A stretch of DNA of 64,000 bases from contig CAZSWA010000001.1 of assembly GCA_964610465.1 (NCBI GenBank), forward strand, positions 79,023-143,022, written 5' to 3'. The position numbers and the translations under genes are program-made. The stretch is from an uncultured Gammaproteobacteria bacterium. GTDB lineage: Bacteria > Patescibacteriota > Microgenomatia > Levybacterales > UBA12049. Each line of letters begins with the position of its first letter. Positions within the stretch are counted from its first letter, which is position 1. This document shows positions 1 through 64,000 of the stretch, piece by piece. Under the pieces are notes generated by a model. It was not told the origin of the DNA. It did not search any database and was given only the letters and a program-made list of their open reading frames with translations.

Positions 1-275
1 TGAGCGTTTTTCGATCAAACAAATATCTCTATGCTCAGCTTATTGACGATACATCCGGAAAAACAGTTGCCAGCCTTTCTGAAAAAGCCTTATCTAAAAA
101 AGGAAAAACTGCTGCAACCAGAATGGATAACGCAAAAGAGTTAGGTATATCACTTGCAAAAATAGCGCTTGATAAGAAAATAAAGGAAGTAGTTTTTGAT
201 AAAGGAAGATATGCATATCATGGGAAAATAAAACAAATTGCAGAAGGAGCAAGAGAAGGAGGTCTTAAATTCTAA
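1..275 (+). CDS. rplR: 50S ribosomal protein L18, 3' part (5' end outside window)
   Basis: Frame starting at nt 3 translates to ...SVFRSNKYLYAQLIDDTSGKTVASLSE...ARMDNAKELG...KQIAEGAREGGLKF, then TAA at 273-275 overlapping the rpsE ATG. The sequence and position upstream of S5 are typical of L18. Confidence 0.85.
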   Translation, partial: SVFRSNKYLYAQLIDDTSGKTVASLSEKALSKKGKTAATRMDNAKELGISLAKIALDKKIKEVVFDKGRYAYHGKIKQIAEGAREGGLKF

Positions 276-766
276 TGGATCAAAGATATAGAAGAGACAC
301 ACAAAGTGAATTTCAAGAGCAGGTTGTCAAGATAAATCGTGTTTCCAAAAAAACCAAAGGAGGCAATAAAATAGGATTTTCAGCACTTGCGGTAGTTGGT
401 GATAAAAAAGGTAAAGTAGGAGTTGGACTTGGGAAAGCACCGGATGTATCATCTGCAATTCGCAAAGGTATATCACTTGCTAAAAAACATATGATTGAGG
501 TACCGATAGTGAACGGAACAATACCATTTCGAGTTGATATCAAAGTTGGCGCAGCACGTGTGATGCTCAAACCTGCTCCACCCGGAAGTGGAATTATCGC
601 AGGAGGAGCAGTAAGAAGTGTAGTTTCTGCTGCAGGAATACAAAATATCTCATCCAAAGTATTGGGAACTGACAATCAAGCAAGTAATGTACATGCAGCA
701 CTTGAAGCATTACGAAAACTCACAGAACTTTCTGCAAATTTGAAAGAAAGGGTAGTAACCAAATAA
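275..766 (+). CDS. rpsE: 30S ribosomal protein S5
   Basis: ORF-track protein ...RVSKKTKGGNKIGFSALAVVGDKKGKVGVGLGKA... matches conserved S5 motifs. It lies between L18 and L15. Confidence 0.95.
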   Translation: MDQRYRRDTQSEFQEQVVKINRVSKKTKGGNKIGFSALAVVGDKKGKVGVGLGKAPDVSSAIRKGISLAKKHMIEVPIVNGTIPFRVDIKVGAARVMLKPAPPGSGIIAGGAVRSVVSAAGIQNISSKVLGTDNQASNVHAALEALRKLTELSANLKERVVTK

Positions 767-768
767 GT

Positions 769-1215
769 ATGAATCTCACTCAATTACCAGCTATTACAGA
801 AAAAAGAAAAAAAAGACTTGGTCAAGGTCATGGTTCAGGACGGGTGAAGACTTCAGGAAGAGGAACCAAAGGGCAAAAAGCACGAAATAAGGTTCCACTT
901 GTATCTGAAGGGGGAGCGCTTCCCCTTACAAAACGACTTCCTTTCCTCAGAGGAAAAGCCAAAAACAAATCCTTGCAGATGAAAAAAGTTATTCTTAATG
1001 TTGGACAATTGAATAGCTTACCGAAAAATAGTACTGTAAGTATAGATTCATTGGCAAAACATAAACTTGTGGATGCGAAAGAAGCAGGTCTTTATGGAGT
1101 AAAAATCTTAGGGAATGGCGAGCTTACTACTCCTCTTAAAGTAACTCTTTCTGTATCAAAGAGCGCAAGAGATAAAATTACTAAAGCTGGAGGAACCGTT
1201 GAGGTTGTTTCATGA
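769..1215 (+). CDS. rplO: 50S ribosomal protein L15
   Basis: [24 protein letters not shown] is an L15 signature. It follows S5 directly with no L30 gene between them. Its stop overlaps the secY start (ATGA). Confidence 0.95.
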
Positions 1216-2501
1216 ATAGTTTTCTAAAAACGTTTAGAAATATTTTTAAGTCACCTGAAGTCAGAAAAAAAGTCCTCTTTACCTTAGCTATCTTTCTCGT
1301 ATTTCGTATTTTCGCCCATATTCCTGTAGCAGGAGTAAATATTCAACAACTAAAAAATCTTTTTTCTCAAAATCAATTTTTTGGATTACTTGATATTTTT
1401 TCAGGAGGAACTCTATCCAATTTTTCTATAATGGCACTCGGGTTAAATCCTTATATTAATGCTTCAATTATTTTACAGCTTCTCACCATGGTATTTCCAA
1501 AACTTGAAGAGCTTTCAAAAGAAGGAGATGCAGGAAGACGCAAAATTAATCAATACACACGATTTTTAACTATCCCTCTTGCGGCGTTACAGGCAGTTGG
1601 TATGTATGCGCTTCTTCGCAGCTCTCAAATAATAGGCATACTTTCGCCTGTTGGGCTTATCTCTTTTATTTTGACTATGACCGCGGGTACTCTGCTTCTT
1701 GTCTGGTTTGGTGAGCTTATTACAGAACGAGGTGTAGGGAATGGGATTTCTCTTCTCATTTTTGCTGGAATTGTAGGTCGTTTACCAGTTGCCGCAGGTC
1801 AAACCTTCTCTACCTCAAACGCACAAAATACGCTCAATCTCATTATCTTTCTCGTACTTGGGCTTGTGGTGATTGCAGGAATTATCATCATTAATGAAGC
1901 AACGAGACAAATTACCGTGTACTATGCAAAACAAGTACGGGGAAATAAAATGTATGGTGGACAATCAACGCATCTGCCTCTCAGGCTTAATCAAGCAGGT
2001 GTAATTCCAATTATTTTTGCAGTGTCACTCGTACTTCTTCCCTCTCTTGTTGCCAATTTTCTTAGCGCAACGAAGAATCCTCATCTTACCAGTATTAGCC
2101 AAACTCTCTCTATTTGGTTTAATCCATCGGGAGTATTTTATAATGTACTCTATTTTGTACTTGTCGTTGCGTTTACCTATTTCTATACAGCAGTAATCTT
2201 TAACCCAAAGAAAATTGCTGAGGAGATACAAAAATATGGCGGATTTATTCCGGGAATTCGGCCAGGTGCTCAAACTGCACATTATCTTAACTATATTTTA
2301 ACCCGTATTACATTGGTTGGAGCAATATTCTTAGGTATTATTGCAATCTTTCCAACCATTGCCCGTGACATTACCAATATTCAAAATTTAGTTCTTGGAG
2401 GAACAAGTATCCTTATTGTGGTAAGTGTAGTGCTGGAAACGTTCAAAACTATCGAATCAAATCTTGTGATGCGTAATTACGAAGGATTCCTAACTAAATA
2501 A
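1212..2501 (+). CDS. secY: preprotein translocase subunit SecY
   Basis: A 429-aa polytopic membrane protein at the conserved operon position after L15. Conserved SecY segments are present (e.g. [44 protein letters not shown]). Confidence 0.95.
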
Positions 2502-2502
2502 T

Positions 2503-3054
2503 ATGAAAGTTATACTTATTGGTATCCAAGGATCAGGTAAGTCCACACAAGGAAATCTGCTCCACAAATCATTAGAAATTCCTTATCTCTCTACAGGTCA
2601 TATCTTCAGAGAATTAGCCAAAGAACATACTCCATTAGGAAGATATATTAAAGAAGTCATGAATGCAGGCCATTTAATTCCTGATGCAAAAACGCTTGAG
2701 ATAGTATCTCATTATCTTCATAGACCAGAATACAAAACAGGATATATCCTCGATGGATTTCCCAGAACGCTTGCACAAGCTGAAGAATTTGAGAATGGCG
2801 TAGATAAAGTGTTTTATCTTAATGTTTCAGATAAAGAAGCGCTTTGGAGGCTTTCATATAGAGTAGATGATAGTGGTGAGATTCGAGAAGATGAAACACT
2901 TGCTGCGCTTCGGAAACGTATTGAATTATTTCATAAATTTACAGAGCCTGTACTTGATTTCTATCGCCAAAAAGGAGTTTTGGTTGAACTCAACGGTGAA
3001 GATGCAATAGAAAAAATCCATAAAGAGATAATGGAACAAATAAAGAAAGGATAA
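2503..3054 (+). CDS. adk: adenylate kinase (short form, no zinc lid)
   Basis: P-loop GIQGSGKSTQ is present, along with the LSTGHIFRE and GFPRTLAQAE motifs. It sits after secY as in the spc operon. Confidence 0.9.
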   Translation: MKVILIGIQGSGKSTQGNLLHKSLEIPYLSTGHIFRELAKEHTPLGRYIKEVMNAGHLIPDAKTLEIVSHYLHRPEYKTGYILDGFPRTLAQAEEFENGVDKVFYLNVSDKEALWRLSYRVDDSGEIREDETLAALRKRIELFHKFTEPVLDFYRQKGVLVELNGEDAIEKIHKEIMEQIKKG

Positions 3055-3077
3055 GAAATAGCTTCTTAGAGATATGT

Positions 3078-3770
3078 ATGCCAAAAGGTTTTGTAATCGC
3101 AATTGATGGTCCTGTTGCCGCAGGAAAAGGAACACTTGCTTCACTTCTCGCAGAGAAACTTCATGGATTTTATCTTCAAACTGGTGCAATGTACCGCAGT
3201 GTAGCGTTTTTTGGTATTAAGAATAATATTGATTTGCATGATTATAATAAAGTAGTTGCTCTTTTACCTTCTCTCACAATTCAATTTCATGATACAAAAG
3301 TAGTATTAAATGGAAAAGATGTGACAGAACAACTACGAAGAGAAGATGTAGCGGCCGGCGCGTCCCTTGTTGCTACCTATCCTAAAGTAAGAAAAGATAT
3401 GGTACAAAGGCAACAGGAAATAGCCAATCAAGAAAAACAAAAAGGAAAAATTATTTTAGCTGAAGGACGAGATACTGCAACCGTTGTATTCCCACAGGCT
3501 GAGCTCAAAATTTTTCTTACTGCAAAACCTGAGATACGAGCTACGAGACGTTTTAGAGAACTCAATGAAAAAGGTGAAAAAAATGTCAATTTTGAGAGTG
3601 TTTTACAAGCGATATATAATCGTGATAAACAAGATAGAGAGCGTGATACTGACCCACTTGTAGCAACACCTGAAAAATATGGATATTTTGTCCTTGATGA
3701 TTCAGAGATGACAAAAGCACAAACGGTAGAAGTTGTTTTGCATGAGATTCAAAAGAAGATGCTTGTATGA
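3078..3770 (+). CDS. cmk: cytidylate kinase
   Basis: N-terminus IAIDGPVAAGKGTLASLLAEKLHGFYLQTGAMYRS is a Cmk signature. Its insertion between adk and map is atypical. Confidence 0.85.
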   Translation: MPKGFVIAIDGPVAAGKGTLASLLAEKLHGFYLQTGAMYRSVAFFGIKNNIDLHDYNKVVALLPSLTIQFHDTKVVLNGKDVTEQLRREDVAAGASLVATYPKVRKDMVQRQQEIANQEKQKGKIILAEGRDTATVVFPQAELKIFLTAKPEIRATRRFRELNEKGEKNVNFESVLQAIYNRDKQDRERDTDPLVATPEKYGYFVLDDSEMTKAQTVEVVLHEIQKKMLV

Positions 3771-4516
3771 TTCATATAAAAACACCAGAACAAATAGAAA
3801 GTATGGCATATGGAGGTAAGATATTAAGAGATGTACTTTTTGAAGCACTTGATAAGGTAAAACCTGGAGTAACTGAGGCAGAAATTGATGCATTTGCAGA
3901 GAAATGTATTAGAGAGCGAGGCGGAGAACCTGGATTTATGAAAGTAAAAGGATACCATAACACCATTTGCTCCTCAACCAACGATGTCGTAGTGCATGGA
4001 ATACCTGGAGGGTATGTCTTTCAAGAAGGCGATGTGGTAGGAGTCGACTGTGGCGTCTATTATAAAGGGTTCCATACTGATATGTCTGAAACTGTTGGAG
4101 TCGGAAAGATAAGTAAAGCTGCTGCAAACTTTCTTAAGACCGGTAGAAAGGCTTTAGATGCAGCAATACTTCAGGCAAAGGCTGGAAACAGGATAGGACA
4201 TATCTCAAAGACTATTCAGGATATTGTAGAAAAGGAAGAAGGCTACTCAGTAGTCAGGAGTCTCATAGGTCATGGAGTAGGCCGCAAGCTTCATGAGGAT
4301 CCAGAAGTCCCAGGATATCTGGCAGGTAGCATAGAGCGCACGCCACTCTTAAAAGAAGGGATGACAATTGCGATAGAGGTTATATATAATATGGGAACGC
4401 CAGAGGTCTATCTTGCGCCTGATGGCTGGACAATTAAGACGCAAGATGGAAAAATTTCAGGGGTATTTGAGAGAACTATCGCAATCACTGGAAGCGGGCC
4501 TAAGATTTTAACGTAG
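3767..4516 (+). CDS. map: methionine aminopeptidase type I
   Basis: [35 protein letters not shown] and [11 protein letters not shown] metal-ligand motifs are present. Confidence 0.9.
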
Positions 4517-4554
4517 TATTTGCTCTTTTGAGGCTCGTTTGCTATAATGCTTGC

Positions 4555-4773
4555 ATGTCTCATCAAGGATCTTTTGAGAAAGACGGTGTGGTGAAGGAGT
4601 CACTTCCCAATACCCTATTTCGAGTGCAGCTTGATGATGGGTCAATTGTTTTGTGTCATTTATCTGGCAAAATGAGAATGCATTTTATAAAAATATTGCC
4701 GGGAGATAAAGTACGCATTGAAATGACCCCTTACGATTTAAGTAAAGGAAGAATAATACTGCGCTATAAATAG
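4555..4773 (+). CDS. infA: translation initiation factor IF-1
   Basis: [64 protein letters not shown] is an IF-1 S1-like fold. The likely start is the ATG at 4555 rather than the upstream ORF-track start. Confidence 0.85.
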
Positions 4774-4803
4774 AAGATCTTCGATATTTTAAAAAACGAT
4801 ACT

Positions 4804-4917
4804 ATGAAAGTCCAAGCAAGTATAAAAAAAAGATGTATTAAGTGTAAAATAATTAAGCGCCATGGGGTGTTGTATGTAACATGTGAAACACCAAAACACA
4901 AACAGAGACAAGGCTAA
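4804..4917 (+). CDS. rpmJ: 50S ribosomal protein L36 (below the ORF-track size cutoff)
   Basis: Manual translation gives [37 protein letters not shown] (37 aa). This is the L36 zinc-ribbon C-x2-C...C-x4-H pattern. It sits between infA and rpsM as expected. Confidence 0.9.
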
Positions 4918-4920
4918 TCT

Positions 4921-5331
4921 ATGAGAATTGCAGGAACTAATATACCAGACGAAAAAAGAATTGATATTTCATTAACCTATCTTTATGGTATTGGAAGAAG
5001 TAATGCAAGAGAAGTACTCAAAAAAGCAGAAATTAACGAAGGAACACGAACCAAAAACCTGACAGAAGATGAAGTAAAACGTATCACTAAAGTTTTGGAC
5101 GAATATAAAGTAGAAGGAGATTTACGTGCAGAAGTACTTTCAAATATAAGAAGATTAAAAGATATTAGTGCATATAAAGGTCTTCGACACGCTCGAAATC
5201 TTCCGGTCAGAGGACAGCGTACTCGAACCAATGCGCGTACCAAGAGAGGTAAGAGAATGACTATTGGCGCAATCAAGAAAGAAGTAATGGCTAAGATGGA
5301 AGCAGCACAAAAGACTGTTGAAAAGAAATAA
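4921..5331 (+). CDS. rpsM: 30S ribosomal protein S13
   Basis: MRIAGTNIPDEKRIDISLTYLYGIGRSNAREVL is a canonical S13 N-terminus. Confidence 0.95.
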   Translation: MRIAGTNIPDEKRIDISLTYLYGIGRSNAREVLKKAEINEGTRTKNLTEDEVKRITKVLDEYKVEGDLRAEVLSNIRRLKDISAYKGLRHARNLPVRGQRTRTNARTKRGKRMTIGAIKKEVMAKMEAAQKTVEKK

Positions 5332-5334
5332 CCT

Positions 5335-5742
5335 ATGGCAGATAATAAGAAACAAACAAAAGGTACTATAACCAAGAAAAAATCAGCAACGGAAATTACT
5401 TCCCATGGAAAAGTATATATTACATCTACGTTCAATAATACCCTTGTAACCATTACCAATGACAGAGGCGATACAGTAGGCTGGAGTTCAGCAGGCGCAA
5501 AAGGGTTCAAAGGAACAAGAAAATCAACTCCTTATGCTGCAACTTTGGCAGTTGAAGATGTCGCAAAAAGAGCACTTGAGAGAGGAATGAAGACAGTTGA
5601 TATTTTTGTCAAAGGACCGGGAGCTGGACGTGATTCATCCCTAAGAGCAATCAAGAGTGCTGGATTGTCAATAATGTCTATTGCAGACGTAACGCCTATT
5701 CCACACAATGGACCAAGGCCAAAAAAGAAAAGGAGAGTATAA
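5335..5742 (+). CDS. rpsK: 30S ribosomal protein S11
   Basis: [46 protein letters not shown] is an S11 signature. Confidence 0.95.
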
Positions 5743-6344
5743 TGGCACGATATACAGGACCAAAACACAAATTAGCACGAAGAGAAGGAATCAATATTAT
5801 TGATGAAACTTCACCAAGTCTTTTAAGACGGCTCAATGTTCCCCCAGGTGTCCATGGTAGAAAAGGGAAAAGACGACTTTCTGAGTATGGTCAACAGCTA
5901 AGAGAGAAACAAAAAGCCAAAGCAATGTATGGATTGCTTGAAAAACAGTTTAAAAAGATGGTCAATCAAGTTGCCAGCCAAAAAGGAGATACGGAAGAAT
6001 TTCTTATCTCCCTTCTTGAGAGAAGACTTGATAATATTGTCTACAGACTTGGACTTGCAAAGACACGGTATATGTCACGACAATTTGTGTCTCATGGTCA
6101 TGTCCTCGTTAATGGTCAGAAAGTTAGTATTCCATCATATGAGGTAAAAGCAGGCGATGTCATTACTTTAGATCAGAAAATACAAAAGACACCAGATGTG
6201 GTAAAATTACTTGACGATAAAAAAGAGATAGTATCCTATCTTGAGAAAAAAGGAGCAGTCGGCACGCTCGTTAGGATGCCAAAAAGGCAAGATGTCGAGG
6301 TTCCTTTCAATACTCGACAGATCATTGAATATTATTCAAGATAG
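5742..6344 (+). CDS. rpsD: 30S ribosomal protein S4
   Basis: [20 protein letters not shown]-terminus and a C-terminal S4 domain. Confidence 0.95.
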   Translation: MARYTGPKHKLARREGINIIDETSPSLLRRLNVPPGVHGRKGKRRLSEYGQQLREKQKAKAMYGLLEKQFKKMVNQVASQKGDTEEFLISLLERRLDNIVYRLGLAKTRYMSRQFVSHGHVLVNGQKVSIPSYEVKAGDVITLDQKIQKTPDVVKLLDDKKEIVSYLEKKGAVGTLVRMPKRQDVEVPFNTRQIIEYYSR

Positions 6345-6366
6345 TGGTACAATATAGGTTATTGTT

Positions 6367-7293
6367 ATGGAGAATCTTAATTTTAAAGTAAAAGAAATTA
6401 CATCAACCCAGGATTTTGGGGAGTTTGCGATTGAACCCCTTGAACCAGGATATGGTCATACAATGGGTAACGCATTGCGACGCGTTCTCTATACATCTAT
6501 CCCGGGAGCAGCAGTTACATCTGTCAGAATTACTGGCGTAAAGCATGCTTTCTCAACCCTTCCAGGACTGAAAGAAAACATAATCGATCTTCTCTTAAAT
6601 ATCAAAGAGCTTAACTTCCGTCTTTCAGATGGAAAGGAAAATGGTACAGTAAAGCTTTCCGTCAAGGGTTCTCATCGAATTACTGCAAGTGATCTTGAGA
6701 TGCCTGATGGGATTGAGGTAGTCAACAAGGATCAATATATAGGCTCTCTTTCAGGTGAGAAATCAAAACTTGATATGGAATTGACTATTGAAAGAGGACT
6801 TGGTTATTCACTCTCTGAAGAAAGAAAAGTAAATACCCTTGGGGTTATTGCAACTGATGCAGTATTTACTCCTATTCGTCGAGTTACTTACACCGTTGAA
6901 GCAACCCGCGTAGGAAGACAAACAAACCTTGATAAATTGGTACTTAAAGTCTGGACCAATGGAACCGTAAGTCCAAGAGAAGCATTAGAGCATGCAGGAA
7001 AGATTCTTGCTTCTTATTTTTTACAAATTTATCAGCCAAAAGCAACTATAGCGCAGGCGGAAACTGCAACACCAAGCTCATCAATTCCTGATACAATTTT
7101 GAAAATGACAATTGATGAATTAGATTTACCTACACGAATTTACAATAGTTTAAGAAACGGTGGTATAGAAACTGTAGAGCAGCTTTTGGGTACTCCCCAT
7201 AAAGATCTCATTTCAATGCGTAATATGGGTGGCAAATCTATCACTGTTATCGAGGAAAAACTTCGAGAAAAAGGGATAAGCTTACCTGCTTAA
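6367..7293 (+). CDS. rpoA: DNA-directed RNA polymerase alpha subunit
   Basis: IEPLEPGYGHTMGNALRRVLYTSIPGAAVTSVRI is present, with a C-terminal alpha-CTD (LDLPTRIYNSLRNGGIETVEQL). Confidence 0.95.
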   Translation: MENLNFKVKEITSTQDFGEFAIEPLEPGYGHTMGNALRRVLYTSIPGAAVTSVRITGVKHAFSTLPGLKENIIDLLLNIKELNFRLSDGKENGTVKLSVKGSHRITASDLEMPDGIEVVNKDQYIGSLSGEKSKLDMELTIERGLGYSLSEERKVNTLGVIATDAVFTPIRRVTYTVEATRVGRQTNLDKLVLKVWTNGTVSPREALEHAGKILASYFLQIYQPKATIAQAETATPSSSIPDTILKMTIDELDLPTRIYNSLRNGGIETVEQLLGTPHKDLISMRNMGGKSITVIEEKLREKGISLPA

Positions 7294-7391
7294 CTTGGCC
7301 AATATAGAGTAGAGTTTTCATATACGCCACGTGAATTTTTGAGAAGTTTGCGTGACGTTTATTGTATGGAGCAGGTAAAATAAAAAACAAC

Positions 7392-7901
7392 ATGAGAAAA
7401 AAAGTTTTCGGCCGACAATTTAGCAGAGATGTAAATGAAAGAAAAGCTCTTTTTAAAAGCTTGCTTTCATCTCTTGTACTCAATGAGCAAATTAAAACTA
7501 CAGAAGCAAAGGCAAAAGCAATACGAGGAGCTGCAGATAAATTAGTTACCAAAGCCAGAAGAGGTGGATTACAGGCATATCGATTATTGCAACCTGAATT
7601 AAACGGTGATGCAGTGAAAAAAATGGTAAGTGATATTGCTCCTCGATTTACTGCACGACAAGGTGGATACACACGAATTATACGTCTTGAAAGACGATTT
7701 TCTGATAACGCTCAAATGGTCGTTATGGAATGGGTTGAAAAACCAGCTCTTCCTGTACCTTCTCAAACAGAAAAATCAAAAAAGGCTAAACTTGATAAGA
7801 AAGAATCAGAAAAACCAACAAAAGAGGAAAAAATCAAAAAAGAAGCAAAAGTAAAAAAAACTACAAAAAAAGCAACAAAAAAGGAGACTAAAAAGAAATG
7901 A
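7392..7901 (+). CDS. rplQ: 50S ribosomal protein L17 with Lys-rich C-terminal tail
   Basis: MRKKVFGRQFSRDVNERKALFKSLLSSLVLNEQIKTTEAKAKA is an L17 core, and the start is probably the ATG at 7392. The ~60 aa C-terminal extension (KKAKLDKKESEKPTKEEKIKKEAKVKKTTKKATKKETKKK) is histone-H1-like low complexity. Confidence 0.85.
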   Translation: MRKKVFGRQFSRDVNERKALFKSLLSSLVLNEQIKTTEAKAKAIRGAADKLVTKARRGGLQAYRLLQPELNGDAVKKMVSDIAPRFTARQGGYTRIIRLERRFSDNAQMVVMEWVEKPALPVPSQTEKSKKAKLDKKESEKPTKEEKIKKEAKVKKTTKKATKKETKKK

Positions 7902-8326
7902 ACTCAATGATGACACAACCAACCAAAGAGGCAATGATAAAAAGAGACTGGCATCTGATTGATGTTGAAGACAAGACTTTGGGAAGAATCGCAACAGAGA
8001 TTGCCCAGCTTCTTATGGGAAAAGCAAAGCCATATTTTGTAAGAAATCTTGATGTAGGTGATTATGTTGTAGTCATAAATGCCAAAAACGTCAAAGTAAC
8101 AGGCAATAAAGAAGAACAAAAAACCTATGCCAGACATTCAGGCTATCCTGGAGGATTTAAATCAGAAACCTTACGTGAACTACGTGCACGAAGACCTGAA
8201 GCAGTTATCTATCATGCAGTAAAAGGCATGTTACCGGATAATAAATTGCAAAAACAAATGCTTACCCGTTTATTTATTTTCAAAGACGCAGAACATACGT
8301 ATAAAGATAAATTTAAAAAGGCATAA
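7898..8326 (+). CDS. rplM: 50S ribosomal protein L13
   Basis: WHLIDVEDKTLGRIATEIAQLLMGK and ARHSGYPGG motifs are present. It follows rplQ directly. Confidence 0.9.
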   Translation: MNSMMTQPTKEAMIKRDWHLIDVEDKTLGRIATEIAQLLMGKAKPYFVRNLDVGDYVVVINAKNVKVTGNKEEQKTYARHSGYPGGFKSETLRELRARRPEAVIYHAVKGMLPDNKLQKQMLTRLFIFKDAEHTYKDKFKKA

Positions 8327-8328
8327 TT

Positions 8329-8802
8329 ATGGCAGATAAAATAGTAAAAAATAATAAAAATCAAAAAAAGGACTATCTTTTTGCAGTCGGAAGACGTAAA
8401 CAATCAACCGCTCGTGTACGACTTTATCTACATGTAAAAGATGGATTTACCTGGGGAGAGAAAGAAGTGAAAAAAGGCGATATCTTAGTTAATCAAAAAC
8501 TTATTGCTGAATATTTCCCAAGTGATACAGAGAGGCGAGTCTATACAGAGCCGTTACGTATCACAAACGCTCATCAGAATAATTATACTATTACTATTAA
8601 AGTCATGGGCGGTGGACATAGCGGTCAACTTGCAGCAGTAACGGCAGGTATTGCCAATGCCTTAAATAAACTTGATACTGAAAAATATCGACCAATTCTT
8701 AAGAAAAAAGGACTTTTGACCCGTGATGCACGAGTAAGAGAACGACGCAAAGTCGGTACAGGCGGGAAAGCAAGACACAAGAAACAATCTCCAAAACGCT
8801 AG
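8329..8802 (+). CDS. rpsI: 30S ribosomal protein S9
   Basis: C-terminal LTRDARVRERRKVGTGGKARHKKQSPKR is an S9 signature. Confidence 0.9.
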   Translation: MADKIVKNNKNQKKDYLFAVGRRKQSTARVRLYLHVKDGFTWGEKEVKKGDILVNQKLIAEYFPSDTERRVYTEPLRITNAHQNNYTITIKVMGGGHSGQLAAVTAGIANALNKLDTEKYRPILKKKGLLTRDARVRERRKVGTGGKARHKKQSPKR

Positions 8803-8820
8803 TTTTTCTATCATCTTTCT

Positions 8821-9420
8821 ATGACTCACGAACAGGAATTTCTTATAAAAGATGTTAACAACGAACAATTAGTGATTGTTCAGCAGAAAATGCAACAAGC
8901 ATTTGCATTACTTACAGTAACTCCTGATAAGAGAGTCCAGCGAACATTAAGACGATTCAAAGCAGCATTTGAAGGAAGTAGTGTTGCAGGACGTAAGGAA
9001 GACGAAACAGAAAACGCTTTAGCACAAGAGCTAACTCATGCAATTGGAATCAACTATGGTCAAACTATTAACACCAGAATTCTTAGGGAGAACTATGCAG
9101 ATAAAAAGTATGTTGATAAGGGGGGAAATTTAGTAAGAACAGGACAATCAGAATCAGAACTTGATGAAGCTTTTTTGAAATATTTAGCTAAAGCAGGAAT
9201 TCTAACAAGTAAAAATACGTCAACTGTTACAGAATTTATGAGATTAACTAAAGAAGCAGGCTATCAATCTTTTAGTACTGAAAATGTGACTTCTGCTTTT
9301 ATATTAGAAAGACTTAATGTAGCGTTAACAAAGTATGTTGATCAAAAATACTTCCCGAAATCCGAAAGTTATACCTCTATTACTTCCCCAGTCTCTAATC
9401 CTTTAAACACAATTTCATAA
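8821..9420 (+). CDS. hypothetical protein
   Basis: 199-aa ORF with no recognised motifs. Its 3' end overlaps the convergent MBL-fold gene by ~50 nt. Confidence 0.4.
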   Translation: MTHEQEFLIKDVNNEQLVIVQQKMQQAFALLTVTPDKRVQRTLRRFKAAFEGSSVAGRKEDETENALAQELTHAIGINYGQTINTRILRENYADKKYVDKGGNLVRTGQSESELDEAFLKYLAKAGILTSKNTSTVTEFMRLTKEAGYQSFSTENVTSAFILERLNVALTKYVDQKYFPKSESYTSITSPVSNPLNTIS

Positions 9421-9995
9421 TTTCTATAATAATTTTCAAGCATAGCATAGAACATTTTTCGTGCTTCGTCTCGTAGATGCCAGTCATGAATTGGAATGAT
9501 ATACTGAGGTTTAAGAGTTGCACCTTTTTCTGCTGCTTGTACCATACTTCCCCAAGGAGCTTGGATAGGAAGTGCCAAGATTTTTGCGCTTTTTGGAATA
9601 TGGAGAGAATCTCCAGGAACAGTAAGTTTGTTAAAAAGAGTAAAGCAGGTATTTTTGGGAATTGGCATATTGATAATTTTTTCATGAGGTATTTCCACAA
9701 GTTCAATAAATTCATTGCCATGGGTTTGAGCTTTCATATCTTCACGCTCTAAAATTTTGGAAACTGAAGAATTCGTAATAATTTGCAGTTTGGGAAATTT
9801 GTGAAGGAGCTCTTTTATCACATGAATAACCATATGATCCATATGTTCATGAGTAATAAGCAAAAAATCCAACCTATCAAGCGCATTGATATCAAGAGCA
9901 TTTTCTTCAAAGGTATAAACACCTGGATCAATAAGAATCTTCTTTTCTTGTTCTTCAACTACCAGACAGGAATGGATATATTTTGTGATTTTCAT
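9369..9995 (-). CDS. metallo-beta-lactamase-fold hydrolase
   Basis: LLITHEHMDHM is an HxHxDH-type metal-binding motif, and the protein is about the size of an MBL domain. Confidence 0.7.
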   Translation of the reverse strand: MKITKYIHSCLVVEEQEKKILIDPGVYTFEENALDINALDRLDFLLITHEHMDHMVIHVIKELLHKFPKLQIITNSSVSKILEREDMKAQTHGNEFIELVEIPHEKIINMPIPKNTCFTLFNKLTVPGDSLHIPKSAKILALPIQAPWGSMVQAAEKGATLKPQYIIPIHDWHLRDEARKMFYAMLENYYRNYEIVFKGLETGEVIEV

Positions 9996-11140
9996 GAGGA
10001 TAATTTATGTCTTCCTGAGATTGCTGCAAGGAGTGTCTCTGACATGCCGCCAAGGGACAGTAAAAAACCAATGAAAGCCACAAGCCAGCCTATTATGGGA
10101 ATAAAGAGAAGCAAAGCCAAAATAATTGGTCCAACAATTGCTGCTTTCCAGTCAAGTGTATACTCTCTTTTCTGAGATTTTTCCCACAGATGCAAAACAA
10201 ACCAGCCAAACAATACTTTTTCAAAAATAGTTGAAAGGAAAAGAAGTAAAAGATAAAACAGCATAAGAAGGATACCAGGAAGAATAAACACAAGAAGAAT
10301 AAGGCTTACAATAGGTACAATAATAAGAAAGACAAGTCCTAACAGAAAACTTCGTATAGGGTTTGTCTTGATACGTTTGATAGTATAGAGAGAATATTTG
10401 GCAAAAAAAGTGATAAAGAGAAACGTTACAGCGATATCGATAAGTAATTTGTATAAGGTAAACCAACTTAATGAATTGTGAATTGATTTTACAAATCTGT
10501 TTTGTCGTTGTGTTTGGGTAAAATGAGTAGTGCCTTTTATACTTGCGCCATTTTCAATTTGAGCTTTTTGAGGTGAAGAGTAGGTAAGATTGCCATTGAT
10601 ATATGTTTTGGGTCCCAGTGTCAGCTGACGTATATTGCCGCTTACATCACCGCCAACAACATTATCAATTCGGACTGCTCCGCCGTTTATCACAAGCTTG
10701 CCATTTACAGGCGCTTCAACATCTAAACTGCCTCCTGCAAATACCACATCTCCATTTACTCTTGCGTGAGAAGTAAGTATGACGTTGCCTCCGAGAATTA
10801 CTACGTCACGGGCTACAGCGCCGTCAATTGTAATATTGCCTCCGGCAACTCGTATTGTATTTCCCACATTGCCATGAATAATGATGGTCCCTCCTGCTGC
10901 AAGGACACTGCCTGAGACATCAGCGTTTACATTTATATTTCCACCTGCAGCAACTAAGTCATTGGTAATAGGTGTATCAGTAATAAGAGTTCCACCAAAA
11001 AGATACACATCATGGAGATTGGTGTTGGTTTTATCAAGTGTCACAGTTTTATTCGCATGAAAATCAGCAGCATATAAAGATGTCGTAGAGAAGAGAAATA
11101 CCAAAAATGAAAACAAAATGGAGGCAAGTATTTTTTTCAT
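9992..11140 (-). CDS. membrane protein with extracytoplasmic bactofilin-like (DUF583/CcmA-type) beta-helical repeat domain
   Basis: An N-terminal signal peptide (MKKILASILFSFLVFLFSTTSLYA) is followed by repeated G-x-V/I-x-G-N/D turns (HGNVGNTIRVAGGNITIDGAVARDVVILGGNVILTSHARVNGDVVFAGGSLDV...). The C-terminal ~150 aa is very hydrophobic with multiple transmembrane segments. Confidence 0.6.
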   Translation of the reverse strand: MKKILASILFSFLVFLFSTTSLYAADFHANKTVTLDKTNTNLHDVYLFGGTLITDTPITNDLVAAGGNINVNADVSGSVLAAGGTIIIHGNVGNTIRVAGGNITIDGAVARDVVILGGNVILTSHARVNGDVVFAGGSLDVEAPVNGKLVINGGAVRIDNVVGGDVSGNIRQLTLGPKTYINGNLTYSSPQKAQIENGASIKGTTHFTQTQRQNRFVKSIHNSLSWFTLYKLLIDIAVTFLFITFFAKYSLYTIKRIKTNPIRSFLLGLVFLIIVPIVSLILLVFILPGILLMLFYLLLLFLSTIFEKVLFGWFVLHLWEKSQKREYTLDWKAAIVGPIILALLLFIPIIGWLVAFIGFLLSLGGMSETLLAAISGRHKLSS

Positions 11141-11222
11141 GCTACATTCATTGTAGATCTTTTTCCTATGTTGTCTATACTACAAATAACACTATTAAAA
11201 AATTTCTTATGGAAAACTGCGT

Positions 11223-11834
11223 CTACAACTTTTTGAGAAGCTTAGATAACTTTTGCATATCTTCCTGAAGCTTGGTCAGAACTGTTTTACTTCTAAGGGC
11301 TGCTGCAGGATGAAAAAGCGGAAAAATACGAAGAGGTTTCCCATTCCACGTTATCTCTACGACCTTTCCATGTATTTGAGAGATTTTTTCATCAGGCAAA
11401 AATTTCATCATAGCAAATCTGCCAAGTGGAATAACAAGCTTTGGATGTATAATCTGAAGTTCTTCATTTACATATGGAGTAAATGCAGCAATCTCTTCAG
11501 GTGTAGGAGGACGGTTATTGGGAGGTCTAAAGCGAACGACATTTGAGATATATATGTCTTGTCGAGTAAGTCCAATGCCTTGAAGTAATGTATCAAGTAG
11601 TCTCCCTGCTCTTCCCACAAATGGTCTTCCAAGTAAATCTTCCTGCTTGCCAGGTGCTTCGCCCAAAAAATAAAGTGTACTGTCAGGATTCCCTTCACCA
11701 AATACCAACTGCGTTGCAGTGTCTTTGAGTGGAAGCGAGGTATCTTTTTCTATTTTCTTTTTTAACTCTTCAAGTGCTTGTTTTTTGTTCATTGGTTTGA
11801 TTATATACCAATACTTTTGAAAATCAGGAGGCAA
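11223..11834 (-). CDS. uracil-DNA glycosylase, family 4
   Basis: LYFLGEAPGKQEDLLGRPFVGRAGRLL and a C-terminal FHPAAALR are family-4 UDG motifs. The start codon is uncertain (alternative Met at 11792). Confidence 0.8.
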   Translation of the reverse strand: MPPDFQKYWYIIKPMNKKQALEELKKKIEKDTSLPLKDTATQLVFGEGNPDSTLYFLGEAPGKQEDLLGRPFVGRAGRLLDTLLQGIGLTRQDIYISNVVRFRPPNNRPPTPEEIAAFTPYVNEELQIIHPKLVIPLGRFAMMKFLPDEKISQIHGKVVEITWNGKPLRIFPLFHPAAALRSKTVLTKLQEDMQKLSKLLKKL

Positions 11835-11836
11835 AA

Positions 11837-12526
11837 TTATGCACCGGCTGCAGACTTACCAAGTTCTTCTACTTGTTGCATTTTGTCAGATATATCAAGA
11901 CGCGAAATATCAATGCCTTGCCTTTTGGCAATAAGAAGTCCTTGGATAATTCTTTTTGCTTTTTTAGCTTCAGAAGGCTTAAGATAGTGTATTACGACTG
12001 GCCCTCTTGCGCATTGTATTTTAAGGGTTGCAAGAAACGGGATACTTTCAACAATTACATCTGCTACTTCATTTATTTCTATACTTTTGGTAGATTCTGA
12101 TGCAAAAAATACTCTTGATACAATATTAATTTTTGTTGCATCGATACTAAGAGTATCCGGAAAAAGATCAAAAGGAAATACAGTTTTTATCTCAAGAAAT
12201 TTCTGTTGCGCCTCTTTACTAAGAAGATTTATTTTTTCTCTTGCTTCAGAGCGTAATCCTTCTTCTTTTCCCAACTTATAGGGATTTCTATGAGTGACTT
12301 CTTCACGCGCTCGTTGCCGAAATGCTTCTTCTATGCCTTGTTCATATGCTTTCTTTTGCGCTTGCGTATATTCTTCCTCAGACATAAGCTTTTTTGCAGT
12401 CTTTGGTGAAGTGATTATCTCATCGCCAAATTTGGGATTTTGGATACTTTCTTCTGTACTTTGTTTTCTAACTTCTTGTGTTTGGCTCGCTCTATCTTGT
12501 TCAAAAATGACTTTTTTCTTTCTCAT
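11837..12526 (-). CDS. hypothetical protein
   Basis: 229-aa ORF with a charged, Lys/Glu-rich N-terminal half and no recognised motif. Confidence 0.4.
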   Translation of the reverse strand: MRKKKVIFEQDRASQTQEVRKQSTEESIQNPKFGDEIITSPKTAKKLMSEEEYTQAQKKAYEQGIEEAFRQRAREEVTHRNPYKLGKEEGLRSEAREKINLLSKEAQQKFLEIKTVFPFDLFPDTLSIDATKINIVSRVFFASESTKSIEINEVADVIVESIPFLATLKIQCARGPVVIHYLKPSEAKKAKRIIQGLLIAKRQGIDISRLDISDKMQQVEELGKSAAGA

Positions 12527-12607
12527 AGTGTAGTGAAATTACTATTTTAGAGCAAGAAAAAGGATAAAGCATGGTAAGAGGCCAATAAGAAGGATAAGAC
12601 CAACTTT

Positions 12608-13114
12608 TTACTGTTTTTTAAAGGCAAGAGGTATAATTACTTTATTAATATGACTTCCATCTTTGGGAGAGCTTTGAAACACTTCAAGAAGTAGCTTTTC
12701 TTCTGAAGTAAGTGTAGGAGGTAAATGTACGGTATATACAAAATCACCAAATACTCCTGCATCGGACGCATTTGTCATGGTATTTGCTGCAAGATAAAGT
12801 GCACTGGAAGTAGCACTTTTGACTTCAATGGATACTACATTTTCAAAAACTCTTGCTTGTCCTTTGAGTACAAAATCTCTGCCAACAGTTTGGTTACTAT
12901 GCGGAGCAGATACTTTGATATTGGCTGATGAAGAGACAGATTGGAGAGTTGGTAAAGGAGTAAGAGATGGCGATATTTTAGTTTTGGTCGGAGTACTTTG
13001 GGAAGTTTTATATAGCGTATTTTGGATAAAGGTATCGCCATAAAACATCAGAAAAATCATAAAGAGAATGATAAAGAAGAATATTACCCATCCGATTTTC
13101 CGCGCCTTTGACAT
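12608..13114 (-). CDS. membrane-anchored protein with Gmad2-like immunoglobulin-like domain (tentative)
   Basis: An N-terminal transmembrane anchor and Ser/Thr/Pro linker are followed by a C-terminal ~100 aa beta-rich domain (VGRDFVLKGQARVFENVVSIEVKS...VYTVHLPP). The Gmad2 assignment is from memory. Confidence 0.4.
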   Translation of the reverse strand: MSKARKIGWVIFFFIILFMIFLMFYGDTFIQNTLYKTSQSTPTKTKISPSLTPLPTLQSVSSSANIKVSAPHSNQTVGRDFVLKGQARVFENVVSIEVKSATSSALYLAANTMTNASDAGVFGDFVYTVHLPPTLTSEEKLLLEVFQSSPKDGSHINKVIIPLAFKKQ

Positions 13115-13121
13115 ATGACTT

Positions 13122-13466
13122 TTATCTCATTAGTACGCTTTGGAGTACGACTGCATTGTTGTGAAGCGTATCTTTTGCAGCATAAATAAGCGTCACAGTG
13201 CCATTTTGCTGTTCAATGTCTTTAATCTTATCCAAAATCTCCTGTCGTTTCTTAAGCTCGTTCGTATATCGTTTTGCAAATTCAGGAAATTTTTTAGGGT
13301 CATGGGAAAACCATTTCCGAAGTGGAGGCGTTGGTGCAATTTGACGAAGCCAGATATCAATTTTACCGTCTTTTTTTGGTATTCCTCTTGGCCAAAGCCC
13401 GTCAACAAGTATCCGGAACCCGTCATCTTTACTATATTTGTCATAAGCACGCTTGATTTTTATCAT
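13122..13466 (-). CDS. DUF488 (YeaO-like) family protein
   Basis: MIKIKRAYD...[49 protein letters not shown] closely follows the DUF488 consensus. Confidence 0.75.
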
Positions 13467-13475
13467 ACAGGAATA

Positions 13476-14414
13476 TTATACACCTATAGGCATTGAGGAG
13501 TTCTTCTCAGAAGCACTAAAAACTTCTCTAAAAAAAGGTCCTTGATATATACGCATTTGTTTTTCCTTATAGACAGAATTTTCAGGTTCTTCTAGAGTTA
13601 CTGTATTTTCATTGAACTTACTAAAATCTTGTCTTGCTATATAGAGCCGAAATTTGTTTAATTTTAATTTCTCTTTTCGATTTTCCTGATAAAGCTGTCG
13701 TAATCCCATTGCTTGTCTTATAACCTGTTCTGACTTACTTCCATTTCCTACTTCAATTACAATAAACTGATCTGCAATACCTAAAATATCAATACTACCG
13801 CATCCTCGAATATCTAGACTGGCTGCTTTTTGAAAGTTACTATCTAATTCCTGAATTTTATAGTCATTCATATACACCTCAGAAAAAGCACGAAGACCTT
13901 TCCTTGTTGACTGTATTGAATTATAAAACATATCTACCAAATGAATACCGTTTCGATTGATAAAATTTTGATGGAAGAAATGTTGTACACGTGCATGCCT
14001 GTTTTGCAGATAGTTATTATTATTTAGCCCGCATTTAAATGTCCCTAATGATTTTTTTTCTCTTTCATTTAGCATGCTTTTTATACTATTTAAATAAGCT
14101 CCCTCGCCTGTAAAAGTTTTATGCTGAACTGAAATGAGAGGCATTTTTATATGCCAAATCCCTTCTTGAACAGTCGAGAATCTTTGTTCATAATATTGTC
14201 CATCCTTGGTTACTATTCTCTCGTCAGCATCAACGATAGTATACCGTGCTCTTGTTGTTTCCAAATATTCCAATAGTTTTCTTTCTTCTTCAATCTTTTT
14301 CTCTTCTTTTGTTTGACGAAGGAGAACAGAATTCGGAAAATAACGCGAAGATAATTCTGGCGTACGAAAAGCGCCGGAAGGAGAATATGCAAAACCTCTT
14401 TCTGAGGGCGGCAT
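13476..14414 (-). CDS. hypothetical protein, possibly a PD-(D/E)xK-like nuclease fold
   Basis: 312-aa ORF. The segment LDIRGCGSIDILGIADQFIVIEVGNG resembles a D...D-x(n)-E-x-K nuclease core but lacks the Lys. It is co-directional and 30 nt downstream of paralog A. Confidence 0.35.
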   Translation of the reverse strand: MPPSERGFAYSPSGAFRTPELSSRYFPNSVLLRQTKEEKKIEEERKLLEYLETTRARYTIVDADERIVTKDGQYYEQRFSTVQEGIWHIKMPLISVQHKTFTGEGAYLNSIKSMLNEREKKSLGTFKCGLNNNNYLQNRHARVQHFFHQNFINRNGIHLVDMFYNSIQSTRKGLRAFSEVYMNDYKIQELDSNFQKAASLDIRGCGSIDILGIADQFIVIEVGNGSKSEQVIRQAMGLRQLYQENRKEKLKLNKFRLYIARQDFSKFNENTVTLEEPENSVYKEKQMRIYQGPFFREVFSASEKNSSMPIGV

Positions 14415-14444
14415 AATTTATTGTAGAGATTTTTGAAAAAGAGG

Positions 14445-15074
14445 TCAATCACCAAAACTTGCTTTATCAAGTATCATTTCTTTGGCAAAGAGATAGCCGC
14501 ATACCAATGCAGCTGGAAGAAAGGTATCAAACAGATTGCCGTCAAAATGAGTATCTTTGGTATAACGCTCAATCTTTTCTTTAAGAGGTGAAAGTTGTTT
14601 TAAGAATAACTCTAGGACTTCATCAATAGGTGAGAATACCTTGACGCCATCCATGAGTTGCTTCACAATTTTATTTTTGGCAAGCTTAATAGCGTATTTG
14701 TCAGTCTGTACTGCATAAGGCACATTGCCTTTAAAAAGACCACGTTCCTGAATATACATTTGTACGCCACACATCATGGAAAAATAAAACAATGTATACA
14801 GTCGTGAACGATAGACGCGTTTCATGCTTGGCATGGGAGAAAAATGGATAGTAGCAAATATCGCAGCAATTGAACGGCATTCATTACTAATTTCTTCCGG
14901 CATGAAGAACTTGGGGACTGGACTGTCATTGGTGAACCGGTCCATGGAGTAAATAATATCTTCCCAAATTATCTGTGCGATAGGATGTATAGTTTCCCCA
15001 GCATTCTGGGAGGGCAGTTTCTTCATAAATGCTGATGTGTTTAGTAATGTATCATAAAAACTCAAGAATGTCAC
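14445..15074 (-). CDS. hypothetical protein, unknown family (paralog A of 18331..18888)
   Basis: 209-aa ORF. It aligns with the 185-aa ORF at 18331..18888 (KFF[ML]P[DE]E..., L[FY]Y...G...Y[IL][QK]ER.F[KR].N..PY, K..K..K.[IL].DG, C-terminal GY.FAK). No known family recognised. Confidence 0.5.
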   Translation of the reverse strand: MTFLSFYDTLLNTSAFMKKLPSQNAGETIHPIAQIIWEDIIYSMDRFTNDSPVPKFFMPEEISNECRSIAAIFATIHFSPMPSMKRVYRSRLYTLFYFSMMCGVQMYIQERGLFKGNVPYAVQTDKYAIKLAKNKIVKQLMDGVKVFSPIDEVLELFLKQLSPLKEKIERYTKDTHFDGNLFDTFLPAALVCGYLFAKEMILDKASFGD

Positions 15075-15089
15075 GTAATAAAAATACTA

Positions 15090-16145
15090 TTGCACTCCAA
15101 AAAGATATATAATGAATCCAGATTACGTTTTATGTTTAAGGATTTCTTCATCCGCAATCTTGATTCTGATATCTATAGAGAGAATTTTTTGGTCTCTGCA
15201 ATTGTTTCTATCTTTGTAATACGAATTTTTCTCAGGCTTTCTCATTATCCGCAAATTGGAAGAGGAGAATTTCATGTTGCTCATCTCTTGTTTGGTGGGT
15301 TTTTTATGACAATTGCTATTATTATCATGTCTTCACTGCTTAGCAAAACCGCAATCAATATTGCATCAATACTCGGAGGCATCGGTTTTGGCACATTTAT
15401 TGATGAACTTGGAAAATTTATAACCAAAGACAATAATTATTTTTTTCAACCAACTATAGCTCTCATTTATATCATTTTTGTTCTACTCTATCTCGCCTTG
15501 AAATTTATTCCACGTCTTGGACAAATTACTCAAAAAGAATACCTAATTAATGCACTAGAGATGGTAAAAGAAGCGGCAGTAAACGATTTTGATATAGAGG
15601 AAGAGAAACAAGCACTTGAATATTTACGTCATTGTGACCCACAGGATCCGATCGTAAAGAATATCTATCAGCTTCTAGCACAGATTCATACTATTCCAAT
15701 GCAAAAACCCACTATACTGACTCGCTTTCGTGTACTACTTCGAAACTCGTATTATATGATTGCAAAATCAGGAATAATCCTTCAAATAATTATTATATTT
15801 CTTACCATTCAGGCTGTTATCAATATAGCAACTTCTGTATTGCTTTTTGTTTCACACATCCATATGGCATTTGATGAATGGGGTACACTTTATTCATCCA
15901 TACTTTCAGGAATTTTCGTGATTATTGGTCTTGTATCCCTTCGGTTTTCCAAAGAAGAAGCATATGCGTCTCTTAGGATATCAGTTCTTATTACGATCCT
16001 TATTACACAATTCTTTACATTTTTAAGAACTCCAAGTTTTGCGCTATTTTCTCTCGCAATAAATCTTTTCATCTATTTTGTTATCAATTATGCAACATTT
16101 AGAGAACAACAAAAAAAATACGTCCTCAAGAGCATGAATGTGTAA
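15090..16145 (+). CDS. polytopic membrane protein, unknown function
   Basis: 351-aa ORF with more than 8 hydrophobic helices. Divergent from paralog A. Confidence 0.5.
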   Translation: MHSKKIYNESRLRFMFKDFFIRNLDSDIYRENFLVSAIVSIFVIRIFLRLSHYPQIGRGEFHVAHLLFGGFFMTIAIIIMSSLLSKTAINIASILGGIGFGTFIDELGKFITKDNNYFFQPTIALIYIIFVLLYLALKFIPRLGQITQKEYLINALEMVKEAAVNDFDIEEEKQALEYLRHCDPQDPIVKNIYQLLAQIHTIPMQKPTILTRFRVLLRNSYYMIAKSGIILQIIIIFLTIQAVINIATSVLLFVSHIHMAFDEWGTLYSSILSGIFVIIGLVSLRFSKEEAYASLRISVLITILITQFFTFLRTPSFALFSLAINLFIYFVINYATFREQQKKYVLKSMNV

Positions 16146-16197
16146 ATAGAGCTAAATTGACTCTTGTATTTATGTATTTTTTTGTTAATATGCTTTT

Positions 16198-16674
16198 ATG
16201 GAAAGAGAAGGAGAGCAAAGAAAATCAAATTCAAGAAGAGCACAACGAAGAATTGAAAAAACTGTTGTATCTGCTTTCCAAAATCTTGTAGCAGAACATC
16301 AAGAACGACAGGAATTGTTAGATGCACATGTGCAAGGCTATGACCAAGAAAAAAGAACTATACCTCTTGTCAGATGGGAGTCTGGAGATTTGAAGAAAGA
16401 TATTTCAGCAGCTACCCTTATTAAGGGTGGCATTGTTATCTTTGGAGAAGCCTACAGCTTTCGAGATCAAAAAGATGCTGATGGAGAAACGGTAACTGTC
16501 ACTCGAGTAAAGTTTACTCGAGGAGAAGAAGTTATGCCCCCATTGAGGAAGAAGAAAATTCAGAACGCTGCAGAAGTAATTTTCCAGCAAATTAATCCCG
16601 TACAAGAAATGGATGTACCAATTCATGACATAATTAAAAATCACAAAAGTATTCTCAAGGAGGAAAAGAGTTAA
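16198..16674 (+). CDS. hypothetical protein
   Basis: 158-aa ORF with no motif recognised. Confidence 0.4.
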   Translation: MEREGEQRKSNSRRAQRRIEKTVVSAFQNLVAEHQERQELLDAHVQGYDQEKRTIPLVRWESGDLKKDISAATLIKGGIVIFGEAYSFRDQKDADGETVTVTRVKFTRGEEVMPPLRKKKIQNAAEVIFQQINPVQEMDVPIHDIIKNHKSILKEEKS

Positions 16675-16699
16675 GAAAATATCCTTTTTTGGTATCTCG

Positions 16700-16975
16700 T
16701 TAATTCTTCTTAAGACTTCCTGATTGTAAATGTCCTTCTGTCATAGCGAGAAGTTTTGAAAGCTCCTGCAAAAACTTCTTTGCATGCGTTCTACTCATAC
16801 CAATACGAGTTACAATACGCACTTGATTAGTGTTGAAAACTTTTTGTCCAATATCCAGCACAATTCCATCTTCATTAGCATTCATAAAAATATTATCAGT
16901 ATACAAAATTGGAGTTTGATCTAAATTAATATTAAGTCCTACCTGCTGTTCATTTTTTGGCTTTTTTTCATCCAT
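16700..16975 (-). CDS. DUF3467 family protein
   Basis: Core NIFMNANEDGIVLDIGQ...RIVTRIGMSRTHAKKFLQELSKLL fits DUF3467. The start is assigned to the Met at 16975, preceded by a perfect RBS (AAAGGAGG, 6-nt spacer on the minus strand). The longer ORF-track start would run into the metK leader. Confidence 0.6.
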   Translation of the reverse strand: MDEKKPKNEQQVGLNINLDQTPILYTDNIFMNANEDGIVLDIGQKVFNTNQVRIVTRIGMSRTHAKKFLQELSKLLAMTEGHLQSGSLKKN

Positions 16976-17059
16976 ATATTCCTCCTTTCGTTCTGTAAGT
17001 ATAGCATGAAAAGCAACACATATTGCAAAATCATTATTGTTGTGGTTTAATTTATTGAG

Positions 17060-17216
17060 TACATCAAGAGAGGTGGTTATACTGAATTGTAGAACCATCC
17101 GGCAACCGTTTCATAATAGCGGTGCCTATATGATTTTCTGCGTCAGCAGAAAATCAGATGCGGCTGTAAAGCAAAATTATCTTTGAGCCTCTCTTGTTAT
17201 ACAGAGAGGTTTTTTA
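17060..17216 (+). promoter_or_regulatory. candidate SAM-I (S-box)-like riboswitch with intrinsic terminator in metK leader
   Basis: The leader contains AUCAAGAGAGGUGG, then ...CCGGCAACC-(13 nt loop)-GGUGCC (P3 with the bulged A as in SAM-I), a CUGC-GUCA-GCAG P4-like hairpin and AGAUG. This is followed by the hairpin GCCUCUCU-uguuauaca-GAGAGGU plus U6 ending 1 nt before the metK ATG. The GAGAGG RBS lies inside the terminator stem. The P2/pseudoknot region deviates from consensus. Confidence 0.5.
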
Positions 17217-18329
17217 ATGGCAAAAATAACTACTTTCACATCGGAATCCGTATGTGCAGGGCATCCTGATAAAGTATGCGATCAGGTAAGTGATGCGATA
17301 GTTGATGCTGTTTTGACAGAAGACAATTATGGCAGGGTCGCAGTTGAGACGGCCGTAACATACAACCATATGTTGATTGCAGGAGAAGTAACCACTCACG
17401 CAAAAATAGATTACAAAAAAATAGCCAGAGAACAAATAAAAAAGCTAGGATATACAGATGATATTCTTCATTTCAGTTACAAATCTCCAATTGATGTACA
17501 TGTGCATGAGCAATCACCTGAAATTGCAGTAGGAGTTAAGAAAAAGGGGGCAGGAGATCAAGGTATGATGTTTGGCTATGCGTGTACAGAGACGAAAGAG
17601 CTAATGCCTTTACCAATTACTTTAGCTCATGAAATTACCAAAAAAATAGACGAAGTGCGGGAGAAAAAGATTCTTCCTTATCTTCGACCAGATGGCAAAA
17701 GTCAGGTAACTGTTGAATATGAAAATGGCAAACCAAAACGAGTTTCAGCAATTGTAGTGGCAGTTCCTCATGAAGAGTCGATTCATTTACCACAGGTGAA
17801 AAAAGATATTTACAAAAAGGTGATAGTGCCAGTACTTACTCAATTTGGATATTCAATTTCTTTGAAAGATTTTATTGTCAATGGTACAGGAGTTTGGCAT
17901 ATCGGAGGACCGGCCTCTGATACGGGTATTACAGGCCGTAAAATCGTTGTTGACACATATGGCGGCTACGCAAGGGTAGGTGGAGGAGCATTCAGCGGCA
18001 AAGACCCAACTAAAGTTGATAGATCAGGGGCTTACGCAGCACGTTTCTTGGCAAAAAATATTGTGGCGCACAAACTTGCAGAGAAAGCTGAAGTGAGACT
18101 TGCATATTCTATCGGTGCTCAAAAACCACTTATGCAAGAAGTTGAGATCTTTGGAACTGCAAAAAAGTCAAACAAAATTATTTCAGACTTTATCAAAAAG
18201 TTGCTTGATACTTCAGTTGAAGGAATACTTGATGGACTCAATCTCAGACGTCCTATTTATCTGCCCACTGCTGCGTATGGTCATTTTGGCCGAGAAGAAT
18301 TCCCTTGGGAAAATATAAAACTTCTCTAG
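17217..18329 (+). CDS. metK: S-adenosylmethionine synthetase
   Basis: N-terminal FTSESVCAGHPDKVCDQVSDAIVDAVL, GAGDQGMMFGYA and GGGAFSGKDPTKVDRSGAYAAR are MetK signatures. Confidence 0.9.
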   Translation: MAKITTFTSESVCAGHPDKVCDQVSDAIVDAVLTEDNYGRVAVETAVTYNHMLIAGEVTTHAKIDYKKIAREQIKKLGYTDDILHFSYKSPIDVHVHEQSPEIAVGVKKKGAGDQGMMFGYACTETKELMPLPITLAHEITKKIDEVREKKILPYLRPDGKSQVTVEYENGKPKRVSAIVVAVPHEESIHLPQVKKDIYKKVIVPVLTQFGYSISLKDFIVNGTGVWHIGGPASDTGITGRKIVVDTYGGYARVGGGAFSGKDPTKVDRSGAYAARFLAKNIVAHKLAEKAEVRLAYSIGAQKPLMQEVEIFGTAKKSNKIISDFIKKLLDTSVEGILDGLNLRRPIYLPTAAYGHFGREEFPWENIKLL

Positions 18330-18330
18330 A

Positions 18331-18888
18331 TTATTCAAGAAGATTTTTGGCAAAATTGTAGCCCCAGTAGAGTGAAAGCTTTGAATAATCATGAAATTTG
18401 ATTTTATTTATTCTATGTCCTTTCATACGGAGCTCTTCAAGCTTGATATAGTTTTTGATATTTTCAACAATAATATCAATTATTCTATCTGCAAGAGGAG
18501 TTGAGACTATCTCACCATCTGAAATAATTTTTAATGTTTTTTTCTGCACTTTTCTTATAAATCTTCCATCTATAGGAAATACATAGGGTGCAGAATTAGT
18601 GCGAAACGAACGTTCCTTAAGATAAATATTACAGCCGTAGGTGACAATCGTATAGTAAAAGAGAAGAGACGGAGTACCTTTTACTTCTTCAGGTTCGAGT
18701 ACTGGGTTAAAAATTGATGCTGAGAAGCCACCAGCTAGACCATAACATGCATGAGCTACTTCATCAGGAAGAAAAAATTTTGCAACTGCACTATCATGCG
18801 TATATTTATTGATAAGTTCAAATATCTCACTCGCAATAAGAAGGGATTGCTCATCAAGCTTAATGGTATTTTGTTGCCCTATTTTCAC
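18331..18888 (-). CDS. hypothetical protein, unknown family (paralog B of 14445..15074)
   Basis: 185-aa ORF homologous to 14445..15074. It lies 41 nt downstream of, and co-directional with, the PP2C gene. Confidence 0.5.
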   Translation of the reverse strand: MKIGQQNTIKLDEQSLLIASEIFELINKYTHDSAVAKFFLPDEVAHACYGLAGGFSASIFNPVLEPEEVKGTPSLLFYYTIVTYGCNIYLKERSFRTNSAPYVFPIDGRFIRKVQKKTLKIISDGEIVSTPLADRIIDIIVENIKNYIKLEELRMKGHRINKIKFHDYSKLSLYWGYNFAKNLLE

Positions 18889-18929
18889 TAGTTGCTAGGA
18901 TAATTGGCATCGTACATTCTGTCAAGAAA

Positions 18930-20774
18930 TTATTTTTGGGGAGTTGGCTTTTTATCAAAATTTACTACGATGACAGTAAGATCATCAGTAGTCCCTCTTC
19001 TTCTTGCTTCATTTTTTATCAATCTACTTGCTTCACTTGGATCAGCTATGTCTCTAATTAAATCTTTGACTTGTTCATTCTTTAATACATCCCATATACC
19101 ATCAGACGCAATAATAAGACGTGAATTTCCATCTGGAAGTTGTATCTCATGAGCAATATATGGTTGTGCAATTATCTCTTTCCCATCTGTATCACCTAAC
19201 GATCGTGAGACTGCTAAACCTTGTACTCTTGGGACTCCATACGTATATACTGTTCCACCTGCTTTTTCAATTCTTGCTTGTTCTTCTGGATCATCAGGTT
19301 TATGATCATGAGAAAGTACATGAACTGTATCTCTCTTGACTAAGATAGCACGTGAGTCTCCAGCATTGGCAATATGAAGAATATCACCTTGTCGATAGGC
19401 AACTACTGCAGTTGTCCCAAATGATTTATCAGGATTATTTTTTATCCATAGATCTTTTATCTCCTTATCTGTTCGCTGAAATGCTTTATCTAAGGCTTTG
19501 TTCACATCTCCATTTGAATCTGCAAGCGCTTTTACAAAGTGTTCATGAAGTTTTTCAGATGCCAGTTGCGCAGCTTCGTACCCATATCCTTCTTCTGGTC
19601 CATGCCCATCATAGACTGCATAAAAAGATTCTTGAGGCTTATTTCCAAAGGCATCTTCTCTTACCAATCTATCTTCATTCTTTGCATGTCTTGTTCCTAC
19701 CTCTGAAATACTACCTGAGTTTATGGTTACTGGTACTTGTTCACTTTTATTTTCTTTTTTTCTTGTTACAACAAATGGTTTTGTTTCAAGAGGTTTTCCT
19801 GAAAAAACATCTCCTGATCTTGCTAGACTGTTTCCATTCGTACTACCATTTTTACCATTTGTTCCATCTGGCGTATGAGATGTACCATTAGCATGTTGAC
19901 CATTTTTCCCGTTAAAAATATCACCAGTTTGTCCAGAGTTTGCTCGGTTTCCATTATGATGTCCATTACCTGAATCCAAACCATTTTCCCAAAGAAATGT
20001 AACAATTTCTCTTGACTTTGAATCCTTTGCGAGCGGACCTAGTTGATAGACAATTCCGTCTCTTCCATATGCTTTTTTAAGAAATTCATCTTTTGCGACT
20101 TTGTCACTTTTTTTACTTACCAGCTCAATAAGTGCAGTTGTTACTTCCGCTGAGTTTTCTCCAAATACATTGGCAAGCCATTTAATACCTTCAAGATTAT
20201 CGAGTAGCTCGCTTCTTGTAACATGATTATTTTTTGGAGTATATACTTCAAGTACATCCTGTACAAATCGTTTTATATCTGATTCATGGTTTGGTCCGGT
20301 AAAATATCTATCATAAAACTCCTGTGCTTGTGTATCTGAAAAAGTTCCATCTGTAGGGATACCGAGTTTGTGATAGAGGATAGCTCTTTTTTTACCTTCG
20401 TCTTCATTAGCGAAATAAGTTTTGTTATTGTTGATAGTGTTAATAAAACTTTTTTTCCACCCAGTCATTTTTTGCTCATAAGGACTCGTATCACCGATTT
20501 CTCTATAATGCTTAATTCTCTCTTTGGTCGATGCATTTCTTACCACTCCATAGGTACCGTTAAGATTGCCAAGATAGTCACTCTTTAAAAGATTTTCAGT
20601 GAGTGCTCCATCCACTGGTTTATCGGGATTAAATGCCTCCTCATTATGACTTCCGATAAGAAGGCGTGCTTGAAGACCTATAATTTCATTCAGTCTTCTT
20701 TCAACTTCCGGAGGAGCTCCTCTATTTACTCCTGTATCTACTGTTGTTGTATTTGGCCTTAATCTTTCATTCAT
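18930..20774 (-). CDS. PP2C-family Ser/Thr protein phosphatase with ~350-aa uncharacterised N-terminal domain
   Basis: The C-terminal ~250 aa carries PP2C motifs (FYAVYDGHGP, TTAVVAYRQGDILHIANAGDSRAIL, IIASDGIWDV, DDLTVIVVNF). A Gly/Asn-rich linker (NGHHNGNRANSGQTGDIFNGKNGQHANGTSHTPDGTNGKNGSTNGN) precedes it. The N-terminal domain has no recognised motif. Confidence 0.8.
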   Translation of the reverse strand: MNERLRPNTTTVDTGVNRGAPPEVERRLNEIIGLQARLLIGSHNEEAFNPDKPVDGALTENLLKSDYLGNLNGTYGVVRNASTKERIKHYREIGDTSPYEQKMTGWKKSFINTINNNKTYFANEDEGKKRAILYHKLGIPTDGTFSDTQAQEFYDRYFTGPNHESDIKRFVQDVLEVYTPKNNHVTRSELLDNLEGIKWLANVFGENSAEVTTALIELVSKKSDKVAKDEFLKKAYGRDGIVYQLGPLAKDSKSREIVTFLWENGLDSGNGHHNGNRANSGQTGDIFNGKNGQHANGTSHTPDGTNGKNGSTNGNSLARSGDVFSGKPLETKPFVVTRKKENKSEQVPVTINSGSISEVGTRHAKNEDRLVREDAFGNKPQESFYAVYDGHGPEEGYGYEAAQLASEKLHEHFVKALADSNGDVNKALDKAFQRTDKEIKDLWIKNNPDKSFGTTAVVAYRQGDILHIANAGDSRAILVKRDTVHVLSHDHKPDDPEEQARIEKAGGTVYTYGVPRVQGLAVSRSLGDTDGKEIIAQPYIAHEIQLPDGNSRLIIASDGIWDVLKNEQVKDLIRDIADPSEASRLIKNEARRRGTTDDLTVIVVNFDKKPTPQK

Positions 20775-21024
20775 ACTTCTATTTTACTCCTATTGTCAAA
20801 TATAGATATAAAACTCTGTACAAATATCTTATAGCAAGCATAAGTGAATTGAATCTTAGGAAGGTAAATAACTAGTAAGAAATGCCATACAGACACAAGT
20901 TATAGGCTTAATATTTGCTTTTTTTTACACTCTCCAATATAATACTATAACTTAAAACAAGCTCAAGTTTATAATCTATTTGAAGAAGATAAGACTCTTT
21001 TCACGGCTTAGTAGATAAAAATAT

Positions 21025-24006
21025 ATGGGACATTTAGAACGACAGGAAATACTACGACAAAGATTTTCAGATTTTGCTACGTTTCATGAAAGAATTACTA
21101 CAGATATTCTCTCAGTTGATCCAACAGCAATAGCGAATTGGGCGAATGAACAGACAGTTAAAAAAGAAACAAACTTCACGTCATTACTTACTTCTCCTTT
21201 TAAAGAAGCTGCAAGTCAGGGTTTTAGGAAATATATCCAGAATGAACGTGAAATGCAGCAGTTTTGGGAGAAACACAATCTTTCTACACCTACAGACAAA
21301 GTAAAACAGGAGCTTCTCAAAATCGTTCAAAAAGATACAACAGAAACATCTCATAAAGAAGACGTTTGGCTTAGACGTATGCATGGAGGAATAGCGCTTG
21401 TTGTTTCTCCTGAGAGATTTGCTGAAATAGTACAGCCTAAACTGCATACTCCAGAAGGTAAATTACTGACTGGAAAAGACGCAGCAGAGGAACTTGAAGC
21501 TTTTGCACAAGTTGGATTTACGTTTGAGCAGGAAGAATTACACATTTCATCCGATTTCCCATTTCCAAAAAGTGCAAAGATAGCAGTAATCCAAAATACT
21601 CCAGGTTTTGAAAATGCAATTGCACATGAAGAAAGAGAATTAATAGGGTTTTATATGGATGAAGTAACAAAAAGTGATAGAAATGATAATAGACATGTAG
21701 AGACGATAAGACGACTAAGAAGAAGATTCGGAGCAACGGAAAAAGTTGGAGAGGCAATGTATGATCTTGCAACGCGGATTGAAAATGGAGAAAGAAATCC
21801 TGCAGTTCAACTTTTCAAGACAGATGAAGATAATCAACAGGTATTTTCTCTTATTGCTTATCAGGCAAAGGAAATAATTCAAGACAGCAAGCATACTGCA
21901 AGCCAAATTCGAGGAGCTGTACTTAATCCCAAAAAACTTTTGGAGTATTGGAATTTAGATAATCAGTCTAATTCTGAAGAAAGTAATGTGAGGGAAAATA
22001 CAAATACGATAACTCTTACATCAGAGCGAAAAGGCAGATTTGTCTATAACAAAGCTACATTACGACCAGGAGACACAATCATTCATGATAGGATAACTTA
22101 TCAAGTTACAGAAATTCTTTCTGCGACAGGTGGACAAGGAGTAGTATATAAGGCTCAAGAGATAGGCAAACCAGAGACAAAAATAGTGGTAAAAGAAGTA
22201 ATATTTAATGCACCTGAAGCACTTATTGCCAATGAGGCAACAGCTTCAATGGTAGTTGAAGGTATTGCCAAGAATAATCCAGATATGAGTCAGTTACTTA
22301 AAAATCTCCAATTATTTGCTGGTAATGAAGAATTTGGAATAGAATATATTAATTTTATTAAAACAAAACTAAGCGATGATACATTTTGGAATCAATTTGG
22401 CGGGAAAAATTTGTACAAAAAAGAAAATTTGAGCTTTAGAACACATGATTCGCAAACTGGACAACCGTTTATTGCTCCTCCATATCGAGAGATTATTGAT
22501 GCAGTTAAACAAGCAGCGGCCGAATATACAAAGACCTATATCGCTGAAGAGAAAAGGAAGGAATTAAATGAAGTAGTACAGTTTTTCTTATCTGAAGCAA
22601 ATGCAATGGCTAGGTTATCAGGAGTTAAAGGAGTTGCACATATGATTGGTATGGTAGCAAGTGATATGTCTTTTGCACCTGATAATCTTAAATATCATTG
22701 CATGTATATAATAGAAGAATTTATAGAAGGTTCTACTTTACAGAATCTATGGCAAATAGGAAGTGGTAAACGTGGAGATTTTATAAAAGCATCTGAACTA
22801 GTAAGCGAAATTCTTGCAACTCTTTCTGAAGTTCATGCAAATGAGGTGGTTCATAAAGATATTAAACCTGAAAATGTAATTATTGAAGCAAAATCAGGAG
22901 AGCCGAAGCTTATTGATTTTGGTATTGCCAAAACTCATCTTAAGGATTTAATTTCTGCTCAAAAGCAAGGGACAAGAACAGGAACAAGTTTGAGGGGAAC
23001 TCTTGGGTATGTCTCCCCAGAACATTATACAGGGACAGATACCCGTTCTGATATTTATTCTATGGGAATGATGATGTATGCAATGCTTACAGGTGATGAC
23101 CCGGGAGATTATATTGCACGAACCTTACAATTTAAACAGATAGCAAGTTACGTTGATATAAGGATTGCATTACTTGAGACTATAGATAAGAGATTTCCTA
23201 AACATTTACGGGAGATAGTAGTAAAAGCAGTTCAAGAAGACCCTGATAAGAGATTTCAATCAGCAGATGAGATGAAAACAGCAATTGATGAAATAATAGA
23301 CAAAATAAAAAAACCTCTAAAGCAGATACAACAACCTGTACAGACAATTCAATCTGTAACTTCTTCACAATCAATCATACCGCTTCCGGTCTTTAATAAA
23401 GATAATAAGAGAACTACTTGGTTTAGCGGATTAGAATTTAGTGCGATTAATGCGATTCGTCTTAACAGACCAGATATAGTACAGAAGGCTTTGGATAGTT
23501 TAAAAACATATATTTCACCATCTGATACAATTATCACCAAAAAAAGCGTTGAGACTATAGCCCATATCACTCATTCGTTGCATAACGAAGGAGAACAAAT
23601 GGGCCAAAGTCTTAAAAGTTATTCATTAGATTTGCTCGAAACAGGAATTTTTGCTGAGAAAGATACTTTTATCATTCCTCCTCAATATCATGCTCATCTA
23701 CAGAAATTTACCAAAGAATGGATTATAAATAGTGGATTTACAGATGTTCCTCTATCAAAGACTCAGGAATGGGATATGGCAAGTGATAAAAGAACCTATG
23801 AAGATCTTCCTGTTGAAATACGAATATACTTTGAAACAACAGAAATTATTATTGAGCATATGAAGACAACAAAAGACATGACAAGAAAAACAGAACTGCA
23901 AGACAGGCTTAAAAAATTCCAATGGCAAGCTCCCTACTGGAGTGACCCAGGATTTCAATATCTGACTTTTCGGAAAGCAGAAGAGCTTAGAAACAGGCTA
24001 AAATAA
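21025..24006 (+). CDS. Hanks-type Ser/Thr protein kinase (non-RD) with large N- and C-terminal uncharacterised domains
   Basis: 993-aa ORF. It carries a Gly loop SATGGQGVVYKA, beta3 Lys in KIVVKEV, catalytic loop VVHKDIKPENVII (HKD not HRD), DFGIAK, and GTLGYVSPEH. A ~130-aa insertion separates the N-lobe from the catalytic loop. The N-terminal ~330 aa and C-terminal ~280 aa are unassigned. Confidence 0.8.
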   Translation: MGHLERQEILRQRFSDFATFHERITTDILSVDPTAIANWANEQTVKKETNFTSLLTSPFKEAASQGFRKYIQNEREMQQFWEKHNLSTPTDKVKQELLKIVQKDTTETSHKEDVWLRRMHGGIALVVSPERFAEIVQPKLHTPEGKLLTGKDAAEELEAFAQVGFTFEQEELHISSDFPFPKSAKIAVIQNTPGFENAIAHEERELIGFYMDEVTKSDRNDNRHVETIRRLRRRFGATEKVGEAMYDLATRIENGERNPAVQLFKTDEDNQQVFSLIAYQAKEIIQDSKHTASQIRGAVLNPKKLLEYWNLDNQSNSEESNVRENTNTITLTSERKGRFVYNKATLRPGDTIIHDRITYQVTEILSATGGQGVVYKAQEIGKPETKIVVKEVIFNAPEALIANEATASMVVEGIAKNNPDMSQLLKNLQLFAGNEEFGIEYINFIKTKLSDDTFWNQFGGKNLYKKENLSFRTHDSQTGQPFIAPPYREIIDAVKQAAAEYTKTYIAEEKRKELNEVVQFFLSEANAMARLSGVKGVAHMIGMVASDMSFAPDNLKYHCMYIIEEFIEGSTLQNLWQIGSGKRGDFIKASELVSEILATLSEVHANEVVHKDIKPENVIIEAKSGEPKLIDFGIAKTHLKDLISAQKQGTRTGTSLRGTLGYVSPEHYTGTDTRSDIYSMGMMMYAMLTGDDPGDYIARTLQFKQIASYVDIRIALLETIDKRFPKHLREIVVKAVQEDPDKRFQSADEMKTAIDEIIDKIKKPLKQIQQPVQTIQSVTSSQSIIPLPVFNKDNKRTTWFSGLEFSAINAIRLNRPDIVQKALDSLKTYISPSDTIITKKSVETIAHITHSLHNEGEQMGQSLKSYSLDLLETGIFAEKDTFIIPPQYHAHLQKFTKEWIINSGFTDVPLSKTQEWDMASDKRTYEDLPVEIRIYFETTEIIIEHMKTTKDMTRKTELQDRLKKFQWQAPYWSDPGFQYLTFRKAEELRNRLK

Positions 24007-24037
24007 CTGTTTTGATACAATAGGATAAGTCAAAAAT

Positions 24038-25804
24038 ATGCCAAATATACTAAAAATCATTCGAATCTCAAAGCCTTTATATCATTTGGTTCTTATTATA
24101 GCCTTTTTGATAGTAGTGAGTGCGGCAATGGATTTGGTGTCTCCTATTATTTTTAAATTCATTGTCGATGAGATTGTCAAGGGCGTACAACATCAAGGTG
24201 GTAGTGTGAATAAAATTGCATGGCTTATTGCGCTCTCATTTGGTGTCAATATCATAAGTCTTATCCTGACAACTCTTAGTGAGAGACTAGGAGATCATTT
24301 TGCCGGAAGACTTCGCAAATATCTGACAGAAAAGTTTTATTATAAAATTTTGACACTTCCTCAAAGTTACTTTGATTCAGAGATTTCAGGGAAAATTGTC
24401 AATCAGTTAAGCCGTGGTATTGTCACCATTCAGGATTTTGTAAATGATGCGACCAATTTTATTCTTCCTATGGTTTTACAAAGCCTTTTTACTATCATTG
24501 TGATGGCCTATTACAATATTCCAATTGCCATTTTTACTTTTCTTCTTTTTCCAAGCTATATGATTCTAAGTTACTACTCAACCAAAAAGTGGGGAGAGAG
24601 GGAAGTAGAAAAAAATAAAATAGAAGATATTTCACGAGGAAGAATACAGGAAGTTATTGCAAACATGAGTTTGGTGAAAAGCTTTAATAATGAGAAAAAA
24701 GAATATGAATTCTTATCTTCAAGTCTTACCGAAAGTAACAAGATTTATGCAGTGCAGAGCACAACATACCATTTCTTTGATTTTGCACGCGGTTTTAGTC
24801 TTAATATCATTTTGCTTCTCATAAGTATTATTACCTTTTTCGATACATTCAAAGGTACACTTAGTATTGGTACAATGGTTTTAATTCTTCAGCTGGTGAA
24901 TCAAGCACGTCGTCCCCTTTTTGCAATGTCGTTTATCTTAACACAAGTGCAACGTGCAGAAAGCGGATCAAAAGAATTCTTTGAAGTACTCGAGCTGCCA
25001 TCCAAGGAGTACTTTGATAAGAATAAAGTAATGCAGCAGGTAAAGGATGCAATGATCGTATTTTCTCATGTGTTTTTTCATTATAAAGATTCAGATAAAG
25101 TATTACATGATGTATCATTTACGCTTCATAAAAATCAAACAGTAGCGCTTGTTGGACATAGCGGAGCGGGAAAAACCACAATAGTAAATCTAATTCTTAA
25201 ATTCTATGATTCCTCACAGGGTGATATTTATCTTAACGGTATGAATTATAAAGAACTTGACCATACCTTTATCAGAGATAATATCGCCCTGGTATTTCAG
25301 GAAAATGAACTCTTCTCAACTACGGTTCGTGAGAATGTGAGCTACGGTATGTCAGCAACAGATAAAGAGATAATAAATGCCTTAAAACTTGCAAATGCGT
25401 ATGATTTTGTGAAAAAACTTCCCAAAGGGATTGATTCAGAAATTGGAGAACGGGGAGTTAAACTTTCAGGCGGGCAAAAGCAACGGATTCAAATTGCCAG
25501 AGCAATCCTTAAAAATTCACCCATTTTAATTCTTGATGAAGCAACAAGTTCTCTTGATGCTAAATCTGAAAGAGAGGTACAAGATGCCCTTGAGAATCTT
25601 ATGAAAGATAAATTGGTTCTTATTATTGCTCATAGATTTTCAACTATCCAGAATGCAGATACCATACTTGTGATTGATAATGGCAAAATAGTTGATTCTG
25701 GCAATCCAAAAGAACTTTCCAAAAAACCTGGAATTTATTCAAATCTTTTACGTTACCAAATTGAAGGCAACAAAAAACTCCTAGAATCTTTTGAACTCTA
25801 CTAA
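24038..25804 (+). CDS. ABC transporter, fused permease/ATPase (exporter type, MsbA-like)
   Basis: Six N-terminal transmembrane helices are followed by Walker A GHSGAGKTT, signature LSGGQKQRIQIARA and Walker B ILILDEATSSLD. There is no N-terminal C39 peptidase domain. Confidence 0.85.
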   Translation: MPNILKIIRISKPLYHLVLIIAFLIVVSAAMDLVSPIIFKFIVDEIVKGVQHQGGSVNKIAWLIALSFGVNIISLILTTLSERLGDHFAGRLRKYLTEKFYYKILTLPQSYFDSEISGKIVNQLSRGIVTIQDFVNDATNFILPMVLQSLFTIIVMAYYNIPIAIFTFLLFPSYMILSYYSTKKWGEREVEKNKIEDISRGRIQEVIANMSLVKSFNNEKKEYEFLSSSLTESNKIYAVQSTTYHFFDFARGFSLNIILLLISIITFFDTFKGTLSIGTMVLILQLVNQARRPLFAMSFILTQVQRAESGSKEFFEVLELPSKEYFDKNKVMQQVKDAMIVFSHVFFHYKDSDKVLHDVSFTLHKNQTVALVGHSGAGKTTIVNLILKFYDSSQGDIYLNGMNYKELDHTFIRDNIALVFQENELFSTTVRENVSYGMSATDKEIINALKLANAYDFVKKLPKGIDSEIGERGVKLSGGQKQRIQIARAILKNSPILILDEATSSLDAKSEREVQDALENLMKDKLVLIIAHRFSTIQNADTILVIDNGKIVDSGNPKELSKKPGIYSNLLRYQIEGNKKLLESFELY

Positions 25805-25878
25805 ATTGTTGAGTTTTACATATTTTGATATAGTTTTCTTACCCATTTTTTATACTTTTGATGTAAAATAGCTGGGTT

Positions 25879-26379
25879 ATGAAAAGGATACCTCTTTATA
25901 TTATTGTGAGTACACTTGCTACCTTCTTTTTTGTTGTCTTGCCAAAGAGTATATTGGCTGATGTTAACGTAGATGTTTCAAACAATGCAGGCGGCAGTAA
26001 CAATAATGTAAGCATTGATAACGAGGTAAATAATACTGTAGATACAGGTAATACCTCACAAACGAATACAACTGTAACCATTAACGGAAAAACCTATCAT
26101 TCAGATCAGCCAGGAGAACTTAATTATCAGTCAGATGATGGCCATTCAACTGTTCATATTAATAATCAAGTTGGAGGAACAAGTGTCAATACTCAGTCAA
26201 ACCAAAATATACAAAATAATGTGCATGTCAATACGAACACTTCAAATAATGCCCCATCTTCCCTGTCCACGACACCTGAACCTACGCATAAAGAATTTAA
26301 AACAAATAAAAGTTCATTTGATTTTTCGTTGTTTATGGATTTCTTCAAGAATTTTCTCAAAAACTTCCACATCTTTTAA
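25879..26379 (+). CDS. small secreted/anchored Asn/Thr-rich low-complexity protein
   Basis: N-terminal hydrophobic helix, then N/T/S/Q-rich repeats (NNAGGSNNNVSIDNEVNNTVDTGNTSQTNTTVTING...). Confidence 0.45.
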   Translation: MKRIPLYIIVSTLATFFFVVLPKSILADVNVDVSNNAGGSNNNVSIDNEVNNTVDTGNTSQTNTTVTINGKTYHSDQPGELNYQSDDGHSTVHINNQVGGTSVNTQSNQNIQNNVHVNTNTSNNAPSSLSTTPEPTHKEFKTNKSSFDFSLFMDFFKNFLKNFHIF

Positions 26380-26429
26380 AATTTCTCCAAATAGTGTAGT
26401 ATAAATAAACCTCATCTGTTATTACTTCT

Positions 26430-29063
26430 ATGCAGAATTTTAGTACACCCATGATGAAACAATACATGGAGATTAAAAAAAACTACCAAGATTGTCTTCT
26501 GTTTTATCGTATGGGTGATTTCTATGAGCTCTTCATGGAAGATGCACACATAGGAGCCAGGATTCTTAATATTACTTTAACCAGCAAACATAACGGTAAA
26601 AATGGCAAAATACCAATGGCAGGGGTACCGTATCACGCAGTTGATGCGTATCTTAACAAACTCGTCAAAGCAGGCTACAAAGTCGCAATTTGTGAACAAG
26701 TAAGTCTCCCCAACAAATATGGCTTAGTAGATAGGGAAGTTGTGCGGGTAGTAACACCTGGTACCATGCTTGATGAAAAAGCACTTGAGAAGAAAGAAAA
26801 TAATTACATCATAAGTCTCTTGATTGAAGATGAAATCCTCGCGCTTGCAATTGCTGATATCTCAACTGGATATTTTTCACTGACACAGTTGCCTTTTGAA
26901 AATCTTTCCCAGGTACTTCGTGATGAATTATCACGCATCAATCCATCAGAATGTATTTTACCTGAATCACTTTACAATGATCCAGAACTCTTAAAACTCT
27001 TAAAAACTGAAAAGGGACTTAGCATTTATTGTTTTCATGAATGGGATGTCTTTGCACAAAAAGCTGAAGCGTATCTTAAAAAACATTTTGGAGTTGCGAC
27101 TCTTGCAGGTTTTGCGGTTGAGGACAAGTTGCTTGCGCTTCAAGCAGCTGCCTCGTTGCTTGGGTATCTTGAAGAAACCCAAAAAACCGCTGTCTCACAT
27201 ATTAAGAAAATTACTATCTTTTCAAGTGATGAGTATATGATGCTTGATAAATCGACTATGATAAACCTTGAATTATTTTCAACCATACGTGAACATGATA
27301 CACGAGGGACACTTCTTAATGTCTTAGATATGACGAAAACTGCGATGGGTGGAAGATTGCTTAAACAGTGGCTGAGAAAACCGCTTTTGCAAAAAAGTGA
27401 GATTGGCAAAAGGCATGATGCAGTCGAAGAGTTTTTAAAAAACAATACGGCCAGAAATCTTCTCCGCACACGACTTGAAGAAGTAAATGATATTGAAAGA
27501 ATCCTCTCTCGTCTATCAGTACATATTGGCAATGCAAGAGATATTATAAATCTTAAACAATCATTACATACTATACTAGATATCAAAGCAAGTTTAAAAG
27601 AATATGAAGCAAGTCTTATCCAGGAACTAACTGAGAAGATTTCTCAAAAAATAAAAAACACCATTGAATATATTGATATTTATATTATAGATGAGCCTCC
27701 AATTGACTTAAAATCCGGAGGTTTAATAAAAAACGGCGTAGATAAAGAATTAGATACACTTCGACATACCGTTAGCGGGAGTAAAAACTGGATTGCAAAA
27801 CTTGAAGAGGATGAAAAAGAAAGAACTGGTATTTCATCTCTTAAAATCAGATTTAATAAAGTGTTTGGATTTTATATTGAAATAAGTAGATCAAATCTTC
27901 ATCTAGTCCCTCAGGACTATATCCGCAAACAAACCTTAGTAAATGGTGAAAGGTTTATAACACCAGAGCTTAAACAACATGAAGAAATAATTCTGACCGC
28001 AGAAGAAAAAATAAATGAGCTGGAATATAGTATTTTTATAAAAGTATTAGCCCAAATACTTACTCAAATTGAAATGTTACAAGAAGCAGCACAAAGTATC
28101 GCAATACTTGATTGTCTTTTAAATTTTGCCAATCTTGCAGAGACTGAAGAATATGTAAGACCAAAAATGCTTTACTCTGGAGAGATACGAATTAAAAATG
28201 GACGTCACCCTGTAGTTGAAAAGTTACTTGATGAAATGCAATTTGTTCCTAATGATATTACTTTGGATAATATTAACCAGCAGCTTCTTCTTATTACAGG
28301 TCCTAACATGGCAGGAAAATCGGTATTGATACGCCAAGTTGCTCTCATTGTCCTTATGGCACAGATTGGATGTTTTGTTCCGGCTGAACAAGCATATATC
28401 AGTATTGTAGATAGGATTTTTGTACGAAGCGGTGCATCAGATGTCATCACTTCAGGTCTATCAACCTTTATGGTTGAGATGGTTGAGACCGCATATATCC
28501 TCCATCATACAACGCGTAACAGTCTTATCATAATGGATGAGATAGGACGGGGAACAAGTACCTATGATGGGATAAGTATTGCCTGGGCTGTTGCAGAACA
28601 TTTGGTTACTGCGATAAATCCATCGCCCAAAACGCTTTTTGCAACACATTATCATGAGCTGCAAGCACTTGAAGAACAATATCCGACAAAAATCAAAAAC
28701 TATCATATGGCTGTTGCTAACGAAAAAGGTGTACCGGTATTCCTTTACACTATTTTGCCAGGGGGTGCATCACATAGTTTTGGAGTTGCAGTTGCAAAGC
28801 TTGCGGGAATTCCTTTTCCTGTGATAGAAAAGGCACTTGAAGTTCTCTCGAGTCTTGAAAACCGGCAAACGAACCAGGAACAAAAAGTGGCATTATCATA
28901 TCAGGAACAACTGCCTTTAACTCAACACTTAATTCATAAAGAACTTGAACAGATAGATATTCATCAAATGACACCGCTTGAAGCGCTCAACAAATTGGCA
29001 GAACTCAAAGATAAAATAAAACTACTACAAAAAAAAGATTCAGACTTCATTGGTGCCGATTAA
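26430..29063 (+). CDS. mutS: DNA mismatch repair protein MutS
   Basis: N-terminal TPMMKQYMEIK...FYRMGDFYELF and Walker A GPNMAGKSV. Full-length 877 aa. Confidence 0.95.
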   Translation: MQNFSTPMMKQYMEIKKNYQDCLLFYRMGDFYELFMEDAHIGARILNITLTSKHNGKNGKIPMAGVPYHAVDAYLNKLVKAGYKVAICEQVSLPNKYGLVDREVVRVVTPGTMLDEKALEKKENNYIISLLIEDEILALAIADISTGYFSLTQLPFENLSQVLRDELSRINPSECILPESLYNDPELLKLLKTEKGLSIYCFHEWDVFAQKAEAYLKKHFGVATLAGFAVEDKLLALQAAASLLGYLEETQKTAVSHIKKITIFSSDEYMMLDKSTMINLELFSTIREHDTRGTLLNVLDMTKTAMGGRLLKQWLRKPLLQKSEIGKRHDAVEEFLKNNTARNLLRTRLEEVNDIERILSRLSVHIGNARDIINLKQSLHTILDIKASLKEYEASLIQELTEKISQKIKNTIEYIDIYIIDEPPIDLKSGGLIKNGVDKELDTLRHTVSGSKNWIAKLEEDEKERTGISSLKIRFNKVFGFYIEISRSNLHLVPQDYIRKQTLVNGERFITPELKQHEEIILTAEEKINELEYSIFIKVLAQILTQIEMLQEAAQSIAILDCLLNFANLAETEEYVRPKMLYSGEIRIKNGRHPVVEKLLDEMQFVPNDITLDNINQQLLLITGPNMAGKSVLIRQVALIVLMAQIGCFVPAEQAYISIVDRIFVRSGASDVITSGLSTFMVEMVETAYILHHTTRNSLIIMDEIGRGTSTYDGISIAWAVAEHLVTAINPSPKTLFATHYHELQALEEQYPTKIKNYHMAVANEKGVPVFLYTILPGGASHSFGVAVAKLAGIPFPVIEKALEVLSSLENRQTNQEQKVALSYQEQLPLTQHLIHKELEQIDIHQMTPLEALNKLAELKDKIKLLQKKDSDFIGAD

Positions 29064-29122
29064 AATTTTACCTAAAATGATATAATAAATACTCTTTAGG
29101 TAGAATACCTATTCCCTAACGA

Positions 29123-30817
29123 ATGAGTAAGATTTATCTTCTTTCTGACACTATTATTTCCAAAATTGCAGCAGGTGAGGTGATAGAACGTCCGGTGTAT
29201 GCAGTCAAAGAACTTATTGAAAATGCAATAGATGCAAACGCTGATACCATAAATATACATATTACCGATAGCGGACTAAAAAAAATTGTCGTAAATGACA
29301 ATGGCGAAGGGATGGATTATGAGGATATTCAGCAGTGTTTTAAACCACATACTACAAGCAAAATTTCCTCTGAGGAAGAATTACATGGGATACATACACT
29401 TGGGTTTCGTGGTGAGGCATTAGCTAGTATCGCAGCAATAAGTAATATGAGTATAAAAAGTAAAACCAAAGATGCCACGTCAGGGAGTCTTGTTGAGCTA
29501 GTCTCAGGAAAAGTTGAGAATATATCACTTACTGGTATGCCGCAGGGAACAAGTGTAAGTGTAGATAATTTGTTTTACCCAGTTCCAGGGAGGAAAAAGT
29601 TTCTTAAATCGCTTCGTACAGAGTATCGACATATTCTGGATTTGATGACTCATTTTGTGCTATCGTATCCTGATATCCATTTTACATTCTCCCACAATGA
29701 AAAAGTAATTTTCGACTTGCCAAAAAAACAAGATATAAGCGAAAGAATACTTCTTCTTTTTGGAAATAGAGTAGTAAAACAATTATTAAAAGTTTCACAT
29801 AGAAGTACGTATCTTACGATAAATGGATTCATTGGATATCCTCAATATACTACGCAAAATAGCAGTAAACAATTTCTTTTTATCAACAAAAGAAAAATAA
29901 CAGATAAAGTCATTAGTCTTGCAGTAAAGGAAGCATATGGCAATCTCATAGAATCTCATGCATTGCCTGTTTTTATTTTATTTCTGTCACTTCCTTATGA
30001 AGCAGTTGATGTCAATGTACATCCTCGAAAAGAGCAAATACATTTTGTGGATACAAAATCAATCTTTGATGAAGTATATAAAGCAGTTACAGATACTCTA
30101 CAAAATAATAATCTCACTTTTTTCAATCTCAGCATGGAAGATGGAATTGCATCAAGAAAAGGGAATCTTAATTCTTTCGCAGGAAAATATCTTAAAGAAA
30201 AGGTGAGCACCTGGGAAATGAATAACTTACATATACAAAAAGACTCAAGTATTCAGCAAGTACACAATCTTTATCTTATTGTCCAAACAAAAAACGGGTT
30301 GCTTTTTGTAGACCAGCACGCAGCTCATGAACGGATACTGTATGAGCAATTCTTAGAGCAATTTCAAAATAAAAGTGAACTACAAGAGCAGTATATTTTG
30401 GAAAAACCTCTCTCTTTTGATCTTTCTTTCTCAGATTCTGAACTTCTTAAAGAGAAGCAAAATGAATTATCATCATTGGGATTTGCCTTTGAGAGCAAAG
30501 AAGACAATATAGTACATGCCATAGCAGTACCTTTGTTGTTTAAAGATAGAAAAATTCCAAAACTTGTCAATGAACTTCTTGATGAATTAAGAGAAGAAAA
30601 ATCATACCAAAAAATTGACAACCAATCTCAAAGAATGCTTGCATATCTTGCATGTAGAAGCGCCATAAAAGCAGGTGATAGTCTTACTAAACAGCAAGCA
30701 AAAGAGTTACTTGAGAAATTGGAAAAAACCAAAAATAATGCTACTTGTCCTCATGGGAGACCGACAAAAGTCGAGATACCTTTGCCTCAAATACATAAGT
30801 ATTTTAAAAGAGTTTAG
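29123..30817 (+). CDS. mutL: DNA mismatch repair protein MutL (endonuclease-proficient type)
   Basis: GHKL ATPase motifs ELIENAIDA and GFRGEAL are present. The C-terminal endonuclease motifs VDQHAAHERILYEQF, ACRSAIKAGD and CPHGRPT are also present. Confidence 0.9.
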   Translation: MSKIYLLSDTIISKIAAGEVIERPVYAVKELIENAIDANADTINIHITDSGLKKIVVNDNGEGMDYEDIQQCFKPHTTSKISSEEELHGIHTLGFRGEALASIAAISNMSIKSKTKDATSGSLVELVSGKVENISLTGMPQGTSVSVDNLFYPVPGRKKFLKSLRTEYRHILDLMTHFVLSYPDIHFTFSHNEKVIFDLPKKQDISERILLLFGNRVVKQLLKVSHRSTYLTINGFIGYPQYTTQNSSKQFLFINKRKITDKVISLAVKEAYGNLIESHALPVFILFLSLPYEAVDVNVHPRKEQIHFVDTKSIFDEVYKAVTDTLQNNNLTFFNLSMEDGIASRKGNLNSFAGKYLKEKVSTWEMNNLHIQKDSSIQQVHNLYLIVQTKNGLLFVDQHAAHERILYEQFLEQFQNKSELQEQYILEKPLSFDLSFSDSELLKEKQNELSSLGFAFESKEDNIVHAIAVPLLFKDRKIPKLVNELLDELREEKSYQKIDNQSQRMLAYLACRSAIKAGDSLTKQQAKELLEKLEKTKNNATCPHGRPTKVEIPLPQIHKYFKRV

Positions 30818-30835
30818 TATTCTCAATTACCAAAC

Positions 30836-31639
30836 ATGCATACCGAGAAATTTCAACAGATTATTAAAGCGTATTACAAAGGTAATAAACGGAATTTTCC
30901 TTGGAGAGAAACAAAAGATTTCTATCAGATTCTGGTTTCAGAATTTATGCTGCAACAAACCCAAACTTCACGTGTGTTACCAAAATATAATGCGTTTCTT
31001 GCTCGATTTCCAACTCTTGAGAGTCTTGCTCACGCAAAATTGTCTGAAGTCCTATCCTTGTGGAGTGGCTTAGGATACAATAGACGAGCACTATATCTCC
31101 AAAAAACAGCACAAATTTTACTCAAACAATATCATGGTAAATTGCCATTGGACATAAAAAATATCCAAGAGCTTCCTGGAATTGGCAAGTATACCGCACC
31201 AGCAGTTTTAGTATTCTCACAAAACCAACCACTGATAGTTATTGAAACCAATATTAGACGAGTATTTATTCATTTTTTCTTTAAAGATGCGAAAGCTGTT
31301 TCAGACAAAGAAATTGAGAAATTTATTCATAAAACATTGGATAAAGAAAATCCTCGAGAATGGTATTTCGCATTGATGGATTATGGTGTTTATCTTAAAG
31401 AGCATACTGAAAATCCAAACAGAAAAAGTACTCATTACAAAAAACAATCAAGGTTTGAAGGCTCTATCCGCAAAGTGAGAGGCGAAATCCTTCGTATACT
31501 ACTAAAATCTTCATCTATTTCCTATCAAAAACTACAAGAATCAGTACATACGACAAATGATATGTACGAAAAGGCACTTATGGGTCTTGAAAAAGATGGA
31601 ATTATTACGAAACAGAATAATACAATTACTATTCGATAA
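30836..31639 (+). CDS. MutY-like HhH-GPD DNA glycosylase lacking the Fe-S cluster loop and the MutT-like C-terminal domain
   Basis: FPWRETKDFYQILVSEFMLQQTQTSRVLPKYNAFLARFPTLESLAHAKLSEVLSLWSGLGYNRRALYLQK...LPGIGKYTAPAVL closely parallels the MutY N-terminal catalytic domain. Glu (IETNIRRV) replaces the usual catalytic Asp. The C-terminal half has no cysteines. Confidence 0.75.
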   Translation: MHTEKFQQIIKAYYKGNKRNFPWRETKDFYQILVSEFMLQQTQTSRVLPKYNAFLARFPTLESLAHAKLSEVLSLWSGLGYNRRALYLQKTAQILLKQYHGKLPLDIKNIQELPGIGKYTAPAVLVFSQNQPLIVIETNIRRVFIHFFFKDAKAVSDKEIEKFIHKTLDKENPREWYFALMDYGVYLKEHTENPNRKSTHYKKQSRFEGSIRKVRGEILRILLKSSSISYQKLQESVHTTNDMYEKALMGLEKDGIITKQNNTITIR

Positions 31640-31748
31640 GTGTAGTAATTTATGATAACTATTTCATATTTTCTAAGGTATTTGCATTTTGTTGAATCAA
31701 AACGTTCGTGCTTAAATAAATTCTATTTTTGTTAACTAATACATTTTC

Positions 31749-32417
31749 TTAGTATAGGAAGTTGTTCAAAAGCTTCATTATTAATATTACCAAAGCATCA
31801 ATACCTAAAGGAATTACTAGTAGCTTATTACATTTATTTAATATATAAGGTGCTTTAAAAGAAACAAATGCGGTGATAATAGAAGAAGGAATACGAAAAC
31901 CAAGAAGAAAAAAGATACTAATTACTCCACATATAATCAGTACTACTTCAACTGTTCCTTCTAAGTCCTTTTTGCTTGAAAACATATTATTTCCAATCTC
32001 AAAAATTATATATACAACAAGAAATAACAAAAATTTATTTTCAAAAATATTTTGGGGCAGATAAAAAAGCATACTAAGAAGTATAGCGGTTCCCGCAAAG
32101 AACGGTGCAATCCCAATAAAGATATTCCTCATAAAATCCGTTTTTGCAATCATGACACTCCCAAGTTTTATATTTCTGCCTTCTCCATAGGGTATAAGTT
32201 CTATTTTGCCCGTAGATACAAAAAGAAGTTTTGCCGTTAAAAAATGTGATAGTTCGTGAACAAGAGTTCCTGGGAAAAAAAGAAGTGCCATAAAATATAT
32301 CATCATTTTCTGGCTTCTTGTAACTCTTAGAAAAAATAATGATAGCTCAATAGTAAGTATTCGTGATAAAAGATAAAGGAGAAAAAGCAAAGCAAGAAAA
32401 AAGAAAATAGAGAGCAT
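31749..32417 (-). CDS. polytopic membrane protein with HExxH motif (putative intramembrane zinc metallopeptidase)
   Basis: HELSHFLTA lies within a predicted transmembrane helix. About 6 hydrophobic segments. Confidence 0.5.
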   Translation of the reverse strand: MLSIFFFLALLFLLYLLSRILTIELSLFFLRVTRSQKMMIYFMALLFFPGTLVHELSHFLTAKLLFVSTGKIELIPYGEGRNIKLGSVMIAKTDFMRNIFIGIAPFFAGTAILLSMLFYLPQNIFENKFLLFLVVYIIFEIGNNMFSSKKDLEGTVEVVLIICGVISIFFLLGFRIPSSIITAFVSFKAPYILNKCNKLLVIPLGIDALVILIMKLLNNFLY

Positions 32418-32435
32418 ATATTTATTTTAGCGCAG

Positions 32436-32984
32436 TCATTTGGTAATTTTACCCTCTTTGGTTATTTCATCAAGCGATTTATTACTGACTGCTGAAAAAT
32501 CATAATTATTTATATCATAGTCTGTATCCTCATACCCATCATGATGTTTGATAAGAAGCCATGTCTCCTGTTTACTACTAAATCCTCGGGTTTTTACAAG
32601 TGCAAACGAACCTTTGAGTTTTTTGCCATGAAGGGTAAATTTCAACTGTCCTGCTTTTAGTCCCTCTTCCATGAGCATTTCTCCTTCTTTTCTATCAGCT
32701 ATTTCTTTTCTTACTCCTTTGGCAAGTTCCCTCTCTGGAGTATACATACCTTCATCCCAAATCATAACGGTTCCTGCGCCATACTGTCCTTCAGGAATTA
32801 TCCCTTCAAACTTTCTCCATTCCATATCATGATCCGGCGTTCGTATTGCTAGATGTTTAACTGTAGCATTAAGGGTTGGGCCTTTTGGAATAGACCACGA
32901 AGGCATTTTCCCATTTATCTCAAGGCGAAAATCATAATGGAGAGAGGTTGCTTTGTGCTTTTGTACTACAAAAAGGAGTTTCAT
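32436..32984 (-). CDS. stand-alone LigD 3'-phosphoesterase (PE) domain protein
   Basis: N-terminal FVVQKHKATSLHYDFRLEINGKMPSWSIPKGPT is the hallmark of the LigD phosphoesterase domain. No ligase, polymerase or Ku gene is adjacent. Confidence 0.75.
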   Translation of the reverse strand: MKLLFVVQKHKATSLHYDFRLEINGKMPSWSIPKGPTLNATVKHLAIRTPDHDMEWRKFEGIIPEGQYGAGTVMIWDEGMYTPERELAKGVRKEIADRKEGEMLMEEGLKAGQLKFTLHGKKLKGSFALVKTRGFSSKQETWLLIKHHDGYEDTDYDINNYDFSAVSNKSLDEITKEGKITK

Positions 32985-33067
32985 TCAAAGTATAGTAGCA
33001 TAAAAAAGAACGAAAGATAACCAGGTGTTGCAATTATATACTTTTTAAGAGAGAATAAAAAAAGGCT

Positions 33068-34879
33068 ATGGCTGTTGAAAGACAGCAGGATACTGAAACC
33101 AAGTTCTCTCCTTCCCCTCCTGCCGAAATTGTTGATATTCATAAACTGGTAATTGAGCGCCAAATACTGGAATCTTTTCCAGAACTTGATAGTGAACTTG
33201 TCGAAGTAATAAAAAAATCCCGGTTTCCTATTATCCCTGCTGTTGTAAAAAGAGAACAAATAGTATCTCCCATTCTTAAGCAAAAGGAAGAGGAGAAAAA
33301 ACCGCTTTTTGAAGAACGAACTCTCCTTATTGATATGTCACGAGGGGGTATATATACTCCTGATTTTCTCAAACATATAATAGAAACATGCGCAAGTTTT
33401 CAAATAAATACAATAACATTATATACGGAGTTTTTTGAAGTTGATGATCATCCAAAAATTGGCAATCATGAACAAACAGGACAGCTAAAAAAAACAGAAA
33501 TAAAAAAATTAGTAGAATATGCAGATACGTTAGGAGTAACTCTCTATCCATCTATCCAAACGTTAGGACACTTAGAAAAAATTTTAAGACAGGAAGAATA
33601 CAAAAAATTTTCTTTTCCTGGGAAATTTTCAGCATCTTTTTCTACTCTTAATCCTTCTGCACCTGGAGCATATGAATTTATAGAAACACTTATTGCAAAT
33701 GCAATTGAGCCATATCAACTTTTAGGAAAAACCCCAAAAATCAATATTGGATGTGATGAGACATATGATATTACTAATAATGAGTACGTAACTCATATAC
33801 AAAAAATTCATGAGATAGGTAAAAAATATGATTTAGACATGTATATGTGGGGAGACAGATTGATTCATTTGACAGAGGAACAGATTGAACAACTACCTAA
33901 AGATATCAAGAAAATTCTTTGGATATATGATGAGACAGATTTTCTTAAAATAGATACCATTATTGCAGAGCATGCAAAGCAAGGAATTACTTTTGATAGT
34001 GTATGTTCAAGTACTGCTTCCCATAACCAGGTATATCCTTTTAGTGAACGGGCAAAAAAAAATACAGACTCACTTTTACAAGCCGGAGCGAAATGGAATA
34101 TTCCTAATGCGATGATAGCAGTATGGCATGATGATTCTGCAGAGGCTCCGTTTGCAGGAGCATGGGACTCAATTGCCTATTTTGCGGGGAAAAGTTTTAG
34201 TGGTAAAAGGGAAGATCCAGATATGCTCCTTGAAAAAATCGGAAATCGTGATATAAATCACTATGCAACTGCAAGTACTTTACCCGTTTTGACTGAAAAC
34301 CATGTTGAAAGTAGTATATCTCCGTTGATTCCAAATCCAATTAAACAATTAATTTTTTCAGATATCCGCACCTTAAACCTGCCAAATGAAGAACAAGAGA
34401 AGTACTGCCGTCATTTTGATACGATAAAGCTAGAGTTACAAAAAATAATTGGAACTACTTCTGATAACGAAGAGCTCTTTACTTATACCTATGCAATCGC
34501 AGATTATCTTTCTTCAAAATTAGAACTTAGCAGGAAAATGCGGGATGGATATGAACTTTCAAAAAAAGGAAATCCACTAGAATTTTATCTTCTTCAAGAG
34601 AAAGTAAAAGAAACAGTACAGAAATTAATAGTTGTATGGTTGGCTCATCGTAAATTGTGGCTTAGTGAAAAAAAACCACATGGGTTTGAGAATGTTGAAC
34701 AAAGATATATTGAAGTAGTAAAAGATACTATAGCACTCTACGGCGATGTTAGAAATTATTCATATAGTGGAGAAAAGATACCGTATCTTGAAACAGGAAA
34801 TAATACTACATCTTCTTTGCTTTCTTCAGTTGTTTCGTATAAAGATATTAGGAAATATGCAACAAATAATCCCGCCTAA
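33068..34879 (+). CDS. glycoside hydrolase family 20-like (beta-N-acetylhexosaminidase-like) protein
   Basis: A TIM-barrel-like core has LIDMSRGGIYTPDFLKHIIETCASFQINTITLYTE, QTLGHLEKIL and NIGCDETYD, resembling the GH20 H-x-G-G-D-E region. The assignment is tentative. Confidence 0.45.
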   Translation: MAVERQQDTETKFSPSPPAEIVDIHKLVIERQILESFPELDSELVEVIKKSRFPIIPAVVKREQIVSPILKQKEEEKKPLFEERTLLIDMSRGGIYTPDFLKHIIETCASFQINTITLYTEFFEVDDHPKIGNHEQTGQLKKTEIKKLVEYADTLGVTLYPSIQTLGHLEKILRQEEYKKFSFPGKFSASFSTLNPSAPGAYEFIETLIANAIEPYQLLGKTPKINIGCDETYDITNNEYVTHIQKIHEIGKKYDLDMYMWGDRLIHLTEEQIEQLPKDIKKILWIYDETDFLKIDTIIAEHAKQGITFDSVCSSTASHNQVYPFSERAKKNTDSLLQAGAKWNIPNAMIAVWHDDSAEAPFAGAWDSIAYFAGKSFSGKREDPDMLLEKIGNRDINHYATASTLPVLTENHVESSISPLIPNPIKQLIFSDIRTLNLPNEEQEKYCRHFDTIKLELQKIIGTTSDNEELFTYTYAIADYLSSKLELSRKMRDGYELSKKGNPLEFYLLQEKVKETVQKLIVVWLAHRKLWLSEKKPHGFENVEQRYIEVVKDTIALYGDVRNYSYSGEKIPYLETGNNTTSSLLSSVVSYKDIRKYATNNPA

Positions 34880-35209
34880 ACGGGATTATTTGCCTATGGT
34901 AGCGTTTTTATCAAGCTATCACACTTGACAAAAAAATATATGATTTCAACGAACTTCTATACTGAAAAAGACGGAATTGTGTTTGGAATTGACTCACAGA
35001 TTGAGAAAGAGAGTAAAAATACGTATGAAGAATAATGTCAATCTTTAAGAAAAATGTACTTCTTATAGCTGCCTCCTATCTCTATTTCAATATATTTTTC
35101 TTATAATTTCAAGAGGTAAAAAATGAATTAGTGAAGAGTAAGAAGTATGCAAGAGAACTAATTTACCTCTTGCAAAGAAAGAATTACTTGTTCTATGATA
35201 AATTAAGAT

Positions 35210-35770
35210 ATGCCTAGAAAAACACTTATCCTTATTAGCGCACTTATTTTAGTTACTATTGTCCTTTTTGTAGTTGCATTACGCTCAACCCAGACCCCAA
35301 CACAACCAACACAGCAACCAGCTATTACTCAACAGACTCCTGCTGTTCCTGTTCATTCTTTACTATCTATTGCTCCTAATCCAGTTGAGGTAAAAGCATA
35401 TGGTGATGGCAGTGCAAACGTAATGCTTACCACAAATGATAATGCAGTTACAGGAGTTCAATTAGAGATTTCCTATGATCCTGCAATGCTAAGCAATGTA
35501 AAAATAACAGCAGGTTCTATGTTTGAACATCCAGTAGTCCTTATCAATAAAAATGATACAAAAAACGGACGTTTAACCTATGCAATAGGTATTGCACCAA
35601 ACTCTTCAACGCTTCATAATACTGGAACCGCAGCTGTTATTACTTTTACCGCCAAAAATGCAGGGCAAACATCACTAAATCTTTTGCCTATCTCAATAGT
35701 AACTGCAAGCGGAGTTTCACCTTCAGTTCTTAAATCCGCAACTGGAGCGACAGTTGTGATAACACAATAA
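35210..35770 (+). CDS. membrane-anchored cohesin-like domain protein
   Basis: An N-terminal transmembrane anchor and Thr/Gln/Pro linker precede a beta-sandwich-like segment (LEISYDPAMLSNVKITAGSMFEHPVVLINKNDTKNGRLTYAIGIA...GTAAVITFTAKNAGQTSL) typical of cohesin-type domains. Confidence 0.5.
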   Translation: MPRKTLILISALILVTIVLFVVALRSTQTPTQPTQQPAITQQTPAVPVHSLLSIAPNPVEVKAYGDGSANVMLTTNDNAVTGVQLEISYDPAMLSNVKITAGSMFEHPVVLINKNDTKNGRLTYAIGIAPNSSTLHNTGTAAVITFTAKNAGQTSLNLLPISIVTASGVSPSVLKSATGATVVITQ

Positions 35771-35802
35771 TTATTTTTCTTCAAAAGAAGCATTTCCAAA
35801 AT

Positions 35803-36123
35803 TTAATCATTTATTTTTTCTTTAATATTATATACATCAATAACATTAGCCATAGGTGATGACTTACTTACATAACGGTTATCATTAAATATATAACTCA
35901 CAAAAGATACAAAATCATTTCTGTCATATAAATGAAAATATTCTTTAATTTGAATTCCGGTTAGACTATTCCATGCTCCTGTCCAAAACCAGCCGTCTAA
36001 AGAACCATTAGTTGGTAGTCGTATAGTTTGAGTTATTTCAGGTTTTTTTACTTCTGCGTTTTCAATTACAGTTGTATGAGGCTTTTCTAATATAGCAATT
36101 GTATTTGTAGGCAGCTCTTTCAT
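35803..36123 (-). CDS. hypothetical protein
   Basis: 106-aa ORF with no motif recognised. Confidence 0.35.
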   Translation of the reverse strand: MKELPTNTIAILEKPHTTVIENAEVKKPEITQTIRLPTNGSLDGWFWTGAWNSLTGIQIKEYFHLYDRNDFVSFVSYIFNDNRYVSKSSPMANVIDVYNIKEKIND

Positions 36124-36242
36124 ACTGAAGTATATTTTCTAATATGACAGGCTACTAATAAAATTCGGAAATAAAATTGTGATAATAGTGTAAGAAAAAA
36201 AGTATAGCAGAAAAAGATATAGAATTAATTTTCTAAAATGAG

Positions 36243-36314
36243 TCGGGGTGCTCGGAATTGAACCGAGGCCTTACGCACCCCATGCGCAAATACTATCCGT
36301 TATACTACACCCCG
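36243..36314 (-). tRNA. tRNA-Pro (anticodon GGG)
   Basis: The minus-strand sequence CGGGGTG-TA-GTAT-AACGGATA-GTAT-T-TGCGC-ATGGGGT-GCGTA-AGGC-CTCGG-TTCAATT-CCGAG-CACCCCG-A folds as a cloverleaf. It has a 7-bp acceptor stem, a T-loop TTCAATT and an anticodon loop AU-GGG-GU. CCA is not encoded. Confidence 0.85.
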
Positions 36315-36403
36315 TTTACTTCTGCATTATAGCGTATTTCGGCTTTAAATAAAATGAAAATTTATAGAAATTGCCACTTGTATTTTGATATAAAATTGAT
36401 ACA

Positions 36404-37510
36404 ATGAGCCTTGTCTATATGGCAAGAACTGCTTCAAGCCCAAAAACAGTAACCACTCCCAATGATGCTTCTCAAAAATTAGAGTCAATCCGTTTAGCAA
36501 TGGATCAAATTGAAAAGCAATATGGACGCGGTGCAATCATGCGATTTGGAGAAGCAGCCCAGAAACTGGATATTTCAGTTGTATCAACTGGTTGTTTGCC
36601 TCTTGATTTAGCACTTGGTGTTGGAGGATTACCAAGAGGAAGAATTATAGAAATTTTTGGACCGGAGGCATCGGGAAAAACAACAGTTTGTCTTTCAACA
36701 ATTGCACAAGCGCAAAAACATGGAGGAATTGTAGCTTTTATTGATGCAGAACATGCACTTGACCCACTCTGGGCTGAAAAAATTGGGGTAAAACTTGATG
36801 AACTGCTTATCTCACAACCTGACACAGGAGAACAGGCATTAGAGATTGCAGAAAGTTTAGTTCGCTCTGGCGGGATTGATGTGTTGGTAATTGATTCAGT
36901 TGCAGCATTGGTACCAAGAGCTGAAATTGAAGGAGAAATGGGAGAATCAGTCATTGGTCTTCAAGCACGGCTTATGTCTCAAGCTTTAAGAAAACTTACA
37001 GGAGTTATCTCAAAATCAAAAACAGTTGTTATATTTACCAATCAGTTAAGACAAAAAATTGGTGTCATGTTTGGAAATCCTGAAACAACTACCGGAGGCC
37101 TTGCGCTTAAATTCTATGCATCAGTACGTATGGATATTCGCAAAATTGAAACGATTAAAGATGGTGACAAAGTAATCGGTTCAAGACATAGAGTAAAAGT
37201 AGTCAAAAATAAAGTAGCAGCGCCTTTTAGAATTGCAGAATTTGATGTGCTACAGAGTGGTATATCACGAGAAGGCGGAATAGTTGATGTCGGAGTTGAA
37301 ATGGGGATTATTCAAAAAAGCGGCGCATTTTATCGTTATAACGATCAAATGCTTGGACAAGGAAAAGCAGCAACAATGGAAACACTGAAAGAAAATCCAG
37401 ACATGGAGAAGAAAATTGTAACTGAGATAATGAACAGAAACAAAGACGGTAGATCTCCGATTGCAGTAGGCGTTGAAGAGAGTGATGGGGCAGAAGAAGA
37501 AACGAAATAA
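36404..37510 (+). CDS. recA: recombinase RecA
   Basis: [16 protein letters not shown] Walker A, the L2 region and the conserved C-terminal core are present. The start may be the second Met. Confidence 0.95.
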
Positions 37511-37515
37511 CCTTC

Positions 37516-37995
37516 ATGGACCAATTTGAGAAATATCTCGACAAAGCATACAAATTTTTAACCTATAGACCTCGTTCTGAAAAAGAAGTAAGAGATAACC
37601 TTAAGAAAATGAAAGCTCCTCAGGACATTATTGAGTCAGTTATTACATTTCTCAAAGGGAAAAAATACCTCAATGATGAAGAGTTTGCTAAATGGTGGAT
37701 AGAACAACGAATTAAATTCAAACAGAAGAGTAAAAAAGTCTTACGAATTGAACTCTTACAAAAAGGGATTGAAAAAGAGCTTATTATAAAACTTATTGAA
37801 GAGACAGAAGAAAAACCTATACGCGATATTGATCAAGCTAAAGAAATCGTCGAAAAGAAAATCAAGAAATATAAAGGGTTACCAAAAGCTGAAGTCTATC
37901 ACAAACTTGGAGCATATCTGGCAAGACAAGGTTTTGATTGGGAAACTATACGCAGCAGCATTGACGCTGTTTTAAAATTAGAGTATAATCAGTAA
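37516..37995 (+). CDS. recX: RecA regulator RecX
   Basis: 159-aa helical-repeat protein (YLDKAYKFLTYRPRSEKEVRDNLKK...) immediately downstream of recA. Confidence 0.75.
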   Translation: MDQFEKYLDKAYKFLTYRPRSEKEVRDNLKKMKAPQDIIESVITFLKGKKYLNDEEFAKWWIEQRIKFKQKSKKVLRIELLQKGIEKELIIKLIEETEEKPIRDIDQAKEIVEKKIKKYKGLPKAEVYHKLGAYLARQGFDWETIRSSIDAVLKLEYNQ

Positions 37996-38085
37996 GAATC
38001 AATAGATTGCTGGATACGTTATATGAAATACAGCATTACCTATCATAGCTTCATCCAATAAAGAGACGTAAAACGCCTCTTTCTA

Positions 38086-39384
38086 TTGCTTCAAAAATAT
38101 ATGTCAAACACAACAGTTTCAAATCAGCAAGATGTCATTAGTCTTGAGAAAAAGCTTCTCGAGAGACAAGAAAAACTTGATAGAAAACAAGAAGAGCTGG
38201 AAAAAGAAGAAGGATATCTTGAGAAAAAGAGAGAAGAATATATTGCTAAGATTGAAAAAGCGGCGGGGCTTACTCGTGAAGAAGCAAAAAAACACCTGTT
38301 TGATGAAACAGAAAGACTTGCTGCTCAAATGATGGCAAAAATCATCAAAGAGAAGGAAGAGGAAGCAAAGGCAACAGCAGATAAAAAAGCACAAGAAATA
38401 CTGGTAGAAAGTATCAGACATGGAGCACTCAATTATATCCCCGAATATACTGTTTCAATTGTGAAAGTTCCTGATGAAGATATGAAAGGCAGAATTATCG
38501 GCAAAGAAGGTCGTAATATTCGTGCTTTTGAGCAAGCAACAGGAGTAGATGTGGATTTGGATGAGGAGGGTATTATTCGTCTTTCATCGTTTGATTCAGC
38601 GCGACGTGAAGTTGCCAGACGCTCACTTGAAAAACTCCTTCGCGACACAAGAGTGCAGCCTTTTAGAATTGAAGAGATAGTTGAACAAACGAAAAAAGAA
38701 GTACAAAAAATAATGTTTGAAGAAGGAGAAAAGCTAGCTGCAGATGTAGGAGTCTACAATCTGCCGGCAGATTTATATCCAATTCTGGGAAGTTTTAAAT
38801 TCAGAACCTCGTACGGACAAAATCTTATGGTTCATACGCATGAGGAAACAAAAATAGGAATTCATTTGGCCCAAGAAATAGGCGCAGATGTCGATACAGT
38901 ACGTCTTGGCTGTTTATTCCATGATGTTGGGAAGGTTCTTGAAGGAGACGGAAGCCATGTGAAATTAGGAGTAGAGCTTCTCAAACGATATAATTTTCCT
39001 GACCCAGTGGTCAACGCAGTGGCAGAACATCACGAAGATAAACCATTTTCCTCTATTGAATCAGTTATTGTGTATATTGCAGATGCAGTTTCTGCTGCAA
39101 GACCTGGAGCCCGCTATGAAGATGTAGAAAACTATGTGAACAGACTTAAAGAAATGGAAGAGATTGCTAAGAAATATGAAGGCGTGGAAGACGCGTATGC
39201 ATTTGAAGCAGGTAGAGAACTTCGTGTAATCATTAATCCAGGTAAATTAGATGATGCTCAAACTGTATTGGTTGGACGAAAAATACAGGAAGAAGTAAGT
39301 AAAAAACTTGCAGTTCCAGGGGAAGTAAAGGTTACAGCCATTCGTGAGTTCCGATCAGTATATCCAACTACTACTCTTGTTTAA
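38086..39384 (+). CDS. rny: ribonuclease Y (no N-terminal TM anchor)
   Basis: A coiled-coil N-terminus is followed by a KH domain (VKVPDEDMKGRIIGKEGRNIRAFEQATGVDV) and an HD domain (GCLFHDVGKV, AEHHED). Confidence 0.85.
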   Translation: MLQKYMSNTTVSNQQDVISLEKKLLERQEKLDRKQEELEKEEGYLEKKREEYIAKIEKAAGLTREEAKKHLFDETERLAAQMMAKIIKEKEEEAKATADKKAQEILVESIRHGALNYIPEYTVSIVKVPDEDMKGRIIGKEGRNIRAFEQATGVDVDLDEEGIIRLSSFDSARREVARRSLEKLLRDTRVQPFRIEEIVEQTKKEVQKIMFEEGEKLAADVGVYNLPADLYPILGSFKFRTSYGQNLMVHTHEETKIGIHLAQEIGADVDTVRLGCLFHDVGKVLEGDGSHVKLGVELLKRYNFPDPVVNAVAEHHEDKPFSSIESVIVYIADAVSAARPGARYEDVENYVNRLKEMEEIAKKYEGVEDAYAFEAGRELRVIINPGKLDDAQTVLVGRKIQEEVSKKLAVPGEVKVTAIREFRSVYPTTTLV

Positions 39385-39437
39385 GCTTTTTTTGATACTT
39401 GACATTGTTTCTCGTTTTACTCTATTCTAAAAGTAGA

Positions 39438-40055
39438 ATGGCTCGAGCAAGAAGAAATACAAGCTACATAAAGTTATTTTCCTTAGTAACAGTAGTTGCT
39501 CTTGGTATTGCTACCCTTCTGGTGGCAGGTATTGTCAAAAGACAACAAGATATTCAATCCAATGCAGCATCATTTATTCATACGACAAGTCTTTTTGCTG
39601 CTCCTACAACTGTGCAGCCTGGTGGGAGTGCAACAGCAATTTGGTATGTGCTTTTTCCATCGGCAGATGACTGGGTAGGTTTATATCATACTGGCGCTTC
39701 TGATACAAGCTATATCTCAAGACAGTATCTAGGAAGCTGCACAAGAAGACAAGGAAATGGACCTAATGCAGTAGGGATATGCAGGTTTACTTTCCCTCAG
39801 ACTCAAGGAACATATGAATTTCGTTTATTTAAACAAGGTACCTACACAAAAGTCGCAACATCAAATACAGTAACGGTTCTTGCCAATAATCCAGGTCCTA
39901 GCGTAACACCATTTGTAAGTTGTTTTCCACCACCACCATGTGTATATTCTGAACCACGTTGCTATATACAACAACCAGTTGAAGGATGGTGCGGTATGAA
40001 TATTACTCCGTCAGCAATACCTTCAAATGTTCCCTTAACCCCAAACGCTGAGTAG
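39438..40055 (+). CDS. membrane-anchored secreted Cys-containing hypothetical protein
   Basis: A transmembrane anchor LFSLVTVVALGIATLLVAGIV precedes an extracytoplasmic domain with 6 Cys. The start is assigned to the internal Met. Confidence 0.4.
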   Translation: MARARRNTSYIKLFSLVTVVALGIATLLVAGIVKRQQDIQSNAASFIHTTSLFAAPTTVQPGGSATAIWYVLFPSADDWVGLYHTGASDTSYISRQYLGSCTRRQGNGPNAVGICRFTFPQTQGTYEFRLFKQGTYTKVATSNTVTVLANNPGPSVTPFVSCFPPPPCVYSEPRCYIQQPVEGWCGMNITPSAIPSNVPLTPNAE

Positions 40056-40252
40056 TATCTTTAGATATTGGAAAATCAATCTATTTTTACTATTACCTCT
40101 TGACAAGTTACAATTTTCATTGTAATTTTAATCTAAATTAACAATTTATCAAATACTATCTTTCGATATCCTTTATATATTCGTCTAAATGCAAAAAAAT
40201 AACAAAACCGTAATTACTCTTTTAGATTACTTGATGGAAGGAGGTGATATAT

Positions 40253-40525
40253 TTGACCAAAAAAGACCTCATTGAAGTAGTAGCCAAGAAAGCCAATATT
40301 ACCAATAAAGCTGCTCGTGATGCAGTACATACTATGCTTTCAACTATTAGAGATTCTCTGAAAAGAGGAGAAAAAGTAGTTCTCACAGGGTTTGGAACCT
40401 TTAGTACGAGAAGTAGAGCACAAAGAGTAGGAAGAAATCCAAAGACTGGTGAAAGAATTACTCTTGCAGCAAGAAAAGCTCCAGGGTTTACTCCCGGGAA
40501 ATCTCTTAAAAAAGCTGTAAGATAA
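40253..40525 (+). CDS. hup: DNA-binding protein HU
   Basis: TKKDLIEVVAKKANITNKAARDAVHTMLSTI...GFGTFSTRSRAQRVGRNPKTGERI is the HU/IHF fold. The start is probably TTG at 40253, 8 nt after GGAGGT; the ORF track uses GTG at 40244. Confidence 0.85.
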   Translation: MTKKDLIEVVAKKANITNKAARDAVHTMLSTIRDSLKRGEKVVLTGFGTFSTRSRAQRVGRNPKTGERITLAARKAPGFTPGKSLKKAVR

Positions 40526-40551
40526 TTTTATCTTTACACAGAGACGTAAAA

Positions 40552-40585
40552 AGAAGTTTCCTTTTCCTAGGAAGCTTCTTTTTTA
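40552..40585. terminator. bidirectional intrinsic terminator between hup and rnpB
   Basis: The hairpin GAAGTTTCC-ttttcctag-GAAGCTTC is followed by T6 on the plus strand. On the minus strand it is preceded by the rnpB 3' end and a U7 run. Confidence 0.5.
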
Positions 40586-40594
40586 CCACAAAAA

Positions 40595-41028
40595 AAGTCC
40601 CAGGAAGATAATAAGCCAGATTCTGTTTTATCTTTCGAAGTTGCTCAAGATAATCCTGAGTTTATCGAAGGATTAACCGCAATCTATCTAGAAATGACAT
40701 TTACTATCATTTCTTTCTGCTATTCGCAGAATGCCCTTCTTCGGTATTCCTATAATGCAAGTGTAGATTCTGTATAGACAAAATCCGCATACCTTTCGAA
40801 GGTTGCAGCAGGTAGGATTGCCCGTTTCACTCCCACTCGTCTCTGTTGCTCTCAAATTCTGTCTCTTCAGAATTTGTTCTTAATTCTATATGTGGGTGAA
40901 GAATTAAGACACTAGCATTCTCATGTTGGAGTTTACACTCCATCCCCGGCATTATACCTGTCTGGACTTTCCTCTCCATCTCGCTTTAGGCTACTATGGA
41001 GTAGCAGTTTTTCTTCCCAGGACCCAAG
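40595..41028 (-). ncRNA. rnpB: RNase P RNA, bacterial type A-like
   Basis: The minus-strand transcript carries, in order, P1 GUCCUGGGAAGA, the P4 5' strand GAGGAAAGUCC, a GUGAAACGGG element (cf. GGUGAAAGGGUG), UCUAGAUAGAUUGCGG (cf. CUAGAUGAAUGACUG) and the P4 3' strand ACAGAAUCUGGCUUAU (cf. ACAGAACCCGGCUUA). It ends with P1 3' UCUUCCUGGGAC, which pairs with the 5' end over 12 bp. A TATAAT -10 box lies at 41037..41032 (minus), 7 nt before the 5' end. Confidence 0.8.
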
Positions 41029-41056
41029 TGTATTATAGGATAATATAAAAACAAAA

Positions 41057-44008
41057 TCAACTTAGGAGAATAGTATCAGCAGCATAGGTTTGACAAATCA
41101 TTTTATACTCACATGTCTTACAAAGGGCTATGCCTCCACATGAATAGCCACTTTTTCCAATTTCTTCTACCTTCTTGAGGATAAGTTCCTTTGCCGTATC
41201 TAGTTGCTCTCTGGTCCGAGTGGTAGTAAGTTTTATGCGCTTCTCAAGATAATGAAGAGAAAGTACTATTTCTTCGGGTTTTCTATTAAAAAGCGCATCA
41301 TTTACTTGTGTTGCTGCAAGTGCGTAAATGGTCAGCTGTAGATCGCTTAAAAGTTTTTTTTCATCAAGAACAGTATCCCCTGTCTTATAATCGATTATTT
41401 CAATCCTGCCGTCATTCATTTTATCTATTCTATCAATCCTTCCAAGCATTTTTATATTGTTGATAGTAAACTGAAATGGTGTTTCAAGTGCCAATGGTTG
41501 GTTAGTCGTATTTGAGTTATTTTGGATGTAGTCAATCAATAATTTTTTTGCATGGGTAAATGCTGTCTCCTCATGCGCTTTACTTTGGTACCCTTCATTG
41601 ATCCAATTTTTTTTCAGAATCATTTCTATATTACTAATATTTACCTTTTCACCCTTTATGACTAATTGATAGTATTCTTTCAATGTAGCATGAATACTTA
41701 TTCCAAAGGTTTGGGCTGCAATAGGTGTAGGCGGAATCTTTAAGATATATTTTAACTTGTAATGCAAAGGACAAATCTCAAATGTTTGTATTTGTGAATA
41801 AGACATATATGTTATTGCAGAAAGTGACGTATAAGAAATTTCAGGGACAATAATTTCTTTTTTATTATCATCTACAATATCCAGAAGAGAAAGTTGATGC
41901 ACAAACTGAGACGTTTTATAGGTATCAAGTACTTTTTTGACTTGCTCTTCACCTAATGTTTCATATACAAATGGTGAGACTTTTCGTTCTCGTTTTCCTT
42001 CACCGTAATAATATGCAGCCGTCAAAAATAGCATATCTCTGGCACGCGTCATACCCACATAAAACAATCTTCGTTCTTCTTCCAAATTATAATCATCTTC
42101 AGGTAATTCTTCTTTTATCAAGCCTTCAGGAACAGGTATTTGTTCTTTGCGTTCTCTTGTAGGAAATCTTTGTGCGACAAGGTTGACAAGAAAAACTACT
42201 GGAAATTCAAGTCCTTTGCTCGAATGAATGGTTAAAATATTCACAGCATTATTTTCATACCAATCCATGTCAGAGGCCATTGGACTTTCTCCAAGTTCCA
42301 TTGATAAATCTATCCAGTCAACTACTGCAAATACTGATGCATCAGCTCTCTCAGCTTCAAATTTCTTAAGACGTTCAAAAAATTTGGCAATATTTTGTGC
42401 TCGTTTTTCTTCAATTGCATTGATTGAAGATAAATATTGTTTTAGTAATCCTGAATCCTCAAAGAAGTAGTAAAGGATTTGTCCTGCAGAATCTCGAGGT
42501 ACGCGTTTTAGATGCCTATTAATCATTTCATATATTTCTTTTAATTTTTGTTTTGTATCTTCTGGCAGAAATATCTCATCGATATGCTCAAGCGCTTGAA
42601 ATAAGGTATAGTTTTTCTTTTTGGCAAAATTAAGGAATGCTGCAATGTCCCGAGCCTCCAACGCAAAAAGTGGCATAGTGAGTATGCGATAAAGTGAAGC
42701 GTTGTCCTCAAAATTTGCGAGCAATTTAAGATAGGCAATTAAGTCTTTTATCTCTTCTTGATGGAAGAGGTGCCCTGGTCCTAAAAATTGATAGGGAATT
42801 TGATTGTGTTCAAAAGCTCTTGTAAAAGCTTGTGAATGATCATTTGCACGGACAAGAATTGCAATATCTTTATATTGGAATTCTTTCTTTTTCACAAGCT
42901 CTATAATTTTTTTTGCAACTAAATCTGCTTCATTGTCAGCTCTTGTTGCAAACAGAAAATCAGTTGGTTCACCTTTTATCTTACGCATAGATTGTAATTT
43001 CTTATCAACACCTTCTTTTACCTCTAATCTATCAGGATTGTTATGCTGAATAAGTTGATAGGAGCGTTCAAGAATCTCTTTAGTCGAACGGTAATTTTTC
43101 GTCAGTGTAATTGTCTTTGCTTTTGGGAAATGATTTTTAAATTGAATTATGTTAGCTATTGCTGCACCTCGCCAACGGTAAATCGCCTGGTCATCATCAC
43201 CGACAACATTAATATTCTGTTTTTTTCCAGAAAGGAGAATTGCGAGTTCGTTTTGTGCAAAGTTAGTATCCTGAAATTCATCAACAAGGATATACTTGAA
43301 TTTTTTCTGATAATAAGAAAGGACATTTTTTCTCGTTCTAAAAAGTTTCAATACATTCGATATCAAATCACCAAAATCCATCATGCTTTCTTTGGCTTTT
43401 AGCTCTTCATATATTTTAAATGCATTCGCAAGTTCAAACGTTTTTTTAATTTCATCAGAGTTCGATATCTTGTCATTTTTTACTTTCTCTGCATAGGTAA
43501 GATATTCATCAGGAGTAATATCATCATCTTTAAGACGATTGAAGTGTACTAAAAGACCTTGCAAAAATTTATAAGGATTTCCAAGAGGTCTGAAGTATTC
43601 AAGATGTAGTTTAAAAAGATTTTTTCTCAAAAATAAAATAGATTCGGCTTCAGTTGCCATTGTGTATGATGGATTAAGTCCAATATGTATCGCTTCATCA
43701 CGTAAAACCCGGTCACAGAATGCATGAAACGTTGCAATCCACATCTGAGTATATCCATATGGTAATGCGATGTCGACTCTCTCTTCCATTTCTCTTGCTG
43801 CTTTTTCAGTGAAGGTAAGTGCAAGTATCTCAGAAGGCAGTATTTTTTTTTCAAGTAACAGGTATTTTATCCTTTGGGTAATAACAGTAGTTTTTCCAGT
43901 TCCGGCACCTGCGATAATAAGAAGCGGTCCTTCTCCAAAGGTAACAGCTTCTTCTTGTTCTGGATTTAGGTATACAGTTTGTGCCATAAGTATTTTATTG
44001 TAGCACAA
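41057..44008 (-). CDS. UvrD/PcrA-like SF1 helicase fused to a C-terminal RecB-family (PD-(D/E)xK) nuclease with Cys cluster (AddA/AddB-like single-chain helicase-nuclease)
   Basis: The N-terminus has Walker A AGAGTGKTT and UvrD motifs (VDEFQDTNFAQ, TIHSSKGLEFPVVF, VGMTRARD). The C-terminus has the RecB nuclease core GRIDRIDKMNDGRIEIIDYKTG and the terminal cysteines CGGIALCKTCEYKMIC. Confidence 0.8.
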   Translation of the reverse strand: MCYNKILMAQTVYLNPEQEEAVTFGEGPLLIIAGAGTGKTTVITQRIKYLLLEKKILPSEILALTFTEKAAREMEERVDIALPYGYTQMWIATFHAFCDRVLRDEAIHIGLNPSYTMATEAESILFLRKNLFKLHLEYFRPLGNPYKFLQGLLVHFNRLKDDDITPDEYLTYAEKVKNDKISNSDEIKKTFELANAFKIYEELKAKESMMDFGDLISNVLKLFRTRKNVLSYYQKKFKYILVDEFQDTNFAQNELAILLSGKKQNINVVGDDDQAIYRWRGAAIANIIQFKNHFPKAKTITLTKNYRSTKEILERSYQLIQHNNPDRLEVKEGVDKKLQSMRKIKGEPTDFLFATRADNEADLVAKKIIELVKKKEFQYKDIAILVRANDHSQAFTRAFEHNQIPYQFLGPGHLFHQEEIKDLIAYLKLLANFEDNASLYRILTMPLFALEARDIAAFLNFAKKKNYTLFQALEHIDEIFLPEDTKQKLKEIYEMINRHLKRVPRDSAGQILYYFFEDSGLLKQYLSSINAIEEKRAQNIAKFFERLKKFEAERADASVFAVVDWIDLSMELGESPMASDMDWYENNAVNILTIHSSKGLEFPVVFLVNLVAQRFPTRERKEQIPVPEGLIKEELPEDDYNLEEERRLFYVGMTRARDMLFLTAAYYYGEGKRERKVSPFVYETLGEEQVKKVLDTYKTSQFVHQLSLLDIVDDNKKEIIVPEISYTSLSAITYMSYSQIQTFEICPLHYKLKYILKIPPTPIAAQTFGISIHATLKEYYQLVIKGEKVNISNIEMILKKNWINEGYQSKAHEETAFTHAKKLLIDYIQNNSNTTNQPLALETPFQFTINNIKMLGRIDRIDKMNDGRIEIIDYKTGDTVLDEKKLLSDLQLTIYALAATQVNDALFNRKPEEIVLSLHYLEKRIKLTTTRTREQLDTAKELILKKVEEIGKSGYSCGGIALCKTCEYKMICQTYAADTILLS

Positions 44009-44085
44009 AATAATAAAAACAGGATAATTTTTTTAGCACTTTTCTTGCATTTACTTTTCTACTTCCTATACAATAGGAGACGTAA

Positions 44086-44805
44086 ATGAACGCAAAGGCA
44101 TTTCTATTACCATTTTTGAGAAAAGAGCAGATAGCTAACAATATCTTTTCGTTTTATTTTAAACGTCTGGAAGATACACCTGATTTTCTTCCGGGACAAT
44201 ATATTCGGCTTACTCTTCCTCATACAAATTCTGATGAGAGAGGAACAAGCAGATATTTTACCATTGCATCATCGCCATTACAAAAAGAAATTATAATAAC
44301 AACAAGAATTGAACGAAGCAGCTTTAAAAAAACACTTCTCAATCTTACAAAAGGTACAACTGTAAAATTTTTTGGACCAATGGGAAATTTTCTATTGCCA
44401 GAAAATAATTTAATTCCTTGTGTTTTTATTGCAGGTGGTATTAGTATTACTCCATATCATAGTATGATTAATTATGCACATGAAAAAAATTTTTCTCTTC
44501 CAATTACCCTTTTTGTCACATTTTCAACAATTAATGAAGTAATATATTATAAAGAACTTACATTAATTGCTCAAAAAAATCCTCATATAAAAATTATCTA
44601 TTCAGTAAGTAAAGCGAATAGTTTATGGACTGGAGAACAGGGACGTATATCAGAGGAACTTATTAAAAAATATGTCCAGGATGTTTCAAAACCTATATTC
44701 TATCTCGTTGGATCATCAAAAATGATAGAAACTATAAAGGAAATTCTGATAAGAATGAATATTCATGACGAGAGAATAAAGATAGAAGAATTTACAGGAT
44801 ATTAG
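44086..44805 (+). CDS. FNR-like FAD/NAD(P)-binding oxidoreductase domain protein
   Basis: The RxYS FAD-binding motif (SRYFTIASSP) is present, along with the G-rich NAD(P) motif FIAGGISITP and GPMGNF. Confidence 0.6.
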   Translation: MNAKAFLLPFLRKEQIANNIFSFYFKRLEDTPDFLPGQYIRLTLPHTNSDERGTSRYFTIASSPLQKEIIITTRIERSSFKKTLLNLTKGTTVKFFGPMGNFLLPENNLIPCVFIAGGISITPYHSMINYAHEKNFSLPITLFVTFSTINEVIYYKELTLIAQKNPHIKIIYSVSKANSLWTGEQGRISEELIKKYVQDVSKPIFYLVGSSKMIETIKEILIRMNIHDERIKIEEFTGY

Positions 44806-45829
44806 TATTTACTAACTCTTCTTTTTTTTCATTAGTTATTTGTTGCACAGATGATAGTTTTTGTCCGAGACCTAAAAAAGCTTTATTCACATTAGTAAAT
44901 TGGTTTGAAGCGTTGGTTAAATGTTTGCCAAGTACATCTAATGATTCGTTTACTTTTCCATAATCAATTTGGATGGCTCTTAACAATTTAAATATTTCTT
45001 TAGATTGAGATTCTATTTTTTTACCTTCGAAAGAAAGCAGAATAGTTTGAAGATGGATATAGAGCGTGCTTGGAGATACGATATACACTCGATTTATTCT
45101 TGCATATTCAACAAGTTCCTCAAGATTTATAATTTCATAAAACACAGACTCACTTGGTACGTACATTAAGGCAAAATCCAAAGTATTTTCATCAGGCAAT
45201 ATATATTTTTTCGCAATTGCATCAATGTGTTTTTTGACATCCCGTATAAATTCTTTTTGCAAGGTAAATTTCTCTTGTTCATTTGCTGACTTTATCATTC
45301 TTTGAAAATTTTCCATAGGGAATTTTGAATCAATAGGAAGAATACCGGCATCAGTTTTGATTGCTGCGTCAACTTTATCTCCAGATTTAAATTGATATTG
45401 TAAATGAAAACTATTTTTGGGAAATGTCTGTGCTATTAAATCTTTTAGTACTTGCTCTCCGATATTGCCTCTCATTTTGGGACTTTTAAGAAACTCCTGC
45501 AGTTCCTTCATACTGCGTCCAATTTCACTCATTTGTCCAACTTCTTTTCCAACATCACGTATTACATCTGCTGCTTTATCAAGTCTTTCATTAAGTTGGC
45601 GTGAATTTTCCTGAAGAGTACGTACCATATCAGTTGAATTTGAACGAAGTGCTGTTTGCATATTCCTATTAGTCATTTCTAGAGATGATTGCATTGTCTT
45701 TAACCATTCAAGAAGGACTTGATTGTCGTCCTGTCTTTTGAGCTCTGCAATTCTCCGATTGAGAAAGAAAATAATAAGACCAAACCCTAAGAATAAAAAG
45801 AAAAGGATAAGAAGGAAATCAAATTGCAT
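44792..45829 (-). CDS. rmuC: DNA recombination protein RmuC
   Basis: An N-terminal transmembrane segment and long coiled coil precede a C-terminal RmuC nuclease-like domain (YILPDENTLDFALMYVPSESVFYEII). Confidence 0.75.
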   Translation of the reverse strand: MQFDFLLILFFLFLGFGLIIFFLNRRIAELKRQDDNQVLLEWLKTMQSSLEMTNRNMQTALRSNSTDMVRTLQENSRQLNERLDKAADVIRDVGKEVGQMSEIGRSMKELQEFLKSPKMRGNIGEQVLKDLIAQTFPKNSFHLQYQFKSGDKVDAAIKTDAGILPIDSKFPMENFQRMIKSANEQEKFTLQKEFIRDVKKHIDAIAKKYILPDENTLDFALMYVPSESVFYEIINLEELVEYARINRVYIVSPSTLYIHLQTILLSFEGKKIESQSKEIFKLLRAIQIDYGKVNESLDVLGKHLTNASNQFTNVNKAFLGLGQKLSSVQQITNEKKEELVNTNIL

Positions 45830-45871
45830 AACACTATTGTAGCACCATAGAAAAAGATTGGGAAATGTAAG

Positions 45872-46969
45872 CTAGAAATATAATTCAGGATCAGTTGTTA
45901 CTTCAGCCCAATCTACAGGATGAAAATTAAAATATGCAGCGCTTGCTACCATTGCAGCATTATCAGTACATAATTTTTTTGACGGTACAAAAAACCGGAA
46001 ATTCTGTTTTTTAGATTCTTGAGAAAATGTATCACGAAGTAATTGATTAGCTGCGACACCTCCTGAGAGAAGTATTGATTTCACCTGGTATTTTTGAGCT
46101 GCATGAATTGTTTTTTTCACTAAAACTTCAATAATTGCATTTTGTAATGATGCACAAAGATTGGCAATTGTTTTTTTTCCAGAATTTGAAAGCGAATCCG
46201 TTAAAGCCGCTTGCTGCCAACCAATTTTTTCAGAAGAAGTATTTTTACGAAGTATTGGAAAAAGTTCTTGCGTAGTATTTAAAAATGCCGTCTTCAAGCC
46301 TGAAAAAGAGAATTCATAACCATGAATGCTTATCATAGGCCGGGGAAACGGGAAAGAATTAAGATCACCTGATTGCGCAAGTTCTGCAATCTTTGGGCCA
46401 CCAGGATAATTATATCCAAGCAACCTTGCACATTTATCAAAACATTCCCCTGCCGCATCATCCCGCGTGCCTCCCAATAATTGTAACAGCCCATGTTTCT
46501 TTAAAAGTAATAAATCTGTATGTCCGCCAGAAACAACGAGAACAACTGCGGGAAGAAGAATATCAGAATTCTCAATCCAGTTTGCATAGATATGTCCAAT
46601 CATATGATTTACAGGAACAATCGGTTTATTCCATACAAGCGAAAGCGTTTTTGCTGTTTCTACTCCAACAAGAAGTGAACCGATAAGCCCTGGTCCATAG
46701 GTTACCGCAATTGCATCTAGAGAAGAAAGAATTTTATCTTTTTCTTTGAATTTGCAATTGAGACCTTTTTCTACTGCTTCTTCCAGGACAGGAATCATAT
46801 ATGCAACTTGTTCTCGAGCTGCTATTTCTGGAATTATCCCTCCTGTTTTTGCATGAAGATTAAGAGAAGTTGCAATGGTATTGGAAAGTAAGTGTATTTT
46901 ATTATCTTCTTCTTGAATTACAGCAGCAGAAGTTTCATCACAGGAAGTTTCAATGCCGAGGATTGTCAT
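45872..46969 (-). CDS. tsaD: tRNA N6-adenosine threonylcarbamoyltransferase TsaD (Kae1/Gcp family)
   Basis: MTILGIETSCDETSAAV N-terminus, and a metal-binding HMIGH motif. Confidence 0.9.
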   Translation of the reverse strand: MTILGIETSCDETSAAVIQEEDNKIHLLSNTIATSLNLHAKTGGIIPEIAAREQVAYMIPVLEEAVEKGLNCKFKEKDKILSSLDAIAVTYGPGLIGSLLVGVETAKTLSLVWNKPIVPVNHMIGHIYANWIENSDILLPAVVLVVSGGHTDLLLLKKHGLLQLLGGTRDDAAGECFDKCARLLGYNYPGGPKIAELAQSGDLNSFPFPRPMISIHGYEFSFSGLKTAFLNTTQELFPILRKNTSSEKIGWQQAALTDSLSNSGKKTIANLCASLQNAIIEVLVKKTIHAAQKYQVKSILLSGGVAANQLLRDTFSQESKKQNFRFFVPSKKLCTDNAAMVASAAYFNFHPVDWAEVTTDPELYF

Positions 46970-47454
46970 AGATTAATTTTGATACCATCACCTTTTTTGA
47001 TATCATACTTTTTCACGAGTCCTGCATTTATTTCAAGAACTTTATCTACTGGTTCAGATGGTTGATAGCAGGAAATATCTTCACAAGTCGGATTTTGTAT
47101 ATTGAATGGTGCAGGTGGCAAATTTTCATATATCGTTACTATTTTATTGCCGTTAATAAAAAGTATATCAAGCGGGAATTTCATACCACGCATCCAAAAC
47201 GCATACATACCTGGTTTATTAAAAATGAATAACATCCCTTGATTTTGAGGTAGAAAAGGTTTATCTGATAACCCTTTCATAAGTTCCTGTGGTGTATGAG
47301 CAACTTCTACTTTAAAAGTTTGTTGGTTAATTGTCACAGATGAAGAAGGCGTCTTTTGCCCACTATTTTTTATTAGCTTTGAATTAAATTGAAAAAAAAC
47401 AAAACCTGTAAAGAGAACCAGTAATATGCCAAAGAGTAAAATAAACTTATTCAT
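46966..47454 (-). CDS. DUF192 (COG1430) family protein, signal-anchored
   Basis: EVAHTPQELMKGLSDKPFLPQNQGMLFIFNKPGMYAFWMRGMKFPLDILFI matches the DUF192 consensus. Confidence 0.7.
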   Translation of the reverse strand: MNKFILLFGILLVLFTGFVFFQFNSKLIKNSGQKTPSSSVTINQQTFKVEVAHTPQELMKGLSDKPFLPQNQGMLFIFNKPGMYAFWMRGMKFPLDILFINGNKIVTIYENLPPAPFNIQNPTCEDISCYQPSEPVDKVLEINAGLVKKYDIKKGDGIKINL

Positions 47455-47456
47455 AT

Positions 47457-47942
47457 CTATAATTCTTTTAATAAAGAAGATGCAAGCTTACTTGTTGAAT
47501 GATTCATAATTTGTAATGTTACATCAAGAAGTTTTGCTCCTGTTAGTTCTGCTTGTCGTTCTTTGTGCTTTCGAGCAGAATCACCCTTCGTAGTTGCGAT
47601 TATAGCAGGTTTTATTTTAATAATCACATTATCATATTGCGTGTCTTTAAACTGAGGAGGAAGCATAACGATAAAATCTACATCTCTTAAAGCTGAGAGT
47701 ACATACGCTCTATCTTTTTGAGTATTAATTGGTCTTTCAGGCCCTTTCTTATTCCTTACACTTTTATCACTTTCAAGAAGTAAAAATAAGACATCTCCTT
47801 TTTTTCTCGCTTTTTCAATAAATATAATATGTCCTTTGTGGAGAATATCAAAACAACCTCCAATAAGAACTATCGATTTCTTTCCTTCACGAAGATTATT
47901 TGCTATAGACACTGCTTGTTGTAGAGATATTATTTTCCTCAT
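47457..47942 (-). CDS. cytidylyltransferase-like (HIGH-motif) nucleotidyltransferase
   Basis: IGGCFDILHKGHIIFIE is the GxFDxxHxGH motif of the TagD/RfaE-II/RibL-like family. Confidence 0.65.
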   Translation of the reverse strand: MRKIISLQQAVSIANNLREGKKSIVLIGGCFDILHKGHIIFIEKARKKGDVLFLLLESDKSVRNKKGPERPINTQKDRAYVLSALRDVDFIVMLPPQFKDTQYDNVIIKIKPAIIATTKGDSARKHKERQAELTGAKLLDVTLQIMNHSTSKLASSLLKEL

Positions 47943-49385
47943 TTATTGAGTTCCACGTAAATATACTGCTTGCCATGGACGATAATTTGAAACAAATTTA
48001 TCAGAAAGAAAAACTTTACCATCTTTTTTAACGGTTCTCGTAAAATAGACATTTGCTCCCCAGGCTGAGAAATCAACTTGTTTTACAGTACCTTTAGGAA
48101 GTGTTGGATCATCTTGATACAAATCAGGAGGAGGAGGTGTTTGATTAAGAATTACGGGTTGAGTAATAGTAACCTCCCGGTTATCTTTTGTTCCATAAAT
48201 CTCAAAAGTTAAGCGCATATTTTCTTCATCTACATGACTTTGAATTAATAAATAATGTCCAGTATCATTTTTAAATTTTAAATCTACACTTGGCCAATAA
48301 ACTGCAGCATCAATCCCGGGAGCAGAATCCTCTTCATAATATCCTACACGATACGCATGAGGATTTCTTTCAACAATAGGGAGACCTGCATTTAATGCTG
48401 CTCGAAAAAGAGTAGTAGAAACTTGGCATACTCCACCTCCATCTCCTAAAACTGTATGACCATTTTCTATCACATATGCTTGTTTATATCCTGTATATAC
48501 AGAAATATCTCCAATGGTTTTATCAAAAGAAAAAACTTCATTAGGAGCAATCAGAGTCCCATTTAGTTTATTTGCAGCAAGAGAGATATTATATACTCTA
48601 TTTTCAATAGAATGATAAAAAAGGGAAGTACCCACACTTACTAACTCTTTAATACCTAATGTGCTTACATTATCTATATTTATTGTAGGTTTTCTTGAGA
48701 TTATAGGGATTGGTATTATTATCAATTGGGGAGTATCTGTAGAAAAGGAATTTTCCATTTGTGCAAGTATTTCTTTTTTCAAGGTTGAGATATCAACATC
48801 TTGTCCATTTATTGATTTTCGAAGTTCAATAACTTTTCCATCTTGAAAATTAAATAATGCGTCTACTGGTTCTTTATGAATTTTACTCTGTAAGGAACTC
48901 GTTATTTCATCTAATTTACTTTCATCCACTGTATATGAGGGCGAGAGGTCAATACTATTCATGTAGGCATTCAGTATAAGACTAATATTGGATAATGTGT
49001 TTCCTGTCCTCCCAATACTAAAAGCTTGATCTGCAAGAAGTTTTCCATTGTATCCTAGATTAATTTGTTTTCCGGAAATTGTTGCAGTAGCATCAGGTGA
49101 AGATAACAGAAAAACTGTTTTTCCTATTTTTTCATTTTGTTTTTGATAATACTTTTTAATATACTCGCTCGTTTTTCCGCTAAAATCGATTCCATTGATA
49201 GAGACACCAGAATAAACAGTATTTGCATGGAGTTTTTGGTATATAATAAAAAGAAAACTGGTAAAAAAGAAAAATCCAATTATTGCGCCAAGAGAAAACC
49301 AGAAAAATACTTTAGTTGTCAAGAAAAATGTTTTCTTTTTATTATTTGCGATTTTTGATAAATAACTTTTTAACTTCAAAAACAT
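47943..49385 (-). CDS. VanW-like family protein, membrane-anchored
   Basis: An N-terminal transmembrane anchor precedes a central VanW-domain region. GGGVCQVSTTLFRAALNAGLPIVERNPHA matches the VanW GGGVCQ motif. Confidence 0.75.
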   Translation of the reverse strand: MFLKLKSYLSKIANNKKKTFFLTTKVFFWFSLGAIIGFFFFTSFLFIIYQKLHANTVYSGVSINGIDFSGKTSEYIKKYYQKQNEKIGKTVFLLSSPDATATISGKQINLGYNGKLLADQAFSIGRTGNTLSNISLILNAYMNSIDLSPSYTVDESKLDEITSSLQSKIHKEPVDALFNFQDGKVIELRKSINGQDVDISTLKKEILAQMENSFSTDTPQLIIIPIPIISRKPTINIDNVSTLGIKELVSVGTSLFYHSIENRVYNISLAANKLNGTLIAPNEVFSFDKTIGDISVYTGYKQAYVIENGHTVLGDGGGVCQVSTTLFRAALNAGLPIVERNPHAYRVGYYEEDSAPGIDAAVYWPSVDLKFKNDTGHYLLIQSHVDEENMRLTFEIYGTKDNREVTITQPVILNQTPPPPDLYQDDPTLPKGTVKQVDFSAWGANVYFTRTVKKDGKVFLSDKFVSNYRPWQAVYLRGTQ

Positions 49386-49428
49386 TGTACGAGGTGATAT
49401 AAGGTATTATACTATAACTACAGTAATT

Positions 49429-50889
49429 ATGGATGAAAATATTGTTTTTAACAATCAACAACAAACTTCGCAGCCGTCTGCTTCATCTCAACCTGTGTCT
49501 TCTCCTCCATCAGGAAATGCTGGAGAAAACCCACCTACTCCACCCACTACGCCTCCAGCAAAAAGTGTAATAAATACAATGTCTAAAGAGTTACTCCTAA
49601 AAATAGGAATTGGGATAGGAATTTTTTTTGTTTTTGTTATCTTCTTTATGCTTATTTCATCCCTATTAGGTGGAAAGATATCTTCAGGAAAAGTGACAAT
49701 TCAAGTATGGGGTCTTTGGGAAAGTCAAAATGTTATGAATGCAGTAATTGCCGATTTTGAGAAAAAATATCCGAATATCAAGGTTGAATATCAACAACAA
49801 GATGCAAAACAATATCGTGATAAGCTAACTACCAGAATAAAGAATGGGAATGGGCCGGACATATTTGTATACCATAATACATGGTTGCCAATGATAGCAG
49901 ATATAGTATCACCTTTACCTCAAACGGTGATACAGCCTGATGAGTTTAACAAAATTTACTATCCGGTTATACAACATGATTTGGTAAAAAATGGCGCTAT
50001 CTATGGTATTCCAATGGGAATTGATACCCTTTCATTGTTTATAAACAAAGATATGTTTTCACCTTTTAACCCTACAGGTCCTCAAGTTCCTGCTACATGG
50101 GAAGATTTTGATAAAGTATCAAAACAACTTACAGTCAAAGATACAAATGGACGAATACAAACAGCAGGTGCTGCTCTTGGTACCTATGATAATATTACCC
50201 ATGCTCCAGATATCATTTCTATGATGCTTGCACAGCTTGGAGTAGATTTCAATAAACTGACGACTTCTACACAAAATATCAGTGATACATTTAACTTTTA
50301 TACTCATTTTGCAAAAGGTGACAATAGCGTTTGGGATCCAACTCTTGATAACTCTCTTCTTGCATTTTCGCGGGGAAAGTTAGCTATGTATATAGGATAT
50401 TCCTGGGACATTTTTGCAATACAAGCATTAAATAAAGATATTAACTTCAAGATATATCCTATTCCAAGCTTACCTGGCAGTAACGCAACCATTGCAAGTT
50501 ACTGGGTGCAAGGAGTATCTATGCAAAGTCAGCATCAAAAAGAAGCATTTACATTTATGAATTATATGACTCAGAAAGATACATCACAACTCATCTATGC
50601 TGAAGAATCAAAAGTGAGACTCTTTGGTGAACCGTATGCACGAGTTGATTTGGCAAACACATTGAAAGGAAATGACTTAGTGTATCCATTTGTACAACAA
50701 GCAAGTTCTGCAAAGTCTTCCTATTTTGCAAGTGATACCCATGATGGAGATGGAGGACTCAATTCATCACTTAATACCTATCTTGGGAATGCAATAAATA
50801 GCATAGTAAATGATAATTCCTCAACTCAAACGGTTGTAGATACCTTACTCAAAGGTACTGTACAGGTGGGACAAAAATATGCAAACTAG
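49429..50889 (+). CDS. extracellular solute-binding protein (ABC family 1-like), membrane-anchored
   Basis: A disordered N-terminus and transmembrane anchor precede an SBP_bac_1-like domain (VTIQVWGLWESQNVMNAVIADFEKKYPNIKVEYQQQDAKQYRDKL). Confidence 0.65.
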   Translation: MDENIVFNNQQQTSQPSASSQPVSSPPSGNAGENPPTPPTTPPAKSVINTMSKELLLKIGIGIGIFFVFVIFFMLISSLLGGKISSGKVTIQVWGLWESQNVMNAVIADFEKKYPNIKVEYQQQDAKQYRDKLTTRIKNGNGPDIFVYHNTWLPMIADIVSPLPQTVIQPDEFNKIYYPVIQHDLVKNGAIYGIPMGIDTLSLFINKDMFSPFNPTGPQVPATWEDFDKVSKQLTVKDTNGRIQTAGAALGTYDNITHAPDIISMMLAQLGVDFNKLTTSTQNISDTFNFYTHFAKGDNSVWDPTLDNSLLAFSRGKLAMYIGYSWDIFAIQALNKDINFKIYPIPSLPGSNATIASYWVQGVSMQSQHQKEAFTFMNYMTQKDTSQLIYAEESKVRLFGEPYARVDLANTLKGNDLVYPFVQQASSAKSSYFASDTHDGDGGLNSSLNTYLGNAINSIVNDNSSTQTVVDTLLKGTVQVGQKYAN

Positions 50890-51778
50890 TGAAAAAGCAG
50901 TATTAAAGACACTTCTATATAGTGATATTTTTGAATTTCCACTTACAGAACAAGAGATTTGGCAGTATGTAGTATCTGATAAAAATATTACAAAGGAAGA
51001 AATAAAATCCTCTCTTTCGCACCTACGGAGTAAACTGTCTGCTTTAAATGGACTTTATTCTATAAAGGGAAAAGAAAAACATATAAGAGAAAGAATGGCT
51101 TTGAGAAAATTACTTAAGACAAAACTATCCATTGCACAATATGCTTCACATTATTTATCTTATATTCCGACAATATATTTTATAGGGATAAGTGGCGGAT
51201 TGGCAGCAGAGGATATAAAAGAAACAGATGATATTGATTTTTTTATTATTGTGAAAAACAACTGTATTTGGATAACAAGGCTTATGATATTGGCAGTATT
51301 AGAACTATTACAACTAAGGAGAAAAAGAGACGATAAAAATGGAGCAAACAAAATATGTGTAAATATGATAATCGATGAAAGTCAATTAGTATGGCCTGAT
51401 ATAAGACGTGATATCTATAATGCGAGAGAATTAGTTCAATTAAAACCTCTTTTTGAACGGCATACTATGCATAGAAAATTACTAGAGAGCAATAAATGGG
51501 TTTCCAAATTCTTTTTCAATGCCTATCAATTGTTACAAAGAACACAAATTCAAGAAGAACAAAGAACATATATGATAATAAAAATAATTTCATTTTTTAT
51601 TAATCTTTCATTGACACAATATATAGCAAAGGTTATACAAAAAATCTATATGAAAAAAACTAGAACAACAGAAACCATTTCAGATTCATTTCTTGCATTT
51701 CATCCTTATGACTATCGAAAACAAATTATAAAAAATCTTCACAAGAAATTTGCAGAATATAAGTTATTGACAAACTAA
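50879..51778 (+). CDS. putative minimal nucleotidyltransferase (Pol-beta superfamily)
   Basis: GISGGLAAEDIKETDDIDFFIIV fits the G[SG]x9-13Dx[DE] nucleotidyltransferase motif. The rest is unassigned. Confidence 0.45.
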   Translation: MQTSEKAVLKTLLYSDIFEFPLTEQEIWQYVVSDKNITKEEIKSSLSHLRSKLSALNGLYSIKGKEKHIRERMALRKLLKTKLSIAQYASHYLSYIPTIYFIGISGGLAAEDIKETDDIDFFIIVKNNCIWITRLMILAVLELLQLRRKRDDKNGANKICVNMIIDESQLVWPDIRRDIYNARELVQLKPLFERHTMHRKLLESNKWVSKFFFNAYQLLQRTQIQEEQRTYMIIKIISFFINLSLTQYIAKVIQKIYMKKTRTTETISDSFLAFHPYDYRKQIIKNLHKKFAEYKLLTN

Positions 51779-51856
51779 AAAATATCTTTTATACTGAGCC
51801 TGCAATCACGCAAACTATGTTTCCCTCATCACAATTGAGGGATTTCTTTTAGATAT

Positions 51857-52324
51857 ATGGATAAGAAGATATATTTAACAAAAGAAGGTTTAGAGGAGCT
51901 TAAAAAAGAATACGAACAATTAGTAAAAGAAAGAAGACCTGAAGTGGTTGTGCGCCTTTCTATAGCACGAGATATGGGTGACCTATCAGAGAATGCAGAA
52001 TATACTGCTGCGCGGGAAGAATTATCTTTTATTGATGGAAGAATAGATGAGCTTGAGGAAATAATTAAGCAAGCAGTTCTTATTAGTCAGATTTCTTCAA
52101 AAGGAGCAAAAACTGTCAATATAGGCTCTAAAGTTACCGTAAAACTTGATGGAAAAAAAGAAATTTTTACTGTAGTAGGCGAATGGGAAGCAGATCCAAA
52201 AGAGAAAAAAATTTCACATGCATCTCCTCTTGGAAAAGCATTAATGGGGAAAGGTATAGGAGAACATGTAGAAGTACAAGCTCCCGCTGGAAAGATTCTT
52301 TATACAATACTCTCTATAAGTTAA
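51857..52324 (+). CDS. greA: transcription elongation factor GreA
   Basis: A coiled-coil N-terminus with the acidic tip (DLSENAEYTAAREE) and a C-terminal FKBP-like domain. Confidence 0.9.
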   Translation: MDKKIYLTKEGLEELKKEYEQLVKERRPEVVVRLSIARDMGDLSENAEYTAAREELSFIDGRIDELEEIIKQAVLISQISSKGAKTVNIGSKVTVKLDGKKEIFTVVGEWEADPKEKKISHASPLGKALMGKGIGEHVEVQAPAGKILYTILSIS

Positions 52325-52402
52325 CTATTTATTTTCCCGTTTAAATAGATATAGCAAATAATGATGTTGTACCTACTGTCTTGCTTCAAGTAATTTCCCA
52401 AT

Positions 52403-52924
52403 CTACATTCTTTCTTTTGAAGGCAAATGAGGTTTGATTTTTTCACCAATATACAGTGGTTGTAAAGGTTCACTCGCATCTGTTTTCCCTCCATAAATTG
52501 CAGTATGTTGTGTTAACTCTGCAATGATTTTCGCATCATTTGCAATATGGATTTTTGAGTATTCTTCTAGCTTTCCAGTATCGTATACTTCAGATAATGG
52601 ATACAGACCAACTTGTTCATCATCAAAAAGACCAGTTTCTCGAACGAGACGAATATCTCCTAAATTTTCTGGAACATAATTTTCAAAAGCACAGATAAGT
52701 GTTAATGTACGTTCACCTGTTCTCCATCCCTCTTTATTGGAATTATATGAGGGGTCTCTTTCTGATGGATCAGTAAGAGTATCTCTAAAAGAGACAGAAA
52801 CGAAACCACGCAACAGGTGAGTAATTGCTTGGGATGGATTTTCTCGCACTTCTTCGAAGCTAAGATCATCTGTTTTGGTGTGTTTTTTAATAACTATTTT
52901 TTTGCTTTGCTCAATTTTGTCCAT
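52403..52924 (-). CDS. hypothetical protein
   Basis: 173-aa ORF with no motif recognised. Confidence 0.35.
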   Translation of the reverse strand: MDKIEQSKKIVIKKHTKTDDLSFEEVRENPSQAITHLLRGFVSVSFRDTLTDPSERDPSYNSNKEGWRTGERTLTLICAFENYVPENLGDIRLVRETGLFDDEQVGLYPLSEVYDTGKLEEYSKIHIANDAKIIAELTQHTAIYGGKTDASEPLQPLYIGEKIKPHLPSKERM

Positions 52925-53007
52925 TGTTAGCTAATCCAGAAACAGTGAGGTTTATTATACTATATTCCTCTGTCAAATTTGAAGCTGTTATAGTACAATA
53001 AAGCAGT

Positions 53008-54192
53008 ATGGCGCGGAAGAAAATAAGTGAATATAAAACAAAAAAACTCTTGCATGACTATTTACATACCCATTATGAAGGAATGCGTTTTGAAAGTAAT
53101 AAGGATGAGTTGTCACTTATAGATACATTAGATGCAAAGAAAAAATATGTCCTCAAAGTGGACGAAGGCGTTAAAAAAAGATTTAGAAAAGGATTGGTTT
53201 TACTTAACAAAACACCTTTGGAAATAAAAGAGGAATTAAAAAGAATTCAGGAAACAGGATACAAAAATTTCATTATTGAACCATTTTTATCACACGCAGA
53301 AGAGAGTGAAAAATATCTTTCAATTGAACGAGTACGCGAAGGATATCTGGTATTTTATTTTGAAAAAGGCGGAATAGATATTGAGAATTATAGAAAAGAT
53401 ATTAAAAAAAGTATTTTATCTTCATATTCTGACGGAGAAGAAATTACAAAATATTTAGGTATTGATAAAAATCTTTTTGAAAGTATTTTGAAATTTTTTG
53501 ATGAATATTATTTCTCGTTTCTTGAAATAAATCCTCTGGTTATCCAAAACAATAGAATCATCTTTCTTGATATTGCAAGTGAAGTAGATAGTGCAGGAGA
53601 ATTTTTTGTGCATAACGGATGGGATAGCGAAGATTTCCAAGAAGGAAAAGAGATACAGAAAACTGATGAAGAAAAAAATATTGATGAATTATCAAGAAAA
53701 AGTCAGGCCTCATTTAAATTAGAAGTACTAAATCCCAACGGAAGTATTTTCATGCTTTTATCAGGAGGAGGAGCAAGTATCGTTCTTGCAGATGAAACAT
53801 ATAATTTAGGATATGGGAAGGCTGTTGCCAACTATGGAGAATATAGCGGTAATCCGAATGAAGAAGAAGCATATTTGTATACCAAAAATTTATTAAGTCT
53901 TCTCCTTAAGTCAAATGTACAAAAAAAAGTTTTGATTATTGGTGGAGGAGTTGCAAATTTTACTAATATTTTAATAACCTTTAAGGGTGTCATTGCAGCA
54001 TTAAAAGAAGTCGCAGAAAAACTTAAGGAACAGCAAGTTAAAGTATTTGTGAGACGAGGAGGACCAAATCAAGAAGAAGGACTAAAAGTAATGGAGCAAT
54101 TTCTAAATGAAAACGGAATTTTAGGTGCAGTTCGCGATCCAAAAACTTCTTTACCAGAAATAATAACACTTGCAATAAAAGAGTTACAATAA
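53008..54192 (+). CDS. aclB: ATP-citrate lyase small (ATP-grasp) subunit
   Basis: Colinear strong similarity to the N-terminal part of canonical ATP-citrate lyase, recalled from memory. Matches include ISEYKTKKLLHDYL, FIIEPFLSHAEESEKYL...YLVFYFEKGGIDI, YFSFLEINPLVI, KLEVLNPNGSIFMLLSGGGASIV...ANYGEYSGNPNEEE, and LIIGGGVANFTNILITFKGV...VFVRRGGPNQEEGLKVM. Confidence 0.85.
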   Translation: MARKKISEYKTKKLLHDYLHTHYEGMRFESNKDELSLIDTLDAKKKYVLKVDEGVKKRFRKGLVLLNKTPLEIKEELKRIQETGYKNFIIEPFLSHAEESEKYLSIERVREGYLVFYFEKGGIDIENYRKDIKKSILSSYSDGEEITKYLGIDKNLFESILKFFDEYYFSFLEINPLVIQNNRIIFLDIASEVDSAGEFFVHNGWDSEDFQEGKEIQKTDEEKNIDELSRKSQASFKLEVLNPNGSIFMLLSGGGASIVLADETYNLGYGKAVANYGEYSGNPNEEEAYLYTKNLLSLLLKSNVQKKVLIIGGGVANFTNILITFKGVIAALKEVAEKLKEQQVKVFVRRGGPNQEEGLKVMEQFLNENGILGAVRDPKTSLPEIITLAIKELQ

Positions 54193-54196
54193 AAAT

Positions 54197-55990
54197 ATGT
54201 TAGATATCGCAAGACTTAGAAAAAACAAACTACATATTATTTCCATTGGAAGTTATCCATCAATCATCCAATCGATATTGGATTTTGATTATCTTGTAGG
54301 AAAACAAACACCAAGTATAAAAGCAATTATTGCAACAGGACGCAATAGTGAACGATATTTTTGGGGAAAGAAAGAAATTCTTTTGCCGGTTTTTACTAGT
54401 GCGCAAAGTATTCCTCAGAAAGATTCCATTAATTTTTTTCTTAATCTTTCATCGGGTCGTAGAGTTTTTGCTTCAACTTGTGAATTATTAGATATATTGC
54501 CTGCTATGTTAGGAGGAGTTGTTTTTGCTGAAAACGTTCCTGAACAACATGCAATAGCACTTTACCAAAAAATAAAAGACAGTGACAGATTTATTGTCGG
54601 TCCGGCAAGTATAGGAGTTCTTATCCCGAATATGATAAAAGCAGGTGCAATTGGTGGAGTAGATGCGAGACAATTTGTGGAATCCTCCCTTTTTGATTCG
54701 GGAAGTGTTGCAGTTCTTTCATCATCAGGAGGAATGACCAATGAATTGATTCGTACAGTAGCACAAAGCGGAAAAAGACTTTCTTTTGCATTGTCTTTTG
54801 GCGGTGAAAGATTTCCTATAACTACTCCAAAAGACGCATTTCTTGCAGCAGAAAAAGATGACAATACAAAAACTATCGTATACTTTGGCGAATTGGGAGG
54901 GACTGATGAATTTGATATCGCAGATTTACTACAATCAAAAAAAGTAACAAAACCGGTTGTGTGTTATATCGCAGGAGTTATTGCAGACATATTTCCTACT
55001 CCACCTCAATTTGGTCATGCCAAAGCATTGGCACAAAAAGAAAATGAAACTGCACAAGAGAAAAGAGATGTTCTAAAAAAAGCGGGTGCAAAAGTTGCTG
55101 ATTCATACACTCAATTTCTTGAGTTTATCAAGGACATAGAAGATACCTCTATGAAAAGTGAAAGAGAATATACTACAATAATTAAGTCTATGGAAAACAG
55201 ACAACATGCGCTTATCACAACAAGTATCTCAGGGGATAAAGATGGGAATCCCCAGATTTTGGGTGAGAATTTATTAGATGCTGCCAAAAATAATTCGTTT
55301 GCGGCAATTGTTGGTTCGTTATTCTTAGGACAAAAAATAAAATCAAAAGAGCTTGAAGAGTTTGTTGATTTTGTTCTCAGACTTCTTGTTGATCACGGAC
55401 CTTATGTGTCAGGTGCTGTCAATACCATCATTTCAGCTCGCGCCGGACGGGATTTAGTATCAGCCCTTAGTACTGGACTTTTAACTATTGGTCCGCGTTT
55501 TGGTGGCGCAATAAACCAAGCAGCAGAGAATTGGATACAAGGAGTTACGACTTCTCAAGATCAATCTCTATTTGTTGAAGATTTTGCAACACACAAAAAA
55601 TATATTTCAGGAATAGGGCACAAGAAATACAGAATAGATTTGCCAGACCCAAGAGTTAAAGAAATCTTAAGATTTGCAGAAAAACTTGAGGAAAAAAGAT
55701 TTACGAATTTTGCTCTTGCAATTGAAAAAATCACAACTGCAAAAAAAGGAAATTTAATCTTAAATGTTGATGGTGCAATTGCAGCAGTGCTTTTGGATAT
55801 TCTTTCAGAAAGAGAACACCTACAGGATGATGAATTACAAAAACTTACCCAGATAGAATTCTTCAATGGTTTGTTTGTCCTTTCCCGTTCTGTTGGCTTT
55901 ATGGCACATTATTTTGATCAGAAACGATTGGATGAAGGATTGTTTAGATTGGATGAGAATTTAGTAGCAGAAGTTGGAGAAAAAGAATAA
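54197..55990 (+). CDS. aclA: ATP-citrate lyase large subunit (CoA-binding, phospho-His, citrate-synthase-like domain)
   Basis: A CoA-binding/ligase domain is present. The catalytic His lies in PPQFGHAKALAQKENETAQEK (cf. ACL QFGHAGA). The citryl-CoA lyase domain is LLVDHGPYVSGAVNTIISARAGRDLVSALSTGLLTIGPRFGGAI...GIGHKKYRIDLPDPRV, which tracks the ACL C-terminal region closely. Confidence 0.85.
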   Translation: MLDIARLRKNKLHIISIGSYPSIIQSILDFDYLVGKQTPSIKAIIATGRNSERYFWGKKEILLPVFTSAQSIPQKDSINFFLNLSSGRRVFASTCELLDILPAMLGGVVFAENVPEQHAIALYQKIKDSDRFIVGPASIGVLIPNMIKAGAIGGVDARQFVESSLFDSGSVAVLSSSGGMTNELIRTVAQSGKRLSFALSFGGERFPITTPKDAFLAAEKDDNTKTIVYFGELGGTDEFDIADLLQSKKVTKPVVCYIAGVIADIFPTPPQFGHAKALAQKENETAQEKRDVLKKAGAKVADSYTQFLEFIKDIEDTSMKSEREYTTIIKSMENRQHALITTSISGDKDGNPQILGENLLDAAKNNSFAAIVGSLFLGQKIKSKELEEFVDFVLRLLVDHGPYVSGAVNTIISARAGRDLVSALSTGLLTIGPRFGGAINQAAENWIQGVTTSQDQSLFVEDFATHKKYISGIGHKKYRIDLPDPRVKEILRFAEKLEEKRFTNFALAIEKITTAKKGNLILNVDGAIAAVLLDILSEREHLQDDELQKLTQIEFFNGLFVLSRSVGFMAHYFDQKRLDEGLFRLDENLVAEVGEKE

Positions 55991-55994
55991 TAAA

Positions 55995-56492
55995 CTATTC
56001 TACTTTAAATCCATGTTCTCCTCCAAATTTTCCTAGAGCTTCCTTGACTCTTTCTTCTAAATCATGTGGTGTATCTTCACGCATACTAAATACAAGTTGA
56101 TAACCTGCTGGAAATTCTTTTTGACCAGGAGTAATTTTAGTTATTAATTGAAGTCCTGCTTCTTGCTCATAGCGTTCTCTTAGTACTCTATATATTTTTT
56201 TGGCTTTCTCATAATCTTCTATATTTGAATAATATGTTCCTCCTAAAGAGTTAGGATACTCATGATATCTTCTAAAATCCTCAATGCTTTTATCAAATAA
56301 ATAATATTCGGTAAAATATCTTCTAGTTCCCATTATTACTTGAGTAATGCCGTTACGAGTGTGCTCTCTATCTAGGGTAACTTTAAGTAATTTTTCTGGG
56401 TTTTCTTGTTCTTTTCTTTTTGTTTCTTCTGATGGGATTCTATTTTCACCCTGTTCTTTCATATTCCATAGGATTATATCATTAGTAGACAA
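55995..56492 (-). CDS. hypothetical protein
   Basis: 165-aa ORF with no motif recognised. Confidence 0.35.
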   Translation of the reverse strand: MSTNDIILWNMKEQGENRIPSEETKRKEQENPEKLLKVTLDREHTRNGITQVIMGTRRYFTEYYLFDKSIEDFRRYHEYPNSLGGTYYSNIEDYEKAKKIYRVLRERYEQEAGLQLITKITPGQKEFPAGYQLVFSMREDTPHDLEERVKEALGKFGGEHGFKVE

Positions 56493-56557
56493 AAATACAA
56501 TTTGGCATAGTTATTTGCTTATTCTTACTAAATTATTTACAATTAAGCCACAAGTGT

Positions 56558-57526
56558 ATGCAAATACATCAAGATTTTGACCTTTCAAAGGTTCTTTGGT
56601 ATCAAATCGGAGGGAAGGCGAGGTATTTTATCCAAGCTGAGAATAGAGAAGATATTGAGAGGACAGTAGATTTTGCTGACAAGAACAACGTTACCAAACT
56701 TTTTATTTGCGGACTTGGTTCAAATCTTATTTTTACCGACGAATATTTTGACGGATTGGTATTACAAATTAGTCTTAAAGATAAAGGGAAAACAATACAA
56801 CTATCAAATGAAGGGTTTGTTGAATGTTTTGCGGGTGAAGAATTAGATAGTCTTATCCAATTTGCGTTTGCAAATAACTTAACAGGTTTTGAATGGGCTG
56901 GAGGATTACCCGGAACTGTGGGTGCTGGGATAAGAGGAAATGTTGGTGCGTTTGGAGGAGAAATAAAAGACGCATTCTTTGATACTGAAGTAATGCAACT
57001 CTATAAAACTTCTTTTTCATTTCTAAACTATAAATACCATGATATGCATTTTTCTTATAGAAATAGTCTTATTAAAGAAGCGCGGAATCTCATCATTGTA
57101 CAAGCAAAATTTTTTCTAAAACATGCAACAAGTGAAGAATTACAAAAAGCAAAAGAGAAATATGAAGAAAATATTTTGTATCGCAAAACTCACCATCCGC
57201 TTGAATATCCAACCTGTGGCTCTGTTTTTAAAAATATAAAAGAGCCAGAACATGTCCAAAAAATTCTTTCTGTCTGGCCAGATATAGAAGAGAAAGTAGA
57301 ACGAAATTGGTATGGGAAAGTATCAATGGGATATGTAATAAAACGTCTTGGTTTTTCAGGATATAAAGTTGGAGGTATGCAAGTGTCAGAAAAGCACGCC
57401 AATTTTATCGTGAATTTAGGAGAGGCAAAAGCAAAAGATGTCAAAACAATTATCAAAACAATCCAGGAAAAAGTATTTGAAGCATTCGGGTTTATTCCAG
57501 AAATTGAGGTAGAGATAGTAGAGTAA
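56558..57526 (+). CDS. murB: UDP-N-acetylenolpyruvoylglucosamine reductase MurB
   Basis: An N-terminal FAD-binding domain (YQIGGKARYFIQAENREDI...LFICGLGSNLIF) and a C-terminal MurB domain. Confidence 0.8.
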   Translation: MQIHQDFDLSKVLWYQIGGKARYFIQAENREDIERTVDFADKNNVTKLFICGLGSNLIFTDEYFDGLVLQISLKDKGKTIQLSNEGFVECFAGEELDSLIQFAFANNLTGFEWAGGLPGTVGAGIRGNVGAFGGEIKDAFFDTEVMQLYKTSFSFLNYKYHDMHFSYRNSLIKEARNLIIVQAKFFLKHATSEELQKAKEKYEENILYRKTHHPLEYPTCGSVFKNIKEPEHVQKILSVWPDIEEKVERNWYGKVSMGYVIKRLGFSGYKVGGMQVSEKHANFIVNLGEAKAKDVKTIIKTIQEKVFEAFGFIPEIEVEIVE

Positions 57527-57630
57527 TTTATGGTATAATAAGTCTAAGACAATGAATACCTTGAGTATAATCGTTACCTCTGTTAAGAAACCTCTCTCGT
57601 AAGGGGGAAGTTTTTGCCGTGGTAAAAATG

Positions 57631-57656
57631 AACCCCTTATATAAGGGGTTTTTTTG
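57631..57656 (+). terminator. intrinsic terminator after murB
   Basis: AACCCCTTA-tat-TAAGGGGTT hairpin followed by T7. Confidence 0.7.
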
Positions 57657-57668
57657 TGGAGAAAAAAT

Positions 57669-58934
57669 ATGCAAAATGAAATTTTAAGACAGCTCACAAA
57701 CAATGAATACCTTGAGAGAACTTCTTGGGAACAAGAAGATGTTCGGCGAGGAAAAAATCTTTCTTATTTTTCAGAAAGTGTTATTCAGGATGATTGGGTG
57801 AAACAAGCACTTGTGCAATCAGTACATCTTAATAGTGAACTTACTGAAGCAAAATACCTTGCTCCGTTTCATGAGCCTGCATCTGTTTTTCGTGGAGCAT
57901 TTTCAATTGATGTAATTGATCCTATTTCAATCATTCCCAATAAAGATTTTTATACCGATCCTCCTGAAAGAATCTTATCTGTTTTTGCATCAAGTTCTGT
58001 TCGTCGTGGGAAAAAAGAGTTATTTGCTGATTATATTAGCGAGATTAAACAAAAACTTTACCATTATACAAGAAAAGCAAATCCTGTTGAGTTTGTTCTG
58101 CCAACGCTTCCATTTAAAGATCAAAATCCTTTCACAACAAGACATAGTATTGATGCAGTTGATTTAGGAGAATATCTCTTTTTTGCTCAACTTCGGGATA
58201 TTACTACTGCTATAACAGAGACATATCCACCAGGAGTAAGAATTACACTTCTTACAGATGGTTTAGTGTATAAAGACTTATTTGCAAATGGGCAACGAAA
58301 TGCGATAGAAGAATATAGAAGAAACTGCCAACAGATTAGGGATGAGATGGGTTTAAAAGGAGTTATCGATATTGTTGATATGGAATGCATTGTGGGAAAA
58401 GATGCGGACTTCTATGATATACAACAAAAAATGCAAGAGAGGATACAAATACTAAGCGAATCAGATACAACAGTTGCATTACATATACGATCTCTTGCTC
58501 ATGGAATGCGTTGGAATATACCAATACACGGACATTCATATGATGAGTATAGACAAATGTTTGAGCAAAATAACCTTTCTCAAGAAATAACTAAGCAGAC
58601 CTACAATACTGCAGTAAACTATGCATCATTTCTCCTTGCAATGAGACGTACGCGAGCTATTGAACGAGCATTTCCTCATGCTGTGAGATTGACAGTACAT
58701 CCCAAAAAAGCACCACAAATACCGATTCATTTAGTAAATAATCGTTCCATAATATTTCCTTATAATGGCGTACCAGTTGTGTCAGAGAAAAGAATGGAAG
58801 AAACTAAAAATATCAGACAATCAACGAAAATAATGAGATTTGCCGATGTGTTAGATTTTCCATCAGCAAAAGCCGTCTATGTCGCTGATAAAGCTGAACC
58901 ATTCTATTATCAAATTGATGAAAGGAGTGTATAA
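57669..58934 (+). CDS. PvcA/Dit1 (isonitrile synthase) family homolog with ~130-aa N-terminal extension
   Basis: EFVLPTLPFKDQNP (cf. PvcA FVLPAFPCKSP), GVRITLLTDGLVYKDLF (cf. ITIVSDGHVFSD) and AVRLTVHPKK (cf. LRLSIHPHS). The start is assigned to the ATG at 57669, downstream of the terminator. The family assignment is from remembered PvcA motifs. Confidence 0.5.
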   Translation: MQNEILRQLTNNEYLERTSWEQEDVRRGKNLSYFSESVIQDDWVKQALVQSVHLNSELTEAKYLAPFHEPASVFRGAFSIDVIDPISIIPNKDFYTDPPERILSVFASSSVRRGKKELFADYISEIKQKLYHYTRKANPVEFVLPTLPFKDQNPFTTRHSIDAVDLGEYLFFAQLRDITTAITETYPPGVRITLLTDGLVYKDLFANGQRNAIEEYRRNCQQIRDEMGLKGVIDIVDMECIVGKDADFYDIQQKMQERIQILSESDTTVALHIRSLAHGMRWNIPIHGHSYDEYRQMFEQNNLSQEITKQTYNTAVNYASFLLAMRRTRAIERAFPHAVRLTVHPKKAPQIPIHLVNNRSIIFPYNGVPVVSEKRMEETKNIRQSTKIMRFADVLDFPSAKAVYVADKAEPFYYQIDERSV

Positions 58935-58941
58935 TACTGGT

Positions 58942-61242
58942 ATGTTTTGGGCAGACACACTGTTAGAAGGAAGAAAAAATAAAGAAGTCATTAATGATTC
59001 GTGGACTCCGTCTGGAATCGTCCATATGGGATCTTTGAAAGGTCCAATCATCCACGACACACTTTTCCGTATTTTAAAAGAAAGAAAACAGGAGGTTACT
59101 TTTATGTATGGGTTTGATGATATGGATCCAATTGATGGAATTCCTCCAGATCTGAAAGGTTTGTTTGAAAAATACCTTGGTATACCTATATTCCTTGCTC
59201 CATCTCCTGATGGGAAAGGTTCGTTTGGTGATTTCTACGGAAATAAAATGAAACACATTCTTGATACGTTAGATATTCATCCTGATAGATTGTATAAAAC
59301 AAGTGAAGTGTACAAAAGTGGAGAATTTGATAATGCGATTAGGTATGTATTGAATAATGCTGATGCAGTGAGAAAGGTATATGAAGAAGTGTATAAAAAG
59401 CCAATTGCAAACGATTGGTATCCATTGCAAGTTATTTGTCCAAATTGTGGAAAACTTGGAACGACAAATGTTACTGGATGGGATAGGAAAGAGGTTGCAT
59501 TTATTTGCGAAAAAAATCTTGTGCAATGGGCAGAAGGATGCGATTTTACAGGCAAAATTTCTCCTTTTAAAGGAAATGCCAAAATGCCTTGGAAAGTAGA
59601 ATGGGCTGCAAAATGGTGGACATTTGGAGTAACAATTGAAGGGGCTGGTAAAGATCATGCATCAGCAGGTGGTTCTTATGATGTTGCAATGAAACTCTGC
59701 AAAGAAGTCTTTAAAAAAGAGACACCGTTAAAGATTGCATACGAATTTTTCCTTTCAGGCGGCAAAAAAATGTCTTCTTCAAAAGGTACCGGTTTGACAG
59801 GTGAGGAACTTTTGGAAGCATTGCCACCGGAAGTAGTAAGATTTTTAATGATTAAAAATCCACCAAATCAAGCAGTTGAATTTACTCCCAGAGATACTGA
59901 TACAATACAGAATTTGTTTGATGAGTATTTTAAAGCAGCGGATACATATTATCAAAAATCAGATGAGAACTTGGCAAGAGCATTTGAACTGTCTCAAATC
60001 GGCAGTCCAAAGAGGATCCCCGCACTCCGAATGAGAGTAATTTCGCAATTAGTACAGATGCCTAACAAAGAAGAAGAAATAAGAAGAGAAGGACTGGAAG
60101 AATGGTCCCGTTTTGCCAGAGTATGGGTTGAAAAATATGCTCCTGAATCAGAAAAATTTTTGGTGCAAGAAAAAGTTCCGCAAGCTGCAAAATCACTTTC
60201 TGAGACACAAAAACACTATTTACAAACGATTGCAAATTGTATAGACAAAAATTGGAATGCGGAAGATTTTCAAAAAAAACTTTATGAATCGGCAAAAGAT
60301 TTAGGAGTTTTACCAAAAGAAGCATTTTCTGCAATTTATCTGTCTCTTATTGGGAAGGATCATGGTCCGAAAGCTGCTTGGCTCCTTTTATCCCTTGAGA
60401 AAGAGTTTATTAAAAAAAGATTCACTGAAGTTACTACAGAAAAACAAAGAGCAAGCCTTCGTCATGATGAGAGTCTGCTAAGCTCAACCGATGACCTCAC
60501 GCCGAGGGGAAGTAAGAGTCAAAAAAATGATAAACAAATTCAACTTCTCAATAAACCTGAGATATTTTCTATTGGCGTGGAGATTAAACAAAAATTTTCT
60601 TCAATTTCAGTCGGTATTGCAGTAATTAAAGGAGTAAATATACAGAAAACAAACTCGGAATTAGAAAAAGAAAAACAAGAATTATTGACTATTTTAAAGG
60701 ATTTAACAACAGAACAATTAGGTCAGTATCCTGAGATTGCGAGTTATCGAAAATTATATAAAGCAATGGGTATCGATTGGCATTCACGTCGTCCAAGTCC
60801 TGAAGCATTACTTCGGAGAATAGCCCTTAAAAAAGGATTATATACAGTTAATACATGTGTTGACGCATATAACCTTATCGTTATGAAACATCGTATCTCG
60901 GTCGGTGCTTTTGATTTAGATAGAATTGAGTTTCCCACAGGTTTACGTTTCGCAAAAAACGGTGAAGAGATACTATTACTTGGTGAACAACAACCAACAC
61001 AATATAAAGAAGGAGAAATCGCCTATTTCGATAAACAAGGTGGATACAATATAGATTTTAACTATCGTGATGCGCAACGGACAGCTGTGACAGAACAAAC
61101 AAAAAATATCTATATTAATGTTGATGGTATATATGAGATTACTACTGAGAGAGTAGAAGAAGTTTTACATGAAGCTTGCAATATAATCCTAAAATACTGC
61201 GGTGGGAAAATAGAAACTTTTGGAGTAGAAACTGGTAAATGA
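58942..61242 (+). CDS. lysS: class I lysyl-tRNA synthetase fused to a C-terminal B3/B4 (PheT-type) domain
   Basis: Class I HIGH-like SGIVHMGSLKG and KMSKS-like GGKKMSSSKGTG motifs sit in a LysRS-I-like catalytic core of ~520 aa. The extra C-terminal ~260 aa contains LYTVNTCVDAYNLIVMKHRISVGAFDLDRI, which matches the B3/B4 domain consensus. Possible starts are 58918 or 58942. Confidence 0.75.
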   Translation: MFWADTLLEGRKNKEVINDSWTPSGIVHMGSLKGPIIHDTLFRILKERKQEVTFMYGFDDMDPIDGIPPDLKGLFEKYLGIPIFLAPSPDGKGSFGDFYGNKMKHILDTLDIHPDRLYKTSEVYKSGEFDNAIRYVLNNADAVRKVYEEVYKKPIANDWYPLQVICPNCGKLGTTNVTGWDRKEVAFICEKNLVQWAEGCDFTGKISPFKGNAKMPWKVEWAAKWWTFGVTIEGAGKDHASAGGSYDVAMKLCKEVFKKETPLKIAYEFFLSGGKKMSSSKGTGLTGEELLEALPPEVVRFLMIKNPPNQAVEFTPRDTDTIQNLFDEYFKAADTYYQKSDENLARAFELSQIGSPKRIPALRMRVISQLVQMPNKEEEIRREGLEEWSRFARVWVEKYAPESEKFLVQEKVPQAAKSLSETQKHYLQTIANCIDKNWNAEDFQKKLYESAKDLGVLPKEAFSAIYLSLIGKDHGPKAAWLLLSLEKEFIKKRFTEVTTEKQRASLRHDESLLSSTDDLTPRGSKSQKNDKQIQLLNKPEIFSIGVEIKQKFSSISVGIAVIKGVNIQKTNSELEKEKQELLTILKDLTTEQLGQYPEIASYRKLYKAMGIDWHSRRPSPEALLRRIALKKGLYTVNTCVDAYNLIVMKHRISVGAFDLDRIEFPTGLRFAKNGEEILLLGEQQPTQYKEGEIAYFDKQGGYNIDFNYRDAQRTAVTEQTKNIYINVDGIYEITTERVEEVLHEACNIILKYCGGKIETFGVETGK

Positions 61243-61916
61243 AAAAACTTCTTATCGCAACTACGAATAGTGGAAAAGTTGGAGAACTCAAAAAATTTTT
61301 ATCAGAATTACCTTTAGAGTTAGTTTCTTTAAACGATCTCCATATTACTCAAGAAATTGAAGAAGATGGGAAAACCTACGAAGATAATTCCAAAAAGAAA
61401 GCATTATATTACGCAAAATTAAGCGGATTACCTGCTGTTTCAGATGACGGAGGAATTGAAATTGCTGCATTTGGAGAAAAACCTGGAGTTCATTCCAGAC
61501 GTTGATTAGGAGAAGATGCAACTGAAAGAGATTTAATTGCTCATATGAAAAAAGTTGCAAAAGAATTGCCAAGATGATAATCGGATGCAGTTTTTAAAGT
61601 AGTTGTTACCTTTGCACTTCCATCAGGTGAATCATGGTCGGTAAAAGGAGAAATACAGGGAATGATTGCAAAAAAAACGCATTCAGACTCCTTGAGGGAT
61701 ATCCTTATCGGTCATTTTTTTTATCTGCCTGATATAAGGAAATACTATCATGAAGATGACTTAAGTGAGGAAGAAACAAAAAAATATAACCCTCGCTATA
61801 AAGCGGTTAAAAAATTACAGCCAATTGTAAAAAAATACTTAGAATTTAAGCGAATTTTTAAATCTCACCAGATTTTTTCATTATTTGGCGATATAATAAA
61901 CAATATAGAAACTTAG
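61239..61916 (+). pseudogene. rdgB: Ham1/RdgB (dITP/XTP pyrophosphatase) gene interrupted by three in-frame stop codons
   Basis: A single reading frame aligns end-to-end with RdgB: ATTNSGKVGELKKFL, AVSDDGGIEI, PGVHSRR-[TGA]-LGEDAT (cf. PGIYSARYSGEDAT), ...ELPR-[TGA][TAA]-SDAVFKVVVTFAL (cf. ARFHCVLVYL), then a C-terminal segment. The stops are at 61503-05 and 61575-80. The GFGYDP motif region has diverged. There are no frameshifts. Confidence 0.65.
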
Positions 61917-61940
61917 GAATCTGTTTCATCTTCTCAAAGT

Positions 61941-62807
61941 ATGACAAGAATTATTTTTATCGTTGTTATAACTGGTTTGGTAATTCTGGTGTTCATTTTA
62001 CTCTTTTTCTATGTAATAAAAGCTCGTAATGAAAAAGGCTACCTGCAAGTAACATCTCTTCCTAAAAGCAAAGTATATTTGGATGGAAAATATGTTGGGG
62101 ATACACCATTTTGCAAATGTGATGCCCAAAATACTCTCTCCACTGGAGATTATACGATACGTCTTGTCCCATCTGACAATATATTATCTGAATTTCAAGA
62201 AAAAATTAATATTTTTCCAAGTGTATTGACTGTTGTTGATAGAAAATTTGGACCCGGAGCAGAAAATGAAGGTTATATCATTTCTCTTGCTCCGCTTAGT
62301 GATAAAAAAAATATAGAGCTTCTTGTTACTTCATTCCCTGAAAAATCGGATATTTATCTAGATAATAATATGATTGGTTCAACGCCGCTTCTTCTGAAAA
62401 GTATTACTGATTCAGATCATGCATTAACACTTCGTAAGAATGGCTACAATGAAAAAACACTAAGAATCCATACCCCAAGCGGATATCAACTCAATGCAAC
62501 AGTATATTTGGGAGTTAAAAAAGATGCTGCTTCACAAGATAATGGACAAGCTGCAACTGCATCAGCATCTGTCATCATTTCTCCAACTCTTTCTCCAAGT
62601 GCAGGCGCTTCAAAAGTCGTGATATTGAATACTCCAACTGGTTTTTTACGAGTCCATGAAAATAATTCTTTAGGTTCACCTGAAATAGCACGAGTCTCAC
62701 CTGGTGATTCTTTTCCTCTTCTTGATGAACAGAACGGATGGTATGCGATAAAACTTTCTGATGGGAGCCAAGGTTGGATAAGTGCTCAATATGCAAAAAA
62801 ACAATAA
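61941..62807 (+). CDS. membrane-anchored PEGA-domain protein with C-terminal SH3b domain
   Basis: A transmembrane anchor precedes two PEGA-like repeats (LQVTSLPKSKVYLDGKYVGDTP; LLVTSFPEKSDIYLDNNMIGSTP). The C-terminus is SH3b-like (GFLRVHENNSLGSPEIARVSPGDSFPLLDEQNGWYAIKLSDGSQGWISAQYAKK). Confidence 0.6.
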   Translation: MTRIIFIVVITGLVILVFILLFFYVIKARNEKGYLQVTSLPKSKVYLDGKYVGDTPFCKCDAQNTLSTGDYTIRLVPSDNILSEFQEKINIFPSVLTVVDRKFGPGAENEGYIISLAPLSDKKNIELLVTSFPEKSDIYLDNNMIGSTPLLLKSITDSDHALTLRKNGYNEKTLRIHTPSGYQLNATVYLGVKKDAASQDNGQAATASASVIISPTLSPSAGASKVVILNTPTGFLRVHENNSLGSPEIARVSPGDSFPLLDEQNGWYAIKLSDGSQGWISAQYAKKQ

Positions 62808-62812
62808 GTGTT

Positions 62813-63769
62813 TTAGGAATAATTTGTGGAAATGAAATAAATAATTATAATTACGAGTACAACCCATAAAATAAGTGTTGCCAATAACGGTCTATCAGAA
62901 AAAATAACACGTTCTGGGCTTTCTCCTTCATTCTTCTCGTAAATATCCTGAAGATACCGCATGAGACCATAGACAACAGGAATTATCGTAAGCATAAGCC
63001 ACTTTTTTTGAAAGTAAGAAGGAAGATAATCAGGTAAGAAAATGTCATTGGATACTGTACTTGCTTTTTGACCACTTGTAAGGAATGTAAAAAGAGTATA
63101 CGAGATAAATGTTGATGTTGCAAAAATAGATGCATAGACATCAAGGAGCTTTTCTGAATAATGAGATAAAGTTTTCCTGGTAGAGGCAATTTGCGCGCCG
63201 GTATGATGTGAAATAAGAGTTAACTCCGATCGCCTTTTTCCAATTGCCAGAAAAAGAGACAAAGAAATTGTTGTAAGAAGAAGCCATACTGATATATGAT
63301 AGGTACTTACTATTTCTCCTGCATATACTCTGAGAATATATCCTCCTGCAAGTGCAAGAATATCAATGACAGTAATATCTTTCAGAAATACAGAATAAGA
63401 AAATTGGAGACCCAGGTAGACGACAGTAATAAGAAAAAAGAAAGGTGAAATATAATAACTTACAATAAGAGATAAACTGATAAATATTGTCGCAATGAGT
63501 AATGCAAGAGGAATTGGAATATCTCCGTGGGCCAGAGGACGGAATCGTTTGAATGGATGCAGTTTATCTTTCTCAATATCAAATAAATCGTTAATAACAT
63601 ATATTGCAGAAGATACTGCGCAGAATACTAAAAAACCGTAGATTACCGACGGAAGTATAGTAAAATCAAATAATTTCCCAGAAAAAGTAATTGCGGCAAA
63701 TATTGCAAAGTTTTTTACCCATTGACGCGGTCTTAATAATCTTAAAATATTACGAATCATTTTTTTCAT
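62813..63769 (-). CDS. UbiA-family prenyltransferase (decaprenyl-phosphate phosphoribosyltransferase-like)
   Basis: LRPRQWVKN N-terminus and the NDLFDIEKDKLHP Asp-rich motif. About 8 transmembrane helices. Confidence 0.75.
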   Translation of the reverse strand: MKKMIRNILRLLRPRQWVKNFAIFAAITFSGKLFDFTILPSVIYGFLVFCAVSSAIYVINDLFDIEKDKLHPFKRFRPLAHGDIPIPLALLIATIFISLSLIVSYYISPFFFLITVVYLGLQFSYSVFLKDITVIDILALAGGYILRVYAGEIVSTYHISVWLLLTTISLSLFLAIGKRRSELTLISHHTGAQIASTRKTLSHYSEKLLDVYASIFATSTFISYTLFTFLTSGQKASTVSNDIFLPDYLPSYFQKKWLMLTIIPVVYGLMRYLQDIYEKNEGESPERVIFSDRPLLATLILWVVLVIIIIYFISTNYS

Positions 63770-64000
63770 TAGTATTCATTGTTACAAAATGCAGAAAGTA
63801 CAAGCAACCTCCTACAATAACCAGTAACATTATCATAGCAAAAACTTTACTTTTGCTTTCAAGTGTTAATGAAATTATTCCTAATATAGCAGAGATAAAC
63901 CAATAAAACAATGCTACTTGTCTTTGTGAATATCCAAGTCGCAATAAAATATGGTGTAAGTGCTTATTATCACCAACAAAAGGAGATTTTTTTGCAAGAA
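63750..64000 (-). CDS. glycosyltransferase family 4 (WecA/MraY-like phospho-sugar transferase), C-terminal part; 5' end beyond window
   Basis: The minus-strand translation continues past the ORF-track Met to ...LAKKSPFVGDNKHLHHILLRLGYSQRQVALFYWFISAILGI. The D-x-x-H-L-H-H motif and C-terminal transmembrane helices are typical of WecA-like enzymes. Confidence 0.7.
   Translation of the reverse strand, partial: LAKKSPFVGDNKHLHHILLRLGYSQRQVALFYWFISAILGIISLTLESKSKVFAMIMLLVIVGGCLYFLHFVTMNTNEKNDS

Follow-up and report, generated by a model that had tools for sequence, protein, structure and literature searches.

The locus described here lies in a 64-kb window, by which we mean the whole stretch of DNA that was analysed. 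It comprises divergently oriented genes for a PP2C phosphatase and a Hanks-type Ser/Thr kinase, together with a smaller gene encoding a 185-aa protein (Table 1). An independent gene caller run on the source contig returned the same three products as the ORF list. A preliminary description of this DNA had reported a divergent pair sharing an AT-rich intergenic region of about 250 bp, with the 185-aa gene in the same orientation as the phosphatase gene and 41 nt from it. Both points were borne out: the spacer has a GC content of 26.8%, compared to 35.1% for the whole window, and by the ORF coordinates the 185-aa gene begins 41 nt beyond the PP2C stop codon.

Table 1. Features of the kinase/phosphatase locus, in positions of the window
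Feature	Position	Strand	Basis or remarks
185-aa gene	18331-18888	minus	ORF list and independent gene caller
614-aa PP2C phosphatase gene	18930-20774	minus	ORF list and independent gene caller
PP2C (PPM) catalytic domain (aa 346-614), stop codon included	18930-19739	minus	PF00481 match and motifs
Asn/Gly-rich low-complexity linker (aa 269-345), 77 aa	19740-19970	minus	read from sequence
Phosphatase N-terminal module (aa 1-268)	19971-20774	minus	all-helical; family phmmer/HMM
Divergent intergenic spacer	20775-21024		250 bp, 26.8% GC
993-aa Hanks-type kinase gene	21025-24006	plus	ORF list and independent gene caller
Kinase N-terminal region (aa 1-352)	21025-22080	plus	soluble, no Cys; no family match
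Hanks-type Ser/Thr kinase domain (aa 353-770)	22081-23334	plus	PF00069 match and motifs
Kinase N-lobe insertion, ~110 aa (aa 395-505)	22207-22539	plus	deletion constructs and alignment
Kinase C-terminal region (aa 771-993), stop codon included	23335-24006	plus	no family match

The spacer presumably holds the promoters of both the kinase and the phosphatase gene. Its minus strand has a single weak promoter-like site (20966-20939); the spacer also contains one imperfect 14-nt inverted repeat (20897-20910 / 20940-20953), and an Rfam search of it gave no match. Promoter-like sites in the region are no commoner than in shuffled sequence (18 observed, 21.2 ± 4.3 expected). The composition of the pair is native, not foreign, with a GC of 0.35-0.37 and a GC3 of 0.19-0.22, compared to 0.35 and 0.22-0.28 for neighbouring genes, and the site has neither an integrase nor a tRNA gene.

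The 993-aa protein is a Hanks-type Ser/Thr kinase both by profile, with 103.6 bits against Pkinase (PF00069, cut-off 31.7), and by its full catalytic residue set, read from the sequence as a G-loop (A367-x-G369-x-x-G372-x-V374), K390, E524, H610-K611-D612, N617, D631-F-G, S664-P-E (APE-like), and R743 (subdomain XI). K390 is preferred to K496 as the β3 lysine by only 5 bits in a profile of homologues. RD kinases have an arginine directly before the catalytic aspartate and depend on activation-loop phosphorylation; the catalytic loop here is HKD instead of HRD, so that the kinase is non-RD, as had been proposed. The nearest solved structures are the PknB kinase domains of S. aureus and M. tuberculosis, at 72-79 bits. 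No membrane segment was found in the kinase (maximum 19-residue hydropathy, 1.06) or in the phosphatase (0.67), and both lack signal peptides and membrane anchors. Judged by its sequence, the kinase looks catalytically intact and cytoplasmic, with a PknB-like core.

The insertion interrupts the N-lobe of this core after β3 (K390) and before αC (E524). With it removed, the Pkinase score is 113.6 bits instead of 103.6, and the match spans profile positions 9-255, compared to 32-255 for the intact sequence. A second profile, made from the kinase domains of 30 homologues, gave the intact sequence 169.0 bits and this deletion 180.5 bits, with 175.2 bits for an alternative placement. In a MAFFT alignment with 30 homologues, the residues specific to this kinase fall within aa 379-510. 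The preliminary description was thus right that there is an insertion, but it had given about 130 aa between the N-lobe and the catalytic loop; likewise, the C-terminal region exists, but at ~225-233 aa and not the ~280 aa described. An extra domain of more than 300 aa had been claimed for each protein; the kinase has an N-terminal region of 352 aa, and the stretch in the phosphatase consists of a 268-aa module and a 77-aa linker.

The N-terminal region of the kinase gave no match to Pfam, NCBIfam, or PHROGs models at E <= 0.01-1 and no sequence match in the PDB, and no relative of it was found by word-index search (which misses 30-40%-identical relatives), in pattern scans of JGI metagenome or viral sequences, or by phage tblastn. 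It is not related to the N-terminal module of the phosphatase. For the C-terminal region, searches of Pfam, NCBIfam, PHROGs, and the PDB were negative, and hhalign gave probabilities below 1% against both that module and the 185-aa family; the insert alone matched no family. For all three regions, relatives were sought by the word-index search and by scans of close relatives. The earlier suggestion that the extra regions are not common known modules held up, in that no PASTA, TPR, or FHA domain, nor any other Pfam, NCBIfam, PHROGs, or PADLOC domain, was found beyond the catalytic cores of either protein.

The phosphatase matches PF00481 over aa 356-598 with 189 bits (E = 1e-55, cut-off 20.3), and the PP2C motifs can be read as R362, D368, D389-G390, D473, D558-G559, and D597/D598. 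Profile and metal- and phosphate-binding residues together identify it as a PPM/PP2C Ser/Thr phosphatase that looks catalytically intact. Among solved structures, those closest to it are eukaryotic PPMs, namely plant ABI2/ABI1 (100-106 bits), PPM1K (97 bits), and PPM1A (92 bits), whereas the best bacterial solved PP2C chains reach about 47 bits. The eukaryote-like PPM domain of this protein is joined through a flexible linker to an all-helical N-terminal module common to a whole family.

The N-terminal module, referred to here as the N-module, defines a family that is unnamed and is delimited here. An exhaustive phmmer (HMMER) search found 204 representatives with E-values up to 1e-3, of which 90 reach 1e-10 or better, the family count of about 200 being one of cluster representatives at 50% clustering. 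The family HMM matches aa 18-268 of the phosphatase with 201 bits, which places the protein in the family. The N-module, of about 250 aa, begins within the first 60 residues in 145/149 matches, and its conserved residues are E23, R37, S82-x-x-E85-R86, W106, Y154, F170, W199, and F204-G205. AlphaFold2, given a 34-sequence alignment, predicts 14 helices (pLDDT 86, pTM 0.84); the fold has no Foldseek match in the PDB or BFVD, and no Pfam, NCBIfam, or PHROGs model covers it. Other members have Pro/Glu/Thr-rich linkers after the N-module. Their C-terminal parts include HopA1, DEAD helicase, ABC1, peptidase M54/M13, GT2, and GNAT domains in single members, and 99 of 139 belong to one linked cluster of common uncharacterised domains. 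The family, itself uncharacterised and of considerable size, is specific to Microgenomates bacteria. Its genes often occur in adjacent pairs. The closest relative of the window's N-module, P0166, is 40% identical and lies outside any of the cassettes described below.

Ten of the 13 other N-module loci (L009, L011, L012, L014, L015, L017, L018, L021, L023, and L024 [complete genome CP066689.1]) are cassettes that also encode a giant protein of 1200-2240 aa and a small helical protein whose tail is rich in proline. In CP066689.1, a genome of about 1 Mb, the cassette takes up 10-15 kb. PP2C domains recur in this setting: the giant proteins of L009, L012, and L017 carry a domain of the PP2C_2/SpoIIE type, and in the window and in L014 (P0278) it is the N-module protein itself that carries a PP2C domain. 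The 64-kb window contains no gene of the small or giant family and so is not a cassette location. No immunity-like or secretion-system gene recurs beside N-module genes. No kinase gene occurs in any of the 13 other loci, so a Hanks kinase next door is not a general requirement of the N-module system.

The 185-aa protein had been assigned to a paralogous family, and a paralogue is indeed present at 14445-15074 on the minus strand (26% identical, E = 3e-18). The family has at least 97 homologues in Patescibacteria/Levybacteria-type genomes, with orthologues 50-65% identical. AlphaFold2 predicts an all-helical protein (pLDDT 84) whose fold has no significant PDB match. In all six relatives examined (L002-L005, L007, and L008) and on a JGI contig, the orthologue adjoins metK or a gene for a 340-aa membrane protein, and no PP2C or kinase gene lies within 10 kb of it. 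The three-gene module proposed in the preliminary description, for which lack of co-conservation had been set beforehand as the refuting outcome, must therefore be given up: the 185-aa gene is a member of a conserved metK-neighbour family and not part of the kinase/phosphatase unit. At the matching site in relatives, which reads [25879-26379 orthologue or ABC transporter]-[185-aa orthologue]-[metK], the kinase and phosphatase genes are jointly absent, which fits a two-gene unit. Of the proposed reversible-phosphorylation module, what stands is the divergent gene pair. No FHA-domain partner is visible near the pair, as had been noted, nor is a substrate or output domain.

Among known systems, the PknB/PstP, Stk1/Stp1, and PrkC/PrpC pairs of Actinobacteria and Firmicutes also set a PknB-like core beside a PP2C with all metal-binding aspartates. 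The window genes differ from PknB/PstP-type pairs in being divergent and in having HKD for HRD and the ~110-aa β3-αC insert. Unlike the PknB/Stk1 PASTA receptor kinases, the window kinase has no transmembrane helix or PASTA repeats, and it falls outside that class (NCBIfam PknB_PASTA_kin NF033483, 141 bits, cut-off 450). PP2Cs of the Stp1/IreP/PstP type have about 240 aa and consist of the catalytic domain only or carry a C-terminal membrane anchor. The window phosphatase, with 614 aa and its N-module, is not their equivalog; it scores 83.5 bits against Stp1_PP2C_phos NF033484 (cut-off 230), split into two stretches. It also differs from PstP, Stp1, and PrpC in resembling eukaryotic PPMs more than solved bacterial PP2Cs, and the highest similarity of its catalytic domain is to plant clade-A ABI1/ABI2/HAB1 and human PPM1A/PPM1K (92-106 bits, full motif set). 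Compared with these, however, it has a bacterial context, native composition, and a different N-terminal extension, and we saw nothing bearing on transfer from a eukaryote. Partner-switching PP2Cs of the RsbU/RsbP/SpoIIE type share a PP2C domain C-terminal to a regulatory or targeting region, but the window domain is of the PF00481 type, and no STAS or anti-sigma-kinase genes are among the scanned neighbours. About 90% of bacterial PP2Cs consist of the catalytic domain only, and 119 partner domains have been annotated (PMC12088040); since the N-module has no Pfam model, it is probably absent from those 119. By its scores, the kinase also falls outside the kinase-based defence systems (PD-T4-6, MADS MAD6, BREX PglW, and Mokosh MkoA), with matches to the core only and no partner genes.

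The DNA comes from a CPR bacterium of the Microgenomates type, related to Levybacteria/Roizmanbacteria. We consider it an evenly balanced proposition that the two genes encode a kinase/phosphatase signalling pair that is cytoplasmic and specific to this lineage. The pair would have been gained or retained as a two-gene unit at a variable site, with the metK/185-aa block on one side and an ABC-transporter gene on the other. Ser/Thr phosphorylation by the kinase, of itself and/or of targets in the cytoplasm, would be reversed by the PP2C. The N- and C-terminal regions of the kinase and its N-lobe insert may be input or autoregulatory elements; a position next to αC would suit control of the active conformation by the insert. 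That kinase and phosphatase are cognate is what we infer from their adjacency and their joint absence in relatives. The cognate bacterial pairs pstP-pknB, stp1-stk1, and prpC-prkC are usually co-directional in one operon, and the divergence of the window genes counts against coupling.

It is rather unlikely that the genes are neighbours with no functional coupling, the module-PP2C belonging to the N-module/giant-protein system and the kinase being an independent orphan regulator in the same variable spot. The 13 other loci in which the module system occurs with no kinase, the divergent rather than operonic arrangement, and the lack of any domain common to the kinase and a cassette protein would all suit such independence; their joint absence at the syntenic site would not, nor would the recurrence of kinase/PP2C gene adjacency as a functional pairing in bacteria (PMC6213207). 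The N-module could instead be an export or targeting domain for varied payloads of contact-dependent or host-directed effectors, with the kinase as a second effector of an episymbiont. The extreme N-terminal position of the module, followed by a flexible linker and differing C-terminal parts (HopA1, DEAD helicase, and others), points that way, as do the greater closeness of the window PP2C to eukaryotic PPMs than to solved bacterial PP2Cs and the general view of CPR bacteria as symbionts (PMC8080830). Polymorphic toxin and effector N-terminal domains such as LXG are similarly helical, ~250 aa, and N-terminal, with a linker and differing C-termini. Yet the N-module has no sequence or fold match. 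Polymorphic toxins combine hypervariable C-terminal toxin domains with immunity genes next door and a secretion system of their own. The C-terminal parts here do differ, with HopA1, a peptidase, or a helicase in a few members, but with 99 of 139 in one linked cluster they do not look hypervariable, and they are mainly common uncharacterised domains and not toxins. No immunity or secretion genes recur nearby, signal peptides are lacking, and no link to phage or viral sequences was found. We regard effectors as quite improbable.

An anti-phage or abortive-infection unit, in which a cytoplasmic sensor kinase phosphorylates many targets on infection and the phosphatase restrains it, seems very unlikely. 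The kinase domain does match PADLOC models of PD-T4-6 (up to 147 bits) and of mad6 and MkoA (about 100 bits) as well as NCBIfam MADS6 and PglW, and the pair sits in a variable spot between conserved genes. These matches are limited to the generic kinase core, however, and are far below the NCBIfam cut-offs (MAD6, 103 bits against 460; PglW, 47 bits against 990); the neighbourhood offers no methyltransferase, PglX/Y/Z, helicase, or nuclease as a partner, and the site lacks an integrase or tRNA and is native in composition.

Within the signalling-pair reading, the N-module would be not a signal sensor but a means of docking the phosphatase on a partner that every protein with the module has in common; the assembly of giant and small proteins encoded beside module genes in other Microgenomates would be the most plausible candidate. 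That PP2C occurs on the giant protein in some loci and on the module protein in others suggests this by a Rosetta-stone type of argument. The absence of giant and small genes from the window, and the location of P0166, with the closest related module, outside a cassette, count against such docking. A more ambitious version, in which the N-module is the docking handle of an undescribed Microgenomates machinery of giant and small helical proteins, with PP2C dephosphorylation built in and the window kinase as the opposing enzyme, is in our judgment distinctly unlikely; if true, the window would be the only case found here of a dedicated Hanks kinase, with an unprecedented N-lobe insert and flanking domains, beside a module-PP2C.

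The pairing of a Hanks kinase with a PP2C is well known as a regulatory device, and the pair itself is unsurprising. What is new in the kinase is the combination of a soluble, non-RD enzyme with a large insert next to αC and two flanks that have no relatives detectable in non-exhaustive searches. What is new in the phosphatase is its joining to a module that marks a conserved, unannotated Microgenomates cassette of module, small, and giant proteins. CPR bacteria have tiny genomes in which a large share of genes has no known function. A recurrent cassette that fills 10-15 kb of such a genome and repeatedly recruits PP2C domains therefore offers a concrete handle on this uncharacterised part of CPR biology, and the window's fusion protein, as a predicted assayable enzyme attached to an uncharacterised module, would be a simple experimental entry point.

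The phosphatase and kinase are shown by this analysis to be two opposing enzymes, apparently intact and predicted to be soluble, that are encoded back to back in DNA of native composition and seem to be present or absent together. The PP2C domain of the phosphatase (PF00481, 189 bits in a Pfam profile search) spans aa 356 to 598 and keeps R362, D368, D389-G390, D473, D558-G559, and D597/D598. The solved structures nearest to this domain (18930-19739) are eukaryotic PPMs, namely, plant ABI2/ABI1 (100 to 106 bits), PPM1K (97 bits), and PPM1A (92 bits); the best bacterial solved PP2C chains score ~47 bits against it, and this comparison puts it clearly nearer the eukaryotic PPMs than the solved bacterial PP2Cs. 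The Stp1/IreP equivalog score of the phosphatase is far under the cut-off. According to a recent survey, ~90% of bacterial PP2Cs consist of the catalytic domain alone (PMC12088040).

Genes of the pair, their neighbor, and cassette loci from other Microgenomates genomes or contigs (L numbers)
Feature	Location	Strand	Basis or content
185-aa gene	18331-18888	-	ORF; matching gene call on public contig
PP2C phosphatase, 614 aa	18930-20774	-	ORF; matching gene call on public contig
Hanks-type kinase, 993 aa	21025-24006	+	ORF; matching gene call on public contig
Cassette loci	L024; L009, L011, L012/L020, L014, L017, L018/L022, L021, L023		One or two N-module genes + small protein + giant protein

The all-helical N-terminal module of the phosphatase (aa 1 to 268; here, the N-module) belongs to a sizable family. 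An exhaustive phmmer search with aa 1 to 270 gave 204 cluster representatives at E ≤ 1e-3, of which 90 reach E ≤ 1e-10; in 145 of 149 hits, the match starts no later than residue 60. Members range from 106 to 1170 aa, those with a named source are from Roizmanbacteria, and the conserved positions include E23, R37, S82-x-x-E85-R86, W106, Y154, F170, W199, and F204-G205. When 73 members were scanned against Pfam, a few carried DEAD/Helicase_C, HopA1, ABC1, peptidase M54/M13, or GT2 domains, and most had no Pfam domain; a weak match to GNAT was seen on a further member, at locus L012. PP2C was found on only one member besides the window phosphatase, the protein P0278. The C-terminal parts of N-module proteins are not hypervariable, with 99 of 139 linked via shared unknown domains; a polymorphic toxin reading of the module had been favored first and was downgraded once these links emerged.

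N-module genes often occur in adjacent pairs, and at 13 independent loci surveyed besides the window they have recurring company. At 10 of the 13, they are accompanied by a helical protein of 123 to 166 aa with a PPPPAPV-type tail, and at nine of those 10 there is also a giant protein of 1200 to 2240 aa, the exception (L015/L016) showing the small protein only. The giant proteins are mutually homologous over >1000 aa. The complete Roizmanbacteria genome CP066689.1 has the full set (L024, 10001-21864), in which the module genes code for 697 and 791 aa, the small protein has 165 aa, and the giant has 2236 aa. In Pfam, NCBIfam, and PHROGs, the proteins of these cassettes had no match except on some giants, where PP2C_2/SpoIIE (L009, L012, and L017), Metallophos (L009), and GT9 (L017) occur as optional domains. 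A PP2C domain is present at five of the 14 loci, on the giant protein in three and fused to the N-module in two (the window and L014), and thus recurs in the cassette system. None of the 13 loci besides the window contains a kinase. The window itself has no small-family or giant-family gene, and the nearest N-module relative of the phosphatase, P0166, likewise lies outside any cassette. A scan of GTDB genomes with a 10-sequence N-module alignment returned only four loci, none of them from the window's own genome.

Other genes also occur near these loci. Tandem arrays encoding related proteins of ~100 to 130 aa lie just upstream of N-module genes in L010 (1577-4527), L011 (52-798), L017 (2188-4602), and L018 (4771-7228), joined in three of the four by a protein of ~320 to 445 aa. 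The 222-aa protein encoded at 31749-32417 in the window has homologs that directly precede N-module genes in L011, L017, and L018, and others that adjoin Cohesin-domain genes in the relatives L002 to L004 and L008.

The kinase matches PF00069 in Pfam, among solved structures it comes closest to PknB kinase domains, and its motifs comprise A367-x-G369-x-x-G372, K390, E524, H610-K611-D612, N617, DFG (631 to 633), SPE (664 to 666), and R743. The HKD in the catalytic loop bears out the preliminary description of a non-RD kinase. With aa 395 to 505 deleted, the Pkinase match rose from 103.6 to 113.6 bits and lengthened to profile positions 9 to 255; against a profile of 30 homologous kinase domains, this deletion scored 180.5 bits, an alternative β2/β3 placement 175.2 bits, and the intact sequence 169.0 bits. 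By these scores, an insert of ~110 aa most likely lies between β3 and αC.

The N-terminal 352 aa of the kinase, the insert, and the C-terminal region of ~225 aa had no match in Pfam, NCBIfam, PHROGs, or PADLOC or among PDB sequences. A word-index search with the full-length kinase gave non-self matches that all cover ≤30% of the query at 26 to 38% identity, as expected if only the kinase core is matched, and no close relatives were found in JGI metagenomes, IMG/VR, or GenBank phages. The exhaustive HMMER search covered phosphatase aa 1 to 270; the extra regions of the kinase were searched by word index, which misses relatives at 30 to 40% identity, and for this reason their “orphan” status is provisional. 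A concatenated 985-aa query of the noncatalytic parts returned the kinase only; this negative is unreliable, since the phosphatase did not come up, although the query contained its residues 1 to 270, and neither did relatives up to 40% identical that the exhaustive search later recovered. Word-index negatives on long or composite queries are not to be trusted. With BLAST, HMM, jackhmmer, and hhalign, no homology was detected between the N-terminal regions of the two enzymes or between the kinase regions and the N-module, the 185-aa family, or the cassette proteins, which places the kinase N-terminal region outside the N-module family as judged by these methods.

The pair would work like PknB/PstP-type pairs, but its scores fall short of those equivalogs, and the window enzymes differ in topology, gene orientation, HKD motif, N-lobe insert, and phosphatase N-terminal module. 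Both sequences lack signal peptides and hydrophobic segments, and both enzymes are predicted to be cytoplasmic, unlike PASTA receptor kinases.

The 185-aa gene, 41 nt from the phosphatase gene, had been proposed as a third member of the kinase/phosphatase unit and turns out to be a bystander. It has a paralog at 14445-15074 and at least 97 homologs, from Patescibacteria, with orthologs 50 to 65% identical. The ortholog is convergent with metK in L004, L005, L007, L008, and a JGI contig, and in L002 and L003 it adjoins a 340-aa membrane protein that is itself also a metK neighbor in the window; none of these seven loci has a PP2C or kinase gene. An AlphaFold2 model of the 185-aa protein is all-helical (pLDDT 84), with no significant fold match in the PDB. 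The gene at 25879-26379 encodes a 166-aa Asn/Thr-rich protein, likely secreted given its N-terminal hydrophobic segment, and its orthologs lie directly upstream of the 185-aa ortholog in L004 and in L007, the closest relative (MetK 73% identical). In L008, an ABC transporter ortholog (66% identical) lies 0.7 kb upstream of the 185-aa ortholog. From the neighbors in L007 and L008, the 5.1 kb with PP2C and kinase therefore occupies a variable spot, and the junction of 25879-26379 with the 185-aa gene appears to mark an ancestral junction now interrupted by the pair. Recent horizontal transfer was considered and rejected: composition is not anomalous, and the site is without tRNA or integrase. 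The 250-bp spacer between the divergent genes (26.8% GC versus 35.1% across the window) has one weak inverted repeat, promoter-like sites at chance level, and no Rfam family match.

The 64-kb surroundings of the pair are ordinary chromosome, with metK, mutS, mutL, recA, RNase Y, an AddA-like helicase-nuclease, and class I LysRS. Named relatives of the window proteins are Candidatus Levyibacteriota, Roizmanbacteria, and “Patescibacteria group” bins, so the organism is probably a Microgenomates-type CPR bacterium. Each protein looked up is alone in its own 90%-identity cluster, and thus a close relative of the organism has not yet been sequenced. At 53008-55990, a 597-aa protein with CoA-ligase and citrate-synthase domains is preceded by a 394-aa ORF; the two look like an ATP-citrate-lyase-type pair, unexpected in a small CPR genome. 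The gene for a DIT1/PvcA (isocyanide/dityrosine synthesis) homolog at 57654-58934 shares 56 bp with the beginning of another (58879-61242), which encodes a class I lysyl-tRNA synthetase with a C-terminal B3_4 domain.

The kinase and phosphatase would form a reversible phosphorylation switch, with the kinase flanking regions and αC-proximal insert perhaps supplying input or autoregulation. That the two are unrelated neighbors is unlikely. We consider it improbable that the pair are exported effectors, and a defense unit seems less probable still.

In the proposed switch, the N-module may target the phosphatase to a partner common to module proteins. Since PP2C is carried by the giant at some loci and by a module protein at others, the giant/small-protein assembly is a plausible candidate. 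The cassette, met while tracing the phosphatase N terminus, is a more unusual item than the pair itself and is conserved but unannotated in Microgenomates.

Follow-up and report, generated by a model that had tools for sequence, protein, structure and literature searches.

CPR bacteria are thought to depend on a host for most building blocks, and little is settled about how they obtain acetyl-CoA in the absence of pyruvate dehydrogenase and a TCA cycle. The 64 kb stretch of DNA analyzed here (referred to throughout as the window) carries two adjacent genes, aclB and aclA, and raises the question of whether a small CPR genome encodes a genuine ATP-citrate lyase (ACL) and, if so, what the enzyme would be used for. 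The explanation that we consider best, and probable, is that the two genes form an operon for a competent ACL, which would produce acetyl-CoA from imported citrate and would not be part of a reductive TCA (rTCA) cycle.

Gene organization and domain architecture

The aclB and aclA genes are both on the + strand, with just 4 nt between the aclB stop and the aclA start (Table 1). AclB matches the Pfam families for the Citrate_synth_N ATP-grasp domain (PF24948, 109.9 bits, cutoff 83) and the Citrate_bind domain (PF16114, 191.7 bits, cutoff 26.8; E 1.1e-56). In AclA the CoA-binding and phosphohistidine domains are fused to a C-terminal lyase module on a single polypeptide, and the Ligase_CoA (PF00549, 48.7 bits) and Citrate_synt (PF00285, 74.3 bits) families both match this one 597-residue chain. 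The N-terminal region of AclA (residues 18-315) aligns with human ACLY 503-801 (5te1_A, E 5.1e-51; a separate chain, 5tde_B, E 4.4e-52), and the lyase module matches the structures of isolated ACL CCL modules (6hxn, E 2e-36; 6hxk, E 6.7e-48).

Table 1. Features of the aclB-aclA locus, in window coordinates.
Feature	Coordinates	Strand	Basis or remark
greA	51857-52324		flanks aclBA
aclB, ACL beta subunit, 394 aa	53008..54192	+	ATG start; ORF, PF24948, PF16114
ATP-grasp (nucleotide-binding) domain of AclB, aa 2-205	53011..53622	+	PF24948
Citrate-binding domain of AclB, aa 218-391	53659..54180	+	PF16114
aclA, ACL alpha subunit, 597 aa	54197..55990	+	ATG start; ORF, PF00549, PF00285
CoA-binding and CoA-ligase (phosphohistidine) domains of AclA, aa 18-315	54248..55141	+	alignment to human ACLY 503-801
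Phosphohistidine loop QFGHAKA of AclA, aa 271-277	55007..55027	+	alignment to human H760
Citryl-CoA lyase (citrate-synthase-like) module of AclA, aa 337-590	55205..55966	+	ACL CCL-module structures
murB (UDP-N-acetylmuramate dehydrogenase)	56558..57526	+	conserved downstream neighbour, context and not part of the enzyme; TIGR00179, 183.8 bits, cutoff 144.5

Similarity to solved structures and to related enzymes

Both subunits are collinear with solved ACL structures, at similarities far beyond chance expectation. AclB residues 1-393 align with Methanothrix (M. concilii) ACLY-A 1-420 (E 2.7e-66), and AclB also matches human ACLY (E 4.5e-68); AclA residues 18-586 align with M. concilii ACLY-B 19-602 (E 4.8e-103) and with human ACLY 503-1086 (E 1.4e-100). 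The first-pass annotation had proposed a canonical two-subunit ACL, and had asked whether the proteins would group instead with succinyl-CoA synthetase (SCS) or citryl-CoA synthetase (CCS). The scores place them with ACL by a wide distance: AclB scores 227-233 bits with the human and M. concilii enzymes, 124 with Chlorobium ACL and 58 with CCS, and has no SCS-beta match at E<0.01, while AclA scores 341-349 bits with the human and M. concilii enzymes and 226 with Chlorobium ACL, as against 75 with CCS, 65 with citryl-CoA lyase (CCL) and at most 73 with SCS-alpha.

Succinyl-CoA synthetase (SucCD) is ruled out by the NCBIfam models TIGR01016 (53.8 bits, cutoff 375.6) and NF004230 (115.7 bits, cutoff 336), as well as by the presence of the additional ACL-specific citrate-binding and lyase domains. 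The two-enzyme system of citryl-CoA synthetase and citryl-CoA lyase is likewise rejected; the lyase is not a separate protein but is fused to the alpha subunit (aa 337-590), and since this module is fused and intact, the citryl-CoA synthetase role that had been raised as an alternative is unsupported. From its sequence, the gene pair appears to encode a complete and apparently active heteromeric ATP-citrate lyase, AclAB (EC 2.3.3.8), and the canonical reading is borne out by the domain architecture, the full-length collinearity and the conserved phosphohistidine.

Active-site residues and the phosphohistidine loop

Every mapped catalytic and citrate-binding residue is present in AclA and AclB. 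The QFGHA motif whose histidine had been singled out in the first reading of the locus corresponds to AclA 271-275 (nt 55007-55021), in which His274 (codon 55016-55018) aligns with human H760, the catalytic phosphohistidine. Glu112 of AclA aligns with human E599, which assists the phosphohistidine, and both H274 and E112 are invariant in 19 homologues. In the nucleotide-binding domain, AclB K50, K56, K57 and R58 align with human K58, K64, R65 and R66; of these, K50, K56 and R58 are retained without exception by the 17 CPR homologues compared. In the citrate domain, AclB G253-G255, G281, N317, F318, T319 and R350 align with human G281-283, G309, N346, F347, T348 and R379, and all are invariant in the CPR AclB alignment; the citrate-binding residues of human ACLY we take to be G281-283, G309, N346, T348 and R379, with the numbering verified on the 3mwd alignment. 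The lyase residues H400, F435, H475 and D525 of AclA align with human H900, F935, H975 and D1026 and are all invariant in the CPR AclA alignment. F435 is the Phe found in place of citrate-synthase His274, and the catalytic Asp525 (codon 55769-55771) is the position mutated in the M. concilii D541A structure 6znw. The 17-19 CPR homologues in these comparisons are only 52-68% identical, and invariance of the mapped residues at this level of divergence points to purifying selection on an active enzyme.

The loop itself departs from the canonical signature. GHAGA is described as the ACL phosphohistidine signature (Kanao et al. 2001, as cited in PMC6851277), and AclA does not match it: Lys276 replaces the canonical Gly to give GHAKA, a deviation in the signature and not a loss of the catalytic residue, as the His is kept. 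G273, H274, A275, K276 and A277 are invariant in the 19 CPR AclA sequences. The form GHAK[AS] occurs in 13 of 14 representatives of the clade to which AclA belongs; of about 60 ACL cluster representatives compared, all those outside the clade lack it, and within the clade P0242 retains GHAGA.

These changes could mean that the canonical activity has been altered or abolished, with the enzyme using a different hydroxy-tricarboxylate or dicarboxylate as its substrate, or working solely as a citryl-CoA synthetase or lyase. Besides the confinement of Lys276 (two residues after the His) to this clade, the ATP-grasp domain and linker are shortened, AclB being some 25-30 residues shorter than its human and M. 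concilii counterparts, and GIGH[KR]KY is found where GIGH[RK]VKS is otherwise seen. We regard this as improbable, however, as the citrate-contact residues, the phosphohistidine, its assisting Glu and the lyase Asp and His are all retained and invariant, the intact fused lyase module argues against a synthetase-only role, and P0242 belongs to the same clade yet has the canonical loop.

The host genome

The genes come from a Levybacteria-like CPR bacterium whose genome is about 1 Mb in size. Its ribosomal operon is of the CPR type, with S5 (275-766) followed directly by L15 (769-1215) and no L30 between them, and at least 10 genes of the region are collinear with the independently assembled Levyibacteriota MAGs L006, L010 and L013. 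The aclBA genes are neither a contaminant nor a recent transfer. GC content is even across the region (0.31 in aclB, 0.36 in aclA and 0.35 in the window), and AclA is 61-68% identical to its counterparts in the collinear Levyibacteriota loci, where the neighbouring GreA, RmuC and UbiA are 61-72% identical.

A contaminating, mis-assembled or mis-binned eukaryotic or archaeal fragment might be suspected from the best solved-structure matches, which are archaeal (M. concilii) and human, and from one homologue on a 3 kb contig that carries a Sulfurimonas label. The chance of this is negligible: the genes are mid-contig in DNA of even GC with bacterial housekeeping genes on both sides, the same protein turns up in three contigs, assembled independently and up to 150 kb long, and many Levyibacteriota MAGs repeat the gene order c9-greA-aclB-aclA-murB-lysS. 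Contamination, which had been named at the outset as a reason to doubt the finding, is refuted by this synteny, and the CPR-type ribosomal operon agrees.

Distribution and gene neighbourhoods in relatives

A relative is encoded in 231 stretches of a species-representative genome collection, and we inspected the best 80 of these. The named genomes among these 80 are all from CPR phyla, and include loci with Saccharibacteria or Saccharimonadia titles. Among 81 loci compared, aclB and aclA are adjacent in 78. In neighbor-joining analysis the core clade has 99.5% bootstrap support and the wider clade 100%; the nearest relatives of the GHAKA clade may be a second Saccharibacteria clade and DPANN enzymes, a weakly supported placement (63% bootstrap). 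ACL is common in this Levybacteria-like CPR group. The first-pass annotation was right that a CPR genome carries ACL, but the feature is less unusual than it supposed, given the 231 stretches and a report from 2019 (PMC6851277).

The aclBA pair has apparently been inherited vertically inside a large CPR-specific ACL clade. Taken further, the GHAKA-type enzyme could be an ancient signature trait, passed down vertically, in Levybacteria, Saccharimonadia, Woesebacteria, Roizmanbacteria, Magasanikbacteria and Dojkabacteria, and could give these symbionts their main or sole source of acetyl-CoA, from host citrate; we offer this tentatively, as a possibility that we would not yet bet on. If true, host-derived citrate would become the acetyl donor for cell-wall amino-sugar synthesis, the dependency would couple symbiont growth to overflow from the host TCA cycle, and the clade-specific Lys beside the phosphohistidine would have arisen as an adaptation of the mechanism. 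In another version, the same conserved enzyme might run in reverse as an ATP-conserving citrate synthase.

The neighbours of aclBA in these loci are of several kinds. The murB cluster is represented in 38 of the 81 loci; in 35 it lies no more than 4 kb from aclA, and in 37 the two genes share a strand. Other murein or amino-sugar genes nearby are glmS (about 7 loci) and ddl (4 loci). Genes for threonine 3-dehydrogenase (tdh) and glycine C-acetyltransferase (kbl) adjoin aclBA on either side in approximately 10 of the 81, and an AMP-forming acetate-CoA ligase (NF003313, 745 bits, cutoff 729) does so in three. One relative alone (1 of 81) has a MatC/CitMHS di/tricarboxylate carrier, three genes downstream. 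The adjacency of murB may come in part from shared ancestry, and in genomes as compact as those of CPR bacteria the neighbours of a gene are a weak guide to its function.

Proposed role

We infer the mechanism from the ACLY literature and the conserved residues. ATP bound in the ATP-grasp domain of AclB would phosphorylate His274 on the swinging loop of AclA, and the phosphate would then pass to citrate in the AclB citrate-binding domain to form citryl phosphate. Attack by CoA would give citryl-CoA, which is predicted to be split into acetyl-CoA and oxaloacetate by the lyase module fused at the C terminus, through its Asp525 and His475.

The enzyme would thereby supply acetyl-CoA outside the rTCA cycle, as in the eukaryotic cytosol, with citrate probably taken up from the host or the surroundings and at a price of one ATP per acetyl-CoA. 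The demand would probably lie in acetylations, such as those in the synthesis of UDP-GlcNAc and murein precursors, and the by-product oxaloacetate could yield aspartate, malate or pyruvate. We favor this role because aclBA in relatives adjoins other acetyl-CoA-forming enzymes (tdh/kbl and acetate-CoA ligase) as well as murein and amino-sugar genes (murB, glmS and ddl), because one relative has the MatC/CitMHS carrier nearby, and because the same citrate-scavenging model has been proposed for the ACL of Gracilibacterium (PMC6851277). In Pacebacteria, a related phylum, a study of soil Microgenomates reported neither a TCA cycle nor any route to acetyl-CoA or oxaloacetate (PMC6064768).

An autotrophic role, with ACL as the citrate-cleaving step of CO2 fixation through the rTCA cycle, is suggested by its standing as the classical marker of that cycle, in which capacity it is used in metagenome surveys (marker tables, PMC6662431). 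This reading is very unlikely. We inspected the window and approximately 10 kb of flanking sequence. The immediate flanks are greA, murB and two ORFs without a Pfam match, in agreement with the genes and hypotheticals first listed there, and when almost every ORF of appreciable size in the window was annotated with Pfam, no gene of the TCA cycle or of central carbon metabolism otherwise came to light. The earlier remark that nothing in it suggests a TCA-cycle context stands. Neither the window nor its annotated flanks contain 2-oxoglutarate:ferredoxin oxidoreductase, fumarate reductase, aconitase, isocitrate dehydrogenase or malate dehydrogenase. The host, moreover, is a CPR bacterium of about 1 Mb, from a superphylum that includes a related phylum reported to lack the TCA cycle, and in sequence the clade is closer to the ACLY of eukaryotes and M. 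concilii than to the rTCA enzyme of Chlorobium.

The main rival to citrate cleavage is the reverse reaction, in which ACL would act as an ATP-yielding citrate synthase (acetyl-CoA + oxaloacetate + ADP + Pi -> citrate + ATP + CoA). The ACL reaction is near equilibrium, so its direction cannot be fixed from sequence alone, and work by Moller et al. in 1987 is said to have shown Desulfobacter postgatei running ACL in the direction of citrate synthesis. Such a reaction would conserve the thioester energy of acetyl-CoA derived from threonine (through Tdh and Kbl) or pyruvate, and could supply a short oxidative route towards 2-oxoglutarate and glutamate where the organism has no citrate synthase. 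The tdh-kbl pairs beside aclBA, the lack of any citrate synthase in the window and the near absence of citrate transporters from the 81 loci are all consistent with it. However, oxaloacetate would have to be provided in stoichiometric amounts and the citrate drained off, and the window showed no aconitase, isocitrate dehydrogenase, PEP carboxylase or pyruvate carboxylase (the 80 related loci being partly annotated). The acetate-CoA ligase beside aclBA in three loci would create a futile cycle if ACL consumed acetyl-CoA for ATP, and the Kbl/Tdh pair is itself reversible. On balance we think the reverse direction unlikely, though less so than the other alternatives considered, and prefer cleavage of imported citrate.

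Implications

A stand-alone CPR ACL with a citrate-scavenging interpretation was already published in 2019 (Gracilibacterium, PMC6851277), and the novelty of finding another is accordingly modest; knowledge of ACL itself is unchanged by these results. The conserved enzyme, with at least 231 stretches of species-representative genomes encoding it, suggests that citrate is a currency passing from host to symbiont, and makes citrate an obvious supplement for cultivation media. Metagenome surveys routinely use aclA and aclB as markers of rTCA carbon fixation, and matches from CPR genomes would there be mistaken for signs of autotrophy. For enzymology, the GHAKA loop peculiar to this clade raises a small question that can be tested.

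Comparison with known systems

The closest parallels in structure are the ACLY-A/B enzyme of M. concilii (Methanosaeta/Methanothrix; PDB 6hxi, 6znw), with which AclBA has the two-subunit layout in common, and human ACLY (6poe and others). AclBA is collinear with both over its full length and shares the phosphohistidine, the assisting Glu and the citrate-binding residues, and AclA matches their lyase residues H900, F935, H975 and D1026. It differs from them in reading GHAKA where they have GHAGA, and in the shorter ATP-grasp domain and inter-domain linker. Human ACLY is a single fused chain, whereas AclBA has two subunits and a CPR bacterial host, and identity to eukaryotic cluster representatives is only about 36-37% in the trimmed alignment. 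The cytosolic enzyme of eukaryotes is likewise a supplier of acetyl-CoA outside any rTCA cycle.

AclBA of Chlorobium limicola and other Chlorobiaceae (6hxj) has the same two-subunit architecture and reaction at about 30% identity, but is embedded in an autotrophic rTCA cycle of which there is no sign around the genes described here. Hydrogenobacter CcsAB (6hxq) and Ccl (6hxp) have homologous domains and perform the same overall chemistry in two steps, but with the lyase as a separate protein, in contrast to the fused lyase of AclA.

Among CPR bacteria, Sieber et al. (2019, mBio; PMC6851277) described the two-subunit, stand-alone ACL of a Gracilibacterium (BD1-5) in a genome without a TCA cycle, proposed that it splits citrate of external origin into acetyl-CoA and oxaloacetate, and noted that ACL was 'rarely detected in CPR'. 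That enzyme was reported to have the canonical GHAGA and to be most similar to archaeal proteins, which suggested lateral transfer (PMC6851277), whereas AclBA belongs to a large, apparently vertical GHAKA clade spanning Levybacteria, Saccharimonadia and other Microgenomates. The aclAB genes counted in groundwater Saccharimonadia MAGs, where they enter as an enrichment statistic only (PMC12577380), are most likely members of this same CPR clade.

Gene organization and identity of aclBA

The genes aclB and aclA are transcribed from the same strand and are separated by just four bases (TAA-AAAT-ATG), and thus almost certainly form a single transcription unit; promoter and terminator scans gave no signal exceeding shuffled expectation. 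Both open reading frames agree exactly in position with the two-subunit ATP-citrate lyase (ACL) proposed in the first-pass annotation. AclB, the citrate-binding subunit, matches the ATP-grasp domain of ACL (PF24948, 109.9 bits, cutoff 83) and its citrate-binding domain (PF16114, E 1.1e-56), and in AclA a CoA-ligase domain (PF00549) precedes a citrate-synthase-like one (PF00285).

Features of the window (own coordinates)
Feature	Position	Strand	Remarks
Ribosomal protein S5	275-766
Ribosomal protein L15	769-1215
Ser/Thr protein kinase and PP2C phosphatase	18930-24006		993 aa and 614 aa, divergent
mutS and mutL	26430-30817		both complete
ORF	52403-52924	-	173 aa, flanks aclBA; no Pfam match
aclB	53008-54192	+	394 aa
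aclA	54197-55990	+	597 aa
Phosphohistidine loop	55007-55027	+	AclA residues 271-277, QFGHAKA
ORF	55995-56492	-	165 aa, flanks aclBA; no Pfam match
DIT1_PvcA-family protein	57654-58934	+	pyoverdine/dityrosine biosynthesis, isonitrile-synthase-like; 3' end overlaps lysS start
Class I lysyl-tRNA synthetase (lysS)	58879-61242	+	about 775-787 aa; C-terminal B3_4 domain
Gene	61941-62807		also listed in locus L001
Gene	62813-63769		also listed in locus L001

In most collinear relatives neither of the two small ORFs flanking aclBA has a counterpart in the same place, and the aclA-murB interval of some relatives contains different small minus-strand ORFs, likewise unmatched. A DIT1_PvcA-family gene is surprising for a reduced CPR genome, and the B3_4 domain of the lysyl-tRNA synthetase is of the type seen in the PheRS beta subunit. 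Retention of mismatch repair is described in a study of soil Microgenomates (PMC6064768).

Bit scores of AclB and AclA against all solved structures
Structure	AclB	AclA
Human ACLY	233	341
M. concilii ACLY-A/B	227.5	349
Chlorobium ACL	124	226
Hydrogenobacter citryl-CoA synthetase	58	75
Hydrogenobacter citryl-CoA lyase	n/a	65.5
Succinyl-CoA synthetase alpha	n/a	73 or less

The best alignments are nearly full length, pairing AclB 1-393 with 1-420 of M. concilii ACLY-A, and AclA 18-586 with 19-602 of ACLY-B. Together with the structure scores they decide for ACL over citryl-CoA synthetase (CCS) or succinyl-CoA synthetase (SCS), the alternatives that the first-pass annotation had itself named as refuting its assignment. 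NCBIfam SCS models fall far under cutoff (53.8 versus 375.6 and 115.7 versus 336), and models of stand-alone citryl-CoA lyase match AclA in its C-terminal third only. A CCS or SCS identity is ruled out by the scores and by the lyase domain fused to AclA. Judged from its sequence, the aclBA product is very probably a functional ACL, and its identity to the solved ACLs is enough to establish the fold.

Conserved residues and the GHAKA loop

Residues were mapped by counting positions along the alignments and confirming each letter in the translated sequence. The roles listed are those of the human ACLY residues in the structural literature on ACLY, with the numbering checked by alignment. All of the mapped residues except AclB Lys57 are invariant in 19 AclA and 17 AclB homologues with 52-68% identity to the window proteins.

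Residues of AclA and AclB mapped to human ACLY
Subunit	Residue	Human ACLY	Role or module
AclA	Glu112	Glu599	assists phosphohistidine
AclA	His274	His760	phosphohistidine
AclA	His400	His900	lyase module
AclA	Phe435	Phe935	in place of citrate-synthase His
AclA	His475	His975	lyase module
AclA	Asp525	Asp1026	lyase module; D541A position of 6znw
AclB	Lys50, Lys56, Lys57, Arg58	Lys58, Lys64, Arg65, Arg66	ATP-grasp
AclB	Gly253-255	Gly281-283	citrate binding
AclB	Gly281	Gly309	citrate binding
AclB	Asn317, Phe318, Thr319	Asn346, Phe347, Thr348	citrate binding
AclB	Arg350	Arg379	citrate binding

As a member of the ACL family the enzyme would be expected to follow four steps, in which ATP phosphorylates AclA His274, the phosphate passes to citrate held in AclB, citryl-CoA forms as CoA displaces the phosphate, and the fused lyase module of AclA splits it into acetyl-CoA and oxaloacetate.

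The textbook ACL phosphohistidine signature is GHAGA, whereas the window protein has a lysine two residues after the histidine. A comparison of about 60 representatives of ACL clusters, set at 50% identity, places GHAK[AS] in 13 of the 14 members of the window protein's clade (cluster representatives P0243-P0247 and others) and in none outside it, where GHAGA or GHAGS predominates. The same clade has GIGH[KR]KY[RS] where other ACLs show GIGH[RK]VKS, and both its ATP-grasp domain and its inter-domain linker are shorter. Such clade-specific substitutions could have altered or abolished activity, an outcome we consider improbable; because all catalytic residues are kept, GHAKA and the accompanying changes are better read as a clade signature than as evidence for lost function.

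The host genome

The window opens on the last part of a ribosomal protein operon, which continues upstream of it, and S5 and L15 are separated there by two bases with no L30 gene between them. The lack of L30 is a recognised feature of the CPR. Among named genomes, the nearest relatives are Candidatus Levybacteria/Levyibacteriota MAGs, with which at least ten genes around aclBA are collinear, including those for RmuC, TsaD, DUF192, a nucleotidyltransferase, VanW, a solute-binding protein, GreA, AclB, AclA, MurB, LysRS and UbiA. The L30-less arrangement and this collinearity bear out the first-pass description of the genome as CPR-like.

The GC content is even along the window (0.31-0.39) and unremarkable in the ACL genes (0.31 and 0.36), and AclA is 61-68% identical to its relatives, similar to the flanking GreA, RmuC and UbiA (61-72%). 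Three contigs, assembled independently and up to 150 kb long, carry the same AclA protein. The synteny, the GC content and identities comparable to those of neighbouring genes rule out contamination and recent lateral transfer, and we assign contamination only a negligible chance. We note that many of the related loci (L004, L008, L009, L028, L038 and many more) derive from records titled 'uncultured Gammaproteobacteria bacterium' (TPA_asm SRP..._co... isolates), including a 1.61 Mb chromosome, OZ246394.1. These loci are collinear over at least ten genes with the window and the Levyibacteriota MAGs, so the titles are unreliable and look wrong.

Distribution and phylogeny

Two clade-typical peptides (PQFGHAKA and DQKR[LI]DEG), searched for in a single genome of each GTDB species, recovered 231 stretches encoding a relative. 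Among the best 80 of these 231, informative titles name Levyibacteriota, Saccharibacteria/Saccharimonadia, Woesebacteria, Roizmanbacteria, Magasanikbacteria and unclassified Patescibacteria. Full-length AclA-type proteins constitute a small family, since only 140 clusters match at E<1e-30 in a representative library of 1.84 billion proteins.

Neighbour joining of 61 representatives, bootstrapped 200 times, gave a tree (distance-based, approximate, and unrooted or midpoint-rooted) in which the core clade has 99.5% and a wider clade 100% bootstrap support, Dojkabacteria being the sole taxon name recovered among the members that the wider clade adds. A looser grouping with a second Saccharibacteria clade and a DPANN cluster (Norongarragalinales) has 63% support. 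Eukaryotic ACL representatives are 36-37% identical to the window protein, and the Chlorobiaceae enzyme of the reductive TCA cycle (rTCA) is distant from it, at about 30% identity.

Gene neighbourhoods and the direction of the reaction

The sequence covered is the 64 kb window and the flank upstream of it, in a genome whose size is roughly 1 Mb. Pfam searches with almost every sizeable ORF of the window identified ribosomal proteins, SecY, nucleotide kinases, RpoA, SAM synthetase, an ABC exporter, MutS/MutL, RecA/RecX, RNase Y, a UvrD-type helicase, TsaD, GreA, MurB, LysRS and cell-envelope genes, with no genes of the TCA cycle or pyruvate metabolism and no transporter linkable to citrate. The lack of a TCA-cycle context remarked on from the sequence alone therefore holds in the window. 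ACL might be taken to indicate carbon fixation by the rTCA; with no such context here, and with the Chlorobiaceae enzyme so distant, we judge this highly improbable.

ORFs were called and clustered in the window and the best 80 of the 231 related loci (81 loci). None of tdh, kbl or glmS was found in the window when sought.

Genes near aclBA in 81 loci
Gene	Loci	Remarks
aclB adjoining aclA	78	remainder at contig ends or with a small intervening ORF
murB	38	three different arrangements
EF-G	27	upstream of aclBA
L-threonine 3-dehydrogenase (Tdh) and Kbl-type glycine C-acetyltransferase	about 10	directly adjacent, upstream or downstream; L004, L006 (5966-8796), L008, L013, L017, L029, L031, L044, L067
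glmS	about 7	a few genes from aclBA
ddl	4
AMP-forming acetate-CoA ligase (Acs)	3	L005, L019 (7072-8814), L028; NF003313, 745 bits, cutoff 729
MatC_N/CitMHS (SLC13-like) di/tricarboxylate carrier	1	L047 (9206-10456, -), three genes downstream of aclA

The Tdh and Kbl assignments are best NCBIfam matches slightly under the equivalog cutoffs; the pair converts threonine to glycine and acetyl-CoA. Apart from the single carrier in locus L047, no conserved transporter adjoins aclBA in the 81 loci. Homologues of this carrier occur in Roizmanbacteria, Dojkabacteria, Nanoarchaeota and Anaerolineales, with no second co-location with ACL among them, and one candidate contig of 11,330 bp is without ACL. 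What unites the neighbours is that they either use or make acetyl-CoA or serve murein and amino-sugar synthesis, which consumes acetyl-CoA via GlmU (GlmU itself was not seen). Neighbourhood evidence is weak in compact genomes and is partly confounded by shared ancestry.

We consider it somewhat probable that the enzyme acts in the cleavage direction, supplying acetyl-CoA from scavenged citrate. This is favoured by the lack of an rTCA context, by the clustering of Acs and Tdh/Kbl genes with aclBA in relatives, in the manner of an acetyl-CoA supply island, by the cost per acetyl-CoA of one ATP for ACL versus two equivalents for the AMP-forming ligase, and by the resemblance of the clade to the ACLY type, which supplies acetyl-CoA in eukaryotes. 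The main rival, which we regard as unlikely, is that ACL runs in reverse as an ATP-conserving citrate synthase, for which Desulfobacter postgatei is reportedly a precedent; the reaction lies close to equilibrium, and acetyl-CoA from the Tdh/Kbl neighbours could just as well feed it. Cleavage is further favoured because the related phylum Pacebacteria is reported, in the study of soil Microgenomates, to lack a TCA cycle and any route to acetyl-CoA or oxaloacetate (PMC6064768).

Relationship to known systems

The use of aclAB as a marker of autotrophy calls for caution in CPR-rich metagenomes. There is also a hint that hosts may provide citrate as a currency and that adding it may help cultivation, and the GHAKA loop is a minor curiosity of enzymology. 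In a 2025 groundwater study aclAB is enriched in Saccharimonadia MAGs and listed without further analysis (PMC12577380), and a 2022 preprint remarks that the homologues of citrate-cleavage enzymes include sequences from CPR and DPANN. In our incomplete coverage of the literature we found no account of a Levybacteria/Microgenomates ACL clade, its GHAKA signature or its synteny.

The window encodes a well-preserved, real ACL that is common in its lineage, and the reading given here was put forward earlier for a sister lineage: in their 2019 account of a Gracilibacterium ACL, Sieber et al. [quoted passage not shown] Their enzyme has GHAGA and looks archaeal, whereas that of the window has GHAKA, and by sequence the two belong to different ACL lineages.

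What the first reader, a model, noticed from the sequence alone, without database searches (positions are those of the whole stretch)
58942..61242. Class I LysRS with a C-terminal PheT-type B3/B4 domain
The ORF has a class I lysyl-tRNA synthetase core (HIGH-like HMGS and KMSKS-like KMSSSKG). It is followed by a ~260-aa extension whose last ~150 aa match the B3/B4 domain, which is the editing/tRNA-binding module of the PheRS beta subunit and of free-standing trans-editing factors. Class I LysRS normally has no editing domain. The fusion suggests a cis-acting proofreading or tRNA-anchoring function. This could be against near-cognate amino acids such as ornithine or homocysteine, or linked to the product of the adjacent upstream enzyme.
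Basis: partly seen in the sequence, partly recalled or inferred. Interest (0 to 1): 0.55.

Follow-up and report, generated by a model that had tools for sequence, protein, structure and literature searches.

The report
Lysyl-tRNA synthetase with tethered CtdA-like deacylase
A lysine-charging enzyme from a tiny uncultured (CPR) bacterium carries, on a flexible tether, a complete copy of a tRNA-proofreading module, and because the same module is also attached to the unrelated second type of lysine-charging enzyme, it is probably the first dedicated error-correction domain found on any lysyl-tRNA synthetase.

Summary
Window 58942-61242 (+) is one uninterrupted ORF of 766 aa. It has three parts: a class I LysRS core (aa 1-500), a disordered, poorly conserved tether (aa 501-535), and a 231-aa B3/4-fold module (aa 536-766).

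The module is not PheT-type. In sequence and fold it is a complete copy of the free-standing deacylase family typified by CtdA, the canavanyl-tRNA(Arg) deacylase.
- It keeps CtdA's catalytic Tyr-Asn pair (Y643, N644).
- Its substrate-pocket residues differ from CtdA's.
- It is more conserved (71% pairwise identity) than the synthetase core (57%).

The fusion is widespread in Patescibacteria (Microgenomatia). The same module type also sits on class II LysRS, which is not homologous to class I. Other fusions place a module at the N-terminus of either LysRS class, in a bacterium and in an archaeon. Relatives with a CtdA-like pocket are fused to ArgRS.

Best reading: a tethered post-transfer editing domain for mischarged tRNA(Lys). 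The substrate is unknown, and I found no description of this in the literature I could search. The suggested link to the upstream PvcA-like gene is not supported. I rate it a new variant of a known kind, interest about 0.68.

The parts
58942..61242 (+). Complete ORF (766 aa plus TGA stop): class I LysRS, tether, CtdA-like B3/4 module
   Evidence: The frame is uninterrupted. All 120 best homologs share the architecture. The full-length AF2 model has pLDDT 90.6.
58942..60441 (+). Class I LysRS core (aa 1-500): Rossmann catalytic domain, Zn-Cys insertion and helical anticodon-binding domain
   Evidence: PF01921 covers aa 11-352 at 2.4e-86 and PF19269 covers aa 414-495. TIGR00467 scores 325.7 bits against a cutoff of 147.55. 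Foldseek matches 1irx at E 1.6e-39 with TM 0.82 normalised to the target. C166, C169, C189 and C200 are invariant.
59023..59034 (+). HIGH-type signature HMGS (aa 28-31)
   Evidence: Read from the sequence. H28 is conserved in at least 90% of 69 homologs and G30 is invariant.
59767..59787 (+). KMSKS-type signature KMSSSKG (aa 276-282)
   Evidence: Read from the sequence. K276, M277, S280, K281 and G282 are invariant.
60442..60546 (+). Flexible tether (aa 501-535)
   Evidence: pLDDT is below 50 for aa 501-530. Homolog tethers average 14% identity to the query's tether. The length between the F494 and F542 equivalents ranges from 23 to 56 aa in 121 sequences, and is 47 aa here.
60547..61239 (+). 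CtdA-family B3/4-fold module (aa 536-766), the putative aminoacyl-tRNA deacylase
   Evidence: PF03483 scores 84.9 bits. PDB sequence search gives CtdA first: 9mkl at 1.6e-5 and 9f7e at 5.9e-5. The module-only AF2 model has pLDDT 95.9 and pTM 0.92. Foldseek gives CtdA at E 1.6e-16 with TM 0.79-0.83, and PheRS beta at TM 0.55-0.64. Mean pairwise identity is 71% against 57% for the core.
60781..60819 (+). Near-invariant basic motif HSRRPSPEALLRR (aa 614-626) in the CtdA-specific helical insert, a candidate tRNA acceptor-stem contact
   Evidence: H614, S615, R617, P618, S619, P620, E621, A622, L624, R625 and R626 are invariant. The motif aligns to CtdA 'RTPCSAEALRKR'. The CtdA structure paper proposes that positive residues of this insert bind the tRNA stem. 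The tRNA-contact role here is inferred.
60868..60873 (+). Y643-N644, equivalent to the catalytic Y104-N105 of CtdA (T249/N250 in E. coli PheRS beta)
   Evidence: The mapping comes from the phmmer alignment to 9f7e and 9mkl. Both residues are invariant in 69 homologs. Mutagenesis showed Y104 and N105 to be catalytically important in CtdA.
60904..60912 (+). G655-A656-F657, equivalent to the CtdA G116-G117-E118 loop, with the deep-pocket acid E118 replaced by an aromatic residue
   Evidence: G655 and F657 are invariant. E118 is required for CtdA activity.
61048..61071 (+). Segment N703..D705..N707..R709-D710, in which CtdA C166 becomes N703, R168 becomes D705 and Q173 becomes D710
   Evidence: Alignment. 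D705, N707, R709 and D710 are invariant, and N703 is conserved in at least 90%. C166 and Q173 modulate CtdA specificity and activity.
61123..61125 (+). D728, equivalent to the deep-pocket acid E191 of CtdA
   Evidence: Alignment. D728 is invariant. E191 is required for CtdA activity.

Best explanation
The gene encodes the class I lysyl-tRNA synthetase of a Microgenomatia-type (Patescibacteria/CPR) bacterium. A complete, autonomous CtdA-family aminoacyl-tRNA deacylase is attached to it by a 23-56-residue disordered tether.

Proposed mechanism:
1. The synthetase core charges tRNA(Lys).
2. The tether keeps the deacylase at high local concentration beside the tRNA that LysRS is holding or has just released.
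3. The aminoacylated CCA end is sampled by the module's pocket.
4. The module hydrolyses non-lysine esters and spares Lys-tRNA(Lys). This is post-transfer editing in cis, with tRNA(Lys) specificity supplied by proximity to LysRS rather than by the module itself.

The pocket keeps the catalytic Tyr-Asn pair. It places acidic residues at two positions documented as pocket residues in CtdA (D710 and D728) and an aromatic residue (F657) where CtdA has E118. The likely substrates are therefore cationic near-cognates of lysine, for example ornithine, arginine-type analogues or lysine analogues.

Shown: the architecture, the fold, conservation of the catalytic residues, and the repeated association with LysRS.
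Inferred: hydrolytic activity, action on tRNA(Lys), and the identity of the substrate.
For: 1. The module is a full CtdA-type fold, including the CtdA-specific helical insert. TM is 0.79-0.83 over about 230 residues at E about 1e-16. CtdA is an experimentally proven aa-tRNA deacylase.

2. The residues shown by mutagenesis to matter for CtdA catalysis are kept. Y104 and N105 correspond to Y643 and N644, both invariant. G116 corresponds to G655. E191 corresponds to D728, which is invariant.

3. The module is under stronger constraint than the enzyme it is attached to.
- Pairwise identity is 71% for the module against 57% for the core.
- By tblastn across 36 loci of the species-representative genome collection, the module is 59-75% identical and the core 35-64%.

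4. The association with LysRS is repeated and independent.
- The same pocket type (Y-N-F/Y-x-D-D-D) is fused C-terminally to class II LysRS. L023 passes TIGR00499 at 538.7 bits against a cutoff of 427.6.
- Class II-fused modules such as P0124 (60% identical) are closer to the window's module than many class I-fused ones (28-44%).
- N-terminal fusions exist on class II LysRS in a bacterium (P0182) and on class I LysRS in an archaeon (P0253).

5. Pocket residues track the partner enzyme. ArgRS-fused modules keep the CtdA signature E-C-R-E-E, and the main LysRS clade has F-N-D-D-D.

6. The tether is disordered and variable, and both N- and C-terminal attachment occur. This fits a proximity mechanism rather than a fixed docking geometry.

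7. Free-standing versions of the same pocket type exist (P0126). This mirrors other families that have both fused and free-standing editing forms.
Against: - There is no biochemical evidence, and hydrolytic activity is inferred from homology at only about 18-19% identity to CtdA.
- The CtdA papers stress that no shared catalytic mechanism beyond N105 is established for this fold.
- E118, which is needed for CtdA activity, is replaced by Phe.
- The substrate cannot be deduced. Which residues line the pocket here rests on a sequence alignment and not on coordinates.
- I could not test whether the fusion is the only LysRS in its genome. The 64-kb window has no other.
- I could not test whether class I LysRS of these organisms actually mischarges anything.
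- A minority of LysRS fusions carry a CtdA-like pocket (P0235, P0253, P0182, P0261). 'LysRS-fused' therefore does not map to a single specificity.
- The neighbour-joining tree has no support values.
Confidence: 0.6

Rival explanations
1. The module is a non-catalytic tRNA-binding appendage. It raises the affinity of LysRS for tRNA(Lys), as appended RNA-binding domains do on other synthetases, and has lost or never had hydrolytic activity.
For: - The B3/4 fold binds the tRNA acceptor end.
- The invariant basic motif HSRRPSPEALLRR lies in the insert that has been proposed to contact the tRNA stem.
- E118 of CtdA is lost.
- Class I LysRS needs tRNA for amino-acid activation, so extra tRNA affinity could be useful.
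Against: - The catalytic Y-N pair, the G655 loop and the buried acidic pocket residues are invariant. The module as a whole is more conserved than the core. That is more constraint than a generic RNA-binding surface would need.
- The same module is found on class II LysRS, which does not need tRNA for activation.
- Pocket residues co-vary with the partner synthetase. This is expected for amino-acid recognition and not for tRNA-backbone binding.
Confidence: 0.12
2. The module is an active deacylase that works in trans on products of other synthetases, for example canavanyl- or other analogue-charged tRNA(Arg). LysRS would be merely a convenient carrier.
For: - CtdA acts as a stand-alone enzyme and does not need ArgRS.
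- How CtdA recognises tRNA is unknown.
- Some LysRS fusions carry a CtdA/ArgRS-like pocket.
- A long flexible tether would not prevent action in trans.
Against: - At least four separate fusion geometries all involve LysRS, across both classes and across two domains of life.
- Modules with the CtdA pocket are instead found on ArgRS.
- The window-type pocket differs from CtdA at E118, C166 and Q173.
Confidence: 0.08
3. The module performs some other chemistry coupled to LysRS. Examples are controlled hydrolysis of cognate Lys-tRNA(Lys) to tune charging, removal of lysine from non-cognate tRNAs, or hydrolysis of a lysine-derived ester that is not a tRNA.
For: - Related class II LysRS enzymes in the same lineage carry other hydrolase-like appendages (HD domain, DUF2000), alone or together with B3_4. 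LysRS in these organisms therefore collects accessory activities that need not all be editing.
- The substrate is unknown.
Against: - No precedent exists in the B3/4 or CtdA family. Known members are editing deacylases that spare the cognate aa-tRNA.
- Hydrolysing the enzyme's own product would be a futile cycle.
Confidence: 0.12
4. The fusion is an artefact: a frameshift or assembly error has joined a LysRS gene and a separate B3/4 gene.
For: The gene immediately downstream (Ham1/RdgB) carries stops and a frame slip, so the region is not free of lesions.
Against: - The reading frame is continuous.
- An identical architecture occurs in all 120 best homologs from many independent assemblies and in 29 of the 36 loci from the species-representative genome collection.
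- The AF2 model is confident for both bodies.
Confidence: 0.01

Closest known systems
CtdA, canavanyl-tRNA(Arg) deacylase (free-standing B3/4 protein; PDB 9f7e, 9mkl)
   Same: The fold is the same over the full length, including the CtdA-specific helical insert (TM 0.79-0.83). The following are conserved: Y104/N105, G116, the RxPxSxEALxxR motif, N170, R172, T177, and an acid at the E191 position.
   Different: - It is fused to a synthetase rather than free-standing.
- Sequence identity is only about 18-19%.
- Pocket residues differ: E118 is F657, C166 is N703, R168 is D705 and Q173 is D710.
- The partner is LysRS, not ArgRS, so the expected tRNA and amino-acid substrates differ.
- Activity is untested.
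B3/B4 editing domain of bacterial PheRS beta subunit (PheT)
   Same: It shares the B3/4 core fold and belongs to the same Pfam family, PF03483. It shares the conserved Asn (E. coli beta N250) next to the scissile ester. It is a cis-editing domain within a synthetase polypeptide.
   Different: - Structural similarity is lower (TM 0.55-0.64).
- The pheT_bact profile scores 26-31 bits against a cutoff of 402.
- The PheT-specific helices that dock onto the B1/B2/B5 domains and the alpha subunit are absent, and the CtdA-type insert is present instead.
- E. coli beta H265 aligns to G655.
- It is attached by a flexible tether rather than being rigidly integrated.
Canonical class I LysRS (archaeal type; P. 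horikoshii 1IRX; TIGR00467)
   Same: The core aligns end to end (32% identity, TM 0.82). It has the HIGH and KMSKS signatures, the Zn-binding cysteines and the helical anticodon-binding domain.
   Different: Canonical enzymes are about 510-530 aa and end after the anticodon-binding domain. This one continues into a tether and a 231-aa deacylase-like module.
Editing families that occur both fused and free-standing: AlaRS/ThrRS with AlaX, ProRS-INS with YbaK/ProXp
   Same: The same evolutionary pattern is seen here. One deacylase fold occurs fused to several synthetases (here LysRS1, LysRS2, ArgRS and TyrRS) and also free-standing. For YbaK, reliance on the partner synthetase for tRNA specificity is documented.
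   Different: The fold is different. No member of those families is fused to LysRS. [quoted passage not shown]

Membership tests
Class I lysyl-tRNA synthetase (PF01921 / TIGR00467) | Whole-protein profile score above the curated cutoff | tested here: met
   TIGR00467 scores 325.7 bits against a cutoff of 147.55. PF01921 scores 290.3 bits against 27.
Class I lysyl-tRNA synthetase (PF01921 / TIGR00467) | HIGH-type and KMSKS-type signature motifs in a Rossmann-fold catalytic domain | tested here: met
   HMGS is at aa 28-31 and KMSSSKG at aa 276-282, and both are conserved in homologs. The fold matches 1irx at TM 0.82.
Class I lysyl-tRNA synthetase (PF01921 / TIGR00467) | Lysylation of tRNA(Lys), with tRNA-dependent amino-acid activation | not testable with these tools
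   This needs an enzyme assay.
Pfam B3_4 (PF03483) | Profile score above the gathering threshold | tested here: met
   84.9 bits in the full protein and 88.5 bits for the C-terminal part alone, against 29.3.
CtdA family (free-standing canavanyl-tRNA(Arg) deacylase) | B3/B4 fold with the CtdA-specific helical insert (alpha2-alpha4) | tested here: met
   Foldseek gives TM 0.79-0.83 over 226-231 residues of 9mkl and 9f7e. Helices at module residues 37-49, 55-58, 62-73 and 84-93 occupy the insert position, which is described.
CtdA family (free-standing canavanyl-tRNA(Arg) deacylase) | Catalytic Y104 and N105 | tested here: met
   These correspond to Y643 and N644, both invariant in 69 homologs.
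CtdA family (free-standing canavanyl-tRNA(Arg) deacylase) | Pocket residues E118, C166, Q173 and E191 that bind canavanine | tested here: not met
   The equivalents are F657, N703, D710 and D728. Only the E191 position keeps an acid.
CtdA family (free-standing canavanyl-tRNA(Arg) deacylase) | Stand-alone single-domain protein | tested here: not met
   It is fused to LysRS. Free-standing relatives of the same pocket type do exist (P0126).
CtdA family (free-standing canavanyl-tRNA(Arg) deacylase) | Hydrolysis of canavanyl-tRNA(Arg) with discrimination against Arg-tRNA(Arg) | not testable with these tools
   This needs a deacylation assay.
PheRS beta-subunit editing domain (PheT) | Membership of pheT_bact, with the flanking B1/B2 and B5 domains | tested here: not met
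   TIGR00472 scores 26.5-31 bits against a cutoff of 402.65 and matches only the B3/4 segment. No tRNA_bind or B5 hits were found.
PheRS beta-subunit editing domain (PheT) | Editing-site residues: E. coli beta T249/N250 and H265 | tested here: inconclusive
   The N250 equivalent is kept (N644). The T249 position is Tyr, as in CtdA. H265 aligns to G655. Other editing-site residues such as E334 were not mapped. The CtdA structure paper reports that these residues are not conserved across the fold.
YtpR-like / tRNA_bind (PF01588) proteins | OB-fold tRNA_bind domain | tested here: not met
   The window protein has no PF01588 hit. One distant class II fusion, P0142, has tRNA_bind in addition to B3_4.

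The most novel reading that the evidence does not exclude
The window-type module, with pocket Y-N-F-N-D-D-D, is a dedicated post-transfer editing domain for tRNA(Lys). It would be the first such domain for any LysRS, recruited separately by the two non-homologous LysRS classes and, in other lineages, at either terminus.

If so, three things follow:
- It would assign a substrate system to an uncharacterised branch of the CtdA family.
- It would imply that some lysine-like, probably cationic, non-protein amino acid is a strong and specific fidelity threat in CPR bacteria.
- It would extend to ArgRS and TyrRS, whose fusions would then be unrecognised cis-editing synthetases.
Probability: 0.5. Interest if true: 0.8.

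Novelty: new variant of a known kind. Interest (0 to 1): 0.68.

Why it matters
LysRS is the only synthetase that exists in both structural classes. The reviews I read describe only pre-transfer editing for it and no post-transfer editing domain.

Finding one deacylase module joined to both unrelated LysRS types is a natural experiment. It ties the module's function to lysine and tRNA(Lys) rather than to a particular enzyme scaffold.

It also offers a concrete, testable lead for a question the 2025 CtdA paper leaves open: what the divergent non-CtdA-1 members of the family act on. It further predicts that ArgRS and TyrRS fusions are cis-editing enzymes, although ArgRS has been described as lacking any editing domain.

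For CPR biology, it suggests that these minimal-genome organisms invest in translation fidelity against a specific metabolite. Practically, such modules could serve as tools to clean up mischarging in engineered lysine-analogue incorporation systems.

Tried and rejected
- **Frameshift or assembly join.** Rejected. The frame is continuous and the architecture is conserved in more than 120 homologs.

- **Alternative genetic code** (raised by TGA at a conserved Trp position in the downstream Ham1 gene). Rejected. That gene also has a TAA stop and a frame slip. TGA ends LysRS and four other long ORFs. Ham1 is a pseudogene.

- **Functional link to the upstream PvcA/DIT1-like gene.** Rejected on synteny. 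The gene has no tblastn match in any of 36 related loci, and the upstream neighbours vary between relatives.

- **PheT-type or YtpR-type classification.** Rejected in favour of CtdA-type.

- **Second LysRS or module copy in the window.** None found. The whole genome could not be checked.

- **Source names and taxonomy.** Cluster look-ups returned no names except one 'Promethearchaeota' label for P0133. The lineage of the window is inferred from its nearest relatives.

- **Literature searches.**
  - Searches containing 'B3 B4' or 'B3 4' cannot match the printed 'B3/B4'. The term scored 0 occurrences even in the CtdA papers, so searches are uninformative.
  - The informative checks were full-text 'find' for fus*/LysRS/lysyl in three CtdA papers, two reviews and AARS Online, and a CtdA+LysRS co-occurrence search. 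None describes a LysRS fusion.
  - Subscription-only papers were not searched.

- **DUF2000 and HD appendages of related class II LysRS.** PDB sequence matches were only weak: 2gax at E 0.17, and a symmetrical Ap4A hydrolase at E 0.029. No conclusion was drawn.

Full report
**Observation**

Window 58879-61242 (+) is one open frame. Homologs begin at MFWAD, which is the ATG at 58942, giving 766 aa. The public gene call P0001 starts 8 codons earlier.

Pfam and NCBIfam place a class I LysRS over aa 3-495:
- PF01921 at 2.4e-86.
- TIGR00467 at 325.7 bits against a cutoff of 147.55.
- PF19269 anticodon-binding domain over aa 414-495.

They place a B3_4 domain over aa 602-754 (6.7e-24, 84.9 bits against 29.3). 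HMGS (aa 28-31) and KMSSSKG (aa 276-282) are present and conserved. All 120 best full-length homologs (52-100% identity) carry both domains, so a frameshift or mis-assembly is excluded.

**Anatomy**

The full-length AlphaFold model is confident (pLDDT 90.6). It shows two folded bodies joined by a segment with pLDDT below 50 at aa 501-530.

| Region | Conservation | Note |
|---|---|---|
| Core (aa 1-500) | 57% mean pairwise identity | |
| Tether (aa 501-535) | 14% mean identity to the query's tether | Length 23-56 residues between conserved anchors |
| Module (aa 536-766) | 71% mean pairwise identity | |

These figures come from 121 sequences. The same asymmetry appears by tblastn in 36 loci from the species-representative genome collection: 59-75% identity for the module and 35-64% for the core. 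The appended module is therefore under tighter constraint than the essential enzyme that carries it.

**What the module is**

Sequence search of the PDB puts free-standing B3/4 proteins first: 9mkl at 1.6e-5 and 9f7e (CtdA) at 5.9e-5. PheRS beta subunits follow at 0.008 and weaker. The pheT_bact profile gives only 26-31 bits against a cutoff of 402.

The module-only model (pLDDT 95.9, pTM 0.92) matches CtdA at E about 1e-16 with TM 0.79-0.83 over essentially the whole of both proteins. Bacterial PheRS beta gives TM 0.55-0.64.

CtdA is an experimentally characterised stand-alone canavanyl-tRNA(Arg) deacylase. It has the B3/B4 core plus its own helical insert. The whole 231-aa module is homologous to it, not only the last 150 aa.

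**Catalytic and pocket residues**

I mapped residues using the phmmer alignment to 9f7e and 9mkl and the residue roles reported in the CtdA papers.

| CtdA residue | Window protein | Conservation in 69 homologs |
|---|---|---|
| Y104 | Y643 | invariant |
| N105 | N644 | invariant |
| G116 | G655 | invariant |
| E118 | F657 | invariant |
| C166 | N703 | at least 90% |
| R168 | D705 | invariant |
| Q173 | D710 | invariant |
| E191 | D728 | invariant |

The catalytic pair is retained and the specificity-determining positions are systematically different. Two acidic residues remain at documented pocket positions (D710 and D728). I read this, as an inference only, as compatible with a cationic side chain.

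**Distribution and the key finding**

A scan of the species-representative genome collection with the module found 36 loci.
- Thirty-four carry the module, all in Patescibacteria-type MAGs: Levy-, Davies-, Gottesman- and Roizmanbacteria, plus several records with evidently wrong phylum labels.
- The other two (L035, L036) are ordinary PheT genes.
- In 29 loci the module is in one ORF with a class I LysRS.
- In L023, L032 and L033 the same module (56-63% identical) is instead the C-terminus of a class II LysRS. L023 scores TIGR00499 at 538.7 bits against 427.6, with Pfam tRNA_anti-codon + tRNA-synt_2 + B3_4.

An exhaustive search of 1.84 billion representative proteins with the module alone gave 2227 hits at E up to 1e-3 and 815 at E up to 1e-10. 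Classifying the best 150 showed these architectures:
- LysRS1-module.
- LysRS2-module, some extended by DUF2000, HD or tRNA_bind domains.
- module-LysRS2 (P0182, in a bacterial context).
- module-LysRS1 (P0253, in an archaeal context with S27e, S24e and Rpb7).
- module-ArgRS (8 proteins, one with two tandem modules).
- module-TyrRS (2 proteins).
- Many free-standing proteins of about 230 aa. One of the window's pocket type was verified as truly stand-alone (P0126).

**Pocket signature tracks the partner**

At the positions equivalent to CtdA 104/105/118/166/168/173/191, the signatures are:

| Group | Signature |
|---|---|
| CtdA | Y N E C R Q E |
| ArgRS fusions (7 of 9 modules) | Y N E C R E E |
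| Main LysRS clade, both class I- and class II-fused | Y N F/Y x D D D |

Within that LysRS clade the two kinds of fusion interleave. Class II-fused P0124, P0132 and P0133 are 60%, 51% and 50% identical to the window's module. Distant class I-fused modules are only 28-44% identical. The neighbour-joining tree has no support values.

A minority of LysRS fusions, including both N-terminal ones, have a CtdA-like pocket. More than one specificity may therefore be coupled to LysRS.

**Mechanism**

The most economical reading is a tethered post-transfer editing domain. LysRS provides tRNA(Lys) selection. The disordered tether keeps an autonomous deacylase next to the acceptor end. Non-lysine esters are hydrolysed.

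Several observations fit a proximity mechanism:
- Attachment occurs at either terminus, to either LysRS class.
- The linkers are unconserved and of variable length.
- Free-standing paralogs exist.

This resembles YbaK, which depends on ProRS for tRNA specificity. Reviews state that class II LysRS edits homocysteine, homoserine and ornithine before transfer by cyclisation. They list no post-transfer editing domain for LysRS.

The steps shown are architecture, fold, residue conservation and association. The steps inferred are hydrolysis, tRNA(Lys) as the target, and a cationic near-cognate as the substrate. I put 0.6 on this explanation. The rivals are scored in the report: a non-catalytic tRNA-binding appendage, trans action on other tRNAs, other LysRS-coupled chemistry, and artefact.

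**Context**

The PvcA/DIT1-like gene upstream (57654-58934; PF05141 at 2.3e-26) has no counterpart in any related locus. The gene upstream of LysRS varies between relatives:
- An Orn/DAP/Arg decarboxylase in L002.
- An amino-acid kinase in L012.
- An HDAC-family protein in L006.
- Unknown proteins elsewhere.

MurB upstream and Ham1 downstream are the recurrent neighbours. In this window Ham1 is a pseudogene.

**Novelty**

The proteins are in public databases, labelled simply 'lysine--tRNA ligase'. I found no description of a LysRS, ArgRS or TyrRS fusion with a CtdA-like module in any of the following:
- The three CtdA papers.
- Two reviews and AARS Online.
- A CtdA+LysRS co-occurrence search.

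The 2023 CtdA paper states that no editing domain is described for ArgRS. The 2025 paper leaves the specificity of its divergent CtdA-2 clade open.

There are two caveats. Searches using 'B3 B4' could not match 'B3/B4' and are uninformative, and subscription literature was not searched.

I classify the finding as a new variant of a known kind. It combines a synthetase cis-editing domain drawn from a known deacylase family with a new partner and a new pocket type.

Noticed in passing
window 61239-61916 (+): The Ham1/RdgB (non-canonical NTP pyrophosphatase) gene starts on the ATGA that overlaps the LysRS stop, and it is a pseudogene. It has TGA at 61503 in place of a conserved Trp, TGA-TAA at 61575-61580, and a local frame slip next to a T8 run at about 61700. 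Orthologs in L012 and L013 are intact.
   Followed up: yes
window 57654-58934 (+): A DIT1/PvcA-family (isonitrile-synthase-like) gene lies directly upstream of LysRS (PF05141 at 2.3e-26; it scores far below the NCBIfam PvcA cutoff). It is absent from all 36 related loci, so it looks like a lineage-specific acquisition in a CPR genome. Its function there is unknown.
   Followed up: partly
P0188, P0194, P0209, P0215, P0216, P0234, P0240, P0250 (ArgRS); P0206, P0229 (TyrRS): CtdA-like modules are fused to the N-terminus of ArgRS, and P0194 has two in tandem. Seven of the nine ArgRS-fused modules keep the CtdA pocket signature (E-C-R-E-E), which suggests cis-editing ArgRS enzymes against canavanine-type analogues. 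Modules are also fused to TyrRS, with a different pocket. The CtdA papers I read mention no such fusions.
   Followed up: partly
P0299, P0387, P0280, P0136, P0294, P0133, P0142 (relatives of L023): Class II LysRS of Microgenomatia-type bacteria occurs bare (about 488 aa) or with C-terminal DUF2000 (PF09391), an HD domain, B3_4+DUF2000, B3_4+HD, or tRNA_bind+B3_4+HD. The HD part weakly resembles a symmetrical Ap4A hydrolase (E 0.029). That would be interesting because, from my own knowledge, LysRS makes Ap4A. The DUF2000 role is unknown.
   Followed up: partly
L033 ~3771; L034 6001-6726: L033 (class II LysRS-module) has one in-frame TAA inside the module. L034 is a heavily degraded pseudogene copy of the module in the same MAG (STL-PAT6) as the intact class II fusion L032.
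   Followed up: no
window 54197-55990 (+); also L004 1-1845: A 597-aa protein combines CoA-ligase and citrate-synthase C-terminal domains, an ATP-citrate-lyase or citryl-CoA-lyase-like architecture. It is syntenic in at least one relative. This is unusual central-carbon equipment for a CPR genome.
   Followed up: no
L004, L006, L014, L017, L023, L024, L031, L033, L036; L002, L011: Many records in the species-representative genome collection that carry typical Microgenomatia LysRS-module loci are titled 'uncultured Gammaproteobacteria', 'Methylomirabilota' or 'Eisenbacteria'. These are probably taxonomic mislabels of MAGs.
   Followed up: no
L002 2885-4102; L012 3380-4369: In two relatives the gene immediately upstream of the LysRS fusion is an Orn/DAP/Arg-type PLP decarboxylase (L002) or an amino-acid (aspartate-type) kinase (L012). 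Both could belong to lysine biosynthesis. The association is not general.
   Followed up: partly
window 36242-36314 (-): The only tRNA gene in the 64-kb window is tRNA-Pro(GGG). There is no tRNA-Lys near the LysRS gene.
   Followed up: no
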